A stretch of 64,000 bases of DNA from Vicinamibacteria bacterium. Its GTDB lineage: Bacteria > Acidobacteriota > Vicinamibacteria > Marinacidobacterales > Marinacidobacteraceae. Position numbers and translations under genes: made by a program. Below the pieces are notes generated by a model that saw only the letters and a program-made list of their open reading frames with translations, did no database searches and had not been told where the DNA came from. Where the stretch lies: positions 1,568,850-1,632,849 of the forward strand of contig OZ244068.1 of the NCBI GenBank assembly GCA_965215615.1, in the 5' to 3' direction. Positions 1 through 64,000 of the stretch are shown here, piece by piece; the first letter of the stretch is position 1, and every line of letters begins with the position of its first letter.

Positions 1-275
1 AGCATCTCGTCGCCGCCGCTCCCGAACAGGACTCCGTCGGGGGTCCAGTCGGCGATCTTCGCGATGCGCTCCCGAAGCTCGGGATAGGACTCGTCCGGAT
101 AGGGGCGCGGGTCGGCGGTGGCCACCGCTTCGGCGATGGCGGTTTCGAGTCCTTCCGGAAGCGGCCAGCGGCTCTCGTTCCAGTCGAGACGAAGGCGCGC
201 CGGGGGACGGGAGGGGCCTTCCGGAGAAAGTTCGCGGACCGCGACGCGGATCGCCTCGAGGGGGACGGCTTTCAT
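1..275 (-). CDS. hisC: histidinol-phosphate aminotransferase, N-terminal part (gene runs off the left edge)
   Basis: Not in the ORF track (no stop in window). The minus-strand ATG at 275..273 overlaps the hisD stop (ATGA). My translation is MKAVPLEAIRVAVRELSPEG..RLDWNESRWPLPEGL..DPRPYPDESYPELRERIAKIADWTPDGVLFGSGGDEML. It shows the LDxNE / YPD / GsGsDE pattern of HisC-type aminotransferases and follows hisZ-hisG-hisD. Confidence 0.75.
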   Translation of the reverse strand, partial: MKAVPLEAIRVAVRELSPEGPSRPPARLRLDWNESRWPLPEGLETAIAEAVATADPRPYPDESYPELRERIAKIADWTPDGVLFGSGGDEM

Positions 276-1624
276 GAGCGGGACTCGTGTCCTCCTCCGG
301 GAGGCGACGGCGGAATGCTAGAGGGTTCCGCCTCGAAACGGATTTCGAGCGACCTCGCGTGCGCCTCGAATCCCTCCATCCGGGCGAACCGCGCATATTC
401 GGCACGATCCGCGAGCAGTGCCGGCCGTCCGACCCGGATGACGCTCTGCCGCTTCCTGAAATCCGCCACCGAGAGCGGCGAACCGAACCGGGCGGCTCCG
501 CCGGTCGGCAGGACGTGGTTGGGGCCGATTCCGTAGTCCCCGAGCGCCACCGGCGCGTAGGGGCCAACCAGCACCGAACCGGCGCTCGGGAAACGATCGG
601 CGAGAGACTCCGGATTCTCCACCATGATTTCGAGGTGCTCCGGAGCGATCTCTTCGGCGAGCGCCACCGCTTCCTCGAGATCGGCGACCAGGACCGCGGC
701 CCCCCGTCGGGCGAGCGCCCGCACGATCGTCTCCCGGTTCGGCTGGCCCGGTGCCTGGCGCGCCACCGCGGCCGCCGTTTCGAGCGCGACCGTTTCCGAG
801 GTGGTGATGAGTACCGCCAGTTCGTCACCCGAGCCGTGTTCCGCCTGCGCCAGCAGATCCGCCGCCACCCACTCGGGCGAAGCGCTGCCGTCCGCGACCA
901 CCACCACTTCGGACGGCCCCGCCACCGCATCCACGCCCACCACTTCCGCGAGCTGGCGCTTGGCTTCGGCCACGAAGGCGTTTCCCGGGCCGACCACCTG
1001 CCGGACCTTTGGAATCGAACCGGTCCCGAACGCAAACGCGGCAATCGCCTGCGCGCCTCCCACCCGATAGACCTCGGTGACACCGGCAAGCCGGATCGCG
1101 GCCGCGAGCGCCGGATGGCGCGAGAGAGCGCCCGGCGGAGTGGCGAGGGCGATTCGGGGAACGCCCGCCACCCGTGCCGGAACCGTGTTCATCAGAACCG
1201 TCGAGGGATACGCCGCCGCGCCCCCCGGAACATAGACCCCCACCGAGGATACGGGAAACACCCGCCACTCCAGTTCGGCCTCGTGGGGAAGCGCCATCCG
1301 GAACGAAGCCTCTGCCTGCCGCTCGTGGAAGGCGGCGATCCGGTCCCGCGCCTGCTCGAGAATCCGGCGGTCTTCCGAATCGAGCCGGGAAGCGAGCTCT
1401 TCCAGCTCCTCCGCGCTGACCCGGAGCGACTCCGGCCCGAGCTCCACCCCATCGAAGCGGCGCGCCAGGCGACAAAGCGCCTCGTCGCCCTCTTCGCGGA
1501 CAGCGGCGAGGATCTCCGCAGTGGCCACCGAAACCGATGTCTCCCTGGCCTCTGTCCCCCGCGCGGCCGCCCGCCAGGCGGCGGGGTCCGGGTAGATCGC
1601 GAGGCGATAGCCCGAATCGCTCAC
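272..1624 (-). CDS. hisD: histidinol dehydrogenase
   Basis: C-terminal 450 codons of ORF 272..1972. The GTG at 1624..1622 overlaps the hisG stop (GTGA). Motifs VYVPGGAAAYPSTVLMNTVPARVAGV, AQAEHGSGD and GDYGIGPNHVLPTGGAARF are typical of HisD. The upstream 116 ORF codons are Arg/Gly-rich and overlap hisG. Confidence 0.93.
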   Translation of the reverse strand: MSDSGYRLAIYPDPAAWRAAARGTEARETSVSVATAEILAAVREEGDEALCRLARRFDGVELGPESLRVSAEELEELASRLDSEDRRILEQARDRIAAFHERQAEASFRMALPHEAELEWRVFPVSSVGVYVPGGAAAYPSTVLMNTVPARVAGVPRIALATPPGALSRHPALAAAIRLAGVTEVYRVGGAQAIAAFAFGTGSIPKVRQVVGPGNAFVAEAKRQLAEVVGVDAVAGPSEVVVVADGSASPEWVAADLLAQAEHGSGDELAVLITTSETVALETAAAVARQAPGQPNRETIVRALARRGAAVLVADLEEAVALAEEIAPEHLEIMVENPESLADRFPSAGSVLVGPYAPVALGDYGIGPNHVLPTGGAARFGSPLSVADFRKRQSVIRVGRPALLADRAEYARFARMEGFEAHARSLEIRFEAEPSSIPPSPPGGGHESRS

Positions 1625-2244
1625 TTCGACTCGACGACCGCTTCCAGCCGGCGCAGCATCGAAGCGATCCCTTCGAAGTGCAGCCGGAACGCCGCACGGT
1701 TCACCACCACCCGTGCCGAGCTCTCGAAAAGGGTGGCTTCTTCGGTCAGCCCGTTGGCCCGAAGCGTGCTGCCGGTTTCCACCAGATCCACGATCGCATC
1801 CGAGAGGCCGACCACCGGAGCGAGCTCGATCGCTCCCGAGAGTTCGATCATCTCCACCGGAACGCCGCGGCTTCCGAAATGGCGCTCGGTCGCGCGCGGG
1901 TATTTGGTCGCCACCCGGAACGGCGGCGCGGGAAGCTGCCGGTCCTGCGGCCGGGCGAGCGCCATCCGGCAACGGCCGAGCCGAAGGTCGAGAGGTTCGT
2001 AGAGCGGCAGCGGCTGCTCTTCGAGCACATCCCGACCCACGATGCCGAGCCCGGCCACCCCGTGCTCCACATAGACCGGCAAATCCCGATCCTTGACGAA
2101 GAGGAGTTCCACCTCATCGCCGCGCAGACGAAGCCTTCGCCCGGCTTCCGCAACCGGCGGCAGGGGAATTCCGGCGCGGGTGAGGCAATCGGAGAGCGGC
2201 CGGAGGAGGCGGCCGGTCGGAAGCGCCAGAACGAGAGGATGCAT
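1621..2244 (-). CDS. hisG: ATP phosphoribosyltransferase, short (HisZ-dependent) form
   Basis: 207-aa ORF with LALPTGRL, FVKDRDLPVYVEHGVAGLGIVGRDVL and DLVETGSTLRANGL. The short length, followed upstream by hisZ, fits the HisG(S)/HisZ hetero-complex. Confidence 0.9.
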   Translation of the reverse strand: MHPLVLALPTGRLLRPLSDCLTRAGIPLPPVAEAGRRLRLRGDEVELLFVKDRDLPVYVEHGVAGLGIVGRDVLEEQPLPLYEPLDLRLGRCRMALARPQDRQLPAPPFRVATKYPRATERHFGSRGVPVEMIELSGAIELAPVVGLSDAIVDLVETGSTLRANGLTEEATLFESSARVVVNRAAFRLHFEGIASMLRRLEAVVESK

Positions 2245-2254
2245 GGCAGGAAGA

Positions 2255-3376
2255 TCAGGAATCCGGTTCGACGAGCACCGGGAGGTTTTCGGCGCGAACC
2301 CGAAGGGCCTCCCGAAACGCTTCTGCCGGATCGCCCGAAGCCTTCAGCAATCGGGGAACCGGGCCTTCGTCGGCCGATCGGGGGAGCAACCCGGCGAGCG
2401 GGCCGACCGAGAGCGAGAACCCGACTGCCGGACGCGATGCCCCGAACCGGGTGAAGAGATCGTCGTAACGGCCGCCGCCCCCGAGTTCGCGGCCCGCACC
2501 GCTCGCGTGGAACTCGAAAATCACCCCGGTGTAGTAGTCGAAACCGCGGAGTTCGGCGAGATCGAATCGGAAGCGGTCGCGGACTCCGACCCCGGTGAGA
2601 ACTTCGGCCAGCCGGGTGAGCCGCTCCACCGCCTGCCGGGCCCTTTCGGGAAGATCGGAATTCCCGGCCGCTTCGAGTGCCTCCACGCCGCCCAGCCGGC
2701 CGAGCGATTCGAGAAGGAGCGCGGCCTCCGGCCCGAGCGCCGACTGGATGCGCGAGGGATCCCGGCGCCAGAGCCCCCGCAAGACCTCTTCGCGGACCTC
2801 TTCCCGGGAAGTCTCCGGCAGCCGGGACAGGGCATCTTCCAGCAAACCGAGCGGATAGCCGGCGTGACCCAGGGTGCAGACGATCCCTTCGATACCGAGC
2901 CGGTCGAGGATTTCGAGCGCCACCAGCAGGATCTCCACATCGGCCGCCACTCCTCCCGCATAGTGCTCCACTCCGACTTCCGAAAGCGCCGTCGGGCCGA
3001 GACTCCGCCCCGGCCGTCGCATCACTTCCCCGCGGTAACACAGCCGACGGGTTCCGGCCGGCAGCCGGGTCACCGCCGCCTTGGCCGCGAGCGCCGTGAA
3101 GTCGGTGCGGAGCGAGAGCAGCGCTCCCCCCTCGGCGAACCGGTAGCTGGCGCGCTCCGACCAGCGCCCCCCTCCGCGGGCGAACACCTCGGCATAATCG
3201 AACACCGGAAGCAGGATCTCCTCGTACCCCCAACCGGTCAGCACTTCGGCGGCCACCGACTCCACCCGGCGGCGGCGGCGGGCTTCGTCTCCCGAAAAGC
3301 ACGCCGCTCCGGGGAGGGTTCCGAGGAGCGGTGCCCGGCGGGCCGCCGGCCCGAAAGCCGACTCAGACACCGACAT
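2255..3376 (-). CDS. hisZ: ATP phosphoribosyltransferase regulatory subunit (HisRS paralog)
   Basis: 373-aa ORF with histidyl-tRNA-synthetase-like core motifs (GYEEILLPVFDYAEVF, LRTDFT, LCYRGEVMR, GGGRYDDL) but no anticodon-binding domain. It sits directly upstream of short hisG. Confidence 0.85.
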   Translation of the reverse strand: MSVSESAFGPAARRAPLLGTLPGAACFSGDEARRRRRVESVAAEVLTGWGYEEILLPVFDYAEVFARGGGRWSERASYRFAEGGALLSLRTDFTALAAKAAVTRLPAGTRRLCYRGEVMRRPGRSLGPTALSEVGVEHYAGGVAADVEILLVALEILDRLGIEGIVCTLGHAGYPLGLLEDALSRLPETSREEVREEVLRGLWRRDPSRIQSALGPEAALLLESLGRLGGVEALEAAGNSDLPERARQAVERLTRLAEVLTGVGVRDRFRFDLAELRGFDYYTGVIFEFHASGAGRELGGGGRYDDLFTRFGASRPAVGFSLSVGPLAGLLPRSADEGPVPRLLKASGDPAEAFREALRVRAENLPVLVEPDS

Positions 3377-4409
3377 AACGGGAAACCAGCGAGCGGGCGA
3401 CCGTCGGGTCGCTCGTTCCGTGAACGATGGTGCGCCCGTCGGGGAAGACCACCAGCCGGCGGCCCTCCGCCTCGAACGCCATCACGACCGGGCTGACCCG
3501 AAGCGAATCTCCGACCTCGGCGACCCGGGACAGGCGGTCTTCGAGAGTCTCGAGGAGCGAAGGCTCCCCCGCTCCGGCGGCACCCGCCTTCGGGCGTACC
3601 TGAACCGCGTTCCGGCCACAAAGGGTGGTGGACGCGGTGTCCTGTTCTCCTTCGAGGAAAGGGAACTCTCCTCTTCCGCAAGCGGGGCAGTCCGGGTCGG
3701 GAGCGCCGATTTCCATCCGGTAGGCGGTGCGCTCCCAGACGTCCTGATGCCAGATTCCGGTCGCGAGCGCCTCGGCCCGGCCGGCGAGCACCTTGAGCGC
3801 TTCGGCCACCGCGTAAGCCGCGACCGCATGAACGGCCGGGCCGATGACACCGGCGGTGTCGCAGGTGGGAGAGGCGCCGGGCGGCGGGGCATCCGGCGTG
3901 ACGCAGCGAAGGCACCCGGTCTTTCCCGGCACGATCGTGAACGTCATGCCGTAGCTGCTGACGCAGGCCGCATAGATCCACGGGATGCCGAAACAGACCG
4001 CCGCGTCGTTCATCAGGTAGCGCGCCTCGAAATTGTCGGTGGCATCCACGATCACATCCACTCCGGCGACCACCGCTTCGATGTTGCCGGCGTGAAGATC
4101 CACCGTCAGCGCCTCGACCTCGACTTCCCGGTTCACTTCCCCGAGCCTCCGGCGGGCGGCCTCCGCTTTCGGGATTCCCTCGGCGGCATCCTGTTCCCCG
4201 AAAAGGCACTGGCGCTGCAGGTTGGAGATCTCGACCGTATCCCGATCCACGAAACGGACCTTCCCGACGCCGGCGCGGACCAGCATGTCGAGCGAGGCCG
4301 AACCGAGAGCGCCCGCTCCGGCGACGAGGACGGTCCCTTTGCCGAGTTGCCGCTGCCCGGCGGGGCCGATCCCGTCGAAGAGGGTTTGGCGGGAGTAACG
4401 CTCGGACAC
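3363..4409 (-). CDS. ThiF/MoeB/HesA-family E1-like adenylyltransferase
   Basis: RYSRQ..LF..G..GQ..L start, GAGALGS Rossmann loop, FVDRDTVEISNLQRQ, two CxxC pairs (CLRC, CPAC) and a C-terminal FPDGRTIVHGTSD..ARSLVSRYVG tail. The 3' end overlaps the hisZ start by 14 nt. Confidence 0.85.
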   Translation of the reverse strand: MSERYSRQTLFDGIGPAGQRQLGKGTVLVAGAGALGSASLDMLVRAGVGKVRFVDRDTVEISNLQRQCLFGEQDAAEGIPKAEAARRRLGEVNREVEVEALTVDLHAGNIEAVVAGVDVIVDATDNFEARYLMNDAAVCFGIPWIYAACVSSYGMTFTIVPGKTGCLRCVTPDAPPPGASPTCDTAGVIGPAVHAVAAYAVAEALKVLAGRAEALATGIWHQDVWERTAYRMEIGAPDPDCPACGRGEFPFLEGEQDTASTTLCGRNAVQVRPKAGAAGAGEPSLLETLEDRLSRVAEVGDSLRVSPVVMAFEAEGRRLVVFPDGRTIVHGTSDPTVARSLVSRYVGV

Positions 4410-4483
4410 TTCAGGACTCCCGACGGAGCCCGGCGGGGCCGGTATTCTGACCGAAGACCGGGCGGCACTAGACTTCGGGGCCG

Positions 4484-6265
4484 ATGCGCTTCCTTCGGAA
4501 CGGTTTCGGCTGCCCGCCGGCGCTTCTCGTCGCCATGCTCATGGCCTCGCCCGCCTCTTCGCAGGTGGATGTCCTGCCGCTCGACGAAGTCCGGAACGGG
4601 ATGATCGGCGAGGGGCGGACCACGCTCTCCGGCAACCGGATGGAGACCTTCTCCGCGGAAGTGGTCGGCGTGCTGCGCGGAGCGCTCCCCGGCCGGAACA
4701 TCATCCTCGCCCGGCTCTCGGGCGCGAATCTCGATCACACCGGTGTCCTCCAGGGGATGAGCGGAAGCCCGGTATATGTCGGAGAGCGGCTGATGGGGGC
4801 GGTCGCCTACGCCTTCCCCTTCGCCAAGGATCCGATCTGCGGCATCACCCCCTTCGAGGAGATGATCCGTTTTTCGGCATCGCCACCTCTCGAAAGAAGA
4901 ACCGCCCGGAGCGCGCTCGAGTTCTCCGACGAGGGAACTCCCTTCGTCGTGCCGCCGACCGAAATCCGGCCCGCTGGAAGCGACGAAGGCCTGCGGCCGA
5001 TCCGCACCGCGGTCTCGGTCAGCGGACTGCCGGCTGCCGCCGAGTCGCTGCTCGCCCCACTCTTCTCCGGGCTCGGCCTTTCGCTCGCCCCCGGTGGACG
5101 CACGGGCTCCACACAGGAACCGCCGGCTCTCGCGCCCGGCAGCCCGGTGGGGGCCACCCTCATCGGGGGGGACATGGTCTTCATGGCCAACGGAACCGTC
5201 ACCCACGTGGAGGAAACCACCGGAGAGGTCTATGCGTTCGGCCACCCCTTCCTCGGGCTCGGAAACATCTCGATCCCGATGCAGGAAGCCACGGTGGAAG
5301 CGGCGATCGCCTCGCTGTCCGGCTCCTTCCTGATGGCGAGCGCCGGTCGGCGGATCGGCGCGTGGCGCCACGACAGCTCGACCGGGATCCGGGGCACGCT
5401 CGGGGTTCGCCCCCAGATGACGCCGATGACCATCCGTGTCGCGACCAGCCGGGGGGCCCGCAGCGAATACACGCTCGAAATCGCGAACCTCGATGCGCTG
5501 ACCCCGCTGCTCGCCTTTTCGGGACTCGTTTCGATCCTCGCCGCCGAGGAGAGCCAGGCCGGGCCGCAGACACTCGACGTGAACGCCCGCATCACCCTCA
5601 GCGATGGTCGGGTGATCCCGGTCGCCGACGTGCTGGGCTCCCCTTCCGGCCCCGCTCTCGCGGGCGCGGGGGCCCTCGTCGCCGCACCGCTCGCGCTGCT
5701 TCTGACCAACCCGATCGAGCGCATCCCGGTGCGGGAAATCGAGGTGGAAGTCGCCGCCTCCTCCTCGGCCCGGGTTGCGGAGGTGACGCGGGCCTGGTTC
5801 GAGTCCTCGCGGGTCCGTCCCGGAGAAACAGCTCCGCTCCGGGTGACGCTCCGCGACTATCGAGGAGACGAACGCACCCGGACCCTCGACATTCCGGTTC
5901 CGGAGAGCGCCGCCGGTGCCCGGTTGAGCGTGCTGCTCGCCGACGCTCCCACCATGATGGCGAGCGAGGTGACCCGGGCGACCGGAACCCCGATCCGGGT
6001 GGAACAGATCTACCGGGCGATCAGCCGCCATCCACGAAGGAGCCGGCTCTACGTCCGGTTGATGCGATCGGATCGGGACGCGGTGGTCGTCGGCGGCGAT
6101 TACCTGCCTTCCCTGCCCCCGAGCGTCCGCTCGGTGATCGCCCGCGACGCGTCGGGAGCCGCGAGTCGCTCGCTCGGTGCCTCGATCCTCTGGGAGGGAC
6201 ATCTCGATTTCGATGCCACCGTGACCGGTGCCCGTCGCCTCGCTCTCGAAGTGGATTCCCGATGA
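4484..6265 (+). CDS. secreted peptidase, S55 (SpoIVB)-like
   Basis: 593-aa ORF with an N-terminal signal-like segment (LLVAMLMASPASSQ) and a GVLQGMSGSPVYV serine-protease motif resembling the SpoIVB/S55 catalytic Ser context. Family call is from motif memory only. Confidence 0.6.
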   Translation: MRFLRNGFGCPPALLVAMLMASPASSQVDVLPLDEVRNGMIGEGRTTLSGNRMETFSAEVVGVLRGALPGRNIILARLSGANLDHTGVLQGMSGSPVYVGERLMGAVAYAFPFAKDPICGITPFEEMIRFSASPPLERRTARSALEFSDEGTPFVVPPTEIRPAGSDEGLRPIRTAVSVSGLPAAAESLLAPLFSGLGLSLAPGGRTGSTQEPPALAPGSPVGATLIGGDMVFMANGTVTHVEETTGEVYAFGHPFLGLGNISIPMQEATVEAAIASLSGSFLMASAGRRIGAWRHDSSTGIRGTLGVRPQMTPMTIRVATSRGARSEYTLEIANLDALTPLLAFSGLVSILAAEESQAGPQTLDVNARITLSDGRVIPVADVLGSPSGPALAGAGALVAAPLALLLTNPIERIPVREIEVEVAASSSARVAEVTRAWFESSRVRPGETAPLRVTLRDYRGDERTRTLDIPVPESAAGARLSVLLADAPTMMASEVTRATGTPIRVEQIYRAISRHPRRSRLYVRLMRSDRDAVVVGGDYLPSLPPSVRSVIARDASGAASRSLGASILWEGHLDFDATVTGARRLALEVDSR

Positions 6266-8421
6266 CCGGCCGACGGATCGCGCTCCTGCTGCTGGTCAGC
6301 GCTCCGCTGGCCGCCGCCAGCCGGGATTTCTGGCGTTTCGAGAACGCGGAGGATTTCCTGAGCGGGGAGAGCCGCGGAGTGAGCATCGGCCCCGAAGGCG
6401 AGGTGCGGCTCGCGCCCCTCGTCCGGGAGATCCACGCGCCCGGCCAGCCCTTCATCTGGCGGATCGCGACGGCGGGTGAGAGCCAGGCGCTCGTGGCCGG
6501 AGGCGACGGGATGCTGCTGCGGGTCGAGGGAGATTCGGTCACCACCCTCGCCGAGAGTCGCGAAGGAGGTGTCCACGCGGTCGCTTCGGCACCGGATGGC
6601 GCGATCTTCTACGCCGCTTCTCCGGGCGGGACGATCCACCGGATCGCGGCCGACGGAGAGCGCTCGATCCTCCACGAACCGGAAGTCCGCTATGTCTGGG
6701 CACTCGAAGTCGAGCCGGGCGGGAGCGTACTGGCCGCCACCGGAAACCCCGCCTCGTTGATCCGGATCCAGCCTTCCGGACAGGCGACCACCCTCTTTTC
6801 GACACCCGAAGAACACATCACCGCGCTCCATCTGGCTCCCGACGGCACCATCTTTCTCGGAACCGCGCCCTCCGGCATCCTCTTCCGGATTTCGCAGGAT
6901 GGCGACGCGATGGCGCTTTTCGACAGCGACCAGACCGAGATCGGCCAACTGGTAACGAACGCTGCCGGAGAGGTCTTCGCAACCGCGCTCGCCTCTCCAG
7001 CCCGTCAGAACACCGACATGGCGCTTCCTCCGCCTCCTTCGCCGCCTCCGGCCGCGGGAGCAGCGATCGCCTCGGTTTCGACCACGAGCGCCTTTCGGGG
7101 CCTGCCGGCAACCCGCGAAACAGGCGCGACGAACGCCGGCAGGAACGCGCTCTACCGAGTGGAGCCGAACGGTGCCGCCGAAGCCATCTGGGAGTCCGCG
7201 GAAGAGCGGCCGCTCTCGCTCGCCCTGCTGCGCGACGAGCGCCTCCTGCTCGGAACCGGGAGGCGCGGACGCATCTACCGGATTTCCCGCGACGGGGACC
7301 GCACCCTCTGGCTCCGTGTCGAATCCGAACAGGTCACCGCCGCCGCCGTCATCGGGGAGCGGATCGTGGTCGGAACCTCGAATCCGGCACGGGTGCTTGC
7401 GCTCGGCCCGGGGAGCGGCGCGGAGGGGAGCTACCTCTCGCGGGTGCTCGATGCGGGAGGGGCGGCCCGCTTCGGGCGGATCGCCTGGGAGGCGCGGGCC
7501 CCGACCGGAACCACCATCTCGGTGGAAACCCGCACCGGGAATTCGGAAGAGCCGGACGATGCCTGGAGTGACTGGCGGGCCGCCGCAAACGGCGATTCGG
7601 TTGGAAGCCCCGACGCCCGCTTCCTGCAGTGGCGGGCCACCCTCCGCTCGGACGGAACCGCGACCCCGGAATTCGTCTCGCTCAGCGCCGCCTGGCTCGC
7701 CGCCAACCGCCGCCCGCGGGTGACTTCCATCACCATCCAGCCTCCGGGTGCCGGATTCGAACAACTCCAGGTCGCACAGCCGGTACGGGTACAGGGAATG
7801 TCCGATCCGCTCGAACCCACCGAAGCCGAAAGGCGGGGACAGGAGGGCTCCGGTTTCGGGGCGGGAGTCGGCCGGAGGATCTACCACCCGGGCCTCCAGA
7901 CGGTCACTTTCGAAGCGGAAGATCCCAACCGCGACCGGCTCCTCTACCGGGTGGACATCCGGCAGGTGGGCGAAGTTCCCTGGAAGCCGCTCGCCGGGGC
8001 GCTTCGGGAAACGGTCTTCGCCTGGAGCACCTCGAATCTCCCGGACGGGAGGTACGAACTTCGGATCACCGCCGACGACAGCCGGGACAACCCGATCCAG
8101 GACGCGCTCACCGGAGAGAAAGTGAGCCGGCCCTTTCCGGTGGACAACACGCCGCCGGTGATCTCCGGTCTCGCCATCGATCCCGACGGGACACTCCGTT
8201 TCGAAGCCACCGACAGCGTGAGTCCGATACGGCGCGCCACCGCATCCTCTGGCGGGGAGGCTCCGCAGGTGATTCGCCCGGACGACGGCATCAGCGATTC
8301 GACCGGGGAGCGCTACCGCTTGCAACTCGAAGGCCTCGAAGCCGGAGAGAGCGTTGTCGTACGGGTGGAAGACGATCTCGGCAACTGGGTGACCGCCGAG
8401 ACGGCGGCCCCTCGGCGTTAG
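6262..8421 (+). CDS. secreted beta-propeller-repeat protein (function unknown)
   Basis: An internal ATG at 6262 of ORF 5362..8421 overlaps the upstream stop (ATGA). Signal peptide MTGRRIALLLLVSAPLAAAS. Repeated ..DG.I..G.. blocks suggest propeller blades. The C-terminal region looks Ig-like. Confidence 0.6.
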   Translation: MTGRRIALLLLVSAPLAAASRDFWRFENAEDFLSGESRGVSIGPEGEVRLAPLVREIHAPGQPFIWRIATAGESQALVAGGDGMLLRVEGDSVTTLAESREGGVHAVASAPDGAIFYAASPGGTIHRIAADGERSILHEPEVRYVWALEVEPGGSVLAATGNPASLIRIQPSGQATTLFSTPEEHITALHLAPDGTIFLGTAPSGILFRISQDGDAMALFDSDQTEIGQLVTNAAGEVFATALASPARQNTDMALPPPPSPPPAAGAAIASVSTTSAFRGLPATRETGATNAGRNALYRVEPNGAAEAIWESAEERPLSLALLRDERLLLGTGRRGRIYRISRDGDRTLWLRVESEQVTAAAVIGERIVVGTSNPARVLALGPGSGAEGSYLSRVLDAGGAARFGRIAWEARAPTGTTISVETRTGNSEEPDDAWSDWRAAANGDSVGSPDARFLQWRATLRSDGTATPEFVSLSAAWLAANRRPRVTSITIQPPGAGFEQLQVAQPVRVQGMSDPLEPTEAERRGQEGSGFGAGVGRRIYHPGLQTVTFEAEDPNRDRLLYRVDIRQVGEVPWKPLAGALRETVFAWSTSNLPDGRYELRITADDSRDNPIQDALTGEKVSRPFPVDNTPPVISGLAIDPDGTLRFEATDSVSPIRRATASSGGEAPQVIRPDDGISDSTGERYRLQLEGLEAGESVVVRVEDDLGNWVTAETAAPRR

Positions 8422-8447
8422 CAGGCCCGATCCCCACTTCGCAGCCC

Positions 8448-9158
8448 GTGGAGCGCCGGATCAGCGTTTTCGGGCGCTTCCCCAACCCGGGCGAGGTGAA
8501 GACGCGCCTCGTCCCGTTTCTCGGGGCGGAAGGGGCAGCCGGGCTCCAGCGCGCCATGCTCGAGGATCTGCTCGAAAACCTGGACCGGAGCGCCGCCGGA
8601 ACGGAACGCGAGGTCCGGATGACCGGGAAACCCTCGCAACCGCCGCTCGTTCTGCCGAAAGGCTGGCGCAGCCGCCCGCAGGGGGCCGGGAATCTCGGTG
8701 ACCGCATCTCGCGGGCCGTCGTGGAGGCCGCCCGGGAGGGCCACCAAAGGCTCGTGATCCTCGGATCGGATGCCCCGCTGCTTCCGGACCACCTTCTCGA
8801 AGAAGCATTCGCGCAGCTCGAAACCGGGGATGCGGTTCTCGCTCCCGCCGAGGACGGAGGCTATGTGCTCATCGGGTTCGCTTGTGGCAGAGCGGCACCG
8901 GCGCGCATCCGCCAGGCGCTCGAAGGAGTTTCCTGGAGTTCTCCCGCAACCCTCGAGGAGACCCGGGCAGCCCTGACCACCGCCGGACTGGGGCACCGAC
9001 TGCTCGGCGGCTTCTGGGATGTGGACCGCCCCGAAGACGTCCTGCGCCTGCGGGATCTCGCCGGGCGGTTTCCCGACCGGCTGCCGCGCGTGCGCCGGGC
9101 GCTCGCCGGTCAGCTCCCGGTCAGCTCCAAACCGCGAGCACCGCAGCCTGCCCCATGA
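8448..9158 (+). CDS. DUF2064 / TIGR04282-type glycosyltransferase-like protein
   Basis: In-frame GTG at 8448 of ORF 7629..9158. FGRFPNPGEVKTRL..LG, ILGSDAPLL and APAEDGGYVLIG are hallmark DUF2064 motifs. Confidence 0.7.
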   Translation: MERRISVFGRFPNPGEVKTRLVPFLGAEGAAGLQRAMLEDLLENLDRSAAGTEREVRMTGKPSQPPLVLPKGWRSRPQGAGNLGDRISRAVVEAAREGHQRLVILGSDAPLLPDHLLEEAFAQLETGDAVLAPAEDGGYVLIGFACGRAAPARIRQALEGVSWSSPATLEETRAALTTAGLGHRLLGGFWDVDRPEDVLRLRDLAGRFPDRLPRVRRALAGQLPVSSKPRAPQPAP

Positions 9159-9522
9159 GCGCCAGCGAGTTGTAGGCCACGTTCAAGGCCACGAGCCCGC
9201 CTTTTCGTCCCTCGTAGGCGCAACCCTGATAGCCAAGCGGCAACAGGAAACCGAAGGAAGCGAGAAGCGCGAGGTGGATGCCGGCGGCGACCCCACCCTC
9301 TGAAGCGGCGAGGAGCTGCTGGAGCACGAACGCGGTTCCGAGCGCGAGCAGGAAGGAAACGCCGTGGGTCTTCAGCGGGTTGAAGTCGCGGCGGATTTCC
9401 TCCTCGGTGCGCTCCATGAGCGCAAGCCATCTCTTCCCGAAGAGCGGCCCGTACCAGAGCATCCCGAGCACCATCGGGGCGAAGCCGGCCACGAGGATCG
9501 GCAGGAGTTGCACTTCATGCAT
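9121..9522 (-). CDS. DUF1761-family membrane protein
   Basis: Start taken at the internal Met (MHEVQLLPILVAGFAPMVLGMLWYGPLFGKRW) of ORF 9121..9591. Four hydrophobic segments. WYGPLFGK.W is the DUF1761 signature as I recall it. Confidence 0.6.
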   Translation of the reverse strand: MHEVQLLPILVAGFAPMVLGMLWYGPLFGKRWLALMERTEEEIRRDFNPLKTHGVSFLLALGTAFVLQQLLAASEGGVAAGIHLALLASFGFLLPLGYQGCAYEGRKGGLVALNVAYNSLALMGQAAVLAVWS

Positions 9523-9535
9523 CGGAAACTCTCCC

Positions 9536-10792
9536 TCAGTCGCGTCCGGAAAGCTCGATTCCCGCCTGCTCCAGTTCCCAGAGGATGGCATCGGCGAATT
9601 CGTTGAGACTGTTCAGCTTGCGACCATTGATGAAAATGCTGGGGGTGCCGGTGACCCCGAGCCGCGCGGCTTCGCCGATGTCCCGTTGCAACGCGGCCTC
9701 GGTTTCCGGCTCGGAAAGACAGGCCGCGAAGGCATCCCCATCGAGACCCGCTCCCTCGGCGATCCGGGTCACGTCACGTTCGGAGGGATTCGACGGCGGG
9801 GCGGCATAGACCGCATCGTGATACGCCCAGAAATTGTCGAGGCGGGTGGCGCAGATCGCACCACGGGACACGGTGCAGGCTCCGGGATGCACCGGCTGGC
9901 CGATCTGCGGCGCGCAGACATCGAGCGGGTAGTTCCGGTAGTAGAGCGAGACGTGAGGGCCGGTCGGCCCTTCCACGTACCGGTCGTAGGCCCGCGCGAA
10001 GTTCTGACAGGAAGGACAGAGGAAATCCGAAAAGGTGACGATCTTCACCGGAGCGTCGGCGGAGCCTTTCACCGGAGCTCCTTCGAGGGAGACTTCGACC
10101 GGCCGCTGCTGCCGGAACGTCGGGTTCCGCCACTGGGAAGAAGACGGCGGCAGGAGTCCGGCGTGACGGACCTCGAGATCGGGGCCGGCCGACGACGAAA
10201 CGCCGAGGATCGACAGATCGCCCATCGCCGCCCGCTCGCTCAGGCCGTCGTTCAGGACCAGAACCCCGACGATGATGAGGCCGGTGGTCAAACCCCAGGC
10301 CCGTACCAGAAAACGTTCCACATCGCTCTCCTCAGAGTTGGCGCGCCGGCGGGCGAACGGGAACAGCGAGAGGAATATCCCGAAGTTCGCCGCGTAGGTC
10401 CACAGGCACAGAGAACAAAAAGCCCCGATCGCGAACGCCTGGACTCCCAGAAGGAAAGCATCCACCGCGAGGGCCAGCATGACCACCCGGAAAGCCAGTC
10501 GGGCCGGAGCGGCGGTCAGGGAAACTCCGGCAAGCAATGAAAATCCGAGGAGCACCCCGAGCGAAACGAAGAAGGCGAGGCCGATCGCCGCCAGCGGAAC
10601 ACCCAGGATCGCCGACCAGGTGCTCGCCGCCACCGTGGCGCAGCCCATGCTCGATGGATCGCAGATCGCGGCACCGAGCGCGCTCTGGTCGAGCCCGTAG
10701 TGGCGATAGAGCAGGATTCCGGAGAGAACTCCGCCCCCTCCCGCGAAGAGCAACGCGAGAGCGAAGCGAAGAGGATCCAGGCCGGGCTTCAT
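9536..10792 (-). CDS. vitamin K epoxide reductase (VKOR) fused to a DsbA-like thioredoxin domain
   Basis: The N-terminal half has 5 TM segments with a loop Cys pair (CDPSSMGC) and CSLC (VKOR CxxC). The C-terminal half has FSDFLCPSC (thioredoxin CxxC) and GTPSIFINGRK (DsbA cis-Pro loop). Confidence 0.85.
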   Translation of the reverse strand: MKPGLDPLRFALALLFAGGGGVLSGILLYRHYGLDQSALGAAICDPSSMGCATVAASTWSAILGVPLAAIGLAFFVSLGVLLGFSLLAGVSLTAAPARLAFRVVMLALAVDAFLLGVQAFAIGAFCSLCLWTYAANFGIFLSLFPFARRRANSEESDVERFLVRAWGLTTGLIIVGVLVLNDGLSERAAMGDLSILGVSSSAGPDLEVRHAGLLPPSSSQWRNPTFRQQRPVEVSLEGAPVKGSADAPVKIVTFSDFLCPSCQNFARAYDRYVEGPTGPHVSLYYRNYPLDVCAPQIGQPVHPGACTVSRGAICATRLDNFWAYHDAVYAAPPSNPSERDVTRIAEGAGLDGDAFAACLSEPETEAALQRDIGEAARLGVTGTPSIFINGRKLNSLNEFADAILWELEQAGIELSGRD

Positions 10793-10821
10793 GGGTATCA
10801 GAAAAATCTGTCTGGGAAAAA

Positions 10822-11484
10822 TCAGTCTAACTGCCGTCCGTACCCGGAGGCGGATGGCGGGACCGGAATGCCGCGCTTCAGGTCGGGAGCGGGTTCAGGC
10901 GGGCCGAACACCGTCCGCACCGGGACGAGGCCCGCCCAGCAGGGGAGGAGATGGTCTTCCTCGTCGTCCACCGGCGGGCCCGTGCGACGCTTCGCGGTGG
11001 CCTCTTCGAGGGGCACCGAAACGACGAGCGTCGCCTTCAATTCGGTTGGATTCGGGGGCCGGGTCTCCCCGAGACGCCCCGGAACCAGCTTTTCGAGGAG
11101 CACGTCCAGCGCCCGCAACTTCGCCTCCGGCTCCTCCACCGGCTCCGCCTTTCCGAGAACCACCACCGAGCGGTAGTTCATCGAATGGTGGAAGGCCGAG
11201 CGGGCGAACACCAGCGCATCCAGCAGGGTCACGGTGACCGCAACTTCCGCCCCGTCCCGGAGCGTGTCGAGCAGCCGGCTCTTCGAGGATCCGTGGAGCA
11301 GGAGCCGCTCGCCGTCGCGGGCATACCCCATCGGGATGACGAAAGGAACGCCGTCCTCGACGATTCCGACGTGGGCCACCAACCCCTCGTCGAGAATCCG
11401 GTGGATGAGGGCGCGATCGTGGCTGCCGCGGGAAGGAATCCTCCGGACCCGGCTCCTCGCGGTCTCCCTGGTCGAACTCGTCAT
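10822..11484 (-). CDS. pyridoxamine 5'-phosphate oxidase-family flavin-binding protein
   Basis: Start at MTSSTRE inside ORF 10822..11529, which avoids overlap with the upstream gene. The pattern R..R....D...I..ILDEG.V.HVG.V.DG.PFVIPM.Y.RDG..L..HGS is typical of the PNPOx-like split-barrel family. Confidence 0.75.
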   Translation of the reverse strand: MTSSTRETARSRVRRIPSRGSHDRALIHRILDEGLVAHVGIVEDGVPFVIPMGYARDGERLLLHGSSKSRLLDTLRDGAEVAVTVTLLDALVFARSAFHHSMNYRSVVVLGKAEPVEEPEAKLRALDVLLEKLVPGRLGETRPPNPTELKATLVVSVPLEEATAKRRTGPPVDDEEDHLLPCWAGLVPVRTVFGPPEPAPDLKRGIPVPPSASGYGRQLD

Positions 11485-11512
11485 CGCTTCTTCCCCGCGG
11501 GCGCGGAAGGTA

Positions 11513-12655
11513 TCAGGAAGCCTCCGCATCGTTCTCGGAAAGCCGGAGCGCCAGCCGGCGCTTCAGGGCATCCATCGTGACGACTCCGATCAGGTTTCCC
11601 TCTTCGACGATCGCGACCGCCCGCCGCCCGGAGGAAAGAAGCGCGTAGGCCCGCAACGCAGCAGCACCCGGCGCGAGCGACTGTTCGAGGAGTCCCGGCT
11701 GCATGAGATCGGCGGCGGTTGCCGCGTCCCGCCGGTTTTCGGGGTGATTCCGGATGTTTTCGGGAGTCACCGAGCCGAGGAGACGATCCTCTTCCACCAC
11801 CGGGATTTCGGGAAAATCCTCCTGGTGCTGCTCGATCTCGTGGATGGACGCATTCCGCTGCACTGCGCGCACCCGGTAATCGAGCATGTGACCCGCCTGA
11901 AGGTCCGCGAGCGCTTCGCCCAGCCAGAGCTGGCGCGCCACCTCGCCGGAGGCCCGACGCAGATAGATCCCGACGAACAGGAACCAGATACCGACGAGGA
12001 ACTGCGGCTCGCCGGTGCCCCCGAGAAAGAACCCGAGCACCCCCAGGGTGATCAGGAGCAAGGACAGGGCGCGGCCGCTCGCGATCGCCGCCCGGCTGGC
12101 CGCTCCGGGTGCTTTCCAGATCTTCCACAGAGCGGCGCGGAGCAGCCTCCCTCCGTCGAGCGGGAGCGCCGGGAGGAGGTTGAAGGCCAGCAACAGGCCG
12201 TTCATCAACGCGAGGTGCTCCGCGACCAGCGCACCCGCCGGGGGCAACCAGCCGGAGGCCGGGAGCCCGAGCAGGACGAGCAGCAGGACGAAGGTCACCA
12301 CCGGGCCGGCCAGTGCGATCCGAAACTCGATGCCCGCCGCTTCCGGGCCGTCACCCAGCACCGTCCGCCCTCCCGCGAATTCGAGACTGATCCCCGAAAC
12401 CTCGCGCCCGTGGCGTTTCGCAGTGGCGGCGTGGGCGAGCTCGTGGGAAACCACCGAAACTCCGAACAGGGTCGTGGTGAGCAGGCCGAGACCGAACGCC
12501 CCCCAGACACCCACCTCGATTCCGCTGCGCGAGTAGATGACCGCGAGACAGGCCGAAAGCACCGCACCCAGAACCAGCCAGGAGAAGTGGATCCGGACCG
12601 GAACCCCGAACAGCCGGCCCACCCGGAACCGGCGGCCGCGATGGTTCCGGGTCAT
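11513..12655 (-). CDS. site-2 protease family (M50) metalloprotease with tandem CBS domains
   Basis: HELAH zinc motif in a TM helix, a NLLPALPLDGG second motif, 6 TM segments, and a C-terminal CBS pair (IPVVEEDRLLGSVT.., VAIVEEGNLIGVVT). Confidence 0.85.
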   Translation of the reverse strand: MTRNHRGRRFRVGRLFGVPVRIHFSWLVLGAVLSACLAVIYSRSGIEVGVWGAFGLGLLTTTLFGVSVVSHELAHAATAKRHGREVSGISLEFAGGRTVLGDGPEAAGIEFRIALAGPVVTFVLLLVLLGLPASGWLPPAGALVAEHLALMNGLLLAFNLLPALPLDGGRLLRAALWKIWKAPGAASRAAIASGRALSLLLITLGVLGFFLGGTGEPQFLVGIWFLFVGIYLRRASGEVARQLWLGEALADLQAGHMLDYRVRAVQRNASIHEIEQHQEDFPEIPVVEEDRLLGSVTPENIRNHPENRRDAATAADLMQPGLLEQSLAPGAAALRAYALLSSGRRAVAIVEEGNLIGVVTMDALKRRLALRLSENDAEAS

Positions 12656-13845
12656 GAGGCGGGCCGCGCATCCCGGCGCAGCAGCAGAAGCCGGTCGCCC
12701 GGGCCCAGACGCTCTTCGAGAAAGCCCCGGTTCAGCATGAGGAGCATCTCCCGCGATCCGTCGGTGGAGCCTTCCGGAAGTCTCTCGAGGAATTCCCGCA
12801 CGGTGTGCTCTTCGGCCGCAGGAGGGGCTTCGGCGCGGACCCGCAGCATTCCCGGAAGTGATACGTCATCGAGCCCGCCGAGCGACTCCAGAACATCCGT
12901 CATCTCCCGTTCGCATGCAGGAAAGGATTCTCCGCAATCCCCCTGGATCGAAACGAGCCCGGAAGATGTCACAACCAGCGCAACGAGTGCAGTCACCCCA
13001 CCATCTTCTTCGAGAAGCCGCCCCTTCACGCCCAGATGATTCCGGACCCGCACCGCTTCCCCCATCGAGAAACGACCGGAGCTTCCCTGCTCGAGGAGGC
13101 CCGCCAGCCGGGCCAGCAGCTCCTGCTCCGCCGCGAGCGAGTCTGCTTGCGTTTCCGGAAGATCGTCCTCCACATCCAGGCAATCATGTTCTCCGGCATG
13201 ATCTCCGGTCACCACCCGTTCTCCATGAAACCGGAAGAAGACCCGGAAAAGACGGCCGGAAGTTGTTGCCGCCCCGATACAGTGGCCGACATGAGAACGG
13301 AAGTGGAATCCCTCCGGAAGCCGAAGGCGAAGCCCCGCGTCCGGCAGGAAGATCTCGCCGTCCCGCTCGGCACCGGACGAGGCCGGCTCGCCGAACCGAA
13401 GGCCATCCAGCAGCTCCACCCACTCCTCGCGACCGGATTCTCCCGTCGCATCGGCGGCAGAAGGATCGAGAGCCACCGGCTGCGGAAGGAGCGCCCGCGT
13501 CCCCTGATCCCGGAAACCACTCCGGAAGACCGCTTCCGCCTCCTGAAAGAGCCTTCGGAGCGATTCCGGACCACCGAGAGCAAAGAGCGCACCCCGCGAG
13601 AGATGGAGAGTCCGGTCGGCGAAAACGAACGCCTCGGAGGCGGCGCGGCCGGTGACCACGACCCGCCAATTCGCCTCATCGAACCCGGCCACCCGCTCTC
13701 CGAGTCCGGGTTCGGTCGAAAGTCCGCTCTCCACCGCAGCCCGAACCCGGAGCGCTTCGGCGACCGCCGCCGCATCCGGAGCGGAAGGAAGCGACGCGGC
13801 GCAGCCGGCGAGCCCGGAAAGCGCTATGCCCAGCAGGGCGACCAA
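12652..13845 (-). CDS. lipoprotein, function unknown
   Basis: 397-aa ORF with the lipobox LSGLAGC near the N-terminus. High GC3 frame. The stop region overlaps the M50 start (ATGA). Confidence 0.55.
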   Translation of the reverse strand: MVALLGIALSGLAGCAASLPSAPDAAAVAEALRVRAAVESGLSTEPGLGERVAGFDEANWRVVVTGRAASEAFVFADRTLHLSRGALFALGGPESLRRLFQEAEAVFRSGFRDQGTRALLPQPVALDPSAADATGESGREEWVELLDGLRFGEPASSGAERDGEIFLPDAGLRLRLPEGFHFRSHVGHCIGAATTSGRLFRVFFRFHGERVVTGDHAGEHDCLDVEDDLPETQADSLAAEQELLARLAGLLEQGSSGRFSMGEAVRVRNHLGVKGRLLEEDGGVTALVALVVTSSGLVSIQGDCGESFPACEREMTDVLESLGGLDDVSLPGMLRVRAEAPPAAEEHTVREFLERLPEGSTDGSREMLLMLNRGFLEERLGPGDRLLLLRRDARPAS

Positions 13846-13873
13846 AACGGTGCCGCGCGGGGGCAGCCCCCCG

Positions 13874-14131
13874 TCAGGCGTAGAAATTCGTGTTGATTTC
13901 CCGGTAGTTCGCCCACTTCTCCGGCAGATCCTCGTCCGGAAAGATGGCGGTCACCGGGCAGGCGGGCTCACACGCCCCGCAGTCAATGCAGGTGTCGGGA
14001 TCGATGTACAGCTGCTCTGCCTCTTCGAAGCCGTCTTCGTCGCTGGTGGGGTGGATGCAATCCACCGGGCACACATCCACGCAGGCGGTGTCCTTCGTGC
14101 CGATGCAGGGTTCAGCAATCCAGAATGACAT
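13874..14131 (-). CDS. fdxA: ferredoxin (FdxA-like, two Fe-S cluster motifs)
   Basis: 85 aa with CIGTKDTACVDVCPVDCIHP and CIDCGACEPACPV cluster motifs. Confidence 0.9.
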   Translation of the reverse strand: MSFWIAEPCIGTKDTACVDVCPVDCIHPTSDEDGFEEAEQLYIDPDTCIDCGACEPACPVTAIFPDEDLPEKWANYREINTNFYA

Positions 14132-14176
14132 CGATTTGTCTCCTTGAAAAAGCGGGAATCGGGGATGCGCGTCGGC

Positions 14177-15667
14177 TCATCCCATGGCGAGAATGTTCCG
14201 GGAGTACTCGGTGATCCCGTCCAGAGACCCCCACAGCACAAGTCCTACGATGTTAGGAACTACCAGAAGGAAAAGCAAGGCGGCATCCAGCCCGCTCAGG
14301 CCGAAAGCCGGGGCCGGAGCCTCGGGTTCGTCCACCACCATCACCCGCAGGACCCGGATGTAGTAGAAGGCCGCCACCGCGCTGTTGAGCACGCCCACGA
14401 CCGCGACCCAGACGAGGCCGGCATCGATCACTGCGGCGAACACGTAGTACTTGGCGAGGAATCCGGCGAACGGGGGAATCCCCATCAGCGAGAACATCAG
14501 GACCCCCATCGCGACGGTGAGCAGCGGCGAACGCCTCCAGAAGCCGCGGTAGGCATCGAGTTCGAAGCTCCCGGTGACCCGGTGGACCAGGATGACCACG
14601 AGAAACGCCCCGAGGTTCATGAACAGGTAGATCACCAGATACATGACGATGGCCTGGATGCCCTCGCGTGAGAACACCGCCGCCGCCATCAGGATCGTTC
14701 CGGCGTGGGCGATCGAGGAATAGGCCAGCAGTCGCTTCAGGTTCGTCTGGCGGAGCGCCGCCACGTTCCCGAGGGTCATGGTGATGACCGACAGGCCGAT
14801 GAGCAGCCCCTCGGCGTTCACCCCGCCCACCACCGCGAACATCCCGTCTCCCTCCGGAGCAGCCATCGCCGTGTGGAAGATGCGGATCAGGACCGCGAAA
14901 CCGGCCGCTTTCGGCCCCACCGAGAGGAACGCGGTCACCGGAGTCGGCGCCCCGGTATAGACATCCGGGCACCAGAAATGGAAGGGCGCGGCGGCGATCT
15001 TGAAGCCGACGCCGGCGGTGATGAGCAGGAGGACCAGGGAGACGGCACCGCTGTTCGTACCCTGGGCGAGCGCCTGCTGGACACCGTAGATGTCGAGGGT
15101 TCCGGTGAGTCCGAAGAGGAGCGAAAGCCCGAAGAGCATCACCCCGGTCGAAACCGCGCCGAAGAGGATGTACTTCAGCGAAGCCTCGTTGGAAAGCCGG
15201 TCGTGGCTCAGGTAGCCGACCATGATGTAGGAGGTGATCGAAACCGTCTCGAGAGACAGGTAGATCATCACGAGGTTCACCGCCCCCGCCATCCACATGA
15301 GCGCCACCGTGAGGGTCACGAGCAGCGCGACCATCTCCCCCATCCGAACGCCTTCGAGCTCCCGGTTCCGGAGCGAGAAGAGCAGCACGAAGATCGCGGT
15401 GAGCACGAAGAGAGGCCGCAGCACCCCGAGCAGGCCGTCGTCCGCCACCATCGAGGCGAAAAGCGCGTTCCCGCTCCCTTCCATCCCGCCGAGCGAAGCG
15501 ACGAGCGAAGCGAGAAGACCTGCCAGGGTGATCCCGACCAGCAGGTTCCGGCTCTGCCGGACGCTCCGGCGCTGGGTCATCAGGTCGGCCACGATCACGA
15601 CCGCGAGCGTCCCCACCAGGATCAGCTCCGGGAGGAAATGGCGAAGGCTTTCGAGGGCGTTCGACAT
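14177..15667 (-). CDS. nuoN: NADH-quinone oxidoreductase subunit N
   Basis: 496-aa polytopic membrane protein with LSLETVSITSYIMVGY, EASLKYILFGAVSTGVMLFG and AAPFHFWCPDVYTGAPTPVTAF, the NuoN/ND2 antiporter-like signature. Confidence 0.9.
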   Translation of the reverse strand: MSNALESLRHFLPELILVGTLAVVIVADLMTQRRSVRQSRNLLVGITLAGLLASLVASLGGMEGSGNALFASMVADDGLLGVLRPLFVLTAIFVLLFSLRNRELEGVRMGEMVALLVTLTVALMWMAGAVNLVMIYLSLETVSITSYIMVGYLSHDRLSNEASLKYILFGAVSTGVMLFGLSLLFGLTGTLDIYGVQQALAQGTNSGAVSLVLLLITAGVGFKIAAAPFHFWCPDVYTGAPTPVTAFLSVGPKAAGFAVLIRIFHTAMAAPEGDGMFAVVGGVNAEGLLIGLSVITMTLGNVAALRQTNLKRLLAYSSIAHAGTILMAAAVFSREGIQAIVMYLVIYLFMNLGAFLVVILVHRVTGSFELDAYRGFWRRSPLLTVAMGVLMFSLMGIPPFAGFLAKYYVFAAVIDAGLVWVAVVGVLNSAVAAFYYIRVLRVMVVDEPEAPAPAFGLSGLDAALLFLLVVPNIVGLVLWGSLDGITEYSRNILAMG

Positions 15668-15669
15668 GG

Positions 15670-15975
15670 CTACCCTCTCAGATCCGAGGCTTCGTCCAGG
15701 TTCACGTTCTTGCGGACCCGGTAGAGCGACATCACGATCGCGAGGGCGACCGCCGCCTCGCAGGCCGCGATCACGATCACCAGCAGGGCGAAGACCTGTC
15801 CGCCGAGCGCCCCTTCGACGAACCGGGAGAAGGCCACCAGGTTCAGGTTCGCCGCGTTGAAGATCAACTCGATGGACATCAGGACGTTGACCGCGTTCCG
15901 ACGGGTCAGAACCCCGAACACCCCGATCGCGAAGAGCGCCGAGCTGATGTAGAGGTAGTGCTCCAGCGGAATCAT
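15670..15975 (-). CDS. nuoK: NADH-quinone oxidoreductase subunit K
   Basis: 101 aa, 3 TM segments, MSIELIFNAANLN and AACEAAVALAIV motifs (ND4L-like). Confidence 0.9.
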   Translation of the reverse strand: MIPLEHYLYISSALFAIGVFGVLTRRNAVNVLMSIELIFNAANLNLVAFSRFVEGALGGQVFALLVIVIAACEAAVALAIVMSLYRVRKNVNLDEASDLRG

Positions 15976-16481
15976 CGGTCGGATCTCCGCCGCCGTACCA
16001 GCATCGCCGCGCCCATCAGCGCCACCAGCAGCAGCACCGAGGCGACCTCGAAAGCCAGCAGGTAGTCGCCCATCAGCAGGTTGCCGATGCCGCTGCTCGT
16101 CGGGCCGGGCATCCCGACATCCATGGCGTTCCAGTCCACCGAACGGATGATGCCGACGAGGAGCGCGAACACGAGCCCGGCGGCGAGCGCTCCGGGAACC
16201 ACCTGAACCGTTCCGGTCCGGAGATTCATGTCGTAAATCCGGTTGGTGAGCATCACTCCGAACAGGAGCAGGGTCAGGATGCCGCCGACATAGACGAGGA
16301 TCTGTGCGCCGGCGAGAAAGTCGGCTCCGAGGAAGACATAGAAAACGGCCACTCCGCTGAGGGAGCCGACGAGCGCGAAGGCCGCATGCACGAGGTTCGT
16401 TCCGAGCACGACGTAGAGCGATGCCCCGAGCACCAGAAGCGCGACCCCGTAGAAGATCGCCTGGGCCGCCATGCTTTCCAT
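15972..16481 (-). CDS. nuoJ: NADH-quinone oxidoreductase subunit J
   Basis: 169 aa, 5 TM segments, LGADFLAGAQILVYVGGILTLLLFGVML (ND6-like). 4-nt overlap with nuoK. Confidence 0.88.
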   Translation of the reverse strand: MESMAAQAIFYGVALLVLGASLYVVLGTNLVHAAFALVGSLSGVAVFYVFLGADFLAGAQILVYVGGILTLLLFGVMLTNRIYDMNLRTGTVQVVPGALAAGLVFALLVGIIRSVDWNAMDVGMPGPTSSGIGNLLMGDYLLAFEVASVLLLVALMGAAMLVRRRRSDR

Positions 16482-16500
16482 CGGAGCGTTCTCTGGCGGG

Positions 16501-17022
16501 TCAGGCGGTCGTTTCCGCTTCCGGCTTCGAGGCGACGCGCGGCTCTTTTGCGAACCGGTAGAGCAGGTCTCCCTTGGCCTGGCCTCCGAACTCGTATTGG
16601 GGAGTCATCACGATGCACTCGGTGGGGCACGGGAAGACGCAGAGCTGGCAATAACAGCAAAGCGACATGTCGATGTCGAACTGCACCACCGTCTGCTTGA
16701 TGGCCATACCGTCCGCCGCGAAAATCGGCGGAGCGTCGCGCTCGCGCTTTTCGTTTTCGATGTGGATGCAGTCCACCGGGCAAGCCCGCTCGCACTGCTT
16801 GCAGCCGATGCAGTCCTCGATCTTGACGTGGAGCCGCATCCGCGACCGGTCCATCAGATCCTGCTTCGGCAGGTTCATGGGGGTACGCCAGCGTTCTTCG
16901 GGAAGCTCGTCGCCGGTGTACTGCTGGGTCACCGACCGGGTGAACACATGGCGGGCGGTCACCCCCATGCCGACGACGACCGTACTGACCGTCTCCCAGA
17001 TGTCCTGGAAATAACGCTGCAC
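16501..17022 (-). CDS. nuoI: NADH-quinone oxidoreductase subunit I (2x[4Fe-4S])
   Basis: 173 aa with [16 protein letters not shown] and [16 protein letters not shown] motifs. Confidence 0.92.
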
Positions 17023-17037
17023 CAGACGAAGCCTCTC

Positions 17038-18162
17038 TCAGGAAAGTCCCCTGATCAGCGTGACCGCGATCAGCAGGAAGAAGGAAATGGGGATGATGTA
17101 CTTCCAGCAGACTCCCATGAGCTGGTCCACCCGAAGACGCGGCAACGTCCAGCGGAGCCACATCTGGACGACGACCAGCGAAAAGGCTTTCAGGAAGAAC
17201 AGCAGCGGGTTCGCTCCGAACGGCCCCACCCAGCCGCCGAGGAACAGGAGCGCGGCCACCATCGAGACCAGCAGCATGTTCCCGTATTCGGCCAGGAAGA
17301 AGAACGCGAACCGCATCCCGGTGTACTCGGTGTGGAAACCGGCGACCAGCTCGGATTCCGCTTCCGGAATGTCGAACGGGGTGCGGTTCGTCTCGGCGAG
17401 GCCGCAGATGAAGAACAGCACGAACGCGATCAGGTTCAGCGGGAAGAGCTGGAAGATCAGCCAGTTGCCGACCCCGAGGAACCCGCCCGACTGGAAGGCG
17501 ACGAAGTCCGGCAGGCTCAGGCTGCCCACCTGCGCGACCGCTACCAGCGCGAGGATCGCGGTCGGGATTTCGTAGCTGACCATCTGGGCGGCGGCCCGCA
17601 TCCCGCCGTAGAGCGCGTACTTGTTGTTCGATCCCCAGCCGGCCATCAGCACCGAAAGGGCACCGAGCGACGTGATGGCGATGAAGTAGAGGACGCCGAT
17701 GTTCAGGTTCGAGACCGCGAGGGTCGCGCCGTCCGCCGAAACACCCCAGGGGATGACCACGAAGGCGGCGAAGGCGCTCGCTACCGCCACCATCGGCGCC
17801 GCCCGGAAGAGCACCGCGTCGGCATCGCGGGGGACGATGTCCTCCTTGAAGAGGAGCTTCACACCGTCGGCGAAACTCTGGAGAAGTCCGTGCCAGCCCA
17901 CCCGCATCGGCCCGAGACGATCCTGGATGTGGGCCGCCACCTTGCGCTCCAGCCAGATGGAGTAGATCGGGTTCAGCGCGATGATCGCGATGACTCCGGT
18001 GACCCCGAGCAGCACCACCGTCAGTTGCTGCAAGCCGACCGGCACGAAGTCGGCGATCAGCTCGGAGAGCACCGGCGCGATCACCGGAAGCGAAGCGATG
18101 GTCCCGAGCACCGCAAGGGCCATCACGATGGGGAGCGCGGTCAGCGGCCCCATGAGCCGCAT
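17038..18162 (-). CDS. nuoH: NADH-quinone oxidoreductase subunit H
   Basis: C-terminal 374 codons of ORF 17038..18879, starting MRLMGPL. ERKVAAHIQDRLGPMRVGWHGLLQSFADGVKLLFKED and PFDIPEAESELVAGFHTEYTGMRFAFFFLAEY are ND1 hallmarks. An alternative GTG at 18189 would overlap the nuoD stop (GTGA). Confidence 0.9.
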   Translation of the reverse strand: MRLMGPLTALPIVMALAVLGTIASLPVIAPVLSELIADFVPVGLQQLTVVLLGVTGVIAIIALNPIYSIWLERKVAAHIQDRLGPMRVGWHGLLQSFADGVKLLFKEDIVPRDADAVLFRAAPMVAVASAFAAFVVIPWGVSADGATLAVSNLNIGVLYFIAITSLGALSVLMAGWGSNNKYALYGGMRAAAQMVSYEIPTAILALVAVAQVGSLSLPDFVAFQSGGFLGVGNWLIFQLFPLNLIAFVLFFICGLAETNRTPFDIPEAESELVAGFHTEYTGMRFAFFFLAEYGNMLLVSMVAALLFLGGWVGPFGANPLLFFLKAFSLVVVQMWLRWTLPRLRVDQLMGVCWKYIIPISFFLLIAVTLIRGLS

Positions 18163-18185
18163 CTCGACCTGACGGAACCGGGTGA

Positions 18186-19403
18186 TCACCGGTCGATCTC
18201 CCCGAGCACGATGTCGAGACTGCCGATGACCGCGATGATGTCGGCGATCATCTCGCCCCGGGTGATCTCGTGGAAGAGCCCCATGGCGACGAAGCAGGGA
18301 GAGCGGCCCTTGACCCGGTACGGAATCGGCTTCTTGTTGTCGGCGATCACGTAGAACGCGAGCTCGCCGCGCGGGGCCTCGGTCCGCAGGTACGCCTCGC
18401 CGGCGGGCGGCCGGATCGTCCGGGGCACCGCCTCGTGGACATCGCCCTCGGCGGGCAACCGCTCGAGCGCCTGGCGGGCGATCTTCACGCTCTCGTACAT
18501 TTCCCGGACCCGCACCCAGTACCGGTCCCAGCAGGAGCCGATCGGCCCGTGCTCGCCTTTCGCCACGATCACGTTGAAGTCGTAGTTCTCGTACCCGAGA
18601 TAGGGGTCGTCGCGCCGCAGATCCCAGGAGATCCCGGAACCGCGCAGGTTCGGGCCGGAGAGCGCGTAGTCGCGGGCCATCTCCGGGGTGATGACCCCCA
18701 CGTCGGCGGTGCGGCGGATGAAGATCTTGTTGCCGGTGAGCAGCCGGTCGATCTCGTCGAGAACCGGGACGAACTCGTCGAGGAACTGACCCGCCTTGGC
18801 GACCCACCCCTCGGGCAGATCGTGCGAAACCCCGCCCACCCAGTTGAAGTTGTAGAGAAGCCGCGCCCCGCAAAGCCACTCGAACAGATCGAGGACCCGC
18901 TCGCGCTGCTGGAACGCCAGCAGAAACGGCGTGAACGCCCCGATATCCATCCCGTAGGTGCCCATCGCCAGCAGGTGACTCGCGATCCGCTGGAGTTCCG
19001 AGGTGATGACCCGGATTCCGGCCACCCGTTCCGAAACCTCGATCTCGAGCAGCTTCTCCACCGTCATGGCGTAGGTGAGGCTGTTCGCCATCGAACCCAC
19101 GTAGTCCATCCGGTCGGTGAACGGAATGACCCCCTGGTAGTCGATGTTCTCGGCGTGCTTCTCGAAGTTCCGGTGGAGGTAGCCGATGTGGGGGCGGGCA
19201 TCCTTGACGATTTCGCCGTCGGTCTTGAGTTCCACCCGGAGCACCCCGTGGGTCGAGGGGTGCTGCGGCCCCATGTTGAGGATCATCTCGTCCTCTTCGA
19301 GATCTTCGGGCGAGAAGGCGTAGGAGTTGTCCGGTGGCAGATCCTCGTCGTAGAGAGTGACGAGCGGCCCGCCATCGAGCCCACGCACCGGCAGTCCGCC
19401 CAT
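18186..19403 (-). CDS. nuoD: NADH-quinone oxidoreductase subunit D
   Basis: 405 aa with MILNMGPQHPSTHGVLR and HRNFEKH motifs and a C-terminal IIAVIGSLDIVLGEIDR (49-kDa subunit signature). Confidence 0.93.
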   Translation of the reverse strand: MGGLPVRGLDGGPLVTLYDEDLPPDNSYAFSPEDLEEDEMILNMGPQHPSTHGVLRVELKTDGEIVKDARPHIGYLHRNFEKHAENIDYQGVIPFTDRMDYVGSMANSLTYAMTVEKLLEIEVSERVAGIRVITSELQRIASHLLAMGTYGMDIGAFTPFLLAFQQRERVLDLFEWLCGARLLYNFNWVGGVSHDLPEGWVAKAGQFLDEFVPVLDEIDRLLTGNKIFIRRTADVGVITPEMARDYALSGPNLRGSGISWDLRRDDPYLGYENYDFNVIVAKGEHGPIGSCWDRYWVRVREMYESVKIARQALERLPAEGDVHEAVPRTIRPPAGEAYLRTEAPRGELAFYVIADNKKPIPYRVKGRSPCFVAMGLFHEITRGEMIADIIAVIGSLDIVLGEIDR

Positions 19404-19404
19404 G

Positions 19405-19956
19405 TCAGTCGAACGGCCCCACTCCGGTCATGTCGCCGCCCTCGGCGCGATCGGTCATCTGCCGGCCGGGCTTCACCGGAATCTTGTGCCAGGTCTCCGG
19501 CCACTCCCAGTCGCGGAGCAGCGGATGGCCCTCCCAGTCGGCGGGGAGGAGGATGCGACGGTGGTCGCTGTGGCCCCGGAAGCGCACGCCGAAAAGATCC
19601 CAGGTCTCCCGTTCGTGCCAGTTGGCGGTCTTCCAGAGGTTCTCGAGGGTGGGGAGCTCGCCGCCTTCGCGCGGAACCCGGACCTTCAGCACGATCCAGT
19701 GCTTCTTCGGGAGCGAGAACAGGTGATAGACCACCTCGATCGCCGGCGGGTCGTCCCCGTCGTAATCCACCCCCGAAACGCAGTGGAGGGTGTCGAAGTC
19801 GAGCTCGGGGTCCGACTTGAGGAACCCGGCCACCGATTCGAGGCTCTCCGGAGCGATCCGGATCCAGGGATCCTTCGCCTCGCCGTCCGCGACGGTCTCT
19901 TCCTCGCCCACCCCGAGATGGTCCCGGATGCGGGCGAGGATTTCGGCTCCGGTCAC
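19405..19956 (-). CDS. nuoC: NADH-quinone oxidoreductase subunit C
   Basis: The GTG at 19956..19954 overlaps the nuoB stop (GTGA). [22 protein letters not shown] is the 30-kDa subunit motif. The upstream part of ORF 19405..20175 is antisense-like. Confidence 0.85.
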
Positions 19957-20480
19957 GCGGTCGCTTCCTCCCGCACGGGTGCGGCGCGGCCTTCGCGCGG
20001 ATCCTCGAGCAGCGATCGCTCCCGGATCACGTCCTGGAGCGCCATGATCCCGTAGAGCAGCGCCTCCGGACGGGGCGGGCAGCCGGGCACGTAGATATCC
20101 ACCGGGATGATCTGGTCCACGCCCTTCACCACGTGGTAGCCGTGCTGCCAGTACGGGCCGCCGTTGTTGGCGCAACTGCCCATCGAGATCACGTACTTCG
20201 GCTCCGGCATCTGGTCGTAGAGCCGCTTGATCCGGATGGCCATCTTGTGGGTCACCGTCCCGGCGACGATCATCACGTCCGACTGGCGCGGGGTGGCGCG
20301 GGGAATCATCCCGAGCCGGTCCCAGTCGAACCGGCTGGCTCCGGTGGCCATCATCTCGATGGCGCAGCAGGCGAGCCCGAAGGTCATCGGCCAGAGCGCC
20401 GAAAGACGCGCCCAGTTCACGATCGCGCCCACGGTGGTCAGCGCGAGCTGGTTCTTTCCGAGAACGTTGATGAGATCCAC
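19953..20480 (-). CDS. nuoB: NADH-quinone oxidoreductase subunit B
   Basis: GTG at 20480 with a GGAG about 8 nt upstream. [21 protein letters not shown] and [12 protein letters not shown] are the N2-cluster Cys motifs. A longer start would overlap nuoA. Confidence 0.9.
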
Positions 20481-20508
20481 TAGAGCTCCGCTTGGCTTCT
20501 CAAGACGG

Positions 20509-20925
20509 TCAGGCGGCCATGCGCTCGCGGGGTGCCGGACGCTCCTTGAGAGCCCGCCGATCCTCTTCGCGCACCCATTCGAGATCGCCCTTGACCCAGA
20601 CATCCGCGAGCCCGAGCACCAGCATGGCGATGAAGATCAGCCCGGCGATCAGCGCTCCGGCCCCCGCTTCGAGGTAGGTCAGAGCCCACGGAAGAAGCAG
20701 CACCGCTTCCACGTCGAAGATCAGGAAAACGAGCGCGAAGACGTAGAACCGGATATTGAACTGGACTCCCCAGGGTGTCCCGACCGGGTTCTCCCCACAC
20801 TCGTAGGGTTCGGACTTGCTCGCGAGCGGCTTCGACGGCCGCACCATCGAGGCGACCAGCATGGTCACCGCAACGAAGAGGATTCCGGCGAGAACGGCGA
20901 CCAGCGGCCCGAGAAAATCACCCAT
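20509..20925 (-). CDS. nuoA: NADH-quinone oxidoreductase subunit A
   Basis: 138 aa, 3 TM segments, KSEPYECGE and [15 protein letters not shown] (ND3 signature). Confidence 0.9.
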
Positions 20926-21022
20926 GAAGAAAAACGACGAGGAAGCCCCGCCGACGGCGGAATCCTATCGGTCCGGAAGCGTCAGGTAAAGGCTCGAAGA
21001 AATCGGATGCATGGCAGGCCAC

Positions 21023-22945
21023 TCAGAAATCTCCCCGTGGGTTCGCCTCACCCGCCACTCTCGCCACCACATCCAGCTTCTCCCGAACCTCGGGATCGAT
21101 TTCATCCTCCGGCACATGCGTCACCAACTCGTGGTAATCGGTCTTCGCAAAGATGTCGGGCAAGCCGAGTTCGCCGAAGTACATCGGGAACAGGCGGTCC
21201 AGAAATGCGTCACTCGCCTTCAGGCCCCTGCCCCACGGTGAGCCGTGGCCAAGCGTCTCGAGGGCGGCACCGATTCGCTCGATGCATGCTCGCATGGTGC
21301 TGACCCGCTTCGCGGCTTCCGCTTCCCGGAACAGCGGCCCCGGAGCGACCTGCCGCCCGGACTGCGCCGCATAGCTTTCGAGAGTGGCGCTTGAACAGAC
21401 GTAGTTCTCGACTTCGCGACGCCGCCACATGAGCCATTCCACGCCCTCCGTGTCGGGCAGGCCCTTTTCCAGGCGATCGAAGAGCGCAATTCCCCGAAGC
21501 TCGGGGTGCGCTTCCCGGAGACCGTGAAAGTGTTCCGAGACGGCATTCGGCTGGTTGCCGACGTAGTGGACGAACGGGCGTTCGAGGGCGGCGAGCGCTC
21601 CCCGATGGTCCAGCCGCCTGGCGAAGGCACGCAGCATGGCCAGATCGGTGGAGCCTTCCAGGTACAGCACCCAGCCAGCCCGTTCCGCCTGGTAGTAGTG
21701 CTCGAATCCGATCCTGCCCAGCGCCTTTCGGAGCTGGCTCCCTCGCCCCCCGATCCGGTGCGGAGAACCCACGAACGCGATGACCAGGTCGCGCCCCGCC
21801 GCCTCGTTCAGGAGGATTTCCGAATGGCTCGCGGCGATGATCTGGCTTCCACTGGCGCGCGCCTCTTCCGTCAGGACCTGATAGATCTCCCGCTGGCGCA
21901 GGATTTCGAGATGCGCGTCCGGTTCGTCGAGCAACAGCACCGAGCCCGGGTTCGCGTACATGTACGCGAGCAGGAGCAGGGTTTGCTGGAGGCCGCGCCC
22001 ACTCGACGAGAGATCGAGCCGCACTCCCCGTTCGACATACGTCATCTCGATCTCACCCCGACGCGAGACGTAGTCGGGAGGATCGAGCTCCGAATCAAAG
22101 AGGGAACGAATCCGGGCCGTGAGCACCATCCATCCGTCCTGGTGTTCCCGGTGGACCCGGTAGCAAAGGTTCCTGAGAACCTCCGCTGTGCGCCCTTCCC
22201 CGATTCGGACATCGATCGCCCCGGAGTCGAGACGCGTCTCGTTGGCAGCCAGGCCGGACATCGGTGGGAGAAATGCGGTCCGAACGGAACACGCCTCGTC
22301 CGGGAATGGCATGCGATCCGGGTTCTTTGACTCCGAGAGCCGCAGTGGACGGCAGTAAAACGACTCCTGGTTCGCGTAGTCGAACTCCAGCCCCGAGGCC
22401 CAGGCGCGGCCCTCGGTCACTCCTTCCACGATGATGTCTATCCGGACATTGCTCGTCTTCAACAGGCTGTGGAGAAACTGGCGTGAGCACCGAGACGGGT
22501 GAAGCGCCCGTCTGACAAGGCGCGTGAGGGAGCCATAGCAGCGCTATTTCGACCGAAACGCAACGAAGAGCGAGCCTCCAGGCGAGCGTTCAGACGGGAT
22601 GCATCGCTCGTCGAATGCCGCGTTAGTTTTTCCACAGCCTGTTAAGCCGCCATCGGCGCGGCTGACCTCGCGTACGTGAAGATCACGCCAAAGCAGGTTG
22701 GCGTGCGGTACCGCAAGGGAAACGAGGTCGCGCCGGTTCACGGTCACCCCCAGGCGGCTCCTGGGTGTCCTGCGGCCGGAACGGCGTTCCTCCCACCGCT
22801 TCACCCCCACGTCCCAGAGTGCGAGAGCCTGGAGTGCCGTCGTCTTGCCCGAGTTGTTCGGTCCGATGAATACGACCGGATTCCCGAGTTCGATCTCCGC
22901 CGATCCAAAACGCTTGAAGTTCCGGACGGTGATCTTCGTGAGCAT
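21023..22945 (-). pseudogene. ABC/AAA-type ATPase with a C-terminal DUF4435/Toprim-like region (PARIS-like fused AriA-AriB architecture), interrupted by a MITE
   Basis: ORF 22544..22945 carries the N-terminus (MLTKITVRNFKRF.., Walker A GPNNSGKTT) and then reads into repeat sequence. ORF 21023..22462 carries the rest (Q-loop region, signature-like SSGRGLQQ, Walker B LLLDEPDAHLE, then VLYLEGSTDLAML...ALFDRLE). Both are in the same frame. Removing 183 bp (element plus one 4-bp flank) restores a continuous 579-codon ORF (..SRADGG-L-KTSNVRIDII..). Confidence 0.7.
22463..22641 (-). mobile_element. 179-bp MITE, copy 1 (inverted relative to copy 2)
   Basis: Ends are CAGGCTGTGGAGAAACTGGCGTG ... CGCGTTAGTTTTTCCACAGCCTG (imperfect about 23-bp TIR). 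Flanked by TCAA (22459-22462) and TTAA (22642-22645). 172/179 identical to the reverse complement of 43915..44093 by my manual alignment. No ORF for a transposase. Confidence 0.8.
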
Positions 22946-22967
22946 GCTCTTCTCGAAACTGCCCGAA

Positions 22968-23453
22968 TCAGGAGGCCCACCGAACCCGCTCGAAGGTCAT
23001 CGAGTTGCCGCTCGGAAAGCGGAGCGTCATCCGGTCTCCTTCCACCTCGACTTCGCAGGGCTCCCGGTGGTTCCGGTCCGCCTCGGCGGCCGAGCGAAGC
23101 GCCATGCTCAGAGGAGCCGCAGCGAGCGGCCCCACTGCCTCCCCCGCCGAGAGATGGTACGTGTGGGTGAGCAGCAACGAATTCCCGTCCCGCGACCATT
23201 CCCCGCCTTCCGCGGAGCCCCGCGCCGGTTCTCCCGATTCGCCGGTCACGAAGAAGAGCACGAACCACTCGCCGCGGCTCGGGGCAGCCGGATCCGGCCG
23301 GAAGGAAATCCTCCCGTCCACCGGAAGTTCGCCACCCTCCGCCATCTGGTAGGCGCGGGGTCGCCAGGCACCGACCAGCGGATCCGCCTCCTCGATTCCG
23401 CAGGCGGCGAGCAGGACGAGAAGAAAGGCGGCGCGAAGGATCACGGAAACCAC
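22968..23453 (-). CDS. small lipoprotein, function unknown
   Basis: C-terminal part of ORF 22968..23873. GTG candidates at 23459, 23453 and 23444 precede VVSVILRAAFLLVLLAACG (lipobox). The rest of the long ORF is antisense to the glycosyltransferase gene. Confidence 0.5.
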   Translation of the reverse strand: MVSVILRAAFLLVLLAACGIEEADPLVGAWRPRAYQMAEGGELPVDGRISFRPDPAAPSRGEWFVLFFVTGESGEPARGSAEGGEWSRDGNSLLLTHTYHLSAGEAVGPLAAAPLSMALRSAAEADRNHREPCEVEVEGDRMTLRFPSGNSMTFERVRWAS

Positions 23454-23460
23454 AACCACG

Positions 23461-24159
23461 ATGATACGCGGGGTGGACCCACCCACCCTTTCTGTCGTCA
23501 TCCCGACTCTCGATGCCGCGAACACTCTCGCGGGAGCCCTCGACTCGGTTCCTCGGGGTGCCGAAATTCTGGTGGTGGATGGAGGCAGCTGCGACCGGAC
23601 CCGCGAAATCGCCACTGGCAGAGGCATCCGGGTGTTCGAAGCACCCACCGGGCGCGCTCCCCAGATGAACCGGGGTGCGGAAGCCGCCGGCGGCGAAGTG
23701 CTGCTCTTCCTCCACGCCGACTGCCGCCTCCCGGCGAACGCGAATACCGAGATCGCGCGCATCCTCGATAGCCCGGAAACCGTCGGGGGCTGGTTCCCCC
23801 TGCGGGTGCTGCCCGATTCCTGGCTGATGCGGCGGGCGGCGGGTGGTTCCAACCGCCGGGCGCGCTGGCTCACCCTGCCCTACGGCGACCAGGCGCTCTT
23901 CGTCCGCCGCGCCGCCTTCGTCACGGCCGGCGGGTTTCCCGAAGAACCGCTCATGGAAGATGCCGGACTCGCCCGCCGCCTCCGCCGGATCGGCCACCTC
24001 GCCCCCGCCCGGTCCCCGGTCGTGACCGGCCCCGATCACTGGGGGCGACTCGGCCCGATCCCGACCGCGATCCTCGATTACCTCGTGCTCGGAGCGTGGC
24101 TCGCCGGGGTTCCGCCCCGCTGGATCGCGCCGTGGTACCTGCCCCTCCAACGGGGCTGA
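23461..24159 (+). CDS. family-2 glycosyltransferase, TIGR04283-like
   Basis: 232 aa with LSVVIPTLDAANTL, ILVVDGGSCDRT, LLFLHADCRLP and PYGDQALFVRR. This pattern is the GT2 group that usually partners DUF2064 (TIGR04282). Confidence 0.8.
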   Translation: MIRGVDPPTLSVVIPTLDAANTLAGALDSVPRGAEILVVDGGSCDRTREIATGRGIRVFEAPTGRAPQMNRGAEAAGGEVLLFLHADCRLPANANTEIARILDSPETVGGWFPLRVLPDSWLMRRAAGGSNRRARWLTLPYGDQALFVRRAAFVTAGGFPEEPLMEDAGLARRLRRIGHLAPARSPVVTGPDHWGRLGPIPTAILDYLVLGAWLAGVPPRWIAPWYLPLQRG

Positions 24160-24201
24160 TCGCGTCAATATCTGTCACATCTCTGCGTCATCCTTTTCCG
24201 C

Positions 24202-25455
24202 ATGGACATCCTTCTTCCCTTCCTCACCCTTTTGCTCGGCATCGCTGCCGGTGTCGTACTCACGAACTCCCGCGCCTCGAAAGCGCGGGAGCAGGTGATC
24301 CGGCTCCAGGCAGACCGGGACGCCGCGGCGGAAGCCCGCGAAGCCCGGATCACCGACCGGATCGCCGATCTCGAGCAGATGCGCGACTCGTTCACCGCCC
24401 TGTCGGCGGAGGCTCTCGAAAAGAACAGCGACAACTTCCTCCGACTCGCTTCGGAAAAACAGACCTCCGCGAACCGGGATCTCAAGGAGCTCGTGGGACC
24501 GCTGCGCGAGCAACTCGGCAAGCTCGATACCCACGTGGGCGAGCTCGAAAAGACCCGGGCCGGCGCGTACCAGGAGATCCGCACCGAGGTCCGAAACCTC
24601 CGCGAGGGCCAGACGGAACTCCGGAAGGAAACCGGCAATCTGGTCAGCGCGCTGCTGCGGCCCGAGACGCGGGGCCGGTGGGGCGAGATCCAGTTGCGCC
24701 GCGTCCTCCAATCGGCGGGGATGGTGCCCGGCCAGGACTTCTTCGAGCAGGCGTCACGCCCCGGCGAAGAGGGCAAGCTCCGCCCCGACGTGATCGTCAG
24801 GCTGCCCGGCCGGGGGCAGATCGTGGTGGACGCGAAGACCCCGCTCGATGCCTACCTCCGCATGGTGAAGGCCGAGACCGACGAGGAACGGCGCGACGCT
24901 CTCAAGGCCCACGTCCGTCAGGTCCACGAGCAGGTGCGGAATCTGGGTTCCAAGGAGTACGCGAACTCCTTCCCGGACACCCCGGACTTCGTGGTCATGT
25001 TCCTCCCGGCGGATTCGATCTTCGCAGCCGCGCTGGAGGGAGACCCGGAGTTGCTCGATGTCGCGATGCGGAAGGGCGTGGTCATCAGCACCCCCGCGAC
25101 CTTCATCGCGCTCGCGAAAGCGGTGGCCCACGGGTGGCGGCAGGAGCGCGCCGCCCGCGAGACCCGGGAGATTCTCGATCTTGGAAAGAATCTCTTCGAC
25201 CGCCTCCGGATGTTCGCCGGGCACTACAGCGAAGTGGGGAAATCGCTCGGGCAGGCCGTCGATCGCTACAACAAGAGCGTCGGCTCCTTCGACCGCCGGC
25301 TGCTCCCCGCCACCCGGAAGCTGGTGGAACTTCACGCCGCGCCCGGCGAAACGGAGATCCGCGAAGTCCCGAGGCTGAACGAGAGCATCCACTCGCTCGC
25401 GCTCGCGCCGCAAGAACCCGAGATCCTCCCGACGACGAAATCCAGGGCATCGTGA
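24202..25455 (+). CDS. rmuC: DNA recombination protein RmuC
   Basis: 417 aa with an N-terminal TM helix, a long coiled-coil, then RGRWGEIQLRRVLQSAGM, PDVIVRLPGRGQIVVDAKTPL and DFVVMFLP (RmuC nuclease-like core). Confidence 0.9.
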   Translation: MDILLPFLTLLLGIAAGVVLTNSRASKAREQVIRLQADRDAAAEAREARITDRIADLEQMRDSFTALSAEALEKNSDNFLRLASEKQTSANRDLKELVGPLREQLGKLDTHVGELEKTRAGAYQEIRTEVRNLREGQTELRKETGNLVSALLRPETRGRWGEIQLRRVLQSAGMVPGQDFFEQASRPGEEGKLRPDVIVRLPGRGQIVVDAKTPLDAYLRMVKAETDEERRDALKAHVRQVHEQVRNLGSKEYANSFPDTPDFVVMFLPADSIFAAALEGDPELLDVAMRKGVVISTPATFIALAKAVAHGWRQERAARETREILDLGKNLFDRLRMFAGHYSEVGKSLGQAVDRYNKSVGSFDRRLLPATRKLVELHAAPGETEIREVPRLNESIHSLALAPQEPEILPTTKSRAS

Positions 25456-25812
25456 GACCGCTCGCGCTCTGCCCTCCGCACCACACGGTCGTCCACGAGT
25501 GGGACACCACGCCGATCACCGTCCGGGCGGACCCGAAGATGCACGATGTGACCCGCCACCAGATGATCCGGTTCGCGGAGCGGCTCGGCTACCGGGTGCT
25601 CGCTCGCGAATTCGCCGAGGAATCGAGAGGCGGCGGACCTCTCCGTGGAGGTCGTCGCTGCATCCACGGGAGAGATCAGCCATCTGTTCGGGTTCGGGCA
25701 CCACGTGTGTGCCCCGGACGAGCCCAACGACCCGAACCGGGAACTGACCCGCGACGGCGAGCCGGCCATGCCCGCCGATCTCGACCTCATCGGCTGCATC
25801 TTCCCGCGCTGA
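25452..25812 (+). pseudogene. small CDS with an apparent +1 frame change (function unknown)
   Basis: The GTG at 25452 overlaps the rmuC stop (GTGA). Third-position G+C is high in that frame up to about 25620 (..MHDVTRHQMIRFAERLGYRVLAREFAEE). It then collapses there and becomes high in the +1 frame (..EAADLSVEVVAASTGEISHLFGFGHHVCAPDEPNDPNRELTRDGEPAMPADLDLIGCIFPR, stop 25810-25812). Confidence 0.35.
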
Positions 25813-25829
25813 CCCGCTCCGTTCGCCGT

Positions 25830-26423
25830 TCAGTCTTCGGGGCGCGCGGCGAACTCATGGATCCAGTCCACGACGTTGCCGAAGCGGGCGCGGGAGAGGT
25901 GGACGGCGCGGGCGATCTGGCGGACGGAGAGGCCACCCCGCGCGAGAAGACGCACCAGATCCTTCATCCGGATGCAGGCGAACAGATGCCACAACTGGTC
26001 GCGCTCGACGGGGGTGAGTTCGGTCGCGCGGAACATGCGACCGAGCGCCGCACCATCGGGACGATCCGGATATCCCGCAAGATAGCCGGCCGACAGCCGG
26101 GCGAAGAACGCATCCGAATCCCTCACCGGAACCGGGAGCGCCGTGCGAGCGCGTGGATGATCGAACCGGCTCAGGGGAAGAAGGTCTCGGGGAAGGCGTT
26201 TTACGGGATCGAAGCCGAAGCAGCGGGGAGGCTTCTCCGGCCCGCCGATGAGCGAACCGTGCTCGCCGAGGCCTTCCGCTTCCGGGTCGCCGCCCCGGAG
26301 CAGGCACTCCTCTACCGCCTGGCGTTCGGCGACGGCCCAGATCGCTTCGGGACTCGCCCTGAGATCCGGATCGTCGGCCGGAGGGTGGAAATAAAAGTGG
26401 CGAATCTTTCCGAGATCGAGCAT
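25830..26423 (-). CDS. uncharacterised protein with a C-terminal helix-turn-helix, downstream partner of the AbiEii-like gene
   Basis: Start taken at the internal Met (MLDLGKIRHFYFHPP..) of ORF 25830..26588, 11 nt after the upstream stop. The C-terminus LTPVERDQLWHLFACIRMKDLVRLLARGGLSVRQIARAVHLSRARFGNVVDW looks like a sigma-R4/resolvase-type HTH. Confidence 0.55.
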   Translation of the reverse strand: MLDLGKIRHFYFHPPADDPDLRASPEAIWAVAERQAVEECLLRGGDPEAEGLGEHGSLIGGPEKPPRCFGFDPVKRLPRDLLPLSRFDHPRARTALPVPVRDSDAFFARLSAGYLAGYPDRPDGAALGRMFRATELTPVERDQLWHLFACIRMKDLVRLLARGGLSVRQIARAVHLSRARFGNVVDWIHEFAARPED

Positions 26424-26434
26424 GAGCGGCCGCC

Positions 26435-27166
26435 TCAGCGGTCCGGAGGAGGATCGATAAGGAAGGATCGGAGCTCCGAACCGGGGGGCAGCGCTTCCGC
26501 GAGGATCTCTTTGGCGATGCGGACCGCGTTCGACGCGGCGTATGAACTCGCTGGTCGGATCAGTGGCTGGGCGTGGCTCTCGAACCAACCTCCAGGCAGG
26601 GAATATAAATGCGTCTGAATCTCCTGGAGTTCAGAATCGGCGACGAGCCGCAGCGTGTTGCGAAGCGCACCTGGCTCCTTCTCTCGGGCAACTGCCAGAT
26701 CGTAGAGATCGCGTGGAAGCAGCCGCCCCCGCAAATACATGCGGTAGTAGATCTTCTTCGCGAGGATTTCGGAAGTGGATTCAAGAGGCACGGCGGTGTT
26801 GCGGACCGTGTCGGAAGACGCAGGAACCCGGGTGAGAGGGGGACTCGTGGCGAGCGTTACTTCGTCGATCTGATCGCCCTGACGGACGTGGATGGTCGCG
26901 AGGCCGGAATCCACTTCAACGGACTGGGCACCCAGATGGCATCGCGCCTCTTCGCGGAAAGCGAACCGTTCTTCGAAGAGGTGCCTGTAAGACGCGGGAT
27001 CGATGAACAGATCCACATCGGTGCTGTGGCGATGCGCCCAACGGGCAGCCAGTGCAGTTCCTCCCCCAAGTCGCATGTGATGCTGGCCGCCCAGGAATCT
27101 GCCCAGAATGTGGCGCACCGCCTCGAAAAGTTCGGCGGGCCCGGACGGGAGATCGTAAGCGGCCAT
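26435..27166 (-). CDS. nucleotidyltransferase, AbiEii/AbiGii (DUF1814) toxin family
   Basis: 243 aa. LGGGTALAARWAHRHSTDVDLF is the Pol-beta NTase G(G/S)..D.D motif in the AbiEii context. Later EILAKKIYYRM..RLLPRDLYDL matches the C-terminal half of the family. Confidence 0.8.
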   Translation of the reverse strand: MAAYDLPSGPAELFEAVRHILGRFLGGQHHMRLGGGTALAARWAHRHSTDVDLFIDPASYRHLFEERFAFREEARCHLGAQSVEVDSGLATIHVRQGDQIDEVTLATSPPLTRVPASSDTVRNTAVPLESTSEILAKKIYYRMYLRGRLLPRDLYDLAVAREKEPGALRNTLRLVADSELQEIQTHLYSLPGGWFESHAQPLIRPASSYAASNAVRIAKEILAEALPPGSELRSFLIDPPPDR

Positions 27167-27319
27167 CAGGCGGCAACTCTCATCAGGGACGCAGTGGGTG
27201 GGGAGGTTCGTGGGCTGCCGGTGATTTTTCGCACGGAGCAGGTCGTTCCCAAAGAGTTCCGGTCCAGACCCGGGATGCTACGCCCCCCCGATCCCGCGGC
27301 CCCTATACTTGGCCCCGCA

Positions 27320-27658
27320 ATGAGAAGACGGGGCCGCGAGCCGCTCGCCGGAGCCCTGGTCGCGCTCGTTCTCGCGTTCGCGGTGGTCTGCCCGGTGATG
27401 GCCGCTCCCGGCATTCCCGAAAGTCAGGGATGCCATCAGGAAGGGGAATCCACGCCGGACGCAGTGGCTGAGACCACGGCCTGCTGCTCCTCGGTGATCG
27501 CTCCGCGATCCGCGGATGGAGGCCCGGACACCGTCCCCGCGCGGATCCCGGTGGTCGTCACCGCCGAACCGAAGCGGGCCGCTCCGCCTGTCGCTGCCCC
27601 GCACTTCCGCGAAACCGGCCCTTCGCTGTTCGTCCGACACGCCGCGCTGCTGATCTGA
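27320..27658 (+). CDS. small exported Cys/His-containing protein preceding the metal efflux operon
   Basis: Internal ATG of ORF 26609..27658. MRRRGREPLAGALVALVLAFAVVCPVMAAPG signal-like segment, then CHQEGE and ACC. No family recognised. Confidence 0.45.
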   Translation: MRRRGREPLAGALVALVLAFAVVCPVMAAPGIPESQGCHQEGESTPDAVAETTACCSSVIAPRSADGGPDTVPARIPVVVTAEPKRAAPPVAAPHFRETGPSLFVRHAALLI

Positions 27659-27784
27659 GCCGCCGCCCGTCCGTCAGGTTCTGCTGACCCGGGCCGTGCG
27701 GCCACGCCGCCACCGGGCCAGCCCTCCCCGCGGGATCGCCATCCGCGATTCCCTGCCCTGTCGCCACCGCGGCACCGTCTCCTC

Positions 27785-29086
27785 ATGCACTTCGCCCGCA
27801 CCCTCGCCGGATTCGCGCTCCTCGCCGGATTCCCCTCTCCCGGAGAAACCTGGCCGGATATCCGAGCCCCGGAACCCCAACTCGCCCGCTGCCTCGAGAA
27901 CGCCCTCGAAGCGAACCCCGGACTCCTCGCCTCGCGAGCCGAATCGGAAGCGGCCCGGGAACGCATCCCGCAACGAACCGCGCTCCCCGACCCCACCCTC
28001 CAGCTCACCCAGGCGATCCGCAGCGTGGAAACCCGCGTCGGCGGGCAGATCGGCGGGATCACCCTGAGCCAGAGTTTCCCGTGGTTCGGTGCCCGATCTC
28101 TCGAAGGCCGCATCGCGACCGCCGAAGCCGAGAGCGCAAGCCGGCTTCACGAGGCCGCCGAGCGCCAGATCCTCGTCGAAGCCAAGCGGGCCTTCTACGA
28201 GATCGCCTATCTCGACGAAGCGCTCCGTCTCGCCGCCGAAGAGCGATCCCTGCTCGGGCACTACGAAACCCTCGCGAGGGCGCGCTACGCGAGCGGCGAG
28301 GGACTGCAGCGAGGAGTGATCCGGCTCCAGGCGGAGTTGAGCCGGGTCCGGGACCGCGAGTTGGGGTACGAGGGGCACCGCCGGGCGCTCACCGCCCACC
28401 TGAACACCCTGTGCGGCCGGCCGCCGGAAACCGAAGTGGCTCCCATCGGTCCGATGGAATTGCCGGAAATCACGCTGGATCAGGATGAGCTCCTCGCGCT
28501 CGGCGAGGCGAACCGACAGGAAATCCTCGCCGGAAAAGCCCTCGCGCGGGGCAACGAGGACCAAAGGGAACTCGCCACTCTCGACAACCGGCCCCGCCTC
28601 ACCGCGAGCCTCGCCTACCTGAACGTGCTCGGCCGCGACGGGCTTTCGGGCCTCCCTACGGACAACGGCAAGAACGCGCTCAGCATCTCGCTGGGCCTGA
28701 CTCTCCCGGTCTGGAAGGAAAAGTACCGGGCGGCGGCCCGGGAAGCCGCCAGCCGGTTGACCGCGAGCCGGGAACGCCTCGAGGAGGCGCGGGACGCGGT
28801 GGCACACGCCGTCGAGCGAAGCCTCGCGCGGCTCGGAACCCTCGAAGAGCAGATCGCGCTGCTCGACGGGGTTCTCATTCCCCAGAGCGAAGAAGCGCTT
28901 CGCGCCACCGAAGCGGCCTATGAAACCGGCCAGGCGGGTGTCCTCGATCTGCTCGACAGCGAGCGGATCCAGATCGACGTGCGACGCATGCGCGCCCGCC
29001 ACCTTTCGGACTTCCTCATCGCCCTCGCCGAACTCGAACGGGGGATCGGGGTCCGCGTGCCGGAAGGCCACGGAGAAGAGTCATGA
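27785..29086 (+). CDS. TolC-family outer-membrane efflux factor (CusC/CzcC-like)
   Basis: 433 aa with a signal peptide and two repeats of the OEP pattern (L..L...AL..NP.L.A......A......A.....P.L). 4-nt overlap with the adaptor gene. Confidence 0.85.
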   Translation: MHFARTLAGFALLAGFPSPGETWPDIRAPEPQLARCLENALEANPGLLASRAESEAARERIPQRTALPDPTLQLTQAIRSVETRVGGQIGGITLSQSFPWFGARSLEGRIATAEAESASRLHEAAERQILVEAKRAFYEIAYLDEALRLAAEERSLLGHYETLARARYASGEGLQRGVIRLQAELSRVRDRELGYEGHRRALTAHLNTLCGRPPETEVAPIGPMELPEITLDQDELLALGEANRQEILAGKALARGNEDQRELATLDNRPRLTASLAYLNVLGRDGLSGLPTDNGKNALSISLGLTLPVWKEKYRAAAREAASRLTASRERLEEARDAVAHAVERSLARLGTLEEQIALLDGVLIPQSEEALRATEAAYETGQAGVLDLLDSERIQIDVRRMRARHLSDFLIALAELERGIGVRVPEGHGEES

Positions 29087-30399
29087 ACCGATCCATCCTC
29101 CTCTTCCTCGCCGGCGCGGCAACCGCCGCACTCGGTGTCTTCGCCGCGGGATGGCTCGACAGCCCGCCGGAGCCGGAAGAGCCACCCGAAGCCGGGGAGA
29201 CCCGGGAGATCCTCCACTGGCGGGCCCCGATGGACCCGAACTTCATCTCCGACCGCCCCGGCAAATCCCCGATGGGAATGGACCTCGTCCCGGTCTATGC
29301 CGACGAGACCGGCGACCAACCGGCGGGCACGGTGCGGATCGATCCGGCCTTCGTGCAGCGCATCGGGGTCCGCACCGCCCCGGTGATGCGGCGCGACATC
29401 GCCCGCGAAATCCGGACGGTGGGCACCCTCGCGCACAACGACCGGCAGACCGCCTGGGTGGGAGCCAAATTCGAGGGCTGGATCGAGAACGTCGCGGTCA
29501 ACTACCTCGGGGAGACGGTCGAAGCCGGACAGGTCCTCTTCGACATCTACAGCCCCCAACTGGTCACCACCCAGACCGAATACCTAAGCGCGGTGCGCTA
29601 CGCCGACGGGCTCGACGCGGCGCGCTTCCCGGAGGTGGCCGCCCGGGCGCGTTCGCTCGTCGAGGCGGCTCGTTCCCGCCTTCGGTACTGGGACATCACC
29701 GATGAACAGATCGCGATGCTGGAAGCGGAACAGACACCGCAGCGCACCCTGTCCGTCCACTCGCCGGTGACCGGAGTGGTGGTCGAAAAGATCGACGAAG
29801 CCCTCGACGGGATGTTCGCGAGACCGGGGATGAACCTCTACAAGGTGGCGGACCTCACCACCATCTGGGTGGACGTGGAGATCTTCGAACACCAGGTGGA
29901 GGCGATGCGGATCGGCCAGCGAGCCGCGGTGGAGCTCCCCTACGTCCCCGGCCGACCCTACACCGGGTTCGTGCGGTACCTGTATCCCCACTTCGACCAG
30001 GACACCCGCACCATGACGGTGTCCATCGAGCTCGAAAACCCGGACCTGACGCTCCGCGCCGGGATGTACGCGAACGTCACCTTCGATGTCCCGGTCGCCG
30101 CCCGGGCCCTCACCGTTCCCGAAGAAGCGGTCATCCGCAGCGGTGATCGGGATCTGGTGGTCCTCGAGCTTTCTCCGGGGCTTTTCCGGGTGGCCGGAGT
30201 CACCCTCGGGGCCGAAGGCGACGGGGTCTTCGAAATCCGCGACGGCATCTCCGAGGGAGACCGGATCGTGGTCTCCGCCCAGTTCCTGATCGATTCCGAA
30301 AGCAACCTCAACCAGGCGATCCAGTCCTTTCCCGACGCGCCGGAGCCACCGGAAGAGTCGCCCGCCGAAACGATGCACATGCACCACCATCATCACTGA
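29083..30399 (+). CDS. cusB: RND efflux periplasmic adaptor, CusB-like, with a C-terminal His tract
   Basis: HWRAPMDPNFISDRPGKSPMGMDLVPVY resembles the E. coli CusB N-terminal metal-site region (WYDPM.PN..FDKPGKSPFMDMDLVP). Barrel-sandwich, beta-barrel and MP domains follow. Ends MHMHHHHH. Confidence 0.85.
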   Translation: MNRSILLFLAGAATAALGVFAAGWLDSPPEPEEPPEAGETREILHWRAPMDPNFISDRPGKSPMGMDLVPVYADETGDQPAGTVRIDPAFVQRIGVRTAPVMRRDIAREIRTVGTLAHNDRQTAWVGAKFEGWIENVAVNYLGETVEAGQVLFDIYSPQLVTTQTEYLSAVRYADGLDAARFPEVAARARSLVEAARSRLRYWDITDEQIAMLEAEQTPQRTLSVHSPVTGVVVEKIDEALDGMFARPGMNLYKVADLTTIWVDVEIFEHQVEAMRIGQRAAVELPYVPGRPYTGFVRYLYPHFDQDTRTMTVSIELENPDLTLRAGMYANVTFDVPVAARALTVPEEAVIRSGDRDLVVLELSPGLFRVAGVTLGAEGDGVFEIRDGISEGDRIVVSAQFLIDSESNLNQAIQSFPDAPEPPEESPAETMHMHHHHH

Positions 30400-30414
30400 C
30401 CGGAGCACTCCGCC

Positions 30415-33400
30415 ATGCTCGCCCGAACCATCGAATGGTCGCTCCGGAACCGGCTGGCGGTCCTCGTCCTCGCCGGATTGATCGCCGTCGCCGGGGTCCA
30501 TGCGGCGCGGGAAACGCCGCTCGACGCGCTGCCCGATCTCGCAGAAGTCCAGGTGATCGTCTTCACCGACTATCCGGGACAGGCTCCGCAGGTGGTCGAA
30601 GACCAGGTGACCTACCCGATCACCACCCAGATGCTCGCCGTGCCCTCGGCCGAAGTGGTCCGCGGCTATTCGTTCTTCGGATTCTCCTTCGTCTATGTGA
30701 TCTTCGACGACGCGACCGACCTCTACTGGGCGCGGAGCCGGGTGCTCGAACACCTCAACTACGTCAGCGGGCGGCTCCCCGAAGGAGTCTCCCCCACCCT
30801 CGGCCCCGATGCCAGCGGAACCGGGTGGGGCTTCCTGTATGCGCTCCGCTCCGAAGAGCGTGACCTCGCCGAGCTGCGCTCCCTCCAGGACTGGTTCCTG
30901 AAATACGAACTCACCGCGGTTCCGGGAGTCGCCGAGGTGGCGAGCCTCGGCGGCTTCGTCCGCCAGTACCAGATCACGGTGGACCCGAACCGGCTCCGCG
31001 CCTACGACATCCCGCTCTCCCGCATCCGGGACGCGGTACGCCGCAGCAACGCCGACGTGGGCGGACGGGTCTTCGAGACCGCCGAGACCGAGTTCATGGT
31101 GCGCGGCGAGGGCTACATCCGGGAGCTCGACGACGTGCGCAGCATCGCGCTCGGCGTGGATGCCTCGGGAACCCCGGTCACCGTCGAGGACGTGGCGACC
31201 GTGCAGTTCGGCCCGGAGATCCGGCGCGGCCTCGCCGACCTGAACGGCGAGGGGGAGGTCATTGGCGGGATCGTGGTGGTCCGCTCCGGCGCGAACGTCC
31301 ACGAAGTCGTCAGCCGGGTGAAGGAGCGGCTCGACGAACTGCGGCCGGGATTGCCGGAGGGAGTGGAGATCGTCCCGGTCTATGACCGCACCGGGCTGAT
31401 CGAGGACTCGGTTGCCACCCTGCGCCAGAAACTGCTCGAAGAGATGGGGATCGTGGCGCTGGTGTGCGCCGCCTTCCTGCTTCACCTGCGTTCCGCGATG
31501 GTCGCGGTCATCACCCTGCCCCTGGCCGTGCTGCTCGCCTTCTTCGTGATGTATGTCCAGGGAGTCGGCGCAAACATCATGTCGCTCGGCGGCATCGCCA
31601 TCGCCATCGGAGCCATGGTGGATGCCGCGATCGTGCTGGTCGAGAACGCCCACCGGCACCTCGAACGCGACCGGGGCCGCATACCCCACTGGCGGATCAT
31701 CGCGCGCGCCTCGACCGAAGTGGGCCCCACCCTCTTCTACGCGCTGCTGGTCATCACCATCTCCTTCGCGCCCATCTTCGCGCTGGAAGCCCAGGAGGGA
31801 CGGCTCTTCCACCCGCTCGCGTTCACGAAGACCTACGCGATGGCGGCGGCGGCGCTCCTTTCGGTGACGCTCGTGCCGGTTCTCGCGGGCTACTGGATCC
31901 GGGGCCGCATCCTTCCGCCGGAACGGAACCCGGTCAACCGGTTCCTGCTCGCGCTCTACCGCCCGGTCCTGCGCCGGGTGCTCGCCTGGCGCTGGGCGGT
32001 GCTCGGGCTGACCTTCGTGGCTGCAGGAGCCACCGCGATCCCGGTCTCCCGCCTCGGCTCGGAGTTCATGCCCCCGCTCTGGGAGGGCGATCTGCTCTAC
32101 ATGCCGACCACCCTGCCCGGAGTCTCCATCACCAAGGCCCGCGAGGTGCTCCAGCAGACCGACCGGATCCTGATGGAGTTCCCGGAGGTACGGCTCGTTT
32201 TCGGCAAGGTGGGCCGGGCCGACACCGCGACCGATCCGGCACCGCTCAGCATGATCGAAACCACCATCCTGCTGAAGCCGGAGAGCGAATGGCGGCCCGG
32301 CATGACCCCGGACCGCCTGATCGAGGAGATGGACGACGCGATCCGCTTCCCCGGACTCACGAACGCCTGGACCATGCCGATCAAGACGCGGATCGACATG
32401 CTCTCCACCGGCATCCGCACTCCCGTCGGGGTCAAGCTCTCGGGGCCCGATCTCGCGGTCCTCGAGGAGCTCGGGGGGCAGGTCGAAGCCGTGATGCGGG
32501 AGGTGCCGGGAACGCGCTCGGCGTATTCCGAGCGGGCCATGGGCGGCAACTACCTGAACTTCGCCGTCCGGCGGGAGGCGATCGCCCGCTACGGACTGAC
32601 GGTGAGCGACGTGCAGGAGGTCATCCAGTCGGCCATCGGCGGCATGAACATCACCACCACGGTCGAGGGGCTGGAGCGGTACCCGGTGAACCTGCGCTAC
32701 AGCCGCGACCTGCGCGACAGCCCCGCCGATTTCGGCGACATCCTGGTCCAGACACCCACGCGCCAGCAGATTCCGCTCGCCTTTCTCGCCGACATGTCCT
32801 TCGCGAAGGGGCCGCCGGTCATCAAGAGCGAGCAGGCCCGGCCGAACGTGTGGGTCCACGTGGACATCGAGGAAGCCGATATGGGGGCCTACGTCGAACG
32901 CGCCCGGACGGCGGTCGCCGAAATGGTGGAGATCCCGCCCGGCTACAGCCTCAACTGGAGCGGACAGTACGAGTTCCTGCTGCGCGCCCGCGAACGGATG
33001 GGAATCGTGATCCCGCTCACCCTGATCCTGATCCTGCTGACCCTCCAGTTGAGCACCCGGTCGCTCGCCCGGACGATCATCGTGGCATCAGCGGTCCCGC
33101 TCTCGCTGATCGGGGCCTTCTGGCTGCTCTACTACCTCGACTACAACCTGAGCATCGCGGTGGTGGTGGGGATCCTCGCGCTCGCCGGGCTGAGCGCCGA
33201 AACCGGGGTGGTGATGCTGCTGTACCTCGACCGCGCCTCCGAAACGGCAAAAGAAGAGGGGCGTCTCCGGAACCGGACCGAACTGCGGGAAGCGGTGTTC
33301 GAGGGCGCGCTCCGCCGCCTGCGGCCGGTCGCCATGCTCACCGCGACCACCGCGCTCGGCCTGCTGCCGATCATGGGGAGCACCGGCGCGGGCTCCGACG

Positions 33401-33567
33401 TGATGAAGCGGATCGCAGCCCCAATGGTCGGCGGGGTAGTCACTGCCGCGCTCGTGGTGCTTCTGGTGTTCCCCGCCCTCTACCTCGTCTGGCGCGGCCG
33501 CGGACTCCCGACCGGGGATGACGGGAGGGCGACTCGCGAGATCGATGCTATTGTGACACCACAATGA
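30415..33567 (+). CDS. cusA: CusA/CzcA-family heavy-metal efflux RND pump
   Basis: 1050 aa, 12 TM architecture. N-terminal IEWSLRNR..V and GGIAIAIGAMVDAAIVLVEN motifs are typical of the HME-RND family. Confidence 0.92.
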   Translation: MLARTIEWSLRNRLAVLVLAGLIAVAGVHAARETPLDALPDLAEVQVIVFTDYPGQAPQVVEDQVTYPITTQMLAVPSAEVVRGYSFFGFSFVYVIFDDATDLYWARSRVLEHLNYVSGRLPEGVSPTLGPDASGTGWGFLYALRSEERDLAELRSLQDWFLKYELTAVPGVAEVASLGGFVRQYQITVDPNRLRAYDIPLSRIRDAVRRSNADVGGRVFETAETEFMVRGEGYIRELDDVRSIALGVDASGTPVTVEDVATVQFGPEIRRGLADLNGEGEVIGGIVVVRSGANVHEVVSRVKERLDELRPGLPEGVEIVPVYDRTGLIEDSVATLRQKLLEEMGIVALVCAAFLLHLRSAMVAVITLPLAVLLAFFVMYVQGVGANIMSLGGIAIAIGAMVDAAIVLVENAHRHLERDRGRIPHWRIIARASTEVGPTLFYALLVITISFAPIFALEAQEGRLFHPLAFTKTYAMAAAALLSVTLVPVLAGYWIRGRILPPERNPVNRFLLALYRPVLRRVLAWRWAVLGLTFVAAGATAIPVSRLGSEFMPPLWEGDLLYMPTTLPGVSITKAREVLQQTDRILMEFPEVRLVFGKVGRADTATDPAPLSMIETTILLKPESEWRPGMTPDRLIEEMDDAIRFPGLTNAWTMPIKTRIDMLSTGIRTPVGVKLSGPDLAVLEELGGQVEAVMREVPGTRSAYSERAMGGNYLNFAVRREAIARYGLTVSDVQEVIQSAIGGMNITTTVEGLERYPVNLRYSRDLRDSPADFGDILVQTPTRQQIPLAFLADMSFAKGPPVIKSEQARPNVWVHVDIEEADMGAYVERARTAVAEMVEIPPGYSLNWSGQYEFLLRARERMGIVIPLTLILILLTLQLSTRSLARTIIVASAVPLSLIGAFWLLYYLDYNLSIAVVVGILALAGLSAETGVVMLLYLDRASETAKEEGRLRNRTELREAVFEGALRRLRPVAMLTATTALGLLPIMGSTGAGSDVMKRIAAPMVGGVVTAALVVLLVFPALYLVWRGRGLPTGDDGRATREIDAIVTPQ

Positions 33568-33830
33568 TGGTTCGCACGCAGATATCCCTGAATTCGGAAC
33601 TTCACGCCGGGGCGCGAACCCGGGCGGCGGAACTCGGCGTTTCGCTCGCCGGATACATACGCCGCCTCGTGGACCGGGATCTCGCCCGAACGCCGCGGAC
33701 GGTGGATCGGTCCGTGGTCTTCGATCTCGGCGGCGGTTCTCCTGCCAACATCTCCAAGGACAAGGACCGCATGATCGCCGAGGCAACCACTGCCTCGCTA
33801 CCGGACGCAAAAGCACGGGCGGAGGATTGA
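33564..33830 (+). CDS. vapB: ribbon-helix-helix antitoxin (VapB-type)
   Basis: 88 aa. RTQISLNSELHAGARTRAAELGVSLAGYIRRLVDRDL is an RHH fold pattern. Overlaps the cusA stop and the vapC start (TTGA). Confidence 0.75.
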   Translation: MMVRTQISLNSELHAGARTRAAELGVSLAGYIRRLVDRDLARTPRTVDRSVVFDLGGGSPANISKDKDRMIAEATTASLPDAKARAED

Positions 33831-34240
33831 GCGTTTTCGTGGATACCTCCGCGTGGTTTGCCGCCGCGCACCGGAGTGATCGCTTCCATGAGCGGGCGAA
33901 GGAACTCCTTTCCACCGAAGAAGCCTTGCTGACCAGCGACCATGTGCTCGTGGAGACCTGGCGGTTGCTGCATCACTTCCTGTCGGCACATGCCGCGGAG
34001 CGCTTCTGGGACGGCCTTCGGGCCGGTGTCGCCACCGTGGAAATCACGACCACAGCCGATCTTCAGGCTGCCTGGGAAATCGGGCAGACATTCCCCGATC
34101 AGGACTTCTCGCTTGTGGACCGCACCTCGTTTGCGCTCATGATCCGGCTCGGCATTTCGAGGGTCATCTCGTTCGACCGGGATTTCGCCGTCTTTCGCCA
34201 CGGCCGCAACCGCCAGAACGCCTTCACGCTGCTCCGCTGA
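33827..34240 (+). CDS. vapC: PIN-domain toxin VapC
   Basis: 137 aa with FVDTSAW (Asp1), LVETW (Glu), SLVDRTSFALM (Asp3) and ISFDRDF (Asp4). Confidence 0.85.
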   Translation: MSVFVDTSAWFAAAHRSDRFHERAKELLSTEEALLTSDHVLVETWRLLHHFLSAHAAERFWDGLRAGVATVEITTTADLQAAWEIGQTFPDQDFSLVDRTSFALMIRLGISRVISFDRDFAVFRHGRNRQNAFTLLR

Positions 34241-34297
34241 TCCTTCCTGCCCGGCCCATGACGCTGGGTGTCATGGTGGCAAGCGAAACTGCGCGCC

Positions 34298-34405
34298 ATG
34301 AGCACCTTCGTCCTTTTCTCGGTACTCGCCGCCTTCGTCATCGGCTTCCTCGCCGGCGCTTCTTTCGTCATCGGACAGATGGAAAAGCAGCTCGACGAGT
34401 CCCGC

Positions 34406-34432
<27 letters not shown>
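34298..34432 (+). CDS. possible 44-aa single-TM membrane peptide
   Basis: Below the ORF-track size cut-off. ATG at 34298, [44 protein letters not shown], high GC3. The last 27 nt overlap the convergent maeB 3' end. Confidence 0.3.
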
Positions 34433-36682
<2,250 letters not shown>

Positions 36683-36785
36683 GGGTTTCTCCTCACGGGA
36701 TGAAGTGCGCGGGCCCGGCCAGCGGTGCCGTCAGAGGGGCGAATCGTAGCGACCCGGCGGACGGGAACCGTGGGAAAACCGGGGC

Positions 36786-36986
36786 GTGAAGACCACGATC
36801 TCGATCCCGGACGAGCTCTTCCGGGAAGCTGATGCCTGCGCGAAACGCCGCGGACTCACCCGGAGGAAGCGCCAGCGCGAGGACATCACGGCGCGCCTGA
36901 ACGAGGTGCTCGCCGAAACGCCGAACGATCTCGATCCTGCGCTCCGCATGGCGCAGGCGAAGACCATCGGTCCCTCCGACTGGTAG
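36786..36986 (+). CDS. short CopG/RHH antitoxin-like protein (MazE/ChpI-like type), no toxin partner
   Basis: GTG start. KTTISIPDELFREADACAKRRGLTR then ..EDITARLNEVLAETPNDLDPALRMAQAKTIGPSDW. The N-terminal strand, helix 1 and the C-terminal tail match a common RHH antitoxin type. The segment where helix 2 (SRSELY..AL..YL) normally lies is missing. Confidence 0.55.
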   Translation: MKTTISIPDELFREADACAKRRGLTRRKRQREDITARLNEVLAETPNDLDPALRMAQAKTIGPSDW

Positions 36987-37001
36987 CCGGGGCAGTTCCT
37001 C

Positions 37002-37463
37002 CTACGCGTCGCCCACGGGAAGGTCCACGACCTCGATCCCGTCAAACGAAGCGAAATCAGCAGCGTTCCGGGTCACTACCCGCTCGATCCCATGAGCCAG
37101 CATGGTCGCCGCGATGTTCGCGTCGTGAAGCCGCCTTCCGCTGATGCCGTGAGCGATCGCGAGCTTCCGTAGCCGATGGGAGACCTCCTCGTTCTCTTCG
37201 AAGCAGCGCACATACCTCCGGAGTTCGTTGATATTGGCCACCGCATCGGCAGTATCGAGACCAAGCCCGTTCATCGAAACCGGACGAGTGGCCACAACCA
37301 GGTACTCGCGCAGGATCTGTCCGCTCGCACCAAGGTGGTAGCCGCGTTCCCGGGATTCGTTGAAAAGCCGCTGCGCGTCGCGGTGCCCGGAACGCCGCTC
37401 GTCGGTCGCAGTCAGGAGGATGTTCGTGTCCACGAAGAGGATTTCACCGACCGTCGGGGCCAT
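37002..37463 (-). CDS. vapC: PIN-domain toxin VapC
   Basis: 153 aa with LFVDTNILL, ILREYL, RLHDANIAATM and VVTRNAADF (four acidic PIN positions present). Confidence 0.85.
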   Translation of the reverse strand: MAPTVGEILFVDTNILLTATDERRSGHRDAQRLFNESRERGYHLGASGQILREYLVVATRPVSMNGLGLDTADAVANINELRRYVRCFEENEEVSHRLRKLAIAHGISGRRLHDANIAATMLAHGIERVVTRNAADFASFDGIEVVDLPVGDA

Positions 37464-37674
37464 AGATGTCCTTCCGTCGCCAGGAACCCGAACCGCCGAC
37501 TCGCACAGTCACGAGGCTGAGTTTCGGTGCGTCCTCTTCCACGGGTGCCATGCGGGCCGCACGTTCGAGAATCGCACGCAGTTCGCCTTGGAGCGAACGG
37601 TGATGCATACGCGCCAAGCGCTTCAGGGCGACAAGCGTTTCAGCCGGGATGTCACGAATGTGTACAGCGCTCAT
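37444..37674 (-). CDS. vapB: antitoxin (FitA/Arc-like, VapB-type)
   Basis: 76 aa. MSAVHIRDIPAETLVALKRLARMHHRSLQGELRAILERA is the FitA/StbC-like RHH pattern. 20-nt overlap with the vapC start. Confidence 0.7.
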   Translation of the reverse strand: MSAVHIRDIPAETLVALKRLARMHHRSLQGELRAILERAARMAPVEEDAPKLSLVTVRVGGSGSWRRKDIYGPDGR

Positions 37675-37833
37675 ATCGATACTGAAACGCTATCACAAAA
37701 GTATCTCGCCTATCGCTCCCGAGCGCCCGAATTCGGCCGTCCCTGGACCGGATCGGGGCAACCGCGCCCGCCGCAGCCGCAACCGCAGCATCGGGAGCAG
37801 CGCCCGCCATTCCCGCCCTCTCGCGTTCCTGAG

Positions 37834-39870
37834 CTACAGCCGGGGCCGGTCACGACCTCCCCCCTCGACTCCCGCCCCATCGTCCGTCATCTCCCCTTCC
37901 CCCGAGTGCGTCCGGAACCACTTGAGAATCCGGTCGGTCACGTCCATCAGGAACTTCGGCTCGCGGGGGCCGTGCGGGGTTCTCGGATAGACGACGAACT
38001 CGGTCGGAATGCCGCGCCGGTCGAGCGCCCGGTAGAACTCCTGCCCCTGGGTGAACGGCACCCGGAGGTCCTGCGCGCCGTGGATCACCTGCGTCGGGGT
38101 CGTGACCTCGGCGATCCGGTAGATCGCCGAATGCGCCTCATAGACCTCGTAGTCGTCCCAGAAATCGCCGCCCATGTGAGCCGCGAGGTAGTCCTGGATG
38201 TCCGTCGTCGTGACCATGCTGATCAGGTTCGGCAGCCCCGCGCCCATGCTGGCGGCCCGGAAACGGTCGGTGCGGGTGACCGCGAAGCTCGTCATGTAGC
38301 CGCCGTAGCTCCAGCCCATCAGGAACAGCCGGTCCGGGTCGGCGATCCCCTGCCCGACGAGCAGATCCACGCCCGCCATCAGGTCGTCCATGTCCCCGAA
38401 ACCCCAGTCCATGAAGTTGGCGTAGCGGAACTCCTTGCCGTACCCGGTGGAGCCGCGCGGATTCGGCCGCAGAACCGCGTACCCCTCCTCGGCGAAGGTC
38501 TGGATCATGTAGATGGAGGGCGACCCGGTGAACGTCTCGGAATAGACCCCGGCGGGCCCTCCGTGGACGTTCAGCACCAGCGGGACGCGCTGGCCCTCGC
38601 GGTACCCCACCGGCAGCGTGAGCAGCGCCTCGATTTCGAGTCCGTCTTCGGCCTTCCACGAGAGGATGCTGGTCTCGCCCATCGGCGGGCGCGGGACATC
38701 CCGGTGGAGATCGGTCAGCCGGCGCGGCTCGAAGTCCCCGCCGAGCTCGGCCACGAACACCTCCCACGGCGTGTCCGGGGTCTGATGGGTGAACGCCATC
38801 ACATCGGCGCTCCGGGCAACCGCCGGCGCTCCGAAAACTCCGGGGCCTGGAGTCAGCACCACCAGATCGCCGCCGTCCGCCGGGAGCCCGAAGAGCCGGC
38901 GCGAAGTCCGGTCCGCCTCGGCCAGATAGACGAGCGAGCCGTCGCGCGACCAGCCGAGGATCCCGGGGCTGCGGTCCCGGGTTTCCGCGAGCTTCACCCG
39001 CTCGCCGCCCGCGACCGGCATCACATAGACATCCCCGAGCCCGATCGGCTCCGGCTGGTCGCCCGTGGAGCGGAACGCCACCATGGCTCCGTCCGGCGAG
39101 ACCCGCGGGCTGCTCTCGACCCCGTCGCCGCCGTGGAGCAGCGTCACCCGCTCCTCGAAAACGTGGACCACCGAGAGATCGCCGGAGCGCCGTGCGGTGT
39201 TGATGCGCGGGTCGCCCTGATGGGCGAAGACGATCCGGTCGCTGCTCGACCAGTCCCAGCCGGTCACGTGGAAATCGCCCTCGGTGAGACGGCGATCCTC
39301 CCCGTCCGGGTCCGGCCGGTCCGTTACGAGCGCGAGGTACAGGTGGCCGTACTTGAAGTTCTGGTCCACGAGCTCCACATCCCGCTTCTCCTTGCGGCGC
39401 TTCTCCTCCTCGTCGGTCTCCTCGTCCCGCATCACATAACCCACGCTCCGGCCGTCGGGCGAAAAGCGGAACGAACCGGCCCCGTTTTCGGCGTGGGTGA
39501 CCTCGAACGCCTCGCCACCACCGAGCGGAAGCAGCCAGACCTGCTGCTTGCCCCCGGTGCCTTCCCGGAGGAAGCCGAGGAACCGGCCGTCGGGAGAAAA
39601 CGCCGGGGAGGTCGCGGATTTTTCGCCCGAGGTCCAGGCGAGCGTCTCGCCCCCGGCGGCCGGAACCATATGGACCTGGGTCCGGTATTCCGACATCTCC
39701 CCCTCCATCAACGGACGGGTCACCGTGAAGGCCACCATCCCGCCATCGGGCGAGAGCGCGACCGAGGACACCCGGTGGAACTCCATCTGGAGCGCCGGAG
39801 TCCAGCGGTCGTTCTGGGCCGACGCGACGAACGGCAGCAGGGCGAACAAAAGGGCGAGGCGAACGGTCAT
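37834..39870 (-). CDS. S9-family serine peptidase with an N-terminal beta-propeller (acylaminoacyl-peptidase/DPP-like)
   Basis: Start at the internal ATG 39870 (GGGAGG 7 nt upstream), signal peptide MTVRLALLFALLPFVASAQ. SPDG repeats (PD40-like), nucleophile motif GWSYGGYM, later GAQDLRVP and HGP. Confidence 0.88.
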   Translation of the reverse strand: MTVRLALLFALLPFVASAQNDRWTPALQMEFHRVSSVALSPDGGMVAFTVTRPLMEGEMSEYRTQVHMVPAAGGETLAWTSGEKSATSPAFSPDGRFLGFLREGTGGKQQVWLLPLGGGEAFEVTHAENGAGSFRFSPDGRSVGYVMRDEETDEEEKRRKEKRDVELVDQNFKYGHLYLALVTDRPDPDGEDRRLTEGDFHVTGWDWSSSDRIVFAHQGDPRINTARRSGDLSVVHVFEERVTLLHGGDGVESSPRVSPDGAMVAFRSTGDQPEPIGLGDVYVMPVAGGERVKLAETRDRSPGILGWSRDGSLVYLAEADRTSRRLFGLPADGGDLVVLTPGPGVFGAPAVARSADVMAFTHQTPDTPWEVFVAELGGDFEPRRLTDLHRDVPRPPMGETSILSWKAEDGLEIEALLTLPVGYREGQRVPLVLNVHGGPAGVYSETFTGSPSIYMIQTFAEEGYAVLRPNPRGSTGYGKEFRYANFMDWGFGDMDDLMAGVDLLVGQGIADPDRLFLMGWSYGGYMTSFAVTRTDRFRAASMGAGLPNLISMVTTTDIQDYLAAHMGGDFWDDYEVYEAHSAIYRIAEVTTPTQVIHGAQDLRVPFTQGQEFYRALDRRGIPTEFVVYPRTPHGPREPKFLMDVTDRILKWFRTHSGEGEMTDDGAGVEGGGRDRPRL

Positions 39871-39917
39871 GGGGAAACCTCCCGAACGGGGAACGAGCCG
39901 GGGGGAGTGTCCCATAG

Positions 39918-40094
39918 TCAGCGCAGTTCAGCCTTGAGCGCTTCGAGATCGGACGTCGAAACGAGCGCAGCGACCGCCTTGCCCTGCTCTTCCAAAACGA
40001 TGCGCTCCCCGGCGAAGCGGACCCGTCCGGTGATTTCGGCGAACCGGTCGCGAGCCTCGGTGACGGACAGCAGGTCAAACACATCGAACTCCAC
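39918..40094 (-). CDS. Phd/YefM-like DNA-binding mini-protein (no toxin partner)
   Basis: C-terminal 58 codons of ORF 39918..41234 from GTG 40094 (alternative 40082). LSVTEARDRFAEITGRVRFAGERIVLEEQGKAVAALVSTSDLEAL is a textbook Phd/YefM N-domain. High GC3. Only 18 bp separate it from the divergent DUF1343 start. Confidence 0.45.
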   Translation of the reverse strand: MEFDVFDLLSVTEARDRFAEITGRVRFAGERIVLEEQGKAVAALVSTSDLEALKAELR

Positions 40095-40112
40095 AACGCG
40101 TAATCTTTTCTC

Positions 40113-41273
40113 ATGCCCACCGTCCGCACCGGACTCGACCGCCTCCCCGACCTCGGCGACCTGCTGCGCGGCCTGCGGGTCGGGCTGATCGCGAATCCCT
40201 CTTCGGTGGATGCCTCCTTCCGGCACGCCCGCGAGGTCGTCGGGGGGCTCCCCGGGGTCACCCTCGCCGTGCTCTTCGCCCCCGAGCACGGCTTCGACGC
40301 CGCCGAGCAGGATCTGATCGAAATCCCCGACGCAGCGGAGCGGATTCCGGTCCATAGCCTCTACGGCCCGGTCCGCCGGCCGACCGAGGCGATGCTCGAA
40401 GGGCTCGACGCGCTCGTTTTCGACATCCAGGACATCGGCTCCCGCTACTACACCTACGTCTGGACGATGGCCCACGCCATGGAAGCCTGCGCCGGGTTCG
40501 GCAAGCGCCTCGTGGTGCTGGACCGGCCCAACCCGATCGGCGGCGAAACAGTCGAGGGCAACGTCCTCCGGGACGACCACCGCTCCTTCGTCGGCCTCTA
40601 CCCCGTGCCCAACCGCCACGGAATGACCGCCGGCGAGATCGCGGCGCTCCTCAACCGCCACCACCGGATCGGGGCGGACCTCGTGGTGGTGGGCTGCGAC
40701 GGCTGGAACCGCGGGAGCTGGCTCGACGAGACCGGCCTCCCCTTCGTCCCGCCCTCGCCCAACATGCCCACTCTCGACACCGCGACCGTCTATCCGGGGG
40801 CGTGCCTCATCGAAGGGACCAACCTCTCCGAGGGCCGGGGGACCACCCGCCCGCTCGAAACCGTCGGAGCGCCCTGGATCGAGGCGACGCGCTACGCCGA
40901 CGCGCTGAACGAAGAGGGGCTCCCCGGTGTTCACTTCCGGCCGATCCGCTTCCGCCCCACCTTCCACAAGTTCGCGGACGAGGAGTGTGGCGGCGTGATG
41001 CAGCACGTGACCGACCGCGCGAGCTACCTCCCCTGCCGGAGCGCGATCGCGCTCCTCGCCCACGCCCGCCGCCTCTGGCCCGAGCCTTTCTGCTGGCGCG
41101 ACCCGCCCTACGAATACGAGTTCGAGAAGCTGCCGATCGACATCCTCGCCGGCTCGCCGGCGCTCCGCGAGGGCATCGAGCGCGGCGACAGCGTGGCCGA
41201 ACTCGCCGAAGTCATGACCGAGGGCCGGGAGCACTTCGACCCGGTGCGGAAGCAGTTCCTGCTCTACGAGTAA
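40113..41273 (+). CDS. DUF1343 / NamZ-like exo-beta-N-acetylmuramidase family protein
   Basis: 386 aa with GLIANPSSVD, LFAPEHGF, FDIQDIGSRYYTY, VLDRPNP and EGTNLSEGRGTTRP motifs characteristic of DUF1343. Confidence 0.85.
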   Translation: MPTVRTGLDRLPDLGDLLRGLRVGLIANPSSVDASFRHAREVVGGLPGVTLAVLFAPEHGFDAAEQDLIEIPDAAERIPVHSLYGPVRRPTEAMLEGLDALVFDIQDIGSRYYTYVWTMAHAMEACAGFGKRLVVLDRPNPIGGETVEGNVLRDDHRSFVGLYPVPNRHGMTAGEIAALLNRHHRIGADLVVVGCDGWNRGSWLDETGLPFVPPSPNMPTLDTATVYPGACLIEGTNLSEGRGTTRPLETVGAPWIEATRYADALNEEGLPGVHFRPIRFRPTFHKFADEECGGVMQHVTDRASYLPCRSAIALLAHARRLWPEPFCWRDPPYEYEFEKLPIDILAGSPALREGIERGDSVAELAEVMTEGREHFDPVRKQFLLYE

Positions 41274-41299
41274 AACTCCCGGATAAAAATCCCGGAACC

Positions 41300-42625
41300 A
41301 TGTCCATCGCCCGTCGCAAATTCCTGAAACAGATCGCTTCCGCCGGTGGGGGTGCCGCGGTCACCCCGTCGCTCTTCGGGCTGGTCGCCTTCGGGGCCTC
41401 CCGGGATTCCTTCGACGGGAACTACGGCGAGCTCGTGAGCAGCCCGGACTGCCCCGAGCTCGATATTCCCGAGGGCTATCGCTGCCTCCGCCTCAGCTCG
41501 GGAGGCGTGGCATCCTCCGTCCGGGACGGCCTGCTGGTTCCGAACGCCTTCGACGGCATGGCTGCGTTTCCCCTGCCGAACGGCAACGTCCGCCTGATCC
41601 GCAACCACGAGATGGTCGATTCTGCCGAAACCGGCATCCCCATCGGAGACCCGCACTACGACAGCCGGGCAAGCGGGGGGACCACCTCGCTCGAAGTCCG
41701 GATTTCGGAGCGGGGCGACGGGGAACTCGCCGTGGAACTCGTGGACGAGTTCGTCTCGCTGGCGGGAACGCTCGTCAACTGCGCCGGCGGCCCCACCCCC
41801 TGGGGAAGCTGGCTCTCGTGCGAGGAAACCCTCGAAGGCCCCGATTCGGGCTACGCCGAGCCCCACGGGTACATCTTCGAGGTGCCGGTGGAGGCCACGG
41901 GGCCGGTGGATCCGGTTCCGCTCCGCGCCATGGGGCGCTTCGTGCATGAAGCCATCGCGGTGGACCCGGCGACCGGGGTCGTCTATCTGACCGAGGACCG
42001 GCCGAGCGCGGGCTTTTATCGCTTCCTCCCCGAAACCCCCGGAGTGCTCGCGGAAGGGGGCCGCCTTCAGATGCTGGCGGTGGCGGGAGAACCCCGTTTC
42101 GACACGAGCCGGGGCCGGAAGCAGGGAGCCGTGTGGCCCGCACACTGGGTGGATATCGAAGACCCCGATCAGGCGGTCTCCGAGCAGGGTTTCGCGGCGG
42201 GCGCGGCGCGGTTCAGGCGGCTCGAAGGTGCCTTTCCCGGCGACGACGGCATCTATTTCGTCTCCACGAGCGGAGGAGATGCCGAGGTCGGACAGGTCTT
42301 CCACTACCTCCCGACCTCGGCCAATCGGGGAGAGTTGCGACTGGTCTTCGAGTCCCCTTCGCCCGATGTCCTGAACGGCCCCGACAACATCGTGCTGAGT
42401 CCCCACGGCGGGCTCCTGCTGTGCGAGGACCCGGACTCCGAAGAGAGATACCTCCGGGAGCTCGACCGGGAAGGACAGATCCGGAATCTCGTCTGGACCC
42501 GCAAGAGCGAATTCGCGGGCTCGTGCTTCAGTCCGGACGACCGGGTGCTCTTCTTCAACGTCCAGGGTTCCTCGCGCCAGGACGGAACCATGGAGAGCGG
42601 CACCTACGCGCTCTGGAAGTTGTAG
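41300..42625 (+). CDS. Tat-exported DUF839 / PhoX-like phosphatase family protein
   Basis: ATG at 41300 inside ORF 40802..42625. Twin-Arg signal SIARRKFLKQIA. NHE, NCAGG.TPWG.WL.CEE, GYIFEV, GRF.HEA and P.DN motifs are as in PhoX/DUF839 propellers. Confidence 0.75.
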   Translation: MSIARRKFLKQIASAGGGAAVTPSLFGLVAFGASRDSFDGNYGELVSSPDCPELDIPEGYRCLRLSSGGVASSVRDGLLVPNAFDGMAAFPLPNGNVRLIRNHEMVDSAETGIPIGDPHYDSRASGGTTSLEVRISERGDGELAVELVDEFVSLAGTLVNCAGGPTPWGSWLSCEETLEGPDSGYAEPHGYIFEVPVEATGPVDPVPLRAMGRFVHEAIAVDPATGVVYLTEDRPSAGFYRFLPETPGVLAEGGRLQMLAVAGEPRFDTSRGRKQGAVWPAHWVDIEDPDQAVSEQGFAAGAARFRRLEGAFPGDDGIYFVSTSGGDAEVGQVFHYLPTSANRGELRLVFESPSPDVLNGPDNIVLSPHGGLLLCEDPDSEERYLRELDREGQIRNLVWTRKSEFAGSCFSPDDRVLFFNVQGSSRQDGTMESGTYALWKL

Positions 42626-42639
42626 CTCGCTCCCCGCGG

Positions 42640-43080
42640 CTACCGGAGATCCCAGCCGGGGAGAGTGGCGGCCTGCTCCACCCACGCCGCCATCTGTTCT
42701 TCGTCGAATCCGGGCGTGAGATCCGCCCAGCGCGCATCGGGGTCCTTGCCCGAACCGGATGGCGGCGGAAGGAGCGACGCGCCGCGGAAGAAAGTGACCC
42801 GCACCGCCCGCGTGAGGCAGTGGACACTCAGGAAGTAGCCGCGCCCCTCCACCCCGTAGAACGGCGAGTTCCAGCGCACCGCTTTCCGCACGCCGGGGAC
42901 CACGCGCACCACGATCGCGTCGATCCGCCGCCCGACCACTCCCTTCCACTCCGGCATCGCCGCCAGATACGCCGCGACCGGTGCTTCGCCGTCCCCCTTC
43001 GGGATTTGCGGGTTCCCGCCGGCGAGGAGCCTCGGTTTCGTAACGAGCCCGGAGTATGAGTCCAAGGGGCGATCTTCCAA
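42640..43080 (-). CDS. DUF1801 (YdhG-like) domain protein
   Basis: 146 aa. ..V..Y......W.......D..V...VPGV.KAV+WN.P.YG..G.G.F.S......V.V.F..G..L is the DUF1801 pattern as I recall it. Confidence 0.65.
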   Translation of the reverse strand: MEDRPLDSYSGLVTKPRLLAGGNPQIPKGDGEAPVAAYLAAMPEWKGVVGRRIDAIVVRVVPGVRKAVRWNSPFYGVEGRGYFLSVHCLTRAVRVTFFRGASLLPPPSGSGKDPDARWADLTPGFDEEQMAAWVEQAATLPGWDLR

Positions 43081-43096
43081 TTTACGCTAGAGTGGC

Positions 43097-43393
43097 GTGA
43101 TGATTCACGCTAGTATTACCGAAGCGCGGAACCGGTTCAGTCGCCTGCTCCGCTCGGTGCGGCGCGGCGAGACTGTCCTCATCACCGATCATGGAAGTCC
43201 GGTCGCACGGATCGAGCCCTGTAGCGGGCAATCCGATGATGACTGGATCGCGGACCGGGTCGCCCGCGGCATCGTGCGCCCACCGAAAGGTCGCCTTGAT
43301 GTGGAAGCTCTCCTCGCGAGACCAACGCCCCGCCTGCCCGATAGCGTGAGCGCGAGCGATGCGGTGACCGCGGACCGTGAGGAGTCCTGGTGA
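43097..43393 (+). CDS. Phd/YefM-type antitoxin
   Basis: 98 aa (GTG 43097 or ATG 43100). ITEARNRFSRLLRSVRRGETVLITDHGSPVARIEP. 4-nt overlap (GTGA) with the PIN gene. Confidence 0.75.
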   Translation: MMIHASITEARNRFSRLLRSVRRGETVLITDHGSPVARIEPCSGQSDDDWIADRVARGIVRPPKGRLDVEALLARPTPRLPDSVSASDAVTADREESW

Positions 43394-43809
43394 AGTACTG
43401 GGACTCTTCTGCCCTGGTCCCCCTCCTGACGAAAGAAAAAGGAACGGATATCCGGCGCTCCCTCCTGCGTCAGGATCCGGGTGTCGTCACATGGTGGGGC
43501 AGCTCGGTCGAGTGCGTTTCCGCGCTTCGCCGCCTCGAAAGGGAGCAAAAGCTGGACGCTCCTGGAGTTGCGGCGGCCTCGGAAGTCCTGATCCATCTGG
43601 AATCCGCCTGGATCGAGGTCGAGCCGTCTGCCCGCCTCCGGCTTCGAGCCCGGCGTCTCCTCGGGGTGCATCCCCTTCGTGCCGCCGATGCCCTGCAACT
43701 GGCCGCGGCGCTCGTCGCCGCCGGGGAAGATCCGGGGATCTTGCACTTCGTCTCGGGGGACATCCGTCTTTCCGAAGCCGCCGCGCGCGAAGGATTCACG
43801 GTCCTCTGA
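43390..43809 (+). CDS. vapC: PIN-domain toxin VapC
   Basis: 139 aa with YWDSSALVPLL (Asp1), SVECVSAL (Glu) and LRAADALQLAAAL (Asp3). The C-terminal region FVSGDIRL is partly atypical. Confidence 0.78.
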   Translation: MKYWDSSALVPLLTKEKGTDIRRSLLRQDPGVVTWWGSSVECVSALRRLEREQKLDAPGVAAASEVLIHLESAWIEVEPSARLRLRARRLLGVHPLRAADALQLAAALVAAGEDPGILHFVSGDIRLSEAAAREGFTVL

Positions 43810-43849
43810 GCACCCCGTGCGGGCGTACACTCGCGCCGTGACAACATAC

Positions 43850-44260
43850 CAAAACTTACGACCCGCAACGCCTTCAACGGGTTACGCACACTTGATCTCG
43901 AAACTTCGGACTAGCAGGCTGTGGAAAAACTAACGCGGCATTCGACGAGCGATGCATCCCGTCTGAACGCTCGCCTGGAGGCTCGCTCTTCGTTGCGATT
44001 CGCTCGAAATAGCGCTGCTATTGCTCACTCACGCGCCTTGTCAGCCGGGCGCCTCACCCGTCTCGGTGCTCACGCCAGTTTATCCACAGCCTGCTAGGGA
44101 AACGGCAGCCCATCTGATCCCGAATGGGGAAATCCGGTCGCACCTGTAGCGGAGGACAATCCGACATGACTGGACCACGGATCGGATCGCCCGCGTCTGA
44201 AGTGGACCCCAATTCCTGGACAGGTGTACTGACGAGAGTTCAGAGGGGTCAAGCCCGCCG
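43850..44260 (+). pseudogene. decayed paralog of the 43097..43393 Phd-type antitoxin, split by MITE copy 2
   Basis: Left of the MITE, ..LTTRNAFNGLRTL.. resembles ITEARNRFSRLL. Right of it, the DNA ggtcgcac..ctgtagcgg..aatccga..atgactgga..ggatcgcccgcg parallels 43202-43270 of the intact gene (..PVAR..CSGQSDDDW..DRVAR..) but carries in-frame stops and frame shifts. Boundaries are approximate. Confidence 0.4.
43915..44093 (+). mobile_element. 179-bp MITE, copy 2
   Basis: CAGGCTGTGGAAAAACTAACGCGG ... CACGCCAGTTTATCCACAGCCTG, flanked by a perfect 4-bp direct repeat CTAG (43911-43914 and 44094-44097). About 96% identical to copy 1. Confidence 0.85.
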
Positions 44261-44368
44261 TGGGCAGGTGTTCACCCGGAGCGGCGTTGCGAGGTCCTGC
44301 CAGGCCCGAATTGTTCGTTATCCGGACCGGGAAACTGTCGAGGGGGATGGGGGCCACCTCACATGCCG

Positions 44369-44755
44369 TCACGCGGCTTCTATGTCTGTGCGGGCGAAAT
44401 CGTTTCCCTTGAACAGAAGCGGCTCCCGCATGACATCCGCGAGCGCATAAGCGAAGCAATCTCCGAAGTTCAGTCCTGCCGGGTGGTTCCCCTTCCCGAA
44501 CCGCCTGAAGGCGTACCTGGCGGCGACGAGTTGTTCCACGGTCACCGGAACCATTTCGAGCTCCACCCGATCCACGAGTCGCTCGAACTCCGCCCCGGCG
44601 GCCAGCCCACCCCGGCTCTCCGTAACCATCGTGACCTCGAGCGCGTTCACGACCGACATGCGCCGCTTTGGCGAGGCGGTAAGCGCGGTCTCATAGCGCG
44701 ACGAATCCGGCTCCTTGCCCAGGATCGCGAGAATCACCGAACTGTCCACGATCAC
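44369..44755 (-). CDS. vapC: PIN-domain toxin VapC (FitB-like)
   Basis: 128 aa with MIVDSSVILAIL (Asp1), ALEVTMV (Glu), NFGDCFAYALA (Asp3) and LFKGNDF (Asp4). Confidence 0.85.
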   Translation of the reverse strand: MIVDSSVILAILGKEPDSSRYETALTASPKRRMSVVNALEVTMVTESRGGLAAGAEFERLVDRVELEMVPVTVEQLVAARYAFRRFGKGNHPAGLNFGDCFAYALADVMREPLLFKGNDFARTDIEAA

Positions 44756-45024
44756 TTGGGAAGTCCCCGCTCGTCATAAAGCCATGCACCGTGATCGGTG
44801 GAGCCTGGTCCGGGATTCATGAGGCTCGCGCAACGCTCCGCGATGGAACGGATGTCCTCGAGCAGTCTCTCTCCCTCCTGCTCCCGGCACACGCGCTCCA
44901 GCCTTTCGCTCAAGGCTCGGGTGACGGCTTCCACCTTGGTTTCCCCGGTCCGTTCGGCGAGCTCGGCAGCGAGCCGGCACGTCTCCTCGCGTTTGATGTT
45001 CAAGCCCACGGCAACTTTTTCCAT
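44752..45024 (-). CDS. vapB: VapB-type antitoxin (Rv0623-like)
   Basis: 90 aa. LNIKREETCRLAAELAERTGETKVEAVTRALSERLERV is the pattern of the Rv0623/PSK-type antitoxins. 4-nt overlap with vapC. Confidence 0.7.
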   Translation of the reverse strand: MEKVAVGLNIKREETCRLAAELAERTGETKVEAVTRALSERLERVCREQEGERLLEDIRSIAERCASLMNPGPGSTDHGAWLYDERGLPK

Positions 45025-45051
45025 AGCAGGGTAGAAACAAGAGAGACCATT

Positions 45052-45412
45052 CTACCCACACCTGTGCGCCGACGCGTCAGGAATCGGTCCGTTCGCCCGG
45101 AACTCCCAGGGGTTGATGAGCTCGATGTCGAGGCCTTCGAAGTGGCGGAGGTTCCGGGTAGCGAGCGGGAGGCCTTCGGTGCGGGCAGTGGCGGCGATCA
45201 GCGCGTCCGCGATCGTGACCCTTCGCCCCGCGCCCGTTCCCCTTCGGCCCGAATGCGCGCCCCCTCACCCGCCCGGGTGTCATCCACGTCCAGGATCCGG
45301 TCGCGGAAAATACGGGAGAGATCGCGGACGAACCGGCTCAGCCGATCCCGCTTCCGGCCGATCGGCAACCGGGCGAATCCGTACTCGAGCTCGTGCAGCA
45401 CGACCACCGAAA
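45052..45412 (-). pseudogene. 5'-truncated and frameshifted vapC (PIN) remnant
   Basis: The tail of ORF 45198..45848 reads ..ISVVVLHELEYGFARLPIGRKRDRLSRFVRDLSRIFRDRILDVDDTRAGEGARIRAEGERA. After a one-base shift near 45215-45235 (G/C run), a third frame reads RRVTIADALIAATARTEGLPLATRNLRHFEGLDIELINPW.., with its stop at 45054..45052. The first about 40 PIN codons (with the Asp1 motif) are absent because the HAD gene ends at 45413. Confidence 0.55.
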
Positions 45413-46138
45413 TCAGAGCTTCCGGTTCACCGCCGCCGCCATTTCGGCGAGCGAGAAGAAGGTGAAGTCGGTTTCCGGCGGGTTCTCCACCGGAGAGGTC
45501 GCCCCCCAGCTCCCGCCTTCCGAGAGCCGCTGCCGGTCGATCCAGGCGGTCGCGAGGCCCATCCGTTTCGCCGGCGCGTGGTCGTGGTGGAGGCTCTGGG
45601 CGGTATGGAGAACATCCCCACGACCGAGCCCGAAGTCCGACCGCAGGTGGTCGAGCAGGTAGCGGAAATTCCGGTCGGAGGGCTTGTAGGAACCGATCTC
45701 CTCCGCGGTGTACGCGGCATCGAAGCGCACCCCCAGCTTGCGGATCGAGGCCGCGATCCCTTCCCGGTGGACATTCGAGAGGATGACCAGCCGGTAGTGG
45801 CGGCCGAGCGCCCGCAGCGCGTCGGTGCTGTCCGGAAACGCCGGCCAACGGGCGACCGAATTCCCGAACGCGGCATCCAGCCTGTCCTCGCTTTGGAGCC
45901 CGAAACCGGCCGCGAGATCGCGGTGCACGCGGGCCAGCAGCTCCGGATAGCGGAGTCCCGGATGCTCCCGCTCGTTCCGGCTTTCGGCGGCGGCGAAGGC
46001 GCGAAGCGCTGCATCCCGGGTCACCGCCTTCTCCCCGAGCAACGGCTGAAGCGCCTCCCAGATGCCGCTCTCCCAGTCGATCAGGGTGCCGTAGCAGTCG
46101 AAGGTGAGGACCCGGTAGTCCGAAAGGGGCTTCTTCAT
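45413..46138 (-). CDS. HAD-superfamily hydrolase, haloacid dehalogenase type II-like
   Basis: 241 aa with LTFDCYGTLIDW (DxYGT motif I), ILSNV (motif II) and SYKP..RNF.. plus HDH..A (motifs III/IV). Confidence 0.88.
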   Translation of the reverse strand: MKKPLSDYRVLTFDCYGTLIDWESGIWEALQPLLGEKAVTRDAALRAFAAAESRNEREHPGLRYPELLARVHRDLAAGFGLQSEDRLDAAFGNSVARWPAFPDSTDALRALGRHYRLVILSNVHREGIAASIRKLGVRFDAAYTAEEIGSYKPSDRNFRYLLDHLRSDFGLGRGDVLHTAQSLHHDHAPAKRMGLATAWIDRQRLSEGGSWGATSPVENPPETDFTFFSLAEMAAAVNRKL

Positions 46139-46283
46139 TCCGGGTCCGGCAGATATCGCTTCGGGACTTCAGCTCCGGGATGCAGCGAAACTCCTGAGTC
46201 GTCGCTCGACCATGGACTGCCCCTCGATGACACCGGGGAGGGTACCGGAACCGGCCCTGGCAGCATTACGGTATTATGGTCTT

Positions 46284-46577
46284 ATGCCAGCAAGGAAGAT
46301 GACCTTCAGTCTGGACGAGGAAACGGCGGAGCACATCACCGCGCTCGGGCGCGAGCTCGACAAGCCCAAGAGCGCCATCGTGCGCGAGGCGGTCGCGGTC
46401 TATCGGAAACACTCGGACCGGGTCAGCGAGGCGGAGCGGCGGGAGCGGGTTCGCATCTTTCGTGAGTTCCTCGAAAAGATCCCCCCGGCGGATTCGCACG
46501 AAGCCGCCGAAGCGGAATTGCGTGAAATTCGCCTCGCCCGCCGAAGCGGTGGACGGCGCACTCCGGTGGAGCCGTGA
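46284..46577 (+). CDS. vapB: CopG/RHH antitoxin (VapB-type)
   Basis: Internal ATG of ORF 46212..46577. KMTFSLDEETAEHITALGRELDKPKSAIVREAVAVY is an RHH fold. 4-nt overlap (GTGA) with the PIN gene. Confidence 0.7.
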   Translation: MPARKMTFSLDEETAEHITALGRELDKPKSAIVREAVAVYRKHSDRVSEAERRERVRIFREFLEKIPPADSHEAAEAELREIRLARRSGGRRTPVEP

Positions 46578-46990
46578 TCTTTCTCGACACCTCCGTTCTC
46601 GTGGATGCGCTGACCGGGACCCGGCCGCTCGCCCCTGTCCTGATCCGGGTCCTTTTTTCGGAGGATTCGATCCGCGTCCCTACCCTCGTCCTCTACGAGT
46701 GGTGGCGCGGCCCAAGAGCCCCGAGCGAACTCGAAGCCCAGCGACTCCTGTTCCCCGAGAACCGGGCGGTCCGGTTCGGGCCGCGGGAGGCGCGGGTCGC
46801 GGCGGGCCTCTACCAGACGCTCGAACGGGCCCGCGGCAGGGAGATGGACATCGCGATCGCCGCCTGCGCCATCGCGGCCGACGCCGAGCTCTGGACGCAG
46901 AACCGGAGCGACTTCGCGGACATCCCGAAACTCACGCTGTTCGATCCGGCTCAGCTCCCCGGGGCCACCCGCCAGAAGTGGGCCCGGTAG
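46574..46990 (+). CDS. vapC: PIN-domain toxin VapC
   Basis: 138 aa with IFLDTSVLVDAL (Asp1), LVLYEWW (Glu), EMDIAIAACAI (Asp3) and LWTQNRSDF (Asp4). Confidence 0.85.
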   Translation: MIFLDTSVLVDALTGTRPLAPVLIRVLFSEDSIRVPTLVLYEWWRGPRAPSELEAQRLLFPENRAVRFGPREARVAAGLYQTLERARGREMDIAIAACAIAADAELWTQNRSDFADIPKLTLFDPAQLPGATRQKWAR

Positions 46991-48687
46991 CTGAACACCG
47001 CGAACGCGATCCGCTCTCCGTCGGGGGACCAGGCCGGCTGGGTCTTGTGGGTGGGGTCGCTCGTGACCTGCGCCGGCTCGCCGCCTTCGACCGGAACCCG
47101 GAAGACCTGGAAGAAGCCGTCCGGAGCCCGGTCCACGTATGCGACGTGGCGGCCGTCCGGAGATATCCCGATCCCGGAGTGGATCTGGTCCGACCGGTAG
47201 CGGTGGAACTGCACGGGAGCACCCCCTTCCCGCGGAACCGTCCAGAGGCTCTTGTCTCCGACCGCCGCCGCCGACTCGAAGACGAGCGTCTCGCCCCGGT
47301 CCGCCCACTCTGCCTGGATCACGTCCCCCGAGAACCCGGAGAGCGGAACCTCCCGCTGGGGAGCCGTGACTTCGCCGGTCTCCTGATCCACTCCGATCAC
47401 GTAGAGACCGCCGCGCCGCGCCCCGTTTTCCTCCCGGCGGTAGCTCGGAAAGACGATGAAGCGACCATCCGGGGACCAGCGCGCCCAACCGGTCTCGTGG
47501 CCGTCCACGCTGATCGGGCGCGGGTCGCTTCCGTCCGCCGTCATCAACCAGATGTCATCGGAATCCTCGTGGGTATGGAAGACGACGAAGCGGCCGTTCG
47601 GCGACCACTGCATCCCCTGATCCTCCGAATACGAGCGGCGCATCACCCGGTGCGGCGCGGCGTGCGGCCCGCCTTGCGCCGGAGTCGTCCCGAGGTGCTG
47701 GGCGATATCCGGATAGTGGATGTCATCCGTGACATGCCGCCACGACCCGAAGGTGAACGCGACTTCGCTGCCGTCCGGGCTGAAGGTGGGAGTCTCCGAC
47801 TGGAAGGTGGTCAGCGGGACCGACGGCCCGCCCGCCGCCGGCGCGGTCGCGAGAAACACCCGATAGTCCTGGCTCTTGAAGACGAGCGAGTCCCCGCCGA
47901 CCGAAGGGTCGTAGGCATCCCGGGCGAACCCGGTCAGCCGTCGCGGCGTGCCCCCGGAAACCGGGCGGCTCCACAGATCGAGGAACCCTCCTTCTCCCGG
48001 GACCGCGTAGATCACCGAATCCCCGAAGAACACGAACCGGCCGTGGACTTCCTGCCCGGTGATGAGCTCCGGGCCACCACAGGGAAGATGCAGCCGATGG
48101 CCTTCGAGGCAGCCGAGCTCGCCGGAGGGCGTCCAGCCCGGGTACGCAAGATCTCCGGTCGCGACCGCAACCGGGTTGCCCCCATCCGCGTCGAGAATCC
48201 ACACGGTGGACTCCTCATCCGTGCTCACCCCGGCGATCCGGGCGGCATCCGGCGAAAAGACGAGCTGGTCCAGATCTTCGGCCCGTGGCACGGCATCCGC
48301 CGGACGATCGGGCCAGAAGCGGCTCCGCTCCCCTTCCCGGTCATGGACCCACCACTCGAAGCGGCTGCGGTCGAAGACCCCTTCGCGGACGAGTACCCGC
48401 CGGCTGTCCGGAAACCAGACCAGATACCGGATGGACGCGGTTCCCGGACCGACGAGACGCGAAGCGCCGCCTTCGGCCGGGGCGAAAAGGATGCGGCCGC
48501 GCTCGAGGGTGGCAAGCCACCGGCCATCCGGCGAAATCGCCCCCACCGGATCCCGGTACGCCACCGGGCCTGCCTGATCGGCGGTCAGGAGATAGTGGAG
48601 CGCGGGCGGCTCCTCGGGCTGCGAAACGCAGGCGGCGAGCAGGACGATGGGCAGGACGATGGGCAGGAAACGGCGCATGGAGCTCAT
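46951..48687 (-). CDS. lipoprotein with TolB-like (PD40) beta-propeller repeats
   Basis: 578 aa, lipobox LLAAC, many SPDG(R/S).(V/I)(A/V)F repeats. The 3' end overlaps the convergent vapC by 40 nt. Confidence 0.75.
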   Translation of the reverse strand: MSSMRRFLPIVLPIVLLAACVSQPEEPPALHYLLTADQAGPVAYRDPVGAISPDGRWLATLERGRILFAPAEGGASRLVGPGTASIRYLVWFPDSRRVLVREGVFDRSRFEWWVHDREGERSRFWPDRPADAVPRAEDLDQLVFSPDAARIAGVSTDEESTVWILDADGGNPVAVATGDLAYPGWTPSGELGCLEGHRLHLPCGGPELITGQEVHGRFVFFGDSVIYAVPGEGGFLDLWSRPVSGGTPRRLTGFARDAYDPSVGGDSLVFKSQDYRVFLATAPAAGGPSVPLTTFQSETPTFSPDGSEVAFTFGSWRHVTDDIHYPDIAQHLGTTPAQGGPHAAPHRVMRRSYSEDQGMQWSPNGRFVVFHTHEDSDDIWLMTADGSDPRPISVDGHETGWARWSPDGRFIVFPSYRREENGARRGGLYVIGVDQETGEVTAPQREVPLSGFSGDVIQAEWADRGETLVFESAAAVGDKSLWTVPREGGAPVQFHRYRSDQIHSGIGISPDGRHVAYVDRAPDGFFQVFRVPVEGGEPAQVTSDPTHKTQPAWSPDGERIAFAVFSYRAHFWRVAPGS

Positions 48688-48728
48688 CCTATGGCTAACA
48701 TCGGCTCCTCGACCCGAGGAGGACGGCC

Positions 48729-50858
48729 ATGAGAAACCTGCCGGCGCTCACCCTGCTGCTTCTCGCCGGCTGCGGCAGGGGCGCGCTCGACTATCCACAC
48801 ACCGAAAAGGGAGACGTGACCGAGGACATGCACGGAATCACCGTGGAGGATCCCTACCGCTGGCTCGAGGACGACAACGACCCCGAGGTGCTCGACTGGG
48901 TGGATGCCCAGAATCTCGTGACCCGCGAGCATCTCGATTCCCTTCCCGGACGCGACGCGCTCCTCGCCCGGCTGACCGAACTCCGCGACTACGCCCGGCG
49001 GAGCGCCCCCTTCCGCTGGGGCGAGAGCTGGTATCTGCGGGCCAACGACGGGCTTCAGGATCAGGACGTGCTGTACCGGCTGACCGACCCGGACCAGCCG
49101 GAGACCGAGTGGGAGACCCTGCTCGACCCCAACCTGCTCTCCGAAGGCGGGACGACCAGCCTCGAAACCACCGCCTTCACCGAGGACGGGACGCTCCTCG
49201 CCTACGGGCTCGGGGAGTCGGGTTCCGACTGGCGGGAGTTCCACGTGATGGACACGAGAACCGGCGAAAAGCTCGACGACCACCTTCGCTGGATCAAGTT
49301 CTCGGGCGCGGCTTGGACTCACGACAATGGGGGATTCCTCTACAGCCGCTATCCGGAGCCCGATCCGGATGCCGCCCAGGGAGGCGTGAACCGCAACCAG
49401 ACCGTCTGGTACCACCGGATCGGCTCGCCGCAGGACAACGACCAGGTGGTCCATGCCCGCCCCGACCAGCCCGACTGGCTCACCGCCGCCGAAGTCTCGG
49501 ACGACGGCCGGTACGCGGTCTTCGACATCCGCGAGGGCACCGACGAGCGGAGCCGCATCCACGTTCTCGATCTCGGCGACCCGATGAACCCCGATTTCAG
49601 CGGCGATGTGGTTCCGCTGCTCGACGACTTCGACGCGGCCTGGGATTTCCTCGGCAACGACGGCCCGGTCTTCTACTTCCGGACCAACCGCGATGCCCCC
49701 CGGTACCGGGTGGTCGCGGTGGACCTCCGGCGACCCGACCCGGCGAACCACCGGGAAGTCATCCCCGAGAGCGAAGACACCCTGCTCGGGGCGCGGATGC
49801 TCGGCGAGCGGTTCCTGCTCTCCTATCTGACCGATGCCAGCAGCCGGCTCGCCGTCCACGCGAAGGACGGCACCAAAGAGCGCGACGTCCCCCTCCCCGG
49901 GCTCGGCTCGGTGGGCCAGATCAGCGGCAAGCGCTCCGACCCGGTGGCGCACTTCGTCTTCTCCAGCTTCCTCTTCCCGCCCTCGGTCTATCGCTACGAC
50001 TTCCGCACCGGGGAGGCTGCACTCGTCTGGGAGCCGGAAATCCCCTTCGACCGGGAGCAGTACGAGACGAACCAGGTCTTTTTCGCCTCCGCCGACGGAA
50101 CCCAGGTCCCGATGTTCCTGACCCACCGGAAGGATCTTCAGCGTGACGGCGACAACCCCACCCTGCTCTACGGCTACGGCGGCTTCAACATCAGCCTTAC
50201 CCCCGGCTTCAACCCGGCGAACCTGCTCTTCCTCGAGCGCGGCGGCGTGTATGCCCTCGCGAACCTCCGGGGCGGCGGCGAATACGGCGAGGAATGGCAC
50301 GATGCCGGCCGGCTCAGGAACAAGCAGAACGTCTTCGACGACTTCATCGCCGCCGCCGAGTTCCTGATCCACGACTCGGTCACCCAGCCTTCGCGGCTTG
50401 CGATCGCCGGAGGATCGAACGGGGGGCTTCTGGTGGGCGCGGTGCTGAACCAGCGGCCGGAGCTTTTCGGGGCGGCGCTCCCGGCGGTCGGGGTCATGGA
50501 CATGCTCCGTTTTCACAAGTTCACGATCGGCTGGGCCTGGGTCTCGGACTACGGCGACCCGGACGATCCGGAGATGTTCCCGGTGCTCCACGCCTATTCG
50601 CCATACCACAACATCGCGCCTTCGGAGAGCTTCCCGCCGACGCTCGTGACCACCGCCGACCACGACGACCGGGTCGCCCCCGGCCACAGCTTCAAGTACG
50701 CGGCCCGGCTCCAGGAGATCCACGGCGCGGGGCCGGCACCGGTCCTGATCCGCATCCAGAAGAGCGCCGGACACGGGGCCGGGATGCCGGTCTCGATGCG
50801 GATCGAGCTCGACGCCGACCGCTTCGCCTTCCTGTTCCACCATCTCGGGGTGGACTGA
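48729..50858 (+). CDS. prolyl endopeptidase (S9A prolyl oligopeptidase)
   Basis: 709 aa, lipobox LLLAGC. DPYRWLED, YGYGGFN, NLRGGGEYG..WH and GGSNGGLLVGA (Ser nucleophile), then D.RV.P.HS.K (Asp and His region). Confidence 0.92.
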   Translation: MRNLPALTLLLLAGCGRGALDYPHTEKGDVTEDMHGITVEDPYRWLEDDNDPEVLDWVDAQNLVTREHLDSLPGRDALLARLTELRDYARRSAPFRWGESWYLRANDGLQDQDVLYRLTDPDQPETEWETLLDPNLLSEGGTTSLETTAFTEDGTLLAYGLGESGSDWREFHVMDTRTGEKLDDHLRWIKFSGAAWTHDNGGFLYSRYPEPDPDAAQGGVNRNQTVWYHRIGSPQDNDQVVHARPDQPDWLTAAEVSDDGRYAVFDIREGTDERSRIHVLDLGDPMNPDFSGDVVPLLDDFDAAWDFLGNDGPVFYFRTNRDAPRYRVVAVDLRRPDPANHREVIPESEDTLLGARMLGERFLLSYLTDASSRLAVHAKDGTKERDVPLPGLGSVGQISGKRSDPVAHFVFSSFLFPPSVYRYDFRTGEAALVWEPEIPFDREQYETNQVFFASADGTQVPMFLTHRKDLQRDGDNPTLLYGYGGFNISLTPGFNPANLLFLERGGVYALANLRGGGEYGEEWHDAGRLRNKQNVFDDFIAAAEFLIHDSVTQPSRLAIAGGSNGGLLVGAVLNQRPELFGAALPAVGVMDMLRFHKFTIGWAWVSDYGDPDDPEMFPVLHAYSPYHNIAPSESFPPTLVTTADHDDRVAPGHSFKYAARLQEIHGAGPAPVLIRIQKSAGHGAGMPVSMRIELDADRFAFLFHHLGVD

Positions 50859-50862
50859 GCAG

Positions 50863-51552
50863 ATGACTTCCCGGGCGGTCCTCGACCTCAAGGAGCGCCA
50901 CCGGGAACTGGCCCGCCCCCACCGCAAGGGCGCGGAGTACCGGTTCCCTCCCGAAGCCCTCGGTGGCCTGCTGCTGCGAACCTACCGCTCGATCAGTTGG
51001 CTCGAATACGCGAGCGAGTTCGCCGGCGATCCGGACATGACGTTCCTGCTCCACTGGGTCGCCTTCAACGCCGCCTATGCGCAGGTCCACGACGATGCCC
51101 ATACCGAACACGAGCTCCGCGACCGGTTCTTCGGGAAACTCACGAGCCTCGACCCCGGCCGGCACCTCCATCACGTCATCGCCGACACCCGGTGCGACCA
51201 CTTCGACGCGCTCCTCGAAAACCGGCATCTCTTCGAGCCGTACTGGCACCATATCCACGGGGAACGGGAGTTCGACAACTGGCTCGAGCAACTGAAGTCG
51301 AGAAACCAGTCCGCGAATCAGGCACGGGCCCGCATGGATACCGCCCGGGCGCTTTCCGAGCTTTTCAGCCGCCTCTACACGCTCCGGAACCAGCTCGTCC
51401 ACGGGCTTTCGAGCTGGAGCAGCGGATCGAACCGGAAGTCCGTGGACCCGGCAGCGAGCCTCCTCGAACACCTCATGCCGATCCTGATCGGGATCATGCT
51501 CGACCATCCCGAAGCCGACTGGGGACGGCTGCCCTATCCACCAGCTTCGTAG
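50863..51552 (+). CDS. HEPN-superfamily-like protein (Rx4H motif), function unknown
   Basis: 229 aa, all-helical looking. LFSRLYTLRNQLVHG contains the R-x4-H motif in the ..RN.L.H context typical of HEPN RNase families. Starts 4 nt after the prolyl endopeptidase stop. Confidence 0.55.
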   Translation: MTSRAVLDLKERHRELARPHRKGAEYRFPPEALGGLLLRTYRSISWLEYASEFAGDPDMTFLLHWVAFNAAYAQVHDDAHTEHELRDRFFGKLTSLDPGRHLHHVIADTRCDHFDALLENRHLFEPYWHHIHGEREFDNWLEQLKSRNQSANQARARMDTARALSELFSRLYTLRNQLVHGLSSWSSGSNRKSVDPAASLLEHLMPILIGIMLDHPEADWGRLPYPPAS

Positions 51553-51622
51553 ATTTTCACGAATCTATAGCAATTTGACTCATAAAAAGTTAGAAGAGCG
51601 TCGCTAAATAAGTTCTTTTCCC

Positions 51623-51651
51623 TTGACACCCGACGGCCGATGGCATAGTGT
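51623..51651 (+). promoter_or_regulatory. candidate groESL promoter
   Basis: TTGACA (51623-51628), 17-nt spacer, TAGTGT (51646-51651). The CCCTTGACA / GGCATAGT context also loosely resembles sigma-32 boxes. It lies at the edge of the most AT-rich stretch in this neighbourhood (51553-51622) and would give an approximately 130-nt leader. Confidence 0.35.
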
Positions 51652-51785
51652 TCCGCCGTCCGGGGCCCGGACTTCGCCCTGAAGGGATGAAACGGGCGCG
51701 CGGCTCAAAAAGCCGGTTCCGGACGGTTCGGTTTCACCCTGTGCGCCGGTGGCGCGCATTTCGAGAGAGAGGAGATCCTTTCCCG

Positions 51786-53751
<1,966 letters not shown>

Positions 53752-53775
53752 TCCGAAACCCCTCGCCTCCACCCG

Positions 53776-53807
53776 CCCCCCGGGCCTCGCCGCCCGGGGG
53801 GCTTTTT
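53776..53807 (+). terminator. rho-independent terminator of groESL
   Basis: CCCCCCGGGC (53776-53785), 6-nt loop, GCCCGGGGGG (53792-53801), followed by CTTTTT. Begins 25 nt after the groEL stop. Confidence 0.75.
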
Positions 53808-53917
53808 GCGCCCGGTAGGTTACGATCCCTTTGGTCAACGGGACGGCAGGAAGGCTTGGTCTGCCGAGGAAGCCCGTGACAAGTGCCGTCGTGCTGTCGC
53901 GCCAGGCTTCGCGAACC

Positions 53918-55390
53918 ATGCCCGGACTCCACAAGATGCCCTCGGATCGCGACCCTCTTCCCCTTCCCCACGGTTCTTCGCCTCTCGCAGTTCTTCCCCG
54001 CACAAACGCCTCGGCACCTCCTGTGGCGATGAAGCCGGGGACCCGGCCGCCGGGCCAGCCGACACTGTTTGGCCAAGCTGCCCTGCCGTCACAAGATCGA
54101 TCGGGTTCGGGGTTCCTGGATCCGGCATTTGCCACCAACAAGACACAGCCGGTGCACCGCTGGGTTCCGTGGATCGCCGGATTCTCCAAGGAGTTCGTAG
54201 CCGGCGCGTTCGACCGCTTCCTGCCGTCGAAGGGACGAGTGCTCGACCCCTTCGCCGGCGTAGGCACGACCCTGCTCGAAGCGGTGCTGGCAGGCCACGA
54301 TGCGGTTGGGTTCGAGATCAACCCCTACGCTGCCTTCGCCTGCCGAACCAAGCTCCACGCCTTCACCGCTGACCCGGAAAACCTGCAGGATCACGCAGAT
54401 CGCTTCCTGAAATTCCACGCCCGGACCCGGAGCCGGGAACCCAGGTCCAAGCCACCTCCCGGGTTCCGAACGCGCGAGGCTTTCTACCACCCCAAGGTTC
54501 TCCGCAAGGTGCTTTTCTCGTTGGACTTCATCTCGGGAATCGAAGACCCACAAACGCGCGATCTTTTCGAGCTCGCTTTCGCGGCCACCATGGTCTCCTA
54601 CTCGAACTACTCCTATGAGCCGAGCCTCGGCCGGAAAGCCGCAGTCGGGAGGGTCGCAGCCACCGAGTTCCCCGTAGAAGAGTCCATTGCGGCGCGACTG
54701 CTCGACATGTCCGAAGACATCCGCTGGTTCCGGGAGCAACAAGGGAAACGACGGCCGCGCCGGCGCGTCGTACTCGACTCCTTCTTCACGGCTTACCGTG
54801 GGGTGTCCAAGGGCTCGGTGGATCTGATCGTCACCTCTCCGCCCTACCTGAACAACTACCACTACAACCGCAACACGAGACCCCAGCTCTACTGGCTCGG
54901 ACTGGTGGAGTCCACGCGAGATATGAAAGAAATCGAGCAGCGCAACTTCGGGAAGTTCTGGCAGACCGTCAGAGAACAACCCGACGTAGAGCTCGACCCC
55001 GAGATCGCCGACCCAGAGGTCCGGGACACCCTCGCGGAACTCCGCGCCAAGACTCCAGAAAAGAAGATCTACGGCGGGCGAGGCTGGGCCAACTACGCCG
55101 CCACCTATTTCAACGACTGCCTGCGTTTCGCGCGCGGGGCGAACTGGTGCCTCAGGCCCGGTGCCTCGGCGCTCGTCGTCATCGGGAACAGCATCCTCCA
55201 AGGGATTCCGATCCCCACCGATCGCTTCCTGGCGCAGATCGCCGAAGTAGCCGGCCTGGAGACCGTCGCCATCCACATCCCGCGCGATACACGCGTCGGC
55301 AACAGCATCATCAACTCGGACATTCGCGTCGGGTCGGCGGGCCGGAAGAATCGACTCTACGAAGCGGTCGTGGAGCTGAGGAATCCTTGA
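53918..55390 (+). CDS. SAM-dependent DNA methyltransferase (N4-C or N6-A; motif I before an SPPY motif IV), no adjacent endonuclease
   Basis: ORF 53831..55390. VHRWVPWIAGFSKEFV, VLDPFAGVGTTLLEAVLAGHDAVGFEINPYA (FxGxG/motif I) and VDLIVTSPPYLNNYHY (motif IV). The start is uncertain (ATG 53918 or 54029). Codon usage is visibly less GC3-biased than in core genes. Confidence 0.75.
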   Translation: MPGLHKMPSDRDPLPLPHGSSPLAVLPRTNASAPPVAMKPGTRPPGQPTLFGQAALPSQDRSGSGFLDPAFATNKTQPVHRWVPWIAGFSKEFVAGAFDRFLPSKGRVLDPFAGVGTTLLEAVLAGHDAVGFEINPYAAFACRTKLHAFTADPENLQDHADRFLKFHARTRSREPRSKPPPGFRTREAFYHPKVLRKVLFSLDFISGIEDPQTRDLFELAFAATMVSYSNYSYEPSLGRKAAVGRVAATEFPVEESIAARLLDMSEDIRWFREQQGKRRPRRRVVLDSFFTAYRGVSKGSVDLIVTSPPYLNNYHYNRNTRPQLYWLGLVESTRDMKEIEQRNFGKFWQTVREQPDVELDPEIADPEVRDTLAELRAKTPEKKIYGGRGWANYAATYFNDCLRFARGANWCLRPGASALVVIGNSILQGIPIPTDRFLAQIAEVAGLETVAIHIPRDTRVGNSIINSDIRVGSAGRKNRLYEAVVELRNP

Positions 55391-55560
55391 CCTTCCGCTC
55401 TGATACTGCGAAGGAGTAGCGCCTTTTTCATGCCCGGGAAACCTGCCCCCAAGGACACGCTCTCCGATGTCCTCGCCCGAATCGAGCGCGAACTCTCCGC
55501 CTGAACGAGGACTCGCCGCGCTTATCTCTCGGGCGGAGATTGAGGAATCAGCTTGATCCC

Positions 55561-55735
55561 ATTTCGTCTCCCGAACTGGTTCTCGATCCGACGAGACCGA
55601 GCGTCGTCGCCCGGCTGATTACCCTGGTTCTCCTCGCGTGGAGGGCGAAGCGCTCGCCACCGCTTTTGATGGATCGAAAGCACGCACTTGGAGCCGAAAA
55701 GAAGCCAAGTCCTTGTAAGAAAGCGGTTTCTTTAT
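55561..55735 (+). pseudogene. decayed groEL-like fragment
   Basis: 23-nt exact match GTGGAGGGCGAAGCGCTCGCCAC (55638-55660 equals groEL 52864-52886, encoding VEGEALAT). Upstream, ISSPELVLDPTRPSVVARLITLVLLA has the same length as Gro[29 protein letters not shown]. Downstream, LLMDRKHALGAEKKPSP..KKA is comparable to [26 protein letters not shown]. Three reading frames are needed. Confidence 0.35.
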
Positions 55736-55765
55736 TTGATCGAAAAGCGATATAACATCGCCGTC

Positions 55766-57253
55766 ATGGATCAGGAAAGCATCAGGCAGACCGTCCGGGA
55801 GTTGTGCCGGCTTCCGGCGGAGAACGAGTGGGTGGAGTTCAAGGTCAACCAGGCCGAGCCGCGGATGATCGGCCAGCGCATCTCGGCGCTCGCCAACAGC
55901 GCCGCCCTCCTCCATCAACCGGCCGGCTTTGTCGTCTGGGGTGTGGAGGACGGCTCCCACCAGATCGTGGGAACCCGGTTCCGGCCCTCGAAACAGAAGA
56001 AAGGAAGCGAACCGCTGGTCCCCTGGCTGTTCCAGCAACTGACACCACCGGTCCCCTTCCAGGTTCACGAAGTGGAGATGGACGGGAAGCGAATCGTCGT
56101 TCTCGAGGTCAGCCCGGCGCGCAACCAGCCCGTGGCCTTCGCCGGGGAGAGATTCCTGCGTATCGACAGCCAGACCCGAAGACTCGACAGATTCCCGGAG
56201 CATGAGCGGGCGCTCTGGCGCGTGTTCGACACGACACCTTTCGAGGCGCGCACCGCGGCCGAGGGCCTTGCCGGGGAAAAGGTCGCGGCATTGCTCGATC
56301 ACGCGGCGTACTTCGAGCGGCTTCGACTCCCGGTGCCGGGCAACCGGCGTTCCGCATTCGATGCTCTCGCCCGCGACGAATTGCTGCGTCCGGGGGCCTC
56401 CGGAGAGTGGGATATCACCAATCTGGGTGCGCTGCTTCTTGCGCGGCGACTTGCGGATTTCTCCGGGCTGGCGCGGAGAGCGGTGCGACTCATCCGCTAC
56501 CGGGGCACCGGGCGCACCGGCGAGGCTCGGGAATGGGAGTACGAAGATGGCTACGCGCGGTGCCTCGACCGCCTGAATCAGCAAATCGACGGCCAGTTAC
56601 CTTCACGGGAGATCCTCCGAGGCAGCCGGCGAGAGATCGAATGGGCGTTTCCTCCGATCGCGGTTCGGGAGCTGGTGGCCAACGCACTCATTCACCAGGA
56701 TCTCGCCATGCGCGGTGCGGGACCGATGGTCGAGATCTTCGATGGCCGGATCGAGATCACGAATCCCGGCGAGCCCCTGATCGAAACCGAGCGCCTGGTG
56801 GACGCTCCCCCGCAGTCCCGCAACGACCGTCTCGCTTCCCTGATGCGCCGGTTCGGTTTCAGCGAAGAGCGAGGCATGGGGATCGACCGGGTGGTCGAAG
56901 AAATCGAGGCGTACGAACTTCCTCCCCCCCGCTTCCACAAGCCGCAGGGGTTCACCCGCGTGACTCTCCATGCGAGGAAGAAACTCGCCGAAATGAGCCC
57001 GGACGACCGGAACTGGGCCTGTTACCTCCACGCCTGCCTCAGATACCTGAACGGCAACAGCCTCACCAACGCGTCGCTACGGCGACGGTTCGGCATCCCG
57101 GACCGAAACCGGGCGATGGCCTCCCGTCTCATCCGGAATGCGATGGAGAGCGGGGCAATCACTCCTGAAGACACCGCCGCCTCCCGCAAAACGATGCGCT
57201 ACATCCCGTGGTGGGCGGCGCGGGAGAACGGCAACGGGGGGCCGCCGGCCTGA
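55766..57253 (+). CDS. AlbA_2 (Schlafen-like 'divergent AAA') plus HATPase_c_4-type protein with a C-terminal winged helix (often annotated RecG-like/transcriptional regulator)
   Basis: ATG at 55766 in ORF 55688..57253. ENEWVEFKVN.. N-terminal DNA-binding module, RELVANALIHQDL..GPMVEIFDGRIEITNPG (GHKL-like), and the tail ..SRKTMRYIPWWA. Confidence 0.72.
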   Translation: MDQESIRQTVRELCRLPAENEWVEFKVNQAEPRMIGQRISALANSAALLHQPAGFVVWGVEDGSHQIVGTRFRPSKQKKGSEPLVPWLFQQLTPPVPFQVHEVEMDGKRIVVLEVSPARNQPVAFAGERFLRIDSQTRRLDRFPEHERALWRVFDTTPFEARTAAEGLAGEKVAALLDHAAYFERLRLPVPGNRRSAFDALARDELLRPGASGEWDITNLGALLLARRLADFSGLARRAVRLIRYRGTGRTGEAREWEYEDGYARCLDRLNQQIDGQLPSREILRGSRREIEWAFPPIAVRELVANALIHQDLAMRGAGPMVEIFDGRIEITNPGEPLIETERLVDAPPQSRNDRLASLMRRFGFSEERGMGIDRVVEEIEAYELPPPRFHKPQGFTRVTLHARKKLAEMSPDDRNWACYLHACLRYLNGNSLTNASLRRRFGIPDRNRAMASRLIRNAMESGAITPEDTAASRKTMRYIPWWAARENGNGGPPA

Positions 57254-57264
57254 CGGCACTGCTG

Positions 57265-57609
57265 TCAGATCAACCGCAACCCGGCGGAGTCGAATCGCCG
57301 AAAGTCGGCTTGATTCGCGGTCGCAAGGCGCGCCCCATCCTGGATGGCCGCCGCAGCAATCAGGCAATCCGGCAAGGAGCCACGACGACGGCCTGATTCG
57401 TGGAACAGGGCCGCCGCAACCCTGGCTTGCTCCACGTCGAGATCACGAAAGTCGTCCACGATCCATAACGCCAGATCCCGCTCCGCCAGCTCGTGTGAGA
57501 CGACAGATAAAACTGGTCCACCGGATTGGGCGGCCCGCCCGTTCTTTCGACAGCCTGGGCTTGTGTTCCTTCCGGCGAGTGTGGGAAGAACGATGGACAC
57601 CGGAACCAA
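57265..57609 (-). CDS. orphan PIN-domain protein (VapC-like) lacking the first catalytic Asp
   Basis: 114 aa with a TTG start. SIVLPTLAG sits where PINs have (I/L)(L/V)LDT. The rest is intact: VVSHELAE, LPDCLIAAAAI, ATANQADF. Low-GC3 codons (tta, ttt, gat, att). No antitoxin ORF upstream. Confidence 0.6.
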   Translation of the reverse strand: MVPVSIVLPTLAGRNTSPGCRKNGRAAQSGGPVLSVVSHELAERDLALWIVDDFRDLDVEQARVAAALFHESGRRRGSLPDCLIAAAAIQDGARLATANQADFRRFDSAGLRLI

Positions 57610-57636
57610 CGGATTGATTCAGTTGGGGGAGGACAG

Positions 57637-57685
57637 CGCGCCTGCGGGCCGGGAGGAGCGTAGCGACGAGCGGCCCGCAGGCGCG
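57637..57685. other. perfect 15-bp stem hairpin (possible bidirectional terminator or protein site)
   Basis: CGCGCCTGCGGGCCG (57637-57651), 19-nt loop, CGGCCCGCAGGCGCG (57671-57685). Located between the stop of the 57767..58198 gene and the PIN start. No U-tract on either strand. Confidence 0.5.
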
Positions 57686-57766
57686 GCGCCGGGCCTCGCT
57701 CCCGATCCGGATGGTGTCGTCAAGCAGCGGGAACTGGTGACCGCCGCTTCGAGCGAGGCCGCCCGT

Positions 57767-58198
57767 TCAGAACGAGAAGAACGCCCCCATCTGGAAGAGG
57801 GTCAGCGCCTCGCTGAACTGGACGATGAGCCGCGCTCCGTAGCGGCGGCCGAAGGTCAGACTCGCGCCGGCATGGGGCGAAACATTCCCGCCGTCGTACT
57901 CGATGCCCGCCCGGAGCGCCGGACGGATGAGCGCGTCGGCGCGGCCGAGACGGATCGCGCCGCCCGCCCGGTTGGCGGTTCCCGCGACTTCGGCGCAGCG
58001 CCAGTTCTCGACCATGCCGTAGAGCGAGAACGGCCCGGCGACCTGTCCGTTGATCGCGACGAACCGACCCGGACAGGCGTTCTCATCTCCGCCGACGAGA
58101 CCGGCTTCGAAGAGGAACGGACCCGGCGCGTCCTCGGCGACGGCGGGAGCGGCAAGCGCGAGCAGCGCAGCGAAAAGGAGTCCGATGGGTCGGGGCAT
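57767..58198 (-). CDS. small secreted, possibly outer-membrane beta-strand protein
   Basis: 143 aa, signal peptide MPRPIGLLFAALLALAAPAVA, alternating hydrophobic pattern, C-terminal ..GAFFSF (aromatic terminus as in OMPs). No family recognised. Confidence 0.5.
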   Translation of the reverse strand: MPRPIGLLFAALLALAAPAVAEDAPGPFLFEAGLVGGDENACPGRFVAINGQVAGPFSLYGMVENWRCAEVAGTANRAGGAIRLGRADALIRPALRAGIEYDGGNVSPHAGASLTFGRRYGARLIVQFSEALTLFQMGAFFSF

Positions 58199-58219
58199 GG
58201 TCCGGGAACTCTCGCACGG

Positions 58220-58511
58220 TTGACCATGGCTCGGCTCGATTTGACCATGGCAAACCCGGAATGACCATGGTTCGCCGGATGCCGCGCACTCTTCGGCTCA
58301 GCAACCGGCCCCGGTCCCGAAAACCGGCTGGTTTTGCGCCCTCGCGTGGCCGAATCACTGGTTTTCGGTGGCGAACCAGTGGTTCTGGCGCAAATCACCG
58401 GAAAGATTGCTTTGCGGTCGAATTCGCGATTTGACCATGGTTTTCGGGCCCAATTGGCGGTTTGACCATGGTTTTCGGGCAGTTTGACCATGGTTCCCGG
58501 TTTGACCATGG
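58220..58511. repeat. iteron-like array: seven direct copies of (T)TGACCATGG in two clusters around an inverted repeat
   Basis: Copies start at 58220, 58241, 58261 (ATGACCATGG), 58431, 58462, 58484 and 58502. There are two identical 20-mers TTTGACCATGGTTTTCGGGC (58430-58449, 58461-58480). The central inverted repeat is CACTGGTT-N10-AACCAGTG (58356-58381). GGTTTTCGG-like words recur. Confidence 0.85.
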
Positions 58512-58513
58512 CT

Positions 58514-59197
58514 TCAGGAACGGGCGGTGCGATACGCCTGCTGCGGATGACTCGTCTGTTCGGGATGGCGCAGTTCGAGCTGCCCCGCCTTGAGCATCGG
58601 CCGGAGGTGGCGACGCTGCAGGTTGCTCGTGTCCATGCGGAACCAGTCGGCGAGCTCGCCCACCGTGGTCCATTCCCGCATCGCGCAGATTTCGAGGATC
58701 AGCGCGCGGAGCGGCTTCTTGCGGCGGCGCTTCCCGAGGGCGCGGATGCGCTCCCGGATCGCCTGCGGGAGATCGGCCTCCGGCGGGAGCTTCCCGGGTA
58801 GGGGTTTCGGGAGCGATGCCGATTCCGGCTTGCCGCCGGCGAGCGAGGCGAGGCTCGTGCCGAGGTCGGCCACCTCCCCGGCGAAGCCTTCCGCTTCCGA
58901 ACCGGCGCGGGTGACCCCTTCGCCGATCCGACGAAGGCGCGGCCCGCCGCGATCCGGGCCCAGCCGGTCGCCGATCCGGATCGCGGCGCGGCCCACCCGG
59001 ACCGCACCCCGCGAGACGTTCTCCGCGGTTCGGCCGGCCGCCGCGAGACCGCGGGCGATCGGGCCGGCGTTCCGGTCGAAGAAGCGCCAGCCGCGCCGGA
59101 TTCCCCGGCCGAGATAGCGGAGCCAGGCCCCCACGCCACGCAGCCACGGCCGGTCAAAAAAGCGCCGGATCGCCGGGAGTCCGGGAGGCTCGGTCAC
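58514..59197 (-). CDS. protein with an Arg-rich repetitive N-terminal half and a C-terminal winged-helix of the Fic/AlbA_2-associated type
   Basis: 227 aa, GTG start, high GC3. The N-terminus has RRFFDRPW.. and WRFFDRN repeats. The C-terminus is ILEICAMREWTTVGELADWFRMDTSNLQRRHLRPMLKAGQLELRHPEQTSHPQQAYRTA (..P..P.sP.Q.Y+.t ending). Confidence 0.6.
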   Translation of the reverse strand: MTEPPGLPAIRRFFDRPWLRGVGAWLRYLGRGIRRGWRFFDRNAGPIARGLAAAGRTAENVSRGAVRVGRAAIRIGDRLGPDRGGPRLRRIGEGVTRAGSEAEGFAGEVADLGTSLASLAGGKPESASLPKPLPGKLPPEADLPQAIRERIRALGKRRRKKPLRALILEICAMREWTTVGELADWFRMDTSNLQRRHLRPMLKAGQLELRHPEQTSHPQQAYRTARS

Positions 59198-59280
59198 GGT
59201 CAGAAAACTATCAGCCCGAGACGGTGCACGCCCGTCCGTCGCGGGTTACACTCGCCCGCATGGCGAGCAACGGAGAAGTG

Positions 59281-59541
59281 ATGAACCAGCGCACCTATCT
59301 GGTGCTCATCCACGACGGTGCGGAGAAGGCCGCAGATCGCATCCGGGCGAACTACCCGAATGCCTTCCCGATGGAGCACCCCGGCACCTTCCTGATCAAG
59401 ACCGGGCAGCTCTCGGACGAGATCGCCAATACCCTCAAAATCAACGGGGACGACCGCGATCTCATGGGCGTGGTGTTCGGCCTGAAACCGGCGTATGCGG
59501 GGTTCTCCTCGCGCCGGCTCTGGGAGTGGCTCGGTGACTGA
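59281..59541 (+). CDS. 86-aa soluble protein, function unknown (first gene of a two-gene operon)
   Basis: ATG at 59281 with GGAG 6 nt upstream (the ORF track begins at 59224). High GC3. MNQRTYLVLIHDGAEKAADRIRANYPNAFPMEHPGTFLIKTGQLSDEIANTLKINGDDRDLMGVVFGLKPAYAGFSSRRLWEWLGD. Confidence 0.55.
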   Translation: MNQRTYLVLIHDGAEKAADRIRANYPNAFPMEHPGTFLIKTGQLSDEIANTLKINGDDRDLMGVVFGLKPAYAGFSSRRLWEWLGD

Positions 59542-59752
59542 TTACTCCAAAGCTCCGGGTGTTGGGCCCGTGCCGAAGGGAGCGTCGCTCGAAGTCAAGG
59601 TCGCCCGGTTGGAGACACGGGCGGAGTTCTTCGCTACCCGCGAGTGGGTCCTGACCCACTTGGCGAAACGCTGGCAGACCTGGTTGCCGATCCTGTTGTC
59701 GCTCGCGATGGTTCTGCTGTTCTTCTGGCGGGAAATCCGCGCACTCTCCTGA
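59534..59752 (+). CDS. 72-aa tail-anchored membrane protein (XhlA/holin-like architecture), function unknown
   Basis: The GTG at 59534 overlaps the upstream stop (GTGACTGA). The helical N-part (LEVKVARLETRAEFFATREWVLTHL) is followed by one TM helix (WLPILLSLAMVLLFFW). GC3 is high in this frame and low in the overlapping antisense tail of the RM gene. Confidence 0.5.
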   Translation: MTDYSKAPGVGPVPKGASLEVKVARLETRAEFFATREWVLTHLAKRWQTWLPILLSLAMVLLFFWREIRALS

Positions 59753-62507
59753 CCCGCTTCTTCTTGCGGGCGGCGGCGAGCGGGGCGCGCATCCGCTCGT
59801 AGCGGGCGAAGAGGTGTTCCACCCGCTCGCGCTCGGACGAAAACGCCTGCTTCCGGTAGAGCCGGTCCACCGCCCGGTCGAGCGCCGAGTGAGCGCGGCG
59901 CAAATCCCGTGGCATCAGGTCCGGGTCGTAGAGATCGGCGAGCGTCGAACCCGGATGGGCGGCGCGGGCATCGAGCACCGCCTGGGCGAGAGGATCGAGC
60001 GACGCGAGGTCCGGCCCCGGAGTCGGGAAGGTGTTGTACACGAGGCCGATCGAATAGCGGTAGCGGCTCTCCAGGCGGCCGCCGATGTGCCGGAGCCAGG
60101 CCATGTGCATCGCCGAGGTGAGCAGCGCGAACTCGCCGAGGCTCGCGTCTTCGAGGATGCGAACCAGGTTGCTCGGGACCACCGGCGGTTCGAGCCAGCC
60201 GATCGGGGCGTACTCGCGGCGTTCGGAACTCACCTCCGGGAGCACGAGGAACGGCGAGGTCGGTAGAGTGTTGACCTGCCAGTGTCTCGGAGTTTCGGCG
60301 AGCTTCAAGGTCGAGGCTCGACGACTGGCTTCGCGGTAGCGCCGCACCGAGGCCAGCCGCTCGCGCACCCGTGGCATCGCCCGGATTTCCGACGGCTCGG
60401 CCTCGTGGAGCGCGAGGATGAATCGCCGGCCGCCCTGGAGTAACTCGCGGGCACCGAGGTACGGCCGGAGGTACGGCCCGGCGGCGGGCTCCTCCGCGAT
60501 CAGCTCTGCCCCTTCGATCTCACCGAGGATGAGATGGCCGCCGTCGATCGGCTGGGAACCCGTTACCAGCCGGCGCATCCCGTTGATCGGCCGCGCCTCC
60601 TCGCGCACCACGAGATGCGGATCGCCGAGCCCCGAGGCATCGAAGAGATACGGCGAGAGCGCCTGGTGCCGGCTCTCGTGCGGGTCGCCTTTCGGGTCGT
60701 CATACGAGAAGAGCCGCTTCGTCGCCGGCGCGTCCTCCCGCTGCGCGAGCCCGAGGATCACCACGTGCACATGGGCCATCCCGCGGGCATCCGAACCCCA
60801 CGCGAAGGTCCGGTGGGCGAAGGCGATTTCGAGCCCGAACCTGCCGAAGAGGAGCGGCCAGAGCTGCGCCACCTGTTCGCCCTGCGTGATGGAGTTCGTC
60901 GCGACGAAGCCGATCCGCGCTCCCCCGCCCCGGATGTATTCGCCCGCCCGGAGGAACCACGCAGTCACGAAATCGAGCGTCCCGCCGGACCCGCCGAGCG
61001 CCGCGATCCGCCGCACCTGCCCGCGCTGGAGCGCCGACTGGAACTTCGCGCCCCCGAACGGCGGGTTCCCGAAGACGAACGAACACTCCTCCGGCGGCAG
61101 GAGTTCCGCCCAGTCGGTTTCGAGCGCGTCTTCGTTCCGGATCTTCGGCGAGCGGCGGAGCGGGATGCGGGCGAACGCCTGCCCGAAGCGGCGGCCGAGC
61201 TCCACGTTCATGATGTGGTCCATCATCCAGAGCGCGGTCTCGGCGATCCGCGCCGCGAACTCGCCGATCTCGATCCCGTGGAACCGGTCCACGTCGAGCC
61301 GCGAGAGCGCTCCCACGTCGAGCTGGCGGGGGACTTCACCGTAGATCTCCACCAGCACCTCGATTTCGAGCCGCCGCAGCTCCCGGTAGGCGATGATGAG
61401 GAAGTTCCCGCAGCCGCAGGCCGGGTCGAAGAAGGTCAACGCGCCGAGCTTCTCGTGGAAGGCGAGGAGCCGCGCCTCGCGCCCGCGCCTGAGCTCCCGG
61501 AGATTCGCGAACTCGGCGCGGAGGTCGTCGAGAAAGAGCGGCTCGATCACCTTCAGGATGTTCTGCTCGGTGGTGTAATGCGCCCCCGAGGCGCGGCGTT
61601 CTTTCGGGTCCATCACCGACTGGAAAAGCGAGCCGAAGATCGCCGGCGAAATCCGCGACCAGTCGAAGCGGCAGGCCCGCAGCAGTTGCCGGCGCATCGC
61701 CGAAGTGAACGCGGGAATCCGGACCTGCCCCTCGAAGAGATCGCCGTTCACGTGGGGAAAGCGGGCGAGGTCTTCGTCGAGATTCGCGAAGCGCTGACCC
61801 TCGGGCGTGTCCAGCACCTCGAAGAGCTGGGCGAGCCACGGCCCGAGGTCGCTCCCGTCCTCGCGGGTTCTCGATTCGAGAAACTCGAGGAAGATGTCGC
61901 GCGGCTCGAAGATCCCGGTATCGTCGGCGAAGAGACAGAAGACGATCCGGACGAGGAAGCGCTCCAGATCGTGGCCCCGGTAGCCCGCCTCCGCGAGGCT
62001 GTCGTGGAGCTTCCCGACGAGCTCGGCGGCTTCGATGTTCGCGGGATCCTGGTCACGGAACGTCCGCCGCCGCACCCCGAGGATGAAGCCGAACCGGTCC
62101 ACGTGGTCGGGAAGTTCGGCGAGCGCGAACGAGACCTCTTCGCGGGTATCGAGATCGTGAAGCTCGAAGGTCTGGAAGTCGCTGACCAGGATGTACTGCG
62201 GCCGCTCGGCCTCCGGGAGCGCGTCGAAGTACTCCCCCGCCTGTCCGTAAGCTGCCCCGAGATCGCGCCCGGCGCTCTTTTGCTCGACGAGCAGCACTCC
62301 CGGCCAGAAGAGGTCGATGAACCCCGAGGAGTTGTCGAGCCGCCGGACGCGCTCCTCGTAACGGGCCACCGAAGCCCGCCGCACCCCGAAGATCTCGAAG
62401 AACTCGTTGTAGAAGGTCTGGGTCTCGCCCTTTTCGTACCCCGCTTCCGCCCACCGCCGGGCGAACTCGGCCGCCCGGGGGCGGATCTCGTTCCAGGAGA
62501 GGCGCAT
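59634..62507 (-). CDS. MmeI-family type IIL restriction-modification enzyme (fused nuclease, N6-adenine methyltransferase and TRD)
   Basis: 957 aa. N-terminal PD-ExK-like FIDLFWPGVLLVEQKS. SGAHYTTEQNILKVIEPLF. DPACGCGNFLI (motif I). VFGNPPFGG (NPPF motif IV). A long C-terminal TRD follows. The last about 45 codons have low GC3 and overlap the convergent small gene. Confidence 0.88.
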   Translation of the reverse strand: MRLSWNEIRPRAAEFARRWAEAGYEKGETQTFYNEFFEIFGVRRASVARYEERVRRLDNSSGFIDLFWPGVLLVEQKSAGRDLGAAYGQAGEYFDALPEAERPQYILVSDFQTFELHDLDTREEVSFALAELPDHVDRFGFILGVRRRTFRDQDPANIEAAELVGKLHDSLAEAGYRGHDLERFLVRIVFCLFADDTGIFEPRDIFLEFLESRTREDGSDLGPWLAQLFEVLDTPEGQRFANLDEDLARFPHVNGDLFEGQVRIPAFTSAMRRQLLRACRFDWSRISPAIFGSLFQSVMDPKERRASGAHYTTEQNILKVIEPLFLDDLRAEFANLRELRRGREARLLAFHEKLGALTFFDPACGCGNFLIIAYRELRRLEIEVLVEIYGEVPRQLDVGALSRLDVDRFHGIEIGEFAARIAETALWMMDHIMNVELGRRFGQAFARIPLRRSPKIRNEDALETDWAELLPPEECSFVFGNPPFGGAKFQSALQRGQVRRIAALGGSGGTLDFVTAWFLRAGEYIRGGGARIGFVATNSITQGEQVAQLWPLLFGRFGLEIAFAHRTFAWGSDARGMAHVHVVILGLAQREDAPATKRLFSYDDPKGDPHESRHQALSPYLFDASGLGDPHLVVREEARPINGMRRLVTGSQPIDGGHLILGEIEGAELIAEEPAAGPYLRPYLGARELLQGGRRFILALHEAEPSEIRAMPRVRERLASVRRYREASRRASTLKLAETPRHWQVNTLPTSPFLVLPEVSSERREYAPIGWLEPPVVPSNLVRILEDASLGEFALLTSAMHMAWLRHIGGRLESRYRYSIGLVYNTFPTPGPDLASLDPLAQAVLDARAAHPGSTLADLYDPDLMPRDLRRAHSALDRAVDRLYRKQAFSSERERVEHLFARYERMRAPLAAARKKKRVRRVRGFPARRTAEPSRATTGSATRSASVSPSGSGPTRG

Positions 62508-62573
62508 CGGGAGACAATCCTACCGGTCTGTCGGGGGAACGGACGCGACCAAGGGCGTAATGTCCCGGCATCC

Positions 62574-62954
62574 GTGACCCCGCTCCCTTCCGGCCTTGGC
62601 CGCGCCGCCGCCGTCACCCTCGCATTCCTCGGGGCGACGCTCGCCGCCGGGTTCCTGCCGCACGGCACCCTGCCCGCCGTCCTGTTCAGCCTCGCGGTGG
62701 CCGCCTTCTGGATCGCCGGGACGCCGCGCCGGCTCCCGGATCTCCTTTGCGCCGCCGGGCTCGCCGCTTCGCTCGCCACCGGAGCGCTCGCCGCCACCGG
62801 AGCGCTTTTTTCCGGAACTCCGGGGGCCGGCCTCTTCGGGCTGCTGCTCGGGGTGACGGCGATTCCGCTCGTCTTCACTTCCGCGGCCTTCGCGCTCCGC
62901 TTCGATCCCCCCGATCCGGAAGCGCTCCGGCGGCTCCGCGAGGGTCGCGAATGA
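62574..62954 (+). CDS. small polytopic membrane protein upstream of the symporter
   Basis: GTG at 62574 in the last 126 codons of ORF 60534..62954. 3-4 hydrophobic segments. The stop overlaps the symporter ATG (ATGA). Confidence 0.5.
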   Translation: MTPLPSGLGRAAAVTLAFLGATLAAGFLPHGTLPAVLFSLAVAAFWIAGTPRRLPDLLCAAGLAASLATGALAATGALFSGTPGAGLFGLLLGVTAIPLVFTSAAFALRFDPPDPEALRRLREGRE

Positions 62955-64000
62955 TCCCGCTGCTGACCCTCGCGGCCACCCTGCTGATCGGAGCCTGGGC
63001 CGCCCGGAAAACGCGCGGCGCGGCCGACTTCTTCGCGGCGGGGCGGCAGCTCGGTGCGTTCCGGGCCGGGCTCGGAGCCGCCGCTTCTTCGTTCAGCGGG
63101 TTCGTCTTTCTCGGCGGAACCGGGCTCATGCACGAGGTGGGGACCGGCGCTCTCTTCCTCGTGGTCCCGATCGGGTTCACCGCGGCGCTCGTCTGCCGGA
63201 CGGTCGGGCGGCGGCTCGCGCTGATCGCCGAAGCGAGCGGCGCATACACGATCCCGGAGGCGCTCCGTTTCCGCTTCGGGAGCCGCTTCCCGGCCGGAGT
63301 CGCGGCGGTCGCCATCCTGCTCGGGAGCGTGCTCTACCTCGGGGTTCAGGCGGCGGCGCTTTCGCTCGCCATGCGCTTCGCGTTCCCCGATCTCGGGGTG
63401 GCCGCGAGCCTCGGAATCGGGCTCGCCGTCCTGCTCGCCTATTCGCTGCTCGGCGGGATGATCGCCTCGGTGAACACCGATGTCTTCCAGGGACTGCTCA
63501 TGGCGGCGGGGGCCCTTTTCGCTTTCACCTTCGTCCTCGACCATCTGGGCGGCTTCGGCGAGACGGTCGCGACCCTCGAACGCCTCGCGCCCGAACAGCT
63601 CGCTCCGACCGGTTCCTGGCCCCCCGGCACCGGGGTCGGGATGATGCTGCTCTTCGGGCTCGGCGTGTTCGGCCAGCCGCATTCGCTCCACAAGTTCCTG
63701 ATGCTGAAGAGCCCGGACGCGCTCCGCTTCCTGCCGATGGTTCTCGGCGGTGCCCATGCGCTCAGCCTGCTGGTCTGGATCGGCCTCGGACTCGGCGCGA
63801 TGGTCTTCGCCGCCGAAGGCCGGCTGGGGGAGCTCGGCCACCCGGACGAGGCAGCCTTTCTCGTTCTCGGAGCCGCCGAAGCCCCTGCCCTGCTCCTCGG
63901 CCTCGTCACCGCGGCGCTCCTCGCCGCCATCCTCTCCACCGCCGACACCTTCCTGAACCTCGGAGCGGCGGCGCTGGTCCGGGACATCCCCCGCGCCCTC
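62951..64000 (+). CDS. sodium:solute symporter (SSS) family transporter, N-terminal part (runs off the right edge)
   Basis: Not in the ORF track (no stop). ATG at 62951. My translation is MIPLLTLAATLLIGAWAARKTRGAADFFAAGRQLGAF..GGMIASVNTDVFQG..FGQPHSLHKF..LAAILSTADTFLNLGAAALVRD. It shows the typical SSS N-terminal signature and the STADS-like motif. Confidence 0.85.
   Translation, partial: MIPLLTLAATLLIGAWAARKTRGAADFFAAGRQLGAFRAGLGAAASSFSGFVFLGGTGLMHEVGTGALFLVVPIGFTAALVCRTVGRRLALIAEASGAYTIPEALRFRFGSRFPAGVAAVAILLGSVLYLGVQAAALSLAMRFAFPDLGVAASLGIGLAVLLAYSLLGGMIASVNTDVFQGLLMAAGALFAFTFVLDHLGGFGETVATLERLAPEQLAPTGSWPPGTGVGMMLLFGLGVFGQPHSLHKFLMLKSPDALRFLPMVLGGAHALSLLVWIGLGLGAMVFAAEGRLGELGHPDEAAFLVLGAAEAPALLLGLVTAALLAAILSTADTFLNLGAAALVRDIPRAL

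Follow-up and report, generated by a model that had tools for sequence, protein, structure and literature searches.

A Hypervariable Locus Downstream of groEL in Vicinamibacteria Combines an MmeI-Type Restriction Gene with a Winged-Helix Protein and a Split Repeat Array

We analyzed a 64,000-nucleotide stretch of DNA (the window) from an uncultured marine member of the Vicinamibacteria (Acidobacteriota), whose closest named relatives are Ca. Marinacidobacterium MAGs. The 8.7 kb that follow the groEL terminator would represent, in this strain, a hypervariable locus that has long existed across the clade and gathers defense-type and other accessory genes. At the core of the block there appears to be an old module of three parts: an MmeI gene, then (originally in the same operon) a gene for a protein with a coiled coil and a winged helix, and then a cis element. 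We hold this combined reading, the best explanation overall, with moderate confidence; that the block is a hotspot rather than an island is highly probable. Much of the evidence comes from a sister strain, L088, which is 97–98% identical to the window and has the same gene order, and from the corresponding loci of related species.

Results

Anatomy of the MmeI Gene, the Winged-Helix Gene, and the Repeat Array

The restriction gene (59634..62507, minus strand) encodes an apparently intact MmeI-family type IIL/IIG restriction-modification (RM) enzyme of 957 aa. The five MmeI Pfam domains occur in the order MmeI_N, MmeI_hel, MmeI_Mtase, MmeI_TRD, and MmeI_C within one polypeptide (Pfam 4e-45 to 1e-77), and the PADLOC model REase_MTase_IIG spans residues 2–908 (E=0), which places the protein in the family, as had been predicted from the DNA alone. 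Its translation shows DLFWPGVLLVEQK (D-x9-EQK), FFDPACGCGNF, and GNPPFGG (NPPF), which we take to be the motifs of a PD-(D/E)xK nuclease and of a gamma-class N6-adenine methylase (FxDPxCGxG, NPPF). Enzymes of this family cleave about 20/18 nt from an asymmetric site and methylate one strand. They are regarded as stand-alone, and we know of no description of a partner gene and repeat array for MmeI-type enzymes. The exact MmeI sequence of the window had no entry in the assembly index.

Downstream on the same strand is a gene (58514..59197, minus strand) for a 227-aa coiled-coil/winged-helix (wHTH) protein. Its AF2 model (pLDDT 81) comprises a long helical hairpin (residues 17–119), a Pro-rich linker, and a C-terminal winged helix (residues 160–224), in keeping with the winged-helix protein of the original prediction. 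We found 38 close homologs. A profile search yielded 1724 representative clusters; the wHTH is thus common to more than 1,700 clusters, about 40 of which have the full architecture, and the homolog list suggests a single copy per genome. Strong matches to the family's C-terminal domain are found at the C-termini of AlbA_2+HATPase_c_4 proteins (P0049, E=9e-44), and the Pfam family Fic-like_C (PF21247) matches it weakly. Best in the fold search were a Fic protein (4rgl), MarR proteins, and 3lmm, the whole protein giving domain-level matches only, and the profile returned only low-complexity and coiled-coil noise against the sequences of solved structures. Neither Pfam nor PADLOC found a WYL domain, the model containing only hairpin, linker, and wHTH, and the protein, which falls in no Pfam family, matched neither HTH_3 nor any Rep family.

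The array, earlier described as iteron-like, consists of seven direct copies of (T/A)TGACCATGG within 58220–58511, a count higher than in any of 100 shuffles. Outside such arrays, neither the window nor the other loci contain the motif. Four direct copies, spaced 18, 22, and 31 bp apart, make up a proximal cluster (58431..58511, minus strand) that begins 7 bp past the wHTH stop codon. A distal cluster (58220..58270, minus strand) holds three direct copies of CCATGGTCA(A/T), read on the minus strand at a spacing of 20–21 bp, and stops 22 bp short of the start codon of the next gene, sec143. Between the clusters is a curved spacer of ~160 bp (58271..58430, minus strand), whose A/T tracts are phased with the helix (the autocorrelation has peaks at lags of 10, 20, and 30) and which is partly conserved across species (alignment A3). 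Across eight loci the spacer has a GC content of 0.56–0.65, which is slightly AT-enriched, and contains no unwinding element.

Several other functions for this DNA were considered and rejected. A consensus scan detected no sigma-70-like promoter in or near the array, where antisense TTGACC boxes lack a −10 partner, so a promoter was rejected; no intrinsic terminator was predicted after the wHTH gene on the strand of that gene. The covariation term of RNAalifold for the spacer (+0.69) gives no support to a noncoding RNA. A search for DnaA boxes in eight loci, allowing two mismatches or fewer, returned two isolated 2-mismatch strings only; with neither a convincing DnaA box nor an AT-rich element, a replication origin was likewise rejected.

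The wHTH Gene and the Array Occur Together in Several Species

A split array lies directly past the wHTH stop codon (7–60 bp) in 11 of 13 distinct loci, which come from several species; a scan of JGI metagenomes yielded only 8 loci. The layout is 4–6 plus 3–5 direct copies of RCC-NNN-GGTCAA at ~20-bp spacing with a curved spacer, and a layout like that of the window is found in L071, L072, L073, L074, L077, L078, L080, L081, and L086. GGTCAA and the layout are constant while the NNN triplet depends on the lineage (CAT, AAT/TCT, CCG, or CGT); covariation between recognition helix and motif is weak. Tandem direct repeats two turns apart are more typical of iterons and centromeres than of operators. 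The protein is present and the GGTCAA array absent in L070 and L075, and in two distant members of the wHTH family (L089 and L090) both MmeI and a downstream array are missing.

MmeI lies directly upstream of the wHTH gene on the same strand in 8 of the 13 loci, with a gap of 2–14 nt in three of them, and L077 keeps a remnant of the MmeI C-terminus. The wHTH gene and array also occur without MmeI, in three lineages (L072, L073, and L075), and MmeI occurs without the wHTH gene (L003 and L055), so the three parts need not occur together. The distance from the last repeat to the start codon of the following same-strand gene is 22–85 bp in the window, L071, L078, and L072. What follows the array varies (sec143, a nuclease, a helicase, or an IS110 transposase, and in L071/L078 an opposite-strand parD embedded in the array itself), and because this gene is not conserved there is no constant regulated target. 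Judged from these alignments and gene orders, the wHTH protein and the array are a conserved unit. They are also probably a cognate pair, the presumed binding being a matter of guilt by association.

Could the wHTH protein instead serve MmeI, as an accessory subunit or controller (C-protein-like, or a specificity or anchoring factor), with an array that acts in RM control, for example by timing or dampening restriction? The operon-like coupling of the two genes in several species speaks for such a role, as do the frequency of MmeI upstream of the wHTH gene and the remnant in L077. The cleavage reach of MmeI-type enzymes also equals the repeat spacing (~20 bp), which may be coincidence. We nevertheless consider this role unlikely, since the wHTH gene and array are kept where MmeI is missing and two loci have MmeI without the wHTH gene, since the sites stand at the 3′ end of the operon and not at its promoter, with no copy of the motif upstream of MmeI, and since the array and wHTH gene are (nearly) identical between the window and L088 although the MmeI TRD/MTase differs. 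The last point, together with the existence of arrays without MmeI, also led us to reject the array as an MmeI target or a tracker of its specificity.

Similarly doubtful is a plasmid-like reading, in which an integrated element that may have carried MmeI left the wHTH gene and array as its replication (Rep plus iterons) or partition (centromere-binding protein plus centromere) module, now a relic or still maintaining the element. Iteron-like direct repeats in sets of 4–6 and 3–5, spaced 18–22 bp apart beside a winged-helix gene, are what such a module would have, and split two-block centromeres with DNA bending are known, for example TubR/tubC (PMC6009700). Yet no ParA, ParM, TubZ, helicase-loader, or Rep_3-type gene is nearby, the DnaA boxes and unwinding element of an origin are lacking as described above, and the fold is a hairpin with one wHTH and not the dual winged helix of Rep. 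The gene is chromosomal, apparently single copy, and loosely syntenic across species. Members of the family were found neither on PLSDB plasmids nor in INPHARED phages or IMG/VR contigs, BFVD contained no matching fold, and on these grounds a plasmid or phage origin was rejected.

Other Genes of the Block

The first gene past groEL (54029..55390, plus strand) encodes a beta-class DNA methyltransferase (N6_N4_Mtase, SPPY motif). Pfam PF01555 and the full-length PADLOC MTase_II model (1e-34) match, TSPPY is present in the sequence, and the true start is the ATG at 54029, the start called in L088 as well. No partner nuclease gene adjoins it in the window, so we call it an orphan, in line with the original prediction. 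A proposal that this SPPY methylase targets the CCATGG core is unsupported: the core triplet varies between species, and CCATGG is undepleted (18 observed, 22 expected).

What had been read as a decayed groEL-like fragment is something else. A 24-nt exact match (55637–55660) to groEL (52863–52886) sits in another reading frame, with no similarity on either side, inside a small ORF (55431..55755, plus strand) that is broken by a 53-bp deletion and intact (~125 aa) in the sister strain. Both tblastn and blastn yield the 24-nt identity only, and a groEL pseudogene was rejected. The 495-aa AlbA_2 (Schlafen-like) and HATPase_c_4 protein that follows (55766..57253, plus strand) is as predicted (Pfam 3.8e-19 and 1.9e-22). 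An ortholog (82%) follows groEL in L006, and AlbA_2 paralogs do so in L001 and L018.

The next gene (57265..57609, minus strand), predicted as an orphan PIN protein with low GC3, does have a low GC3 (0.66) and is a vapC relic. The Pfam PIN match covers residues 56–107 only, and just the C-terminal half (aa 40–114) aligns to the intact orthologs in L011 and L056, which start MIHLDTS; the N-terminal catalytic strand is missing. The window thus has neither the complete PIN domain with an N-terminal acidic DTS/DTN strand nor the adjacent antitoxin of a VapBC pair, no vapB being found in it. The sister strain has suffered a different deletion in this module, which left vapB and the opposite half of vapC in place. 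The perfect 15-bp hairpin noted at first is present (57637..57685; arms 57637–57651 and 57671–57685, 19-nt loop) but is not found in L088, and it lies inside a strain-specific replaced segment (57307–57751).

The small secreted protein of the original prediction, sec143 (57767..58198, minus strand; 143 aa), has a signal-peptide-like N-terminus and a C-terminal Phe. Its only homolog in all fetched loci is that of the sister strain, and its AF2 single-sequence model (pLDDT 42) is uninformative. Between MmeI and the wHTH gene on the opposite strand is p105 (59281..59541, plus strand), an ORFan of ~86 aa from the ATG at 59281 whose only homolog is P0183 in the sister strain; by its sequence comparison p105 behaves like a gene. 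The overlapping p85 (59495..59752, plus strand) is doubtful. Only its C-terminal hydrophobic part is conserved, the same part that overlaps the MmeI 3′ tail, and L088 has a 28-bp deletion at this site, does not keep the ORF, and has no gene called there, so that p85 is probably not a gene. Of the predicted two-gene operon, p105 is the likely gene.

No family in Pfam, NCBIfam, or PADLOC matched p229, sec143, p105, p85, or the small membrane protein downstream of the block. Of the genes put forward earlier as uncharacterized defense candidates, the wHTH gene co-occurs with MmeI; the ORFan p105 is otherwise seen in the sister strain only, p85 is unlikely to be real, and sec143 is unlinked to defense.

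Recombination between Near-Identical Strains

Comparison with L088 revealed two levels of divergence at synonymous sites. The values of pS are 0.00–0.015 in POP, groESL, AlbA2, sec143, the wHTH gene, and SSS, and they rise to 0.126 in the methyltransferase gene, 0.148 in p105, and 0.087 in MmeI. Relative to the flanks, synonymous divergence is thus 6–10 times as high in the orphan methyltransferase, p105, and the methylase/TRD region of MmeI (pN/pS, 0.14 for the methyltransferase and 0.29 for p105). The divergent part of MmeI is the MTase/TRD part (~aa 270–803), and the N- and C-terminal parts are not divergent. The vapC/hairpin segment cannot be aligned between the strains, while 58099–58898 shows zero differences and the wHTH gene as a whole only two synonymous ones. 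The synonymous excess in the methyltransferase gene, p105, and the MmeI methylase/TRD region indicates, from the pattern of substitutions, allelic recombination at the RM genes.

This strain pair is a clean natural case of recombinational allele replacement limited to a methyltransferase gene and the methylase/TRD part of MmeI, with near-identical flanks. Frequent specificity switching would give such a pattern. The locus as a whole would turn over by three routes: gene loss or decay, as in vapBC and the small ORF at 55431–55755; small local insertions, as with p105; and replacement of RM alleles by homologous recombination, in the orphan methyltransferase and the MmeI methylase/TRD.

A Variable Locus Anchored at the groEL Terminator

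The left edge of the variable region is the intrinsic terminator of groEL (53775..53802, plus strand), with 11 G-C pairs followed by TTTTT, the clean terminator that had been placed at the start of the block; sister-strain divergence climbs directly past it. The order POP-groES-groEL and ~10 kb of upstream DNA are syntenic in 21 related species. Genes 3′ of groEL are mostly singletons in these species, and the content changes in nearly every one of them. At this position 20 related species have other genes, many of defense type: AlbA_2, PIN, MmeI, Mrr_cat, bacHORMA, and DUF3226, along with AAA_15/21 (OLD-like) and sacsin-like ATPases. Ank/PQQ, efflux, and metabolic genes make up the non-defense content. 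In the window, MmeI, the orphan methyltransferase, AlbA_2, and the vapC relic cluster in the manner of a defense hotspot. The post-groEL stretch is accordingly accessory and enriched in defense genes, as the original prediction held.

The same prediction took the stretch to be a single 8.7-kb inserted island, and a single horizontally acquired defense island between groESL and the symporter operon, its mobility genes since lost, now looks very unlikely. Such an island would fit a block that starts exactly at the groEL terminator, holds RM, AlbA_2, and PIN genes, and contains four genes (methyltransferase, sec143, wHTH, and p105) without counterpart in the groEL loci of 21 other species. But the features of a genomic island (an integrase or recombinase, a tRNA/att site, flanking direct repeats) are absent. 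As already predicted, the window contains no integrase or transposase among its Pfam matches and no tRNA; three ARAGORN calls all fall inside coding sequences, and Rfam finds nothing. With no flanking repeats of at least 16 nt at the block boundaries either, a tRNA/att insertion site was rejected and the ARAGORN calls were taken as false positives.

Composition gives little more. GC3 is somewhat lower in the methyltransferase gene (0.79), AlbA2 (0.80), and the vapC relic; all block genes other than the relic lie at 0.79–0.87, against 0.72–0.93 (median 0.84) for genes outside the block, so only the relic falls below the range and most genes equal the core genes in GC3. The claim that several genes use fewer G/C-ending codons is therefore weak, and the GC profile of the window is unremarkable, without the clearly deviant composition of an island.

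Orthologs of three block genes also sit directly after groEL in different species (AlbA2 at 82%, the vapC relic at 68–69%, and MmeI at 72% identity), a divergence like that of the core gene POP, which is 74–86% identical to its relatives. Two further genomes carry MmeI with the wHTH gene in the same orientation, ~20–25 kb from groEL. Both observations argue against a single acquisition.

Past the block, the predicted symporter operon is present as a small membrane protein and an SSS-family symporter (62574..64000, plus strand), which the sister strain has in identical form and which lack synteny with groEL in other species. To go by the gene orders compared, this flank is a rearrangement breakpoint and not conserved backbone. 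Relatives consequently offer no empty site, and the exact insertion boundaries that the groEL-to-symporter interval was expected to give cannot be derived from the symporter side.

That the block is ordinary ancestral core genome, its variability an artefact of comparing distant MAGs, is refuted despite the exactly identical gene order in the sister strain and the core-like GC3 of several genes, because the same 21 loci are syntenic over the upstream 10 kb and not downstream and because conservation is non-uniform even between near-identical strains, with a 6–10-fold synonymous excess in three genes and a replaced segment, where an ancestral core would have combined the same order with uniform conservation.

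Discussion

The data are best read as a hypervariable hotspot with an old MmeI–wHTH–array module at its core. In that module, the cis element consists of two same-orientation clusters of 10-bp repeats (RCC-NNN-GGTCAA, about two helical turns apart) with ~170–220 bp of curved DNA between them. We infer that the winged-helix domain reads the repeats and that the helical hairpin oligomerizes the protein; occupied clusters would then meet over the curved spacer to form a single compact nucleoprotein complex. Standing at the 3′ end of the MmeI–wHTH unit and ahead of a variable gene, the complex would most plausibly act as a boundary and operator, halting read-through from the RM operon and setting the expression of the adjacent cargo gene, which is sec143 in the window, its place being taken in other species by a RecB-like nuclease or a PD-(D/E)xK-UvrD helicase. 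We propose this boundary/operator function only tentatively. More speculative still is the full proposal that MmeI, the coiled-coil/wHTH protein, and the split array are a previously unrecognized unit, in which a segrosome-like complex on a curved two-block element forms a boundary or silencer that gates defense cargo, or else a site without a motor at which the RM gene is anchored or maintained; we rate it as possible, with low confidence.

If this proposal were true, the module would represent a novel class of cis/trans element linked to a restriction system, and the wider wHTH family may mark similar protein/repeat pairs elsewhere. Should the protein bind the array, one protein and ~450 bp of DNA would make a tractable system for the insulation or regulation of defense loci, and RCC-NNN-GGTCAA arrays after the gene would serve as an annotation signature. 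As an island, the locus would be ordinary: another defense-gene hotspot, in a little-known group.

Comparison with Known Systems

Like known defense islands and hotspots, the locus brings RM, TA-type, and other defense genes together at one place, with varying content and turnover without a mobility gene. It differs in having the groESL terminator of marine or sponge-type Vicinamibacteria as its anchor, in being mixed with ankyrin/PQQ, efflux, and metabolic genes, and in being partly old and vertically inherited.

Partition systems of type III (TubR-tubC) and type II (ParR-parC) resemble the module in that a DNA-binding protein, in TubR a small winged-helix protein, is encoded beside two blocks of direct repeats; ParR/parC of R1 has 5+5 repeats. 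Their complexes bind cooperatively, bend the DNA, and form rings or loops, which the complex proposed here would share. The tubC site of prophage c-st has TTGAC iterons, and a double ring forms there (PMC6009700). The module, unlike these systems, is chromosomal, has its repeats downstream of the gene and not at the promoter, and is without a motor gene (no ParA, ParM, or TubZ NTPase in the window or in 11 related loci); its protein contains a long coiled-coil hairpin and does not match TubR in sequence. Iteron replicons (RK2, F, P1, pPS10) share direct repeats of ~20–22 bp in two clusters beside a winged-helix gene, two iteron clusters being known in RK2, F, and P1. What distinguishes such replicons, namely a Rep_3 or dual winged-helix protein, DnaA boxes, an AT-rich unwinding element, and a family carried on plasmids, is lacking here.

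C-proteins and BrxR/CapW are likewise DNA-binding proteins in or next to a defense operon. They bind inverted repeats at upstream promoters and have HTH_3 or wHTH-WYL domains (PMC9122601, PMC9122589). The wHTH gene, in contrast, lies downstream of its enzyme, and the arrays are 7–14 direct repeats at the 3′ end, with no inverted C-boxes upstream of MmeI; the protein has neither the HTH_3 domain of an RM C-protein nor the WYL domain that follows the wHTH in BrxR/CapW.

The enzyme itself is a typical MmeI-family member in its five ordered domains, its nuclease, SAM-binding, and NPPF motifs, and its length, and it is set apart by its coupling to a downstream gene for a DNA-binding protein and to a repeat array. 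The protein in turn shares its C-terminal wHTH (Fic-like_C, PF21247) with AlbA_2-HATPase_c_4 and Fic proteins, and here that domain is joined to a helical hairpin instead.

A hypervariable locus downstream of groEL

The content of the block that follows groEL was read from the ORF listing, Pfam, PADLOC and NCBIfam, and most of the originally predicted inventory was confirmed. Beyond a strong groEL terminator (53775-53802) lie a beta-class N6_N4 DNA methyltransferase with a TSPPY motif (true start 54029; the identical start is called in L088, the genome of a sister strain), an AlbA_2 + HATPase_c_4 protein (AlbA2; 55766-57253), a PIN fragment that is a vapC relic (57265-57609, minus strand), a perfect 15-bp inverted repeat (57637-57685), a 143-aa protein with a signal-peptide-like N-terminus (sec143; 57767-58198, minus), seven direct copies of the repeat (T/A)TGACCATGG (within 58220-58511), a 227-aa winged-helix (wHTH) protein (58514-59197, minus), two small plus-strand ORFs (p105 and p85), and a complete MmeI-family enzyme (59634-62507, minus) with five family domains and both nuclease and methylase motifs. 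Past the MmeI gene come a small membrane protein and then an SSS symporter. As claimed, no integrase, transposase or tRNA is present in the window (Pfam, ARAGORN, Rfam); three ARAGORN tRNA calls (30888-30972, 54371-54463, 59767-59836), all within long coding ORFs and negative in Rfam, were rejected as false positives in GC-rich DNA.

Other details fared less well. The supposed decayed groEL-like fragment is limited to 24 nt identical to groEL (55637-55660 = 52863-52886) between unrelated flanks, and it sits in a frame other than that of groEL inside a small ORF (55431-55755, plus) between the methyltransferase and AlbA2 genes. This ORF is split in the window by a 53-bp deletion, its counterpart in L088 (6125-6500) is intact at ~125 aa, and no family match was found. 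Several genes had been said to use fewer G/C-ending codons, but GC3 is 0.79-0.87 for all block genes except the vapC relic (0.66); since these values, the relic apart, fall within the range of genes outside the block (0.72-0.93, median 0.84), the codon-usage argument is weak. The orphan PIN gene exists as an ORF, but it aligns with intact orthologues at residues 40-114 only and lacks the MIHLDTS strand; L088 retains vapB and the N-terminal half of vapC with an internal deletion, so the two strains carry independent wrecks of one vapBC module. The hairpin falls in a segment (57307-57751) that is unalignable between them. Only half of the proposed two-gene operon stands: p105 is a live gene, but p85, which overlaps the MmeI tail in the window, has a 28-bp deletion in L088 and is neither kept as an ORF nor called as a gene there.

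Relatives were found by searching with prolyl oligopeptidase (POP), which is encoded upstream, and the window was thereby assigned to Vicinamibacteria (Acidobacteriota); MAGs called Candidatus Marinacidobacterium or Vicinamibacteria bacterium matched best (74-86% identity). POP-groES-groEL is syntenic in 21 loci of relatives, as is the ~10 kb upstream in species of the ~75% POP-identity group, and the genes downstream of groEL in the 21 loci are mostly singletons. Pfam analysis of 89 downstream proteins and of the closest species returned AlbA_2, PIN, MmeI, Mrr_cat, bacterial HORMA, DUF3226 and ATPases (one AAA_15/AAA_21, one sacsin-like), alongside ankyrin/PQQ proteins, MacB/HlyD efflux components and metabolic enzymes. 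An AlbA2 orthologue occupies the same place in L006 (82% identity), vapC orthologues (68-69%) directly follow groEL in L010, L011 and L056, and MmeI orthologues are at this place in L003 and L055 (72%), with a fragment in L043. Because these identities resemble those of POP, AlbA2, vapC and MmeI have long resided here, with patchy loss, and are not recent imports. A second PIN/VapC-type gene, apparently intact (46574-46990, plus; start VIFLDTS), lies ~7 kb upstream of the block, and its product falls into one cluster with the vapC that follows groEL in L010, L011 and L056.

No boundary repeats flanking the block were found. None of the right-flank genes (SSF symporter, Ddl, amidohydrolase) is close to groEL in other species, and in the ~75% POP-identity group the rhodanese gene that comes next is upstream of POP, which makes the right edge a rearrangement breakpoint. 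In the window's species the rhodanese gene (L088 17867-18697) is ~4 kb past MmeI, and in the ~75% group it is ~10 kb upstream of POP (first 1 kb of the L003, L005, L008 and L056 loci), a displacement that indicates an inversion or rearrangement, one end of which falls at the variable locus. Rather than one inserted element, the block is a defence/accessory hotspot, hypervariable and anchored at the groEL terminator. The original observation was largely correct. Its reading as an accessory/defence island holds for function and variability but fails on the single insertion; in itself, the island is ordinary.

A 229-aa protein, p229 (50863-51552, plus), lies between POP and groES; it has an Rx4H HEPN-like motif (RNQLVH) and matches PADLOC CARF_HEPN weakly (E=0.0012). 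It is limited to the window, L088 and L008, and in most relatives the slot holds an unrelated ~260-aa gene (cluster c4), which makes the POP-groES gap a second small variable slot.

Mosaic divergence between sister strains

L088, a 2.9-Mb genome that holds the only p105 homologue, has the gene order of the window (POP-p229-groES-groEL-MTase-AlbA2-PIN relic-sec143-wHTH-p105-MmeI-SSF) at 97-98% nucleotide identity. Synonymous divergence (pS) is 0.00-0.015 in POP, groESL, p229, AlbA2, sec143, wHTH and the symporter, and 0.126, 0.148 and 0.087 in the methyltransferase, p105 and MmeI, respectively. The differences in MmeI are concentrated at codons ~270-803, which encode the methylase and target-recognition domains (TRDs), with the nuclease and C-terminal parts at baseline. 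The whole wHTH gene has two synonymous differences, and the array together with most of that gene (58099-58898) has none. The methyltransferase, MmeI and p105 have pN/pS below 0.3 and are thus live genes. This mosaic indicates that the restriction-modification alleles were replaced through homologous recombination.

A winged-helix protein paired with a repeat array

The wHTH protein has 38 close homologues, none named and none with Pfam domains, and those with a traceable source genome belong to the window's clade. They are 294-316 aa long; the window copy is complete, with a shorter Pro-rich linker. In an AlphaFold model built with the homologue alignment (pLDDT 81), residues 17-119 form a long antiparallel helical hairpin and residues 160-224 a C-terminal winged helix, joined by a disordered linker. 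Foldseek returned domain-level matches only (Fic C-terminus, MarR proteins, 3lmm, chemoreceptor- or ROP-like hairpins), and 11 of 29 family members have a weak Pfam match to Fic-like_C. An exhaustive profile search yielded 1,724 representative clusters (43 below 1e-30), with full-length coverage in ~30 among the matches listed; the wHTH domain alone also forms the C-terminus of many AlbA_2+HATPase_c_4 proteins.

The motif count of the array was reached by none of 100 shuffles, and elsewhere in the 64 kb the motif is absent save for one match with one mismatch. Across 13 distinct wHTH loci, the array starts 7-60 bp past the wHTH stop codon in 11; it was missing from L070, where an ISL3 insertion lies nearby, and from the distant L075. 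Its layout is constant: a proximal cluster of 4-6 copies spaced 18-22 bp apart (about two helical turns) with a last gap of ~31 bp, a spacer of 170-220 bp, and a distal cluster of 3-5 copies, every copy in the same orientation. The motif is RCC-NNN-GGTCAA, NNN being CAT in most loci, AAT/TCT in L073, CCG in L074 and CGT in L077. The spacer is alignable between species and has a clear 10-bp A/T periodicity (autocorrelation ~0.2 at lags 10, 20 and 30), where control segments of the window have codon periodicity only; its GC content is 0.56-0.65, and it contains no convincing DnaA box and no RNA covariation signal. It thus resembles intrinsically curved DNA that separates two protein-binding blocks. 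This anatomy is kept across species whose wHTH proteins are only 40-54% identical, and protein and array form one conserved unit. L086 (4229-4700) and L087 (4253-4720) each have an intact two-cluster CCATGGTCAA array but only a 22-aa C-terminal remnant of wHTH beside it, so an array can persist after the gene next to it is lost, or be served in trans.

Several loci have peculiarities of their own. In L070 (from the L018 genome) the MmeI/wHTH junction is duplicated (8527-8754 and 9861-9956), with a wHTH N-terminal fragment after MmeI, an MmeI C-terminal fragment before the full wHTH gene and ~1.1 kb between; the ISL3 transposase is just downstream, and there is no GGTCAA array. In L071 and L078 the distal cluster is separated from a third cluster of these repeats by an orphan ParD-antitoxin gene on the opposite strand (11418-11675, minus, and 9492-9749, minus, respectively); a 556-aa RecB-like/DEDD-exonuclease-like protein, also present in L072, follows. 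Two distant family members, L089 and L090, have neither downstream array nor MmeI and instead have tandem repeats upstream of the gene (6543-6887, 3 x 115 bp, and 2700-2779, 3 x 32 bp, respectively); protein-repeat pairing may be a wider theme, though two cases prove nothing.

MmeI is directly upstream of the wHTH gene on the same strand in the window, L088, L070, L071, L074, L078/79, L080 and L082. The two genes are 2-14 nt apart in L071, L078 and L074, p105 is wedged between the two on the opposite strand in the window and L088, and L077 has an 87-aa MmeI C-terminal remnant before the wHTH gene. The wHTH gene occurs without MmeI in L072, L073 and L075, with the array in the first two, and MmeI occurs without wHTH in L003 and L055. 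The linkage of the two is thus strong and ancestral without being obligate. Two complete genomes have the module ~20-25 kb from groEL, oriented as in the window. Different genes follow the array: sec143 in the window, an IS110 transposase in L074, a 556-561-aa RecB-like or exonuclease-like protein in L071, L072 and L078, and a 1,873-aa PD-(D/E)xK-UvrD protein in L073. About 4.5 kb past the array of L071 (15449-18520; L058 genome) is a 1,023-aa protein that matches Prok-E2 (weakly), ThiF, Prok-JAB and patatin; it is a CBASS-type accessory/effector fusion, and the module neighbourhood thus carries further defence genes.

Possible roles of the module

The array lies at the 3' end of the transcription unit, no terminator was predicted on the wHTH strand after the gene, and in four loci the cargo gene starts 22-85 bp past the last repeat. 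We propose that the wHTH domain would read the repeats, that the helical hairpin would mediate oligomerisation, and that the two clusters would come together across the bent spacer as one compact complex. The role we favour for such a complex, with limited confidence, is that of a boundary or operator, a roadblock to MmeI-wHTH read-through that would also control the adjacent cargo gene.

A controller of MmeI would fit the operon coupling, but the sites are at the 3' end, the arrays are identical between strains with different TRDs, and loci without MmeI exist. A centromere or iteron origin would suit the repeat architecture, its closest analogue being the split tubC centromere, whose TTGAC iterons are bound by the winged-helix protein TubR (PMC6009700). 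This reading is weakened by the lack of motor or Rep genes near the module, of a convincing DnaA box and of an unwinding element, by the chromosomal, vertically inherited state of the module, and by the absence of the wHTH family from the plasmid, phage and viral collections searched. The MmeI-wHTH-array module is the most interesting content of the block and matches no described system in the membership tests run.

Follow-up and report, generated by a model that had tools for sequence, protein, structure and literature searches.

A conserved two-cluster array of direct repeats beside a winged-helix gene in Vicinamibacteria: a candidate multi-site binding platform

What is the role of a dense array of short repeats that separates a gene for a winged-helix (wHTH) protein from the next co-directional gene in a Vicinamibacteria bacterium? 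The array is located in a stretch of 64,000 nucleotides, referred to here as the window. An earlier note on this DNA assigned it to a class comprising iterons, centromere-like sites and multi-site operators, and also considered a methylation-sensitive switch. By exact matching on both strands the 9-mer TGACCATGG was found in seven copies, all on the plus strand (58221, 58242, 58262, 58432, 58463, 58485 and 58503; three plus four), and nowhere else on either strand of the 64-kb window. The seven co-oriented copies in two clusters described in the note were thus recovered, as was their spacing (start-to-start steps of 21 and 20 bp in one cluster, 31, 22 and 18 bp in the other). A first-order Markov model predicts 0.12 copies for each strand of the 64 kb and 0.0006 for a length of 291 bp; with seven copies in 291 bp, the impression that the repeats exceed chance was correct. 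The two identical 20-mers TTTGACCATGGTTTTCGGGC (58430-58449 and 58461-58480) and the inverted repeat GAATCACTGGTT-N10-AACCAGTGGTTC (58352-58385) are also present as reported. The gap between the array and the stop codon of the wHTH gene is 2 nt, not 3 bp: 58511 is the final base of the last 9-mer, and 58514 is the first of the stop codon (58514-58516). On the other side the distance of about 22 bp was right: the first unit of the array lies 21-22 nt from the ATG (58198) of the downstream gene. No coding potential was detected in the array region.

Comparison with related arrays showed that a 9- or 10-mer is too short to describe the repeat. The functional unit is 13 bp long and reads TTGACCATGGCTC on the plus strand. 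The units of cluster B (Table 1) read TTGACCATGGYYY on the plus strand and RRRCCATGGTCAA on the gene (minus) strand, and the last of them shares one base with the end of the wHTH stop codon. The palindrome CCATGG, which had been taken for the core of the repeat, is not its conserved part. In the related arrays the invariant core is TGGTCAA.

Table 1. Features of the repeat array and of the adjoining genes in the window
Feature	Position	Strand	Description
Downstream gene	57767..58198	-	143 aa, signal-peptide-like N-terminus, co-directional, no family match
Cluster A	58220..58273	-	Three 13-bp units: 58220-58232, 58241-58253, 58261-58273; steps 21 and 20 bp
Spacer	58274..58430	-	Homologous to the spacers (about 210 bp) in related arrays; about 50 bp shorter; GC 59%
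Cluster B	58431..58514	-	Four 13-bp units: 58431-58443, 58462-58474, 58484-58496, 58502-58514
wHTH gene	58514..59197	-	227 aa; 38 homologues; presumed array-binding protein
MmeI-type (type IIG/IIL) R-M enzyme gene	59634..62507	-	Upstream of the wHTH gene, same strand

The window array is one member of a conserved element of about 400 bp in genomes of Vicinamibacteria / 'Ca. Marinacidobacterium'. A pattern scan with three units returned at least 117 loci from 185,579 genomes. Most of these were unrelated perfect tandem repeats (periods 12-33 bp) from many phyla, which merely contained the 9-mer. The matches on viral contigs were low-GC phage iterons and tandem repeats having CCATGGTCA in common by chance, and L066 was rejected as an unrelated palindromic operator (TTGACCATGGTCAA). 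Among the scan loci listed the bipartite architecture was seen only in Vicinamibacteria/Acidobacteriota, and it was found in at least 15 loci of at least eight Vicinamibacteria genomes or metagenomes. These arrays comprise 7-12 co-oriented asymmetric units over 300-450 bp. Cluster B contains 4-7 units of 13 bp, which read GAGCCATGGTCAA on the gene strand and follow each other mostly at steps of 20-22 bp, and cluster A contains 2-4. In 14 arrays the start-to-start step was 20 bp (21 times), 21 bp (21 times), 22 bp (18 times), 18-19 bp (12 times) or 31-32 bp (nine times), and the 31-32-bp step adjoining the spacer was kept in nine related arrays. The step from cluster to cluster was exactly 221 bp, or about 21 helical turns, in seven arrays and 170 bp in the window. 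Pairwise identity across loci was 80% in the unit columns, 53% in the spacer, 47% in the inter-unit linkers and 42% in the flanks, which is the pattern expected of protein-contact sites.

The spacer has features of its own. All 15 spacers examined showed an A/T periodicity of 10-11 bp that placed them within the top 2% of controls (the window spacer within the top 1.3%). A second family of words (WTTCCGG, GAATTC) is enriched in the spacers. It is represented in the window by GAATTC adjoining cluster B and by TTCCGG, ATTCGG and TTTCGG, in addition to the inverted repeat, and hints at a further factor besides the protein that binds the units. A small palindrome centred on GAATTC follows cluster B; it is without covariation.

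Among the matches listed, at least 1-4 copies were found per chromosome, array-only copies included. Bipartite arrays and array-only loci can share a chromosome, with L118 and L061 both on OZ219816.1 and L108/L048, L102 and L039 together on CAXXLQ010000004.1. The earlier note had allowed that the motif might turn out to be a dispersed REP-like element not linked to the wHTH gene. Loci without the gene do exist, but with 1-4 known copies per chromosome the element is not a REP-like high-copy repeat. With respect to REP, BIME and MITE elements, the alignment contained no terminal inverted repeats, and the units are direct repeats. With respect to CRISPR, the units are 13 bp long with linkers of 5-9 bp (18 bp at the 31-bp step), and no cas genes were found among the flanking ORFs scanned against Pfam and PADLOC. 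A literature search for the motif returned only cloning primers with NcoI sites, and a search for 'Marinacidobacterium' returned no paper.

The assignment of the adjoining gene as a winged-helix gene was supported by structure prediction: the AlphaFold2 model had a mean pLDDT of 81, and Foldseek matched it to MarR-family proteins and to the C-terminal wHTH of Fic proteins. The MarR-family matches extended over about 80 residues with probabilities of 0.9-1.0, though with E > 0.01. The Pfam family Fic-like_C was weak in the window protein and clearer in its relatives; otherwise searches of the wHTH protein gave no Pfam, NCBIfam or PADLOC match, and a PDB sequence search likewise gave none. The protein has a conserved PPGxxAIRRFF motif in its N-terminal part, a long antiparallel helical hairpin (residues 17-119), a Pro-rich linker that is disordered and, at the C-terminus, a winged helix (about 139-224) of the Fic-like_C / MarR-like class. 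Members of the family are 227-390 aa long, and the full-length architecture is represented by about 40 clusters at 50% identity, none of them annotated. The predicted combination of hairpin, flexible linker and wHTH appears suited to oligomerisation on direct repeats.

In at least ten loci the element directly follows the wHTH gene or, in one case, precedes it. In the window and in L049, L108+L048, L118, L130, L131, L132, L253 and L255, at most tens of bp separate the wHTH stop codon from the array that follows it, and the wHTH gene is the only gene that is consistently adjacent. The proposed linkage of motif and gene held in at least ten related loci, although array-only loci also exist. The sequence of the unit shifts with the lineage of the protein (CCGTGG, CAATGG/CTCTGG, CCTGGGTGAYAAGC), with the 3+4 architecture kept. 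All eight units at the P0013 locus carry CCGTGG, and the units at the P0022 and P0026 loci read GAGC[AA/AG/CA/TC]TGGTCAA. The gene of P0028, a 40%-identical protein, adjoins CCTGGGTGAYAAGC units arranged 3+4, for which the spacing is unchanged, the gap is 212 bp and the A/T content is phased, and the gene of P0003 is followed by GAGCTGGTRTCATTACC repeats 22 bp apart. This co-variation of motif and protein is confounded by physical linkage and shared descent. Six array-only loci had no wHTH homologue within 8 kb, and in several other loci an intact array was accompanied by only the last 22-81 codons of the wHTH gene, indicating that an array can persist without a binder encoded in cis.

The neighbours of the arrays are restriction-modification (R-M), toxin-antitoxin and nuclease genes. 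An MmeI-type gene was linked to the wHTH gene in at least seven loci, in four of these with a gap of 2 nt, and at L224 the wHTH and MmeI genes were on one 7.8-kb contig. In relatives the slot of the downstream gene is occupied by an unannotated protein of 542-561 aa, for which no family and only a weak RNase_H_2 match (E = 0.036) was found, or by a giant PDDEXK_1-UvrD protein. In nine loci a co-directional gene begins 22-98 bp beyond the end of cluster A or of its duplicate, cluster A'. Five of 11 loci have a convergent gene on the far side of cluster A and thus lack an evident target for gating. These genomes are rich in toxin-antitoxin genes throughout (at least four PIN genes in the window alone); the association of array-only loci with such genes, while real, is for this reason weak as evidence. 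Scans for sigma-70 consensus promoters and terminators gave nothing persuasive in the arrays of the window and two relatives. Two ARAGORN calls (54371 and 59767), considered as a sign of tRNA-linked integration, fall inside ORFs and are probably false.

With about even confidence, we consider 58220-58514 to be a cis-acting platform for many copies of one protein, most likely the adjoining coiled-coil/wHTH protein. The element is best read as a cognate multi-site operator or looping platform, and the protein would probably gate restriction, toxin or nuclease genes nearby. One winged-helix domain would bind to each of the asymmetric 13-bp units (GAGCCATGGTCAA-like). The units are two helical turns apart, with one step of three turns, and this phasing is proposed to place all bound proteins on one face of the DNA, where their helical-hairpin domains could link them to each other. 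The A/T-phased, intrinsically bendable spacer would let the 4-unit and the 3-unit cluster meet, giving a loop or a wrapped complex between the R-M/wHTH operon and the next co-directional gene. Because the complex would adjoin that gene, whose start codon is 22 nt past the last unit, gating of the downstream gene by promoter occlusion and/or by a block to read-through appears to be its most likely job. Further chromosomal arrays may be additional operators, or sinks for the protein. An autoregulatory operator would not usually lie downstream of its gene, as this array does with respect to the wHTH gene, and this speaks against the operator reading.

Among known regulators, the C proteins of R-M systems are Xre-type HTH dimers of about 80-100 aa, which recognise one or two C-boxes, inverted repeats located upstream of the C-protein gene. 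The likeness consists in a small DNA-binding protein, encoded within or beside an R-M operon, that controls a dangerous gene. Linkage to R-M genes was found here, but not an Xre-type protein with C-boxes: the proteins have 227-390 aa with a coiled coil and a wHTH, and the sites are 7-12 direct repeats over 300-450 bp. With MarR/PadR operators the predicted winged-helix DNA-binding domain is shared, whereas those operators have one or two (pseudo)palindromic promoter sites and the present arrays have 7-12 asymmetric units and no consensus promoter that could be found.

A wider version of the platform idea is possible but unlikely: that wHTH proteins and bipartite arrays form an undescribed chromosomal system, free of NTPase and Rep but following the logic of plasmid centromeres and iterons, in which looped or paired 'knots' at restriction, toxin-antitoxin and nuclease islets insulate or silence genes as a block or mark sites of cassette exchange. 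Specificity in such a system would be diversified by co-evolution of protein and site (CCATGGTCAA, CCGTGGTCAA, CCTGGGTGAYAAGC and others).

A structural or segregational role is also unlikely. The array would then be an NTPase-less centromere or handcuffing site, StbA/stbS-like, that pairs or anchors chromosomal loci, or joins distant arrays to one another, and does not regulate a gene. Its two sets of direct repeats match stbS (2 x 5 units) and tubC (7 units in two sets) (bioRxiv 10.1101/2022.04.29.490116). Several arrays with a common unit occur per chromosome, arrays are kept where there is no downstream gene to regulate, and a protein with a coiled coil and a long flexible linker could form bridges. 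Plasmid centromeres of types I, II and III are bound by a small DNA-binding adaptor encoded beside them; in the present loci adjacency of gene and array and co-variation of motif and protein were seen, and the wHTH protein would be the candidate binder. On the other hand, the element is carried by large chromosomes, for which an additional partition system is unnecessary. A partner NTPase gene (ParA, ParM or TubZ) was not found in the gene calls and Pfam matches of the loci examined, and no plasmid relatives were matched. Moreover, StbA is also a repressor, so that this explanation overlaps with the operator reading.

StbA/stbS of plasmid R388 is one of the known systems that come closest. There, further small arrays on the replicon serve as operators, no dedicated NTPase is used, and StbA is both a repressor and the organiser of a higher-order complex (bioRxiv 10.1101/2022.04.29.490116; PMC3098194). 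Here, likewise, two sets of direct repeats were found, with smaller additional arrays on the same chromosome and one HTH protein but no NTPase. The differences are that stbDR has 9-bp units with 2-bp spacers (11-bp period), whereas the present units are 13 bp long at a period of 20-22 bp, in two sets about 220 bp apart; that the stbDR units occupy the promoter in front of stbA, beside oriT on a conjugative plasmid, whereas the present array is usually downstream and chromosomal; and that StbA has an N-terminal HTH, unrelated to the coiled-coil hairpin and C-terminal Fic-like_C wHTH described here. No match of the wHTH protein to StbA was found in sequence or fold. TubR/tubC of pBtoxis (type III), as summarised in bioRxiv 10.1101/2022.04.29.490116, resembles our system in that a winged-helix protein goes with direct repeats, seven of them grouped in two sets, and forms a filament-like nucleoprotein complex. 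It differs in its plasmid location, its contiguous 12-bp units and its requirement for the tubulin-like GTPase TubZ, which is absent from every locus examined here. In ParR/parC (R1, type II/Ib) a small DNA-binding adaptor wraps the DNA into a ring or solenoid. Two direct-repeat clusters flank a central region there too, but ParR is a ribbon-helix-helix (RHH) protein, the actin-like ATPase ParM is required, and parC holds the parMR promoter upstream of the operon.

We regard it as rather improbable that the array is bound by some other protein, encoded elsewhere or by a ParD-like RHH neighbour, with the wHTH gene a frequent neighbour only. RHH proteins such as ParR, omega and ParG classically bind tandem direct repeats, and a ParD-family gene lies between clusters A and A' in L049, L108+L048, L131 and L132. 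The array-only loci and the arrays beside decayed wHTH genes point the same way. However, no ParD-like gene is present in the window, L118, L130, L253, L255 or L127, all of which have full arrays, and it is the wHTH gene alone that is consistently adjacent and with whose lineage the repeat varies.

The array could also be a hotspot of recombination or insertion, a landing pad for toxin-antitoxin and defence cassettes with the repeats as recombination substrates; this we consider improbable. In its favour, the orthologous arrays L093, L069 and L039 differ in their neighbours (HigA-like, PIN or nothing), HicAB is present in L055 and absent from L061, clusters A and A' enclose a ParD gene, in L079+L092 two arrays that are 95% alike flank a 5-kb cassette of AlbA_2 and a 1202-aa protein, and the 3' end of the wHTH gene is repeatedly the site of breakpoints. 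Yet no recombinase or integrase gene was found in any locus examined, adjacency to toxin-antitoxin genes is partly expected in genomes so rich in them, and homologous recombination needs neither strict helical phasing nor a fixed step of 221 bp.

It is very improbable that the repeats act at the level of RNA, such as in a sponge for proteins or in a structured leader. The array is probably transcribed, since no terminator was found after the wHTH gene on that gene's strand, and the window RNA folds more stably than its shuffles (z = -3.9). This stability, however, comes from the self-complementary CCATGG, which is unconserved in related arrays. No conserved RNA structure was detected across the spacers on the gene strand: RNAalifold gave -14 kcal/mol for 12 spacers, with a covariation term of only -0.55. 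Rfam contained nothing relevant to the array, and conservation tracks the helical phasing of about 10.5 bp, a property of duplex DNA.

The idea that a plasmid or phage, integrated or excisable, has its iteron origin or a classical par centromere in this array is already largely refuted and deserves hardly any credence. The size and phasing of the units are iteron-like (the period is mostly 20-22 bp in 14 arrays, within the range of about 17-22 bp in helical phase), as is their place beside a winged-helix gene. Iteron control loci such as P1 incA and F incC, which are located after rep and act by titration and handcuffing, likewise consist of in-phase direct repeats immediately downstream of a winged-helix protein gene. 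These, however, belong to Rep initiators with two winged helices and to an origin with a DUE and DnaA boxes, which are absent here. Instead of a Rep_3/RepA-class initiator, AF2 predicted one wHTH and a helical hairpin, the spacer with its 59% GC is not an AT-rich unwinding element, and no DnaA box was found at the array, the nearest DnaA-box-like site being about 9 kb away. Rep, ParA/ParM/TubZ and recombinase genes were absent from all loci examined, and the flanks in the window contained no Par NTPase or integrase gene. No GC-skew switch, one of the checks named in the earlier note, was found. The carrying contigs are chromosomes of 2-4.5 Mb, the element is at orthologous chromosomal positions in three genomes, and no plasmid or phage homologues of the protein or the array were matched. 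Of the class originally proposed, an in-phase, co-oriented array linked to a wHTH gene stands, and plasmid or phage replication or partition is not supported.

The suggested methylation-sensitive switch, based on the seven CCATGG palindromes in 291 bp and on the N4/N6-type methyltransferase with an SPPY motif at 53831-55390, is scarcely credible, since homologous arrays carry the non-palindromic CCGTGG (in 8 of 8 units at one locus), or CAATGG, CAGTGG or CTCTGG instead, so that the target is not conserved in every binding site as in a pap/agn43-type phase switch, a distant pair uses CCTGGGTGAYAAGC, the invariant core of the unit is TGGTCAA, the methyltransferase is not a conserved neighbour of the arrays, and CCATGG is not depleted outside the array (18 sites in the window, 7 of the 18 within the array and 11 outside it, vs 14.5 expected in the whole window).

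The analysis thus corrects two tempting misreadings of the locus, as an integrated plasmid origin and as a methylation switch at NcoI sites. If the proposed pairing of array and wHTH protein is true, the two would represent a new family of cognate proteins and sites, and a multi-site assembly in the style of centromeres and iterons would exist on chromosomes beside R-M, toxin-antitoxin and nuclease genes, in a host lineage of uncultured marine and soil Acidobacteria. It would also give a function to the widespread Fic-like_C winged helix, which is found as the tail of many Schlafen/AlbA_2 proteins as well. The diverged units would then constitute a natural set of orthogonal protein-operator pairs, and the system would offer a handle on the silencing or insulation of defence and toxin genes.

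The core TGACCATGG was found in seven exact copies on the plus strand of the window, at 58221, 58242 and 58262 and at 58432, 58463, 58485 and 58503. No further exact copy was detected on either strand of the whole 64-kb window. With first-order Markov statistics of the window, the expected number is 0.12 copies on each strand over 64 kb and 0.0006 over 291 bp. The seven co-oriented repeats described in the earlier note were confirmed. The copies stood but the unit length proposed for them did not: the true repeat unit is 13 bp long, TTGACCATGGCTC-like on the plus strand and, on the strand that carries the flanking genes, GAGCCATGGTCAA. The two identical 20-mers (58430-58449 and 58461-58480) and the inverted repeat (58352-58385) were as the note had them. 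So was the placement of the array, which adjoins the stop codon of the winged-helix (wHTH) gene 58514..59197 (-) and leaves 21-22 nt to the ATG of 57767..58198.

In this stretch of about 67% GC the minus-strand order is MmeI-type gene, wHTH gene, array, 143-aa gene and PIN gene (Table). The interval between groEL and the array (53831-57609) is taken up by the SPPY methyltransferase, AlbA_2/HATPase_c_4 and PIN genes. These flanking genes place the array inside an islet of approximately 9 kb of defence/toxin-type genes next to a core gene. No antitoxin gene was found for the PIN-domain gene, and no family match for the 105-aa ORF. Judged from N-terminal sequences alone, PIN-domain-like ORFs are also present at 43390-43809, 44369-44755 and 46574-46990, the last two preceded by a 90-aa ORF (44752-45024) and a 121-aa ORF (46212-46577), respectively. 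Toxin-antitoxin-type genes appear to be unusually dense in this genome. ARAGORN predicted two tRNAs inside the reading frames of the methyltransferase and MmeI genes, one with a 4-base anticodon (54371-54463, minus strand) and one tRNA-Thr (59767-59836, plus strand); both are probably false positives of high-GC sequence.

Table. Genes around the array, and orphan ParD-family genes at related loci
Feature	Location	Strand	Remarks
groEL	52111-53751	+	
SPPY (N4/N6) DNA methyltransferase gene	53831-55390	+	
AlbA_2/HATPase_c_4 protein gene	55688-57253	+	
PIN-domain gene	57265-57609	-	ORF may be N-terminally truncated
143-aa signal-peptide protein gene	57767-58198	-	22 nt beyond last array unit
227-aa wHTH protein gene	58514-59197	-	
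105-aa ORF between MmeI and wHTH genes	59224-59541	+	GC3 0.84, coding-like
MmeI-type IIG restriction-modification enzyme gene	59634-62507	-	
Orphan ParD-family gene, L049			
Orphan ParD-family gene, L108+L048			
Orphan ParD-family gene, L131	6472-6729		
Orphan ParD-family gene, L132	6512-6769		

One genome per species was scanned for three spaced copies of the 9-mer core. At least 117 loci were obtained, mostly unrelated perfect tandem repeats; among the matches listed, the two-cluster arrangement was common to a set of Vicinamibacteria, 'Ca. Marinacidobacterium' and Acidobacteriota MAGs. Further arrays were collected by protein-guided look-ups and a metagenome scan. Iterons of 21-23 bp with CCATGGTCA, e.g. 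CCATGGTCATTTTGACTATACCC, in low-GC viral contigs of IMG/VR (L122, L124, L125, L126 and L120; L-numbers denote related loci) were rejected as relatives, being phage-origin-like and having the 9-mer in common by chance only. Alignment showed that the element, read on the gene strand, begins with cluster B, of 4-7 units, and continues through a homologous spacer into cluster A, of 2-4 units. The start-to-start steps in 14 arrays were 20 bp (21 times), 21 bp (21 times), 22 bp (18 times), 18-19 bp (12 times) and 31-32 bp (9 times), the 31-32-bp step always being the final one of cluster B. The last B unit and the first A unit were exactly 221 bp apart in 7 arrays and 196-252 bp apart in the others; the 170-bp step of the window reflects a spacer deletion of about 50 bp. 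All these steps are near whole helical turns (2, 3 and about 21). When loci were compared in pairs, identity was 80% for the units, 47% for the short linkers, 53% for the spacer and 42% for the flanks. The A/T content of the spacers had a clear 10-11-bp periodicity, for which 15 of 15 ranked among the highest 2% when set against 3,388 control windows (the spacer of the window among the highest 1.3%), and the words ATTCCGG, TTTCCGG, ATTCGG and GAATTC were 8-28-fold enriched and mostly co-oriented. These words, seen alongside 10-bp A/T phasing in the spacer of the window (58274-58430) and in related spacers, may be where a second factor binds, or a mere curvature code. Steps, unit identity and spacer phasing and words point to duplex DNA, one face of which proteins would read, with a bend between the two clusters, and it is highly probable that the array is a protein-binding DNA element.

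The winged-helix label given to 58514..59197 was right, as judged by AlphaFold2 (mean pLDDT 81), Foldseek and profile searches. A search of 5.8 billion clusters gave 38 homologues of the 227-aa protein, none with a name or a Pfam domain, and no family was assigned to the protein in Pfam, NCBIfam, PADLOC or PDB sequence searches. Alignment and modelling divide it into a conserved N-terminal PPGxxAIRRFF motif, a long antiparallel hairpin of helices (residues 17-119), a disordered linker rich in Pro, which is short in the protein of the window, and a C-terminal winged helix. Foldseek hits for the winged helix were a Fic-family protein (4rgl), MarR-family proteins and DIP2311 (3lmm); those for the hairpin were antiparallel coiled coils of a generic kind. 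Among 1.84 billion representatives, a profile search found the full architecture in 43 clusters and the winged helix alone in about 1,700, in which it often forms the tail of an AlbA_2/HATPase_c_4 protein and goes by the Pfam name Fic-like_C.

An array begins within tens of bp of the wHTH stop codon in the window, L049, L108+L048, L118, L130, L131, L132, L253 and L255, and L224 has wHTH and MmeI homologues on one contig with an array. The unit changes with the lineage of the protein (P-numbers denote homologues): 8 of 8 were CCGTGGTCAA beside P0013, GAGC[AA/AG/CA/TC]TGGTCAA beside P0022 and P0026, and GAGCTGGTRTCATTACC, 22 bp apart, beside P0003, where an ISL3 element truncates the array. Beside P0028, which is 40% identical, 3 + 4 units of CCTGGGTGAYAAGC with 20-22-bp steps and a 212-bp phased spacer have the start of the wHTH gene on one side and a MunI-like/MT-A70 R-M pair on the other. 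The strongest evidence is this change of the unit with the protein while the architecture is kept, which, although confounded by linkage, is the behaviour expected of cognate protein-site pairs; the adjacent wHTH protein is probably the array binder. The distant members P0037 and P0036 (34-47% identity; L256 and L129) are followed by Trypsin_2 protease genes, not by an array; in L256 (2700-2779) the gene is closely preceded by three ATCGCCCCAGGCTC repeats at 32-bp intervals.

The MmeI-type and wHTH genes form a recurrent pair (window, L049, L131, L132, L119 and L224). In L049, L119, L131 and L132 the MmeI stop codon is 2 nt before, or overlaps, the start of the next gene, which suggests translational coupling; in the window 437 bp separate the two genes, and the 105-aa ORF lies in this interval on the opposite strand. 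At intact wHTH loci a co-directional gene follows the element, and in 5 loci the next gene is convergent. Five loci (L118 9368-11053, L049, L108+L048, L131 7044-8672 and L132 7042-8712) encode downstream an unannotated protein of 542-561 aa with the N-terminus V/M-x-F/S-R/S-NLTHDD. It had no family in Pfam, NCBIfam or PADLOC and a weak RNase_H_2 match (E = 0.036), and is possibly a nuclease-type effector. Large proteins follow in L130 (giant, with Pfam PDDEXK_1 and UvrD domains) and L253 (1819+ aa). In four loci an opposite-strand ParD-family (TIGR02606) antitoxin gene, with no ParE gene next to it, has cluster A on one side and on the other an additional cluster, A', with 3-4 units; A' falls within the divergent promoter region. 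Consensus promoter and terminator scans at the arrays were uninformative.

From the observed anatomy and linkage we infer binding, looping and regulation. The winged-helix domains would fill the units along one DNA face, the hairpins would join neighbouring bound proteins, and the bendable spacer would allow the two clusters to be brought together. The complex would occlude the promoter of the next gene and/or block read-through from the R-M/wHTH operon; additional arrays would be further operators or sinks. Taken as a whole, this cognate operator/looping reading has about an even chance of being correct. Structural pairing or anchoring like that of StbA/stbS overlaps with it and has a small but real chance.

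The earlier note had asked whether the repeat is unique to the locus and always tied to the wHTH gene. Uniqueness in the window and the link in at least 10 related loci held, the exclusive tie did not: six perfect arrays (L025, L055, L061, L069, L093 and L102) had no wHTH homologue within 8 kb, and at least one chromosome carries both kinds (L118 with the gene, L061 without). Binding of the array by a different protein is unlikely. In L079, L092, L159, L237 and L241 the last 22-81 codons alone of the wHTH gene precede an intact array. Neighbours of the array-only loci include VapBC, HicAB, PIN, HigA-like HTH, HepT/MNT and AlbA_2 genes, a link that is only suggestive because such genes are dense throughout these genomes. 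On contig MPMW01000037.1 two directly oriented arrays (L079 and L092), about 95% alike and 6.3 kb apart, each with a wHTH gene remnant ahead, enclose an AlbA_2/HATPase_c_4 gene and a 1202-aa gene; the arrangement resembles the insertion of a cassette between two array duplicates. L069, L093 and the truncated array L039 occupy orthologous positions in three genomes with differing small genes beside them, which indicates that the element is stably kept in the chromosome and is no highly mobile repeat. That the array is a cassette-exchange hotspot is quite improbable.

An RNA role is very unlikely. The single-sequence fold of the window array gave z = -3.9, because CCATGG is self-complementary; Rfam had no match to the array, and RNAalifold on 12 spacers gave -14 kcal/mol with nearly no covariation. 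Phased steps, unit identity and spacer periodicity and words point to duplex DNA that proteins would read, not to RNA. The plasmid or phage origin or par site envisaged in the note is hardly credible, since no Rep or NTPase gene was found in the loci examined, DUE and DnaA box are lacking at the array, the host contigs are megabase chromosomes and no plasmid or phage homologues were found; a methylation-sensitive CCATGG switch is equally so, the palindrome not being conserved in related arrays.

In architecture the element comes closest to StbA/stbS of R388 and TubR/tubC; other near systems are ParR/parC and, in P1 and F, the iteron control loci that follow rep. It would work as these systems do but belongs to none of them: its protein has no relation to theirs, its units recur every two helical turns, about 21 turns of phased DNA separate the sets, and the context is chromosomal and R-M/toxin-linked. 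In stbS the 9-bp direct repeats stand in two sets of five, further operators lie elsewhere and an NTPase is absent; tubC has seven 12-bp repeats in two sets, bound by the winged-helix protein TubR (bioRxiv 10.1101/2022.04.29.490116). Judged by sequence comparison, the element is real and conserved, and a putative variant on the 'direct-repeat array plus cognate adaptor' theme in a lineage without genetics. With its function putative, it offers a clean protein-site family, open to experiment, in an unusual context.
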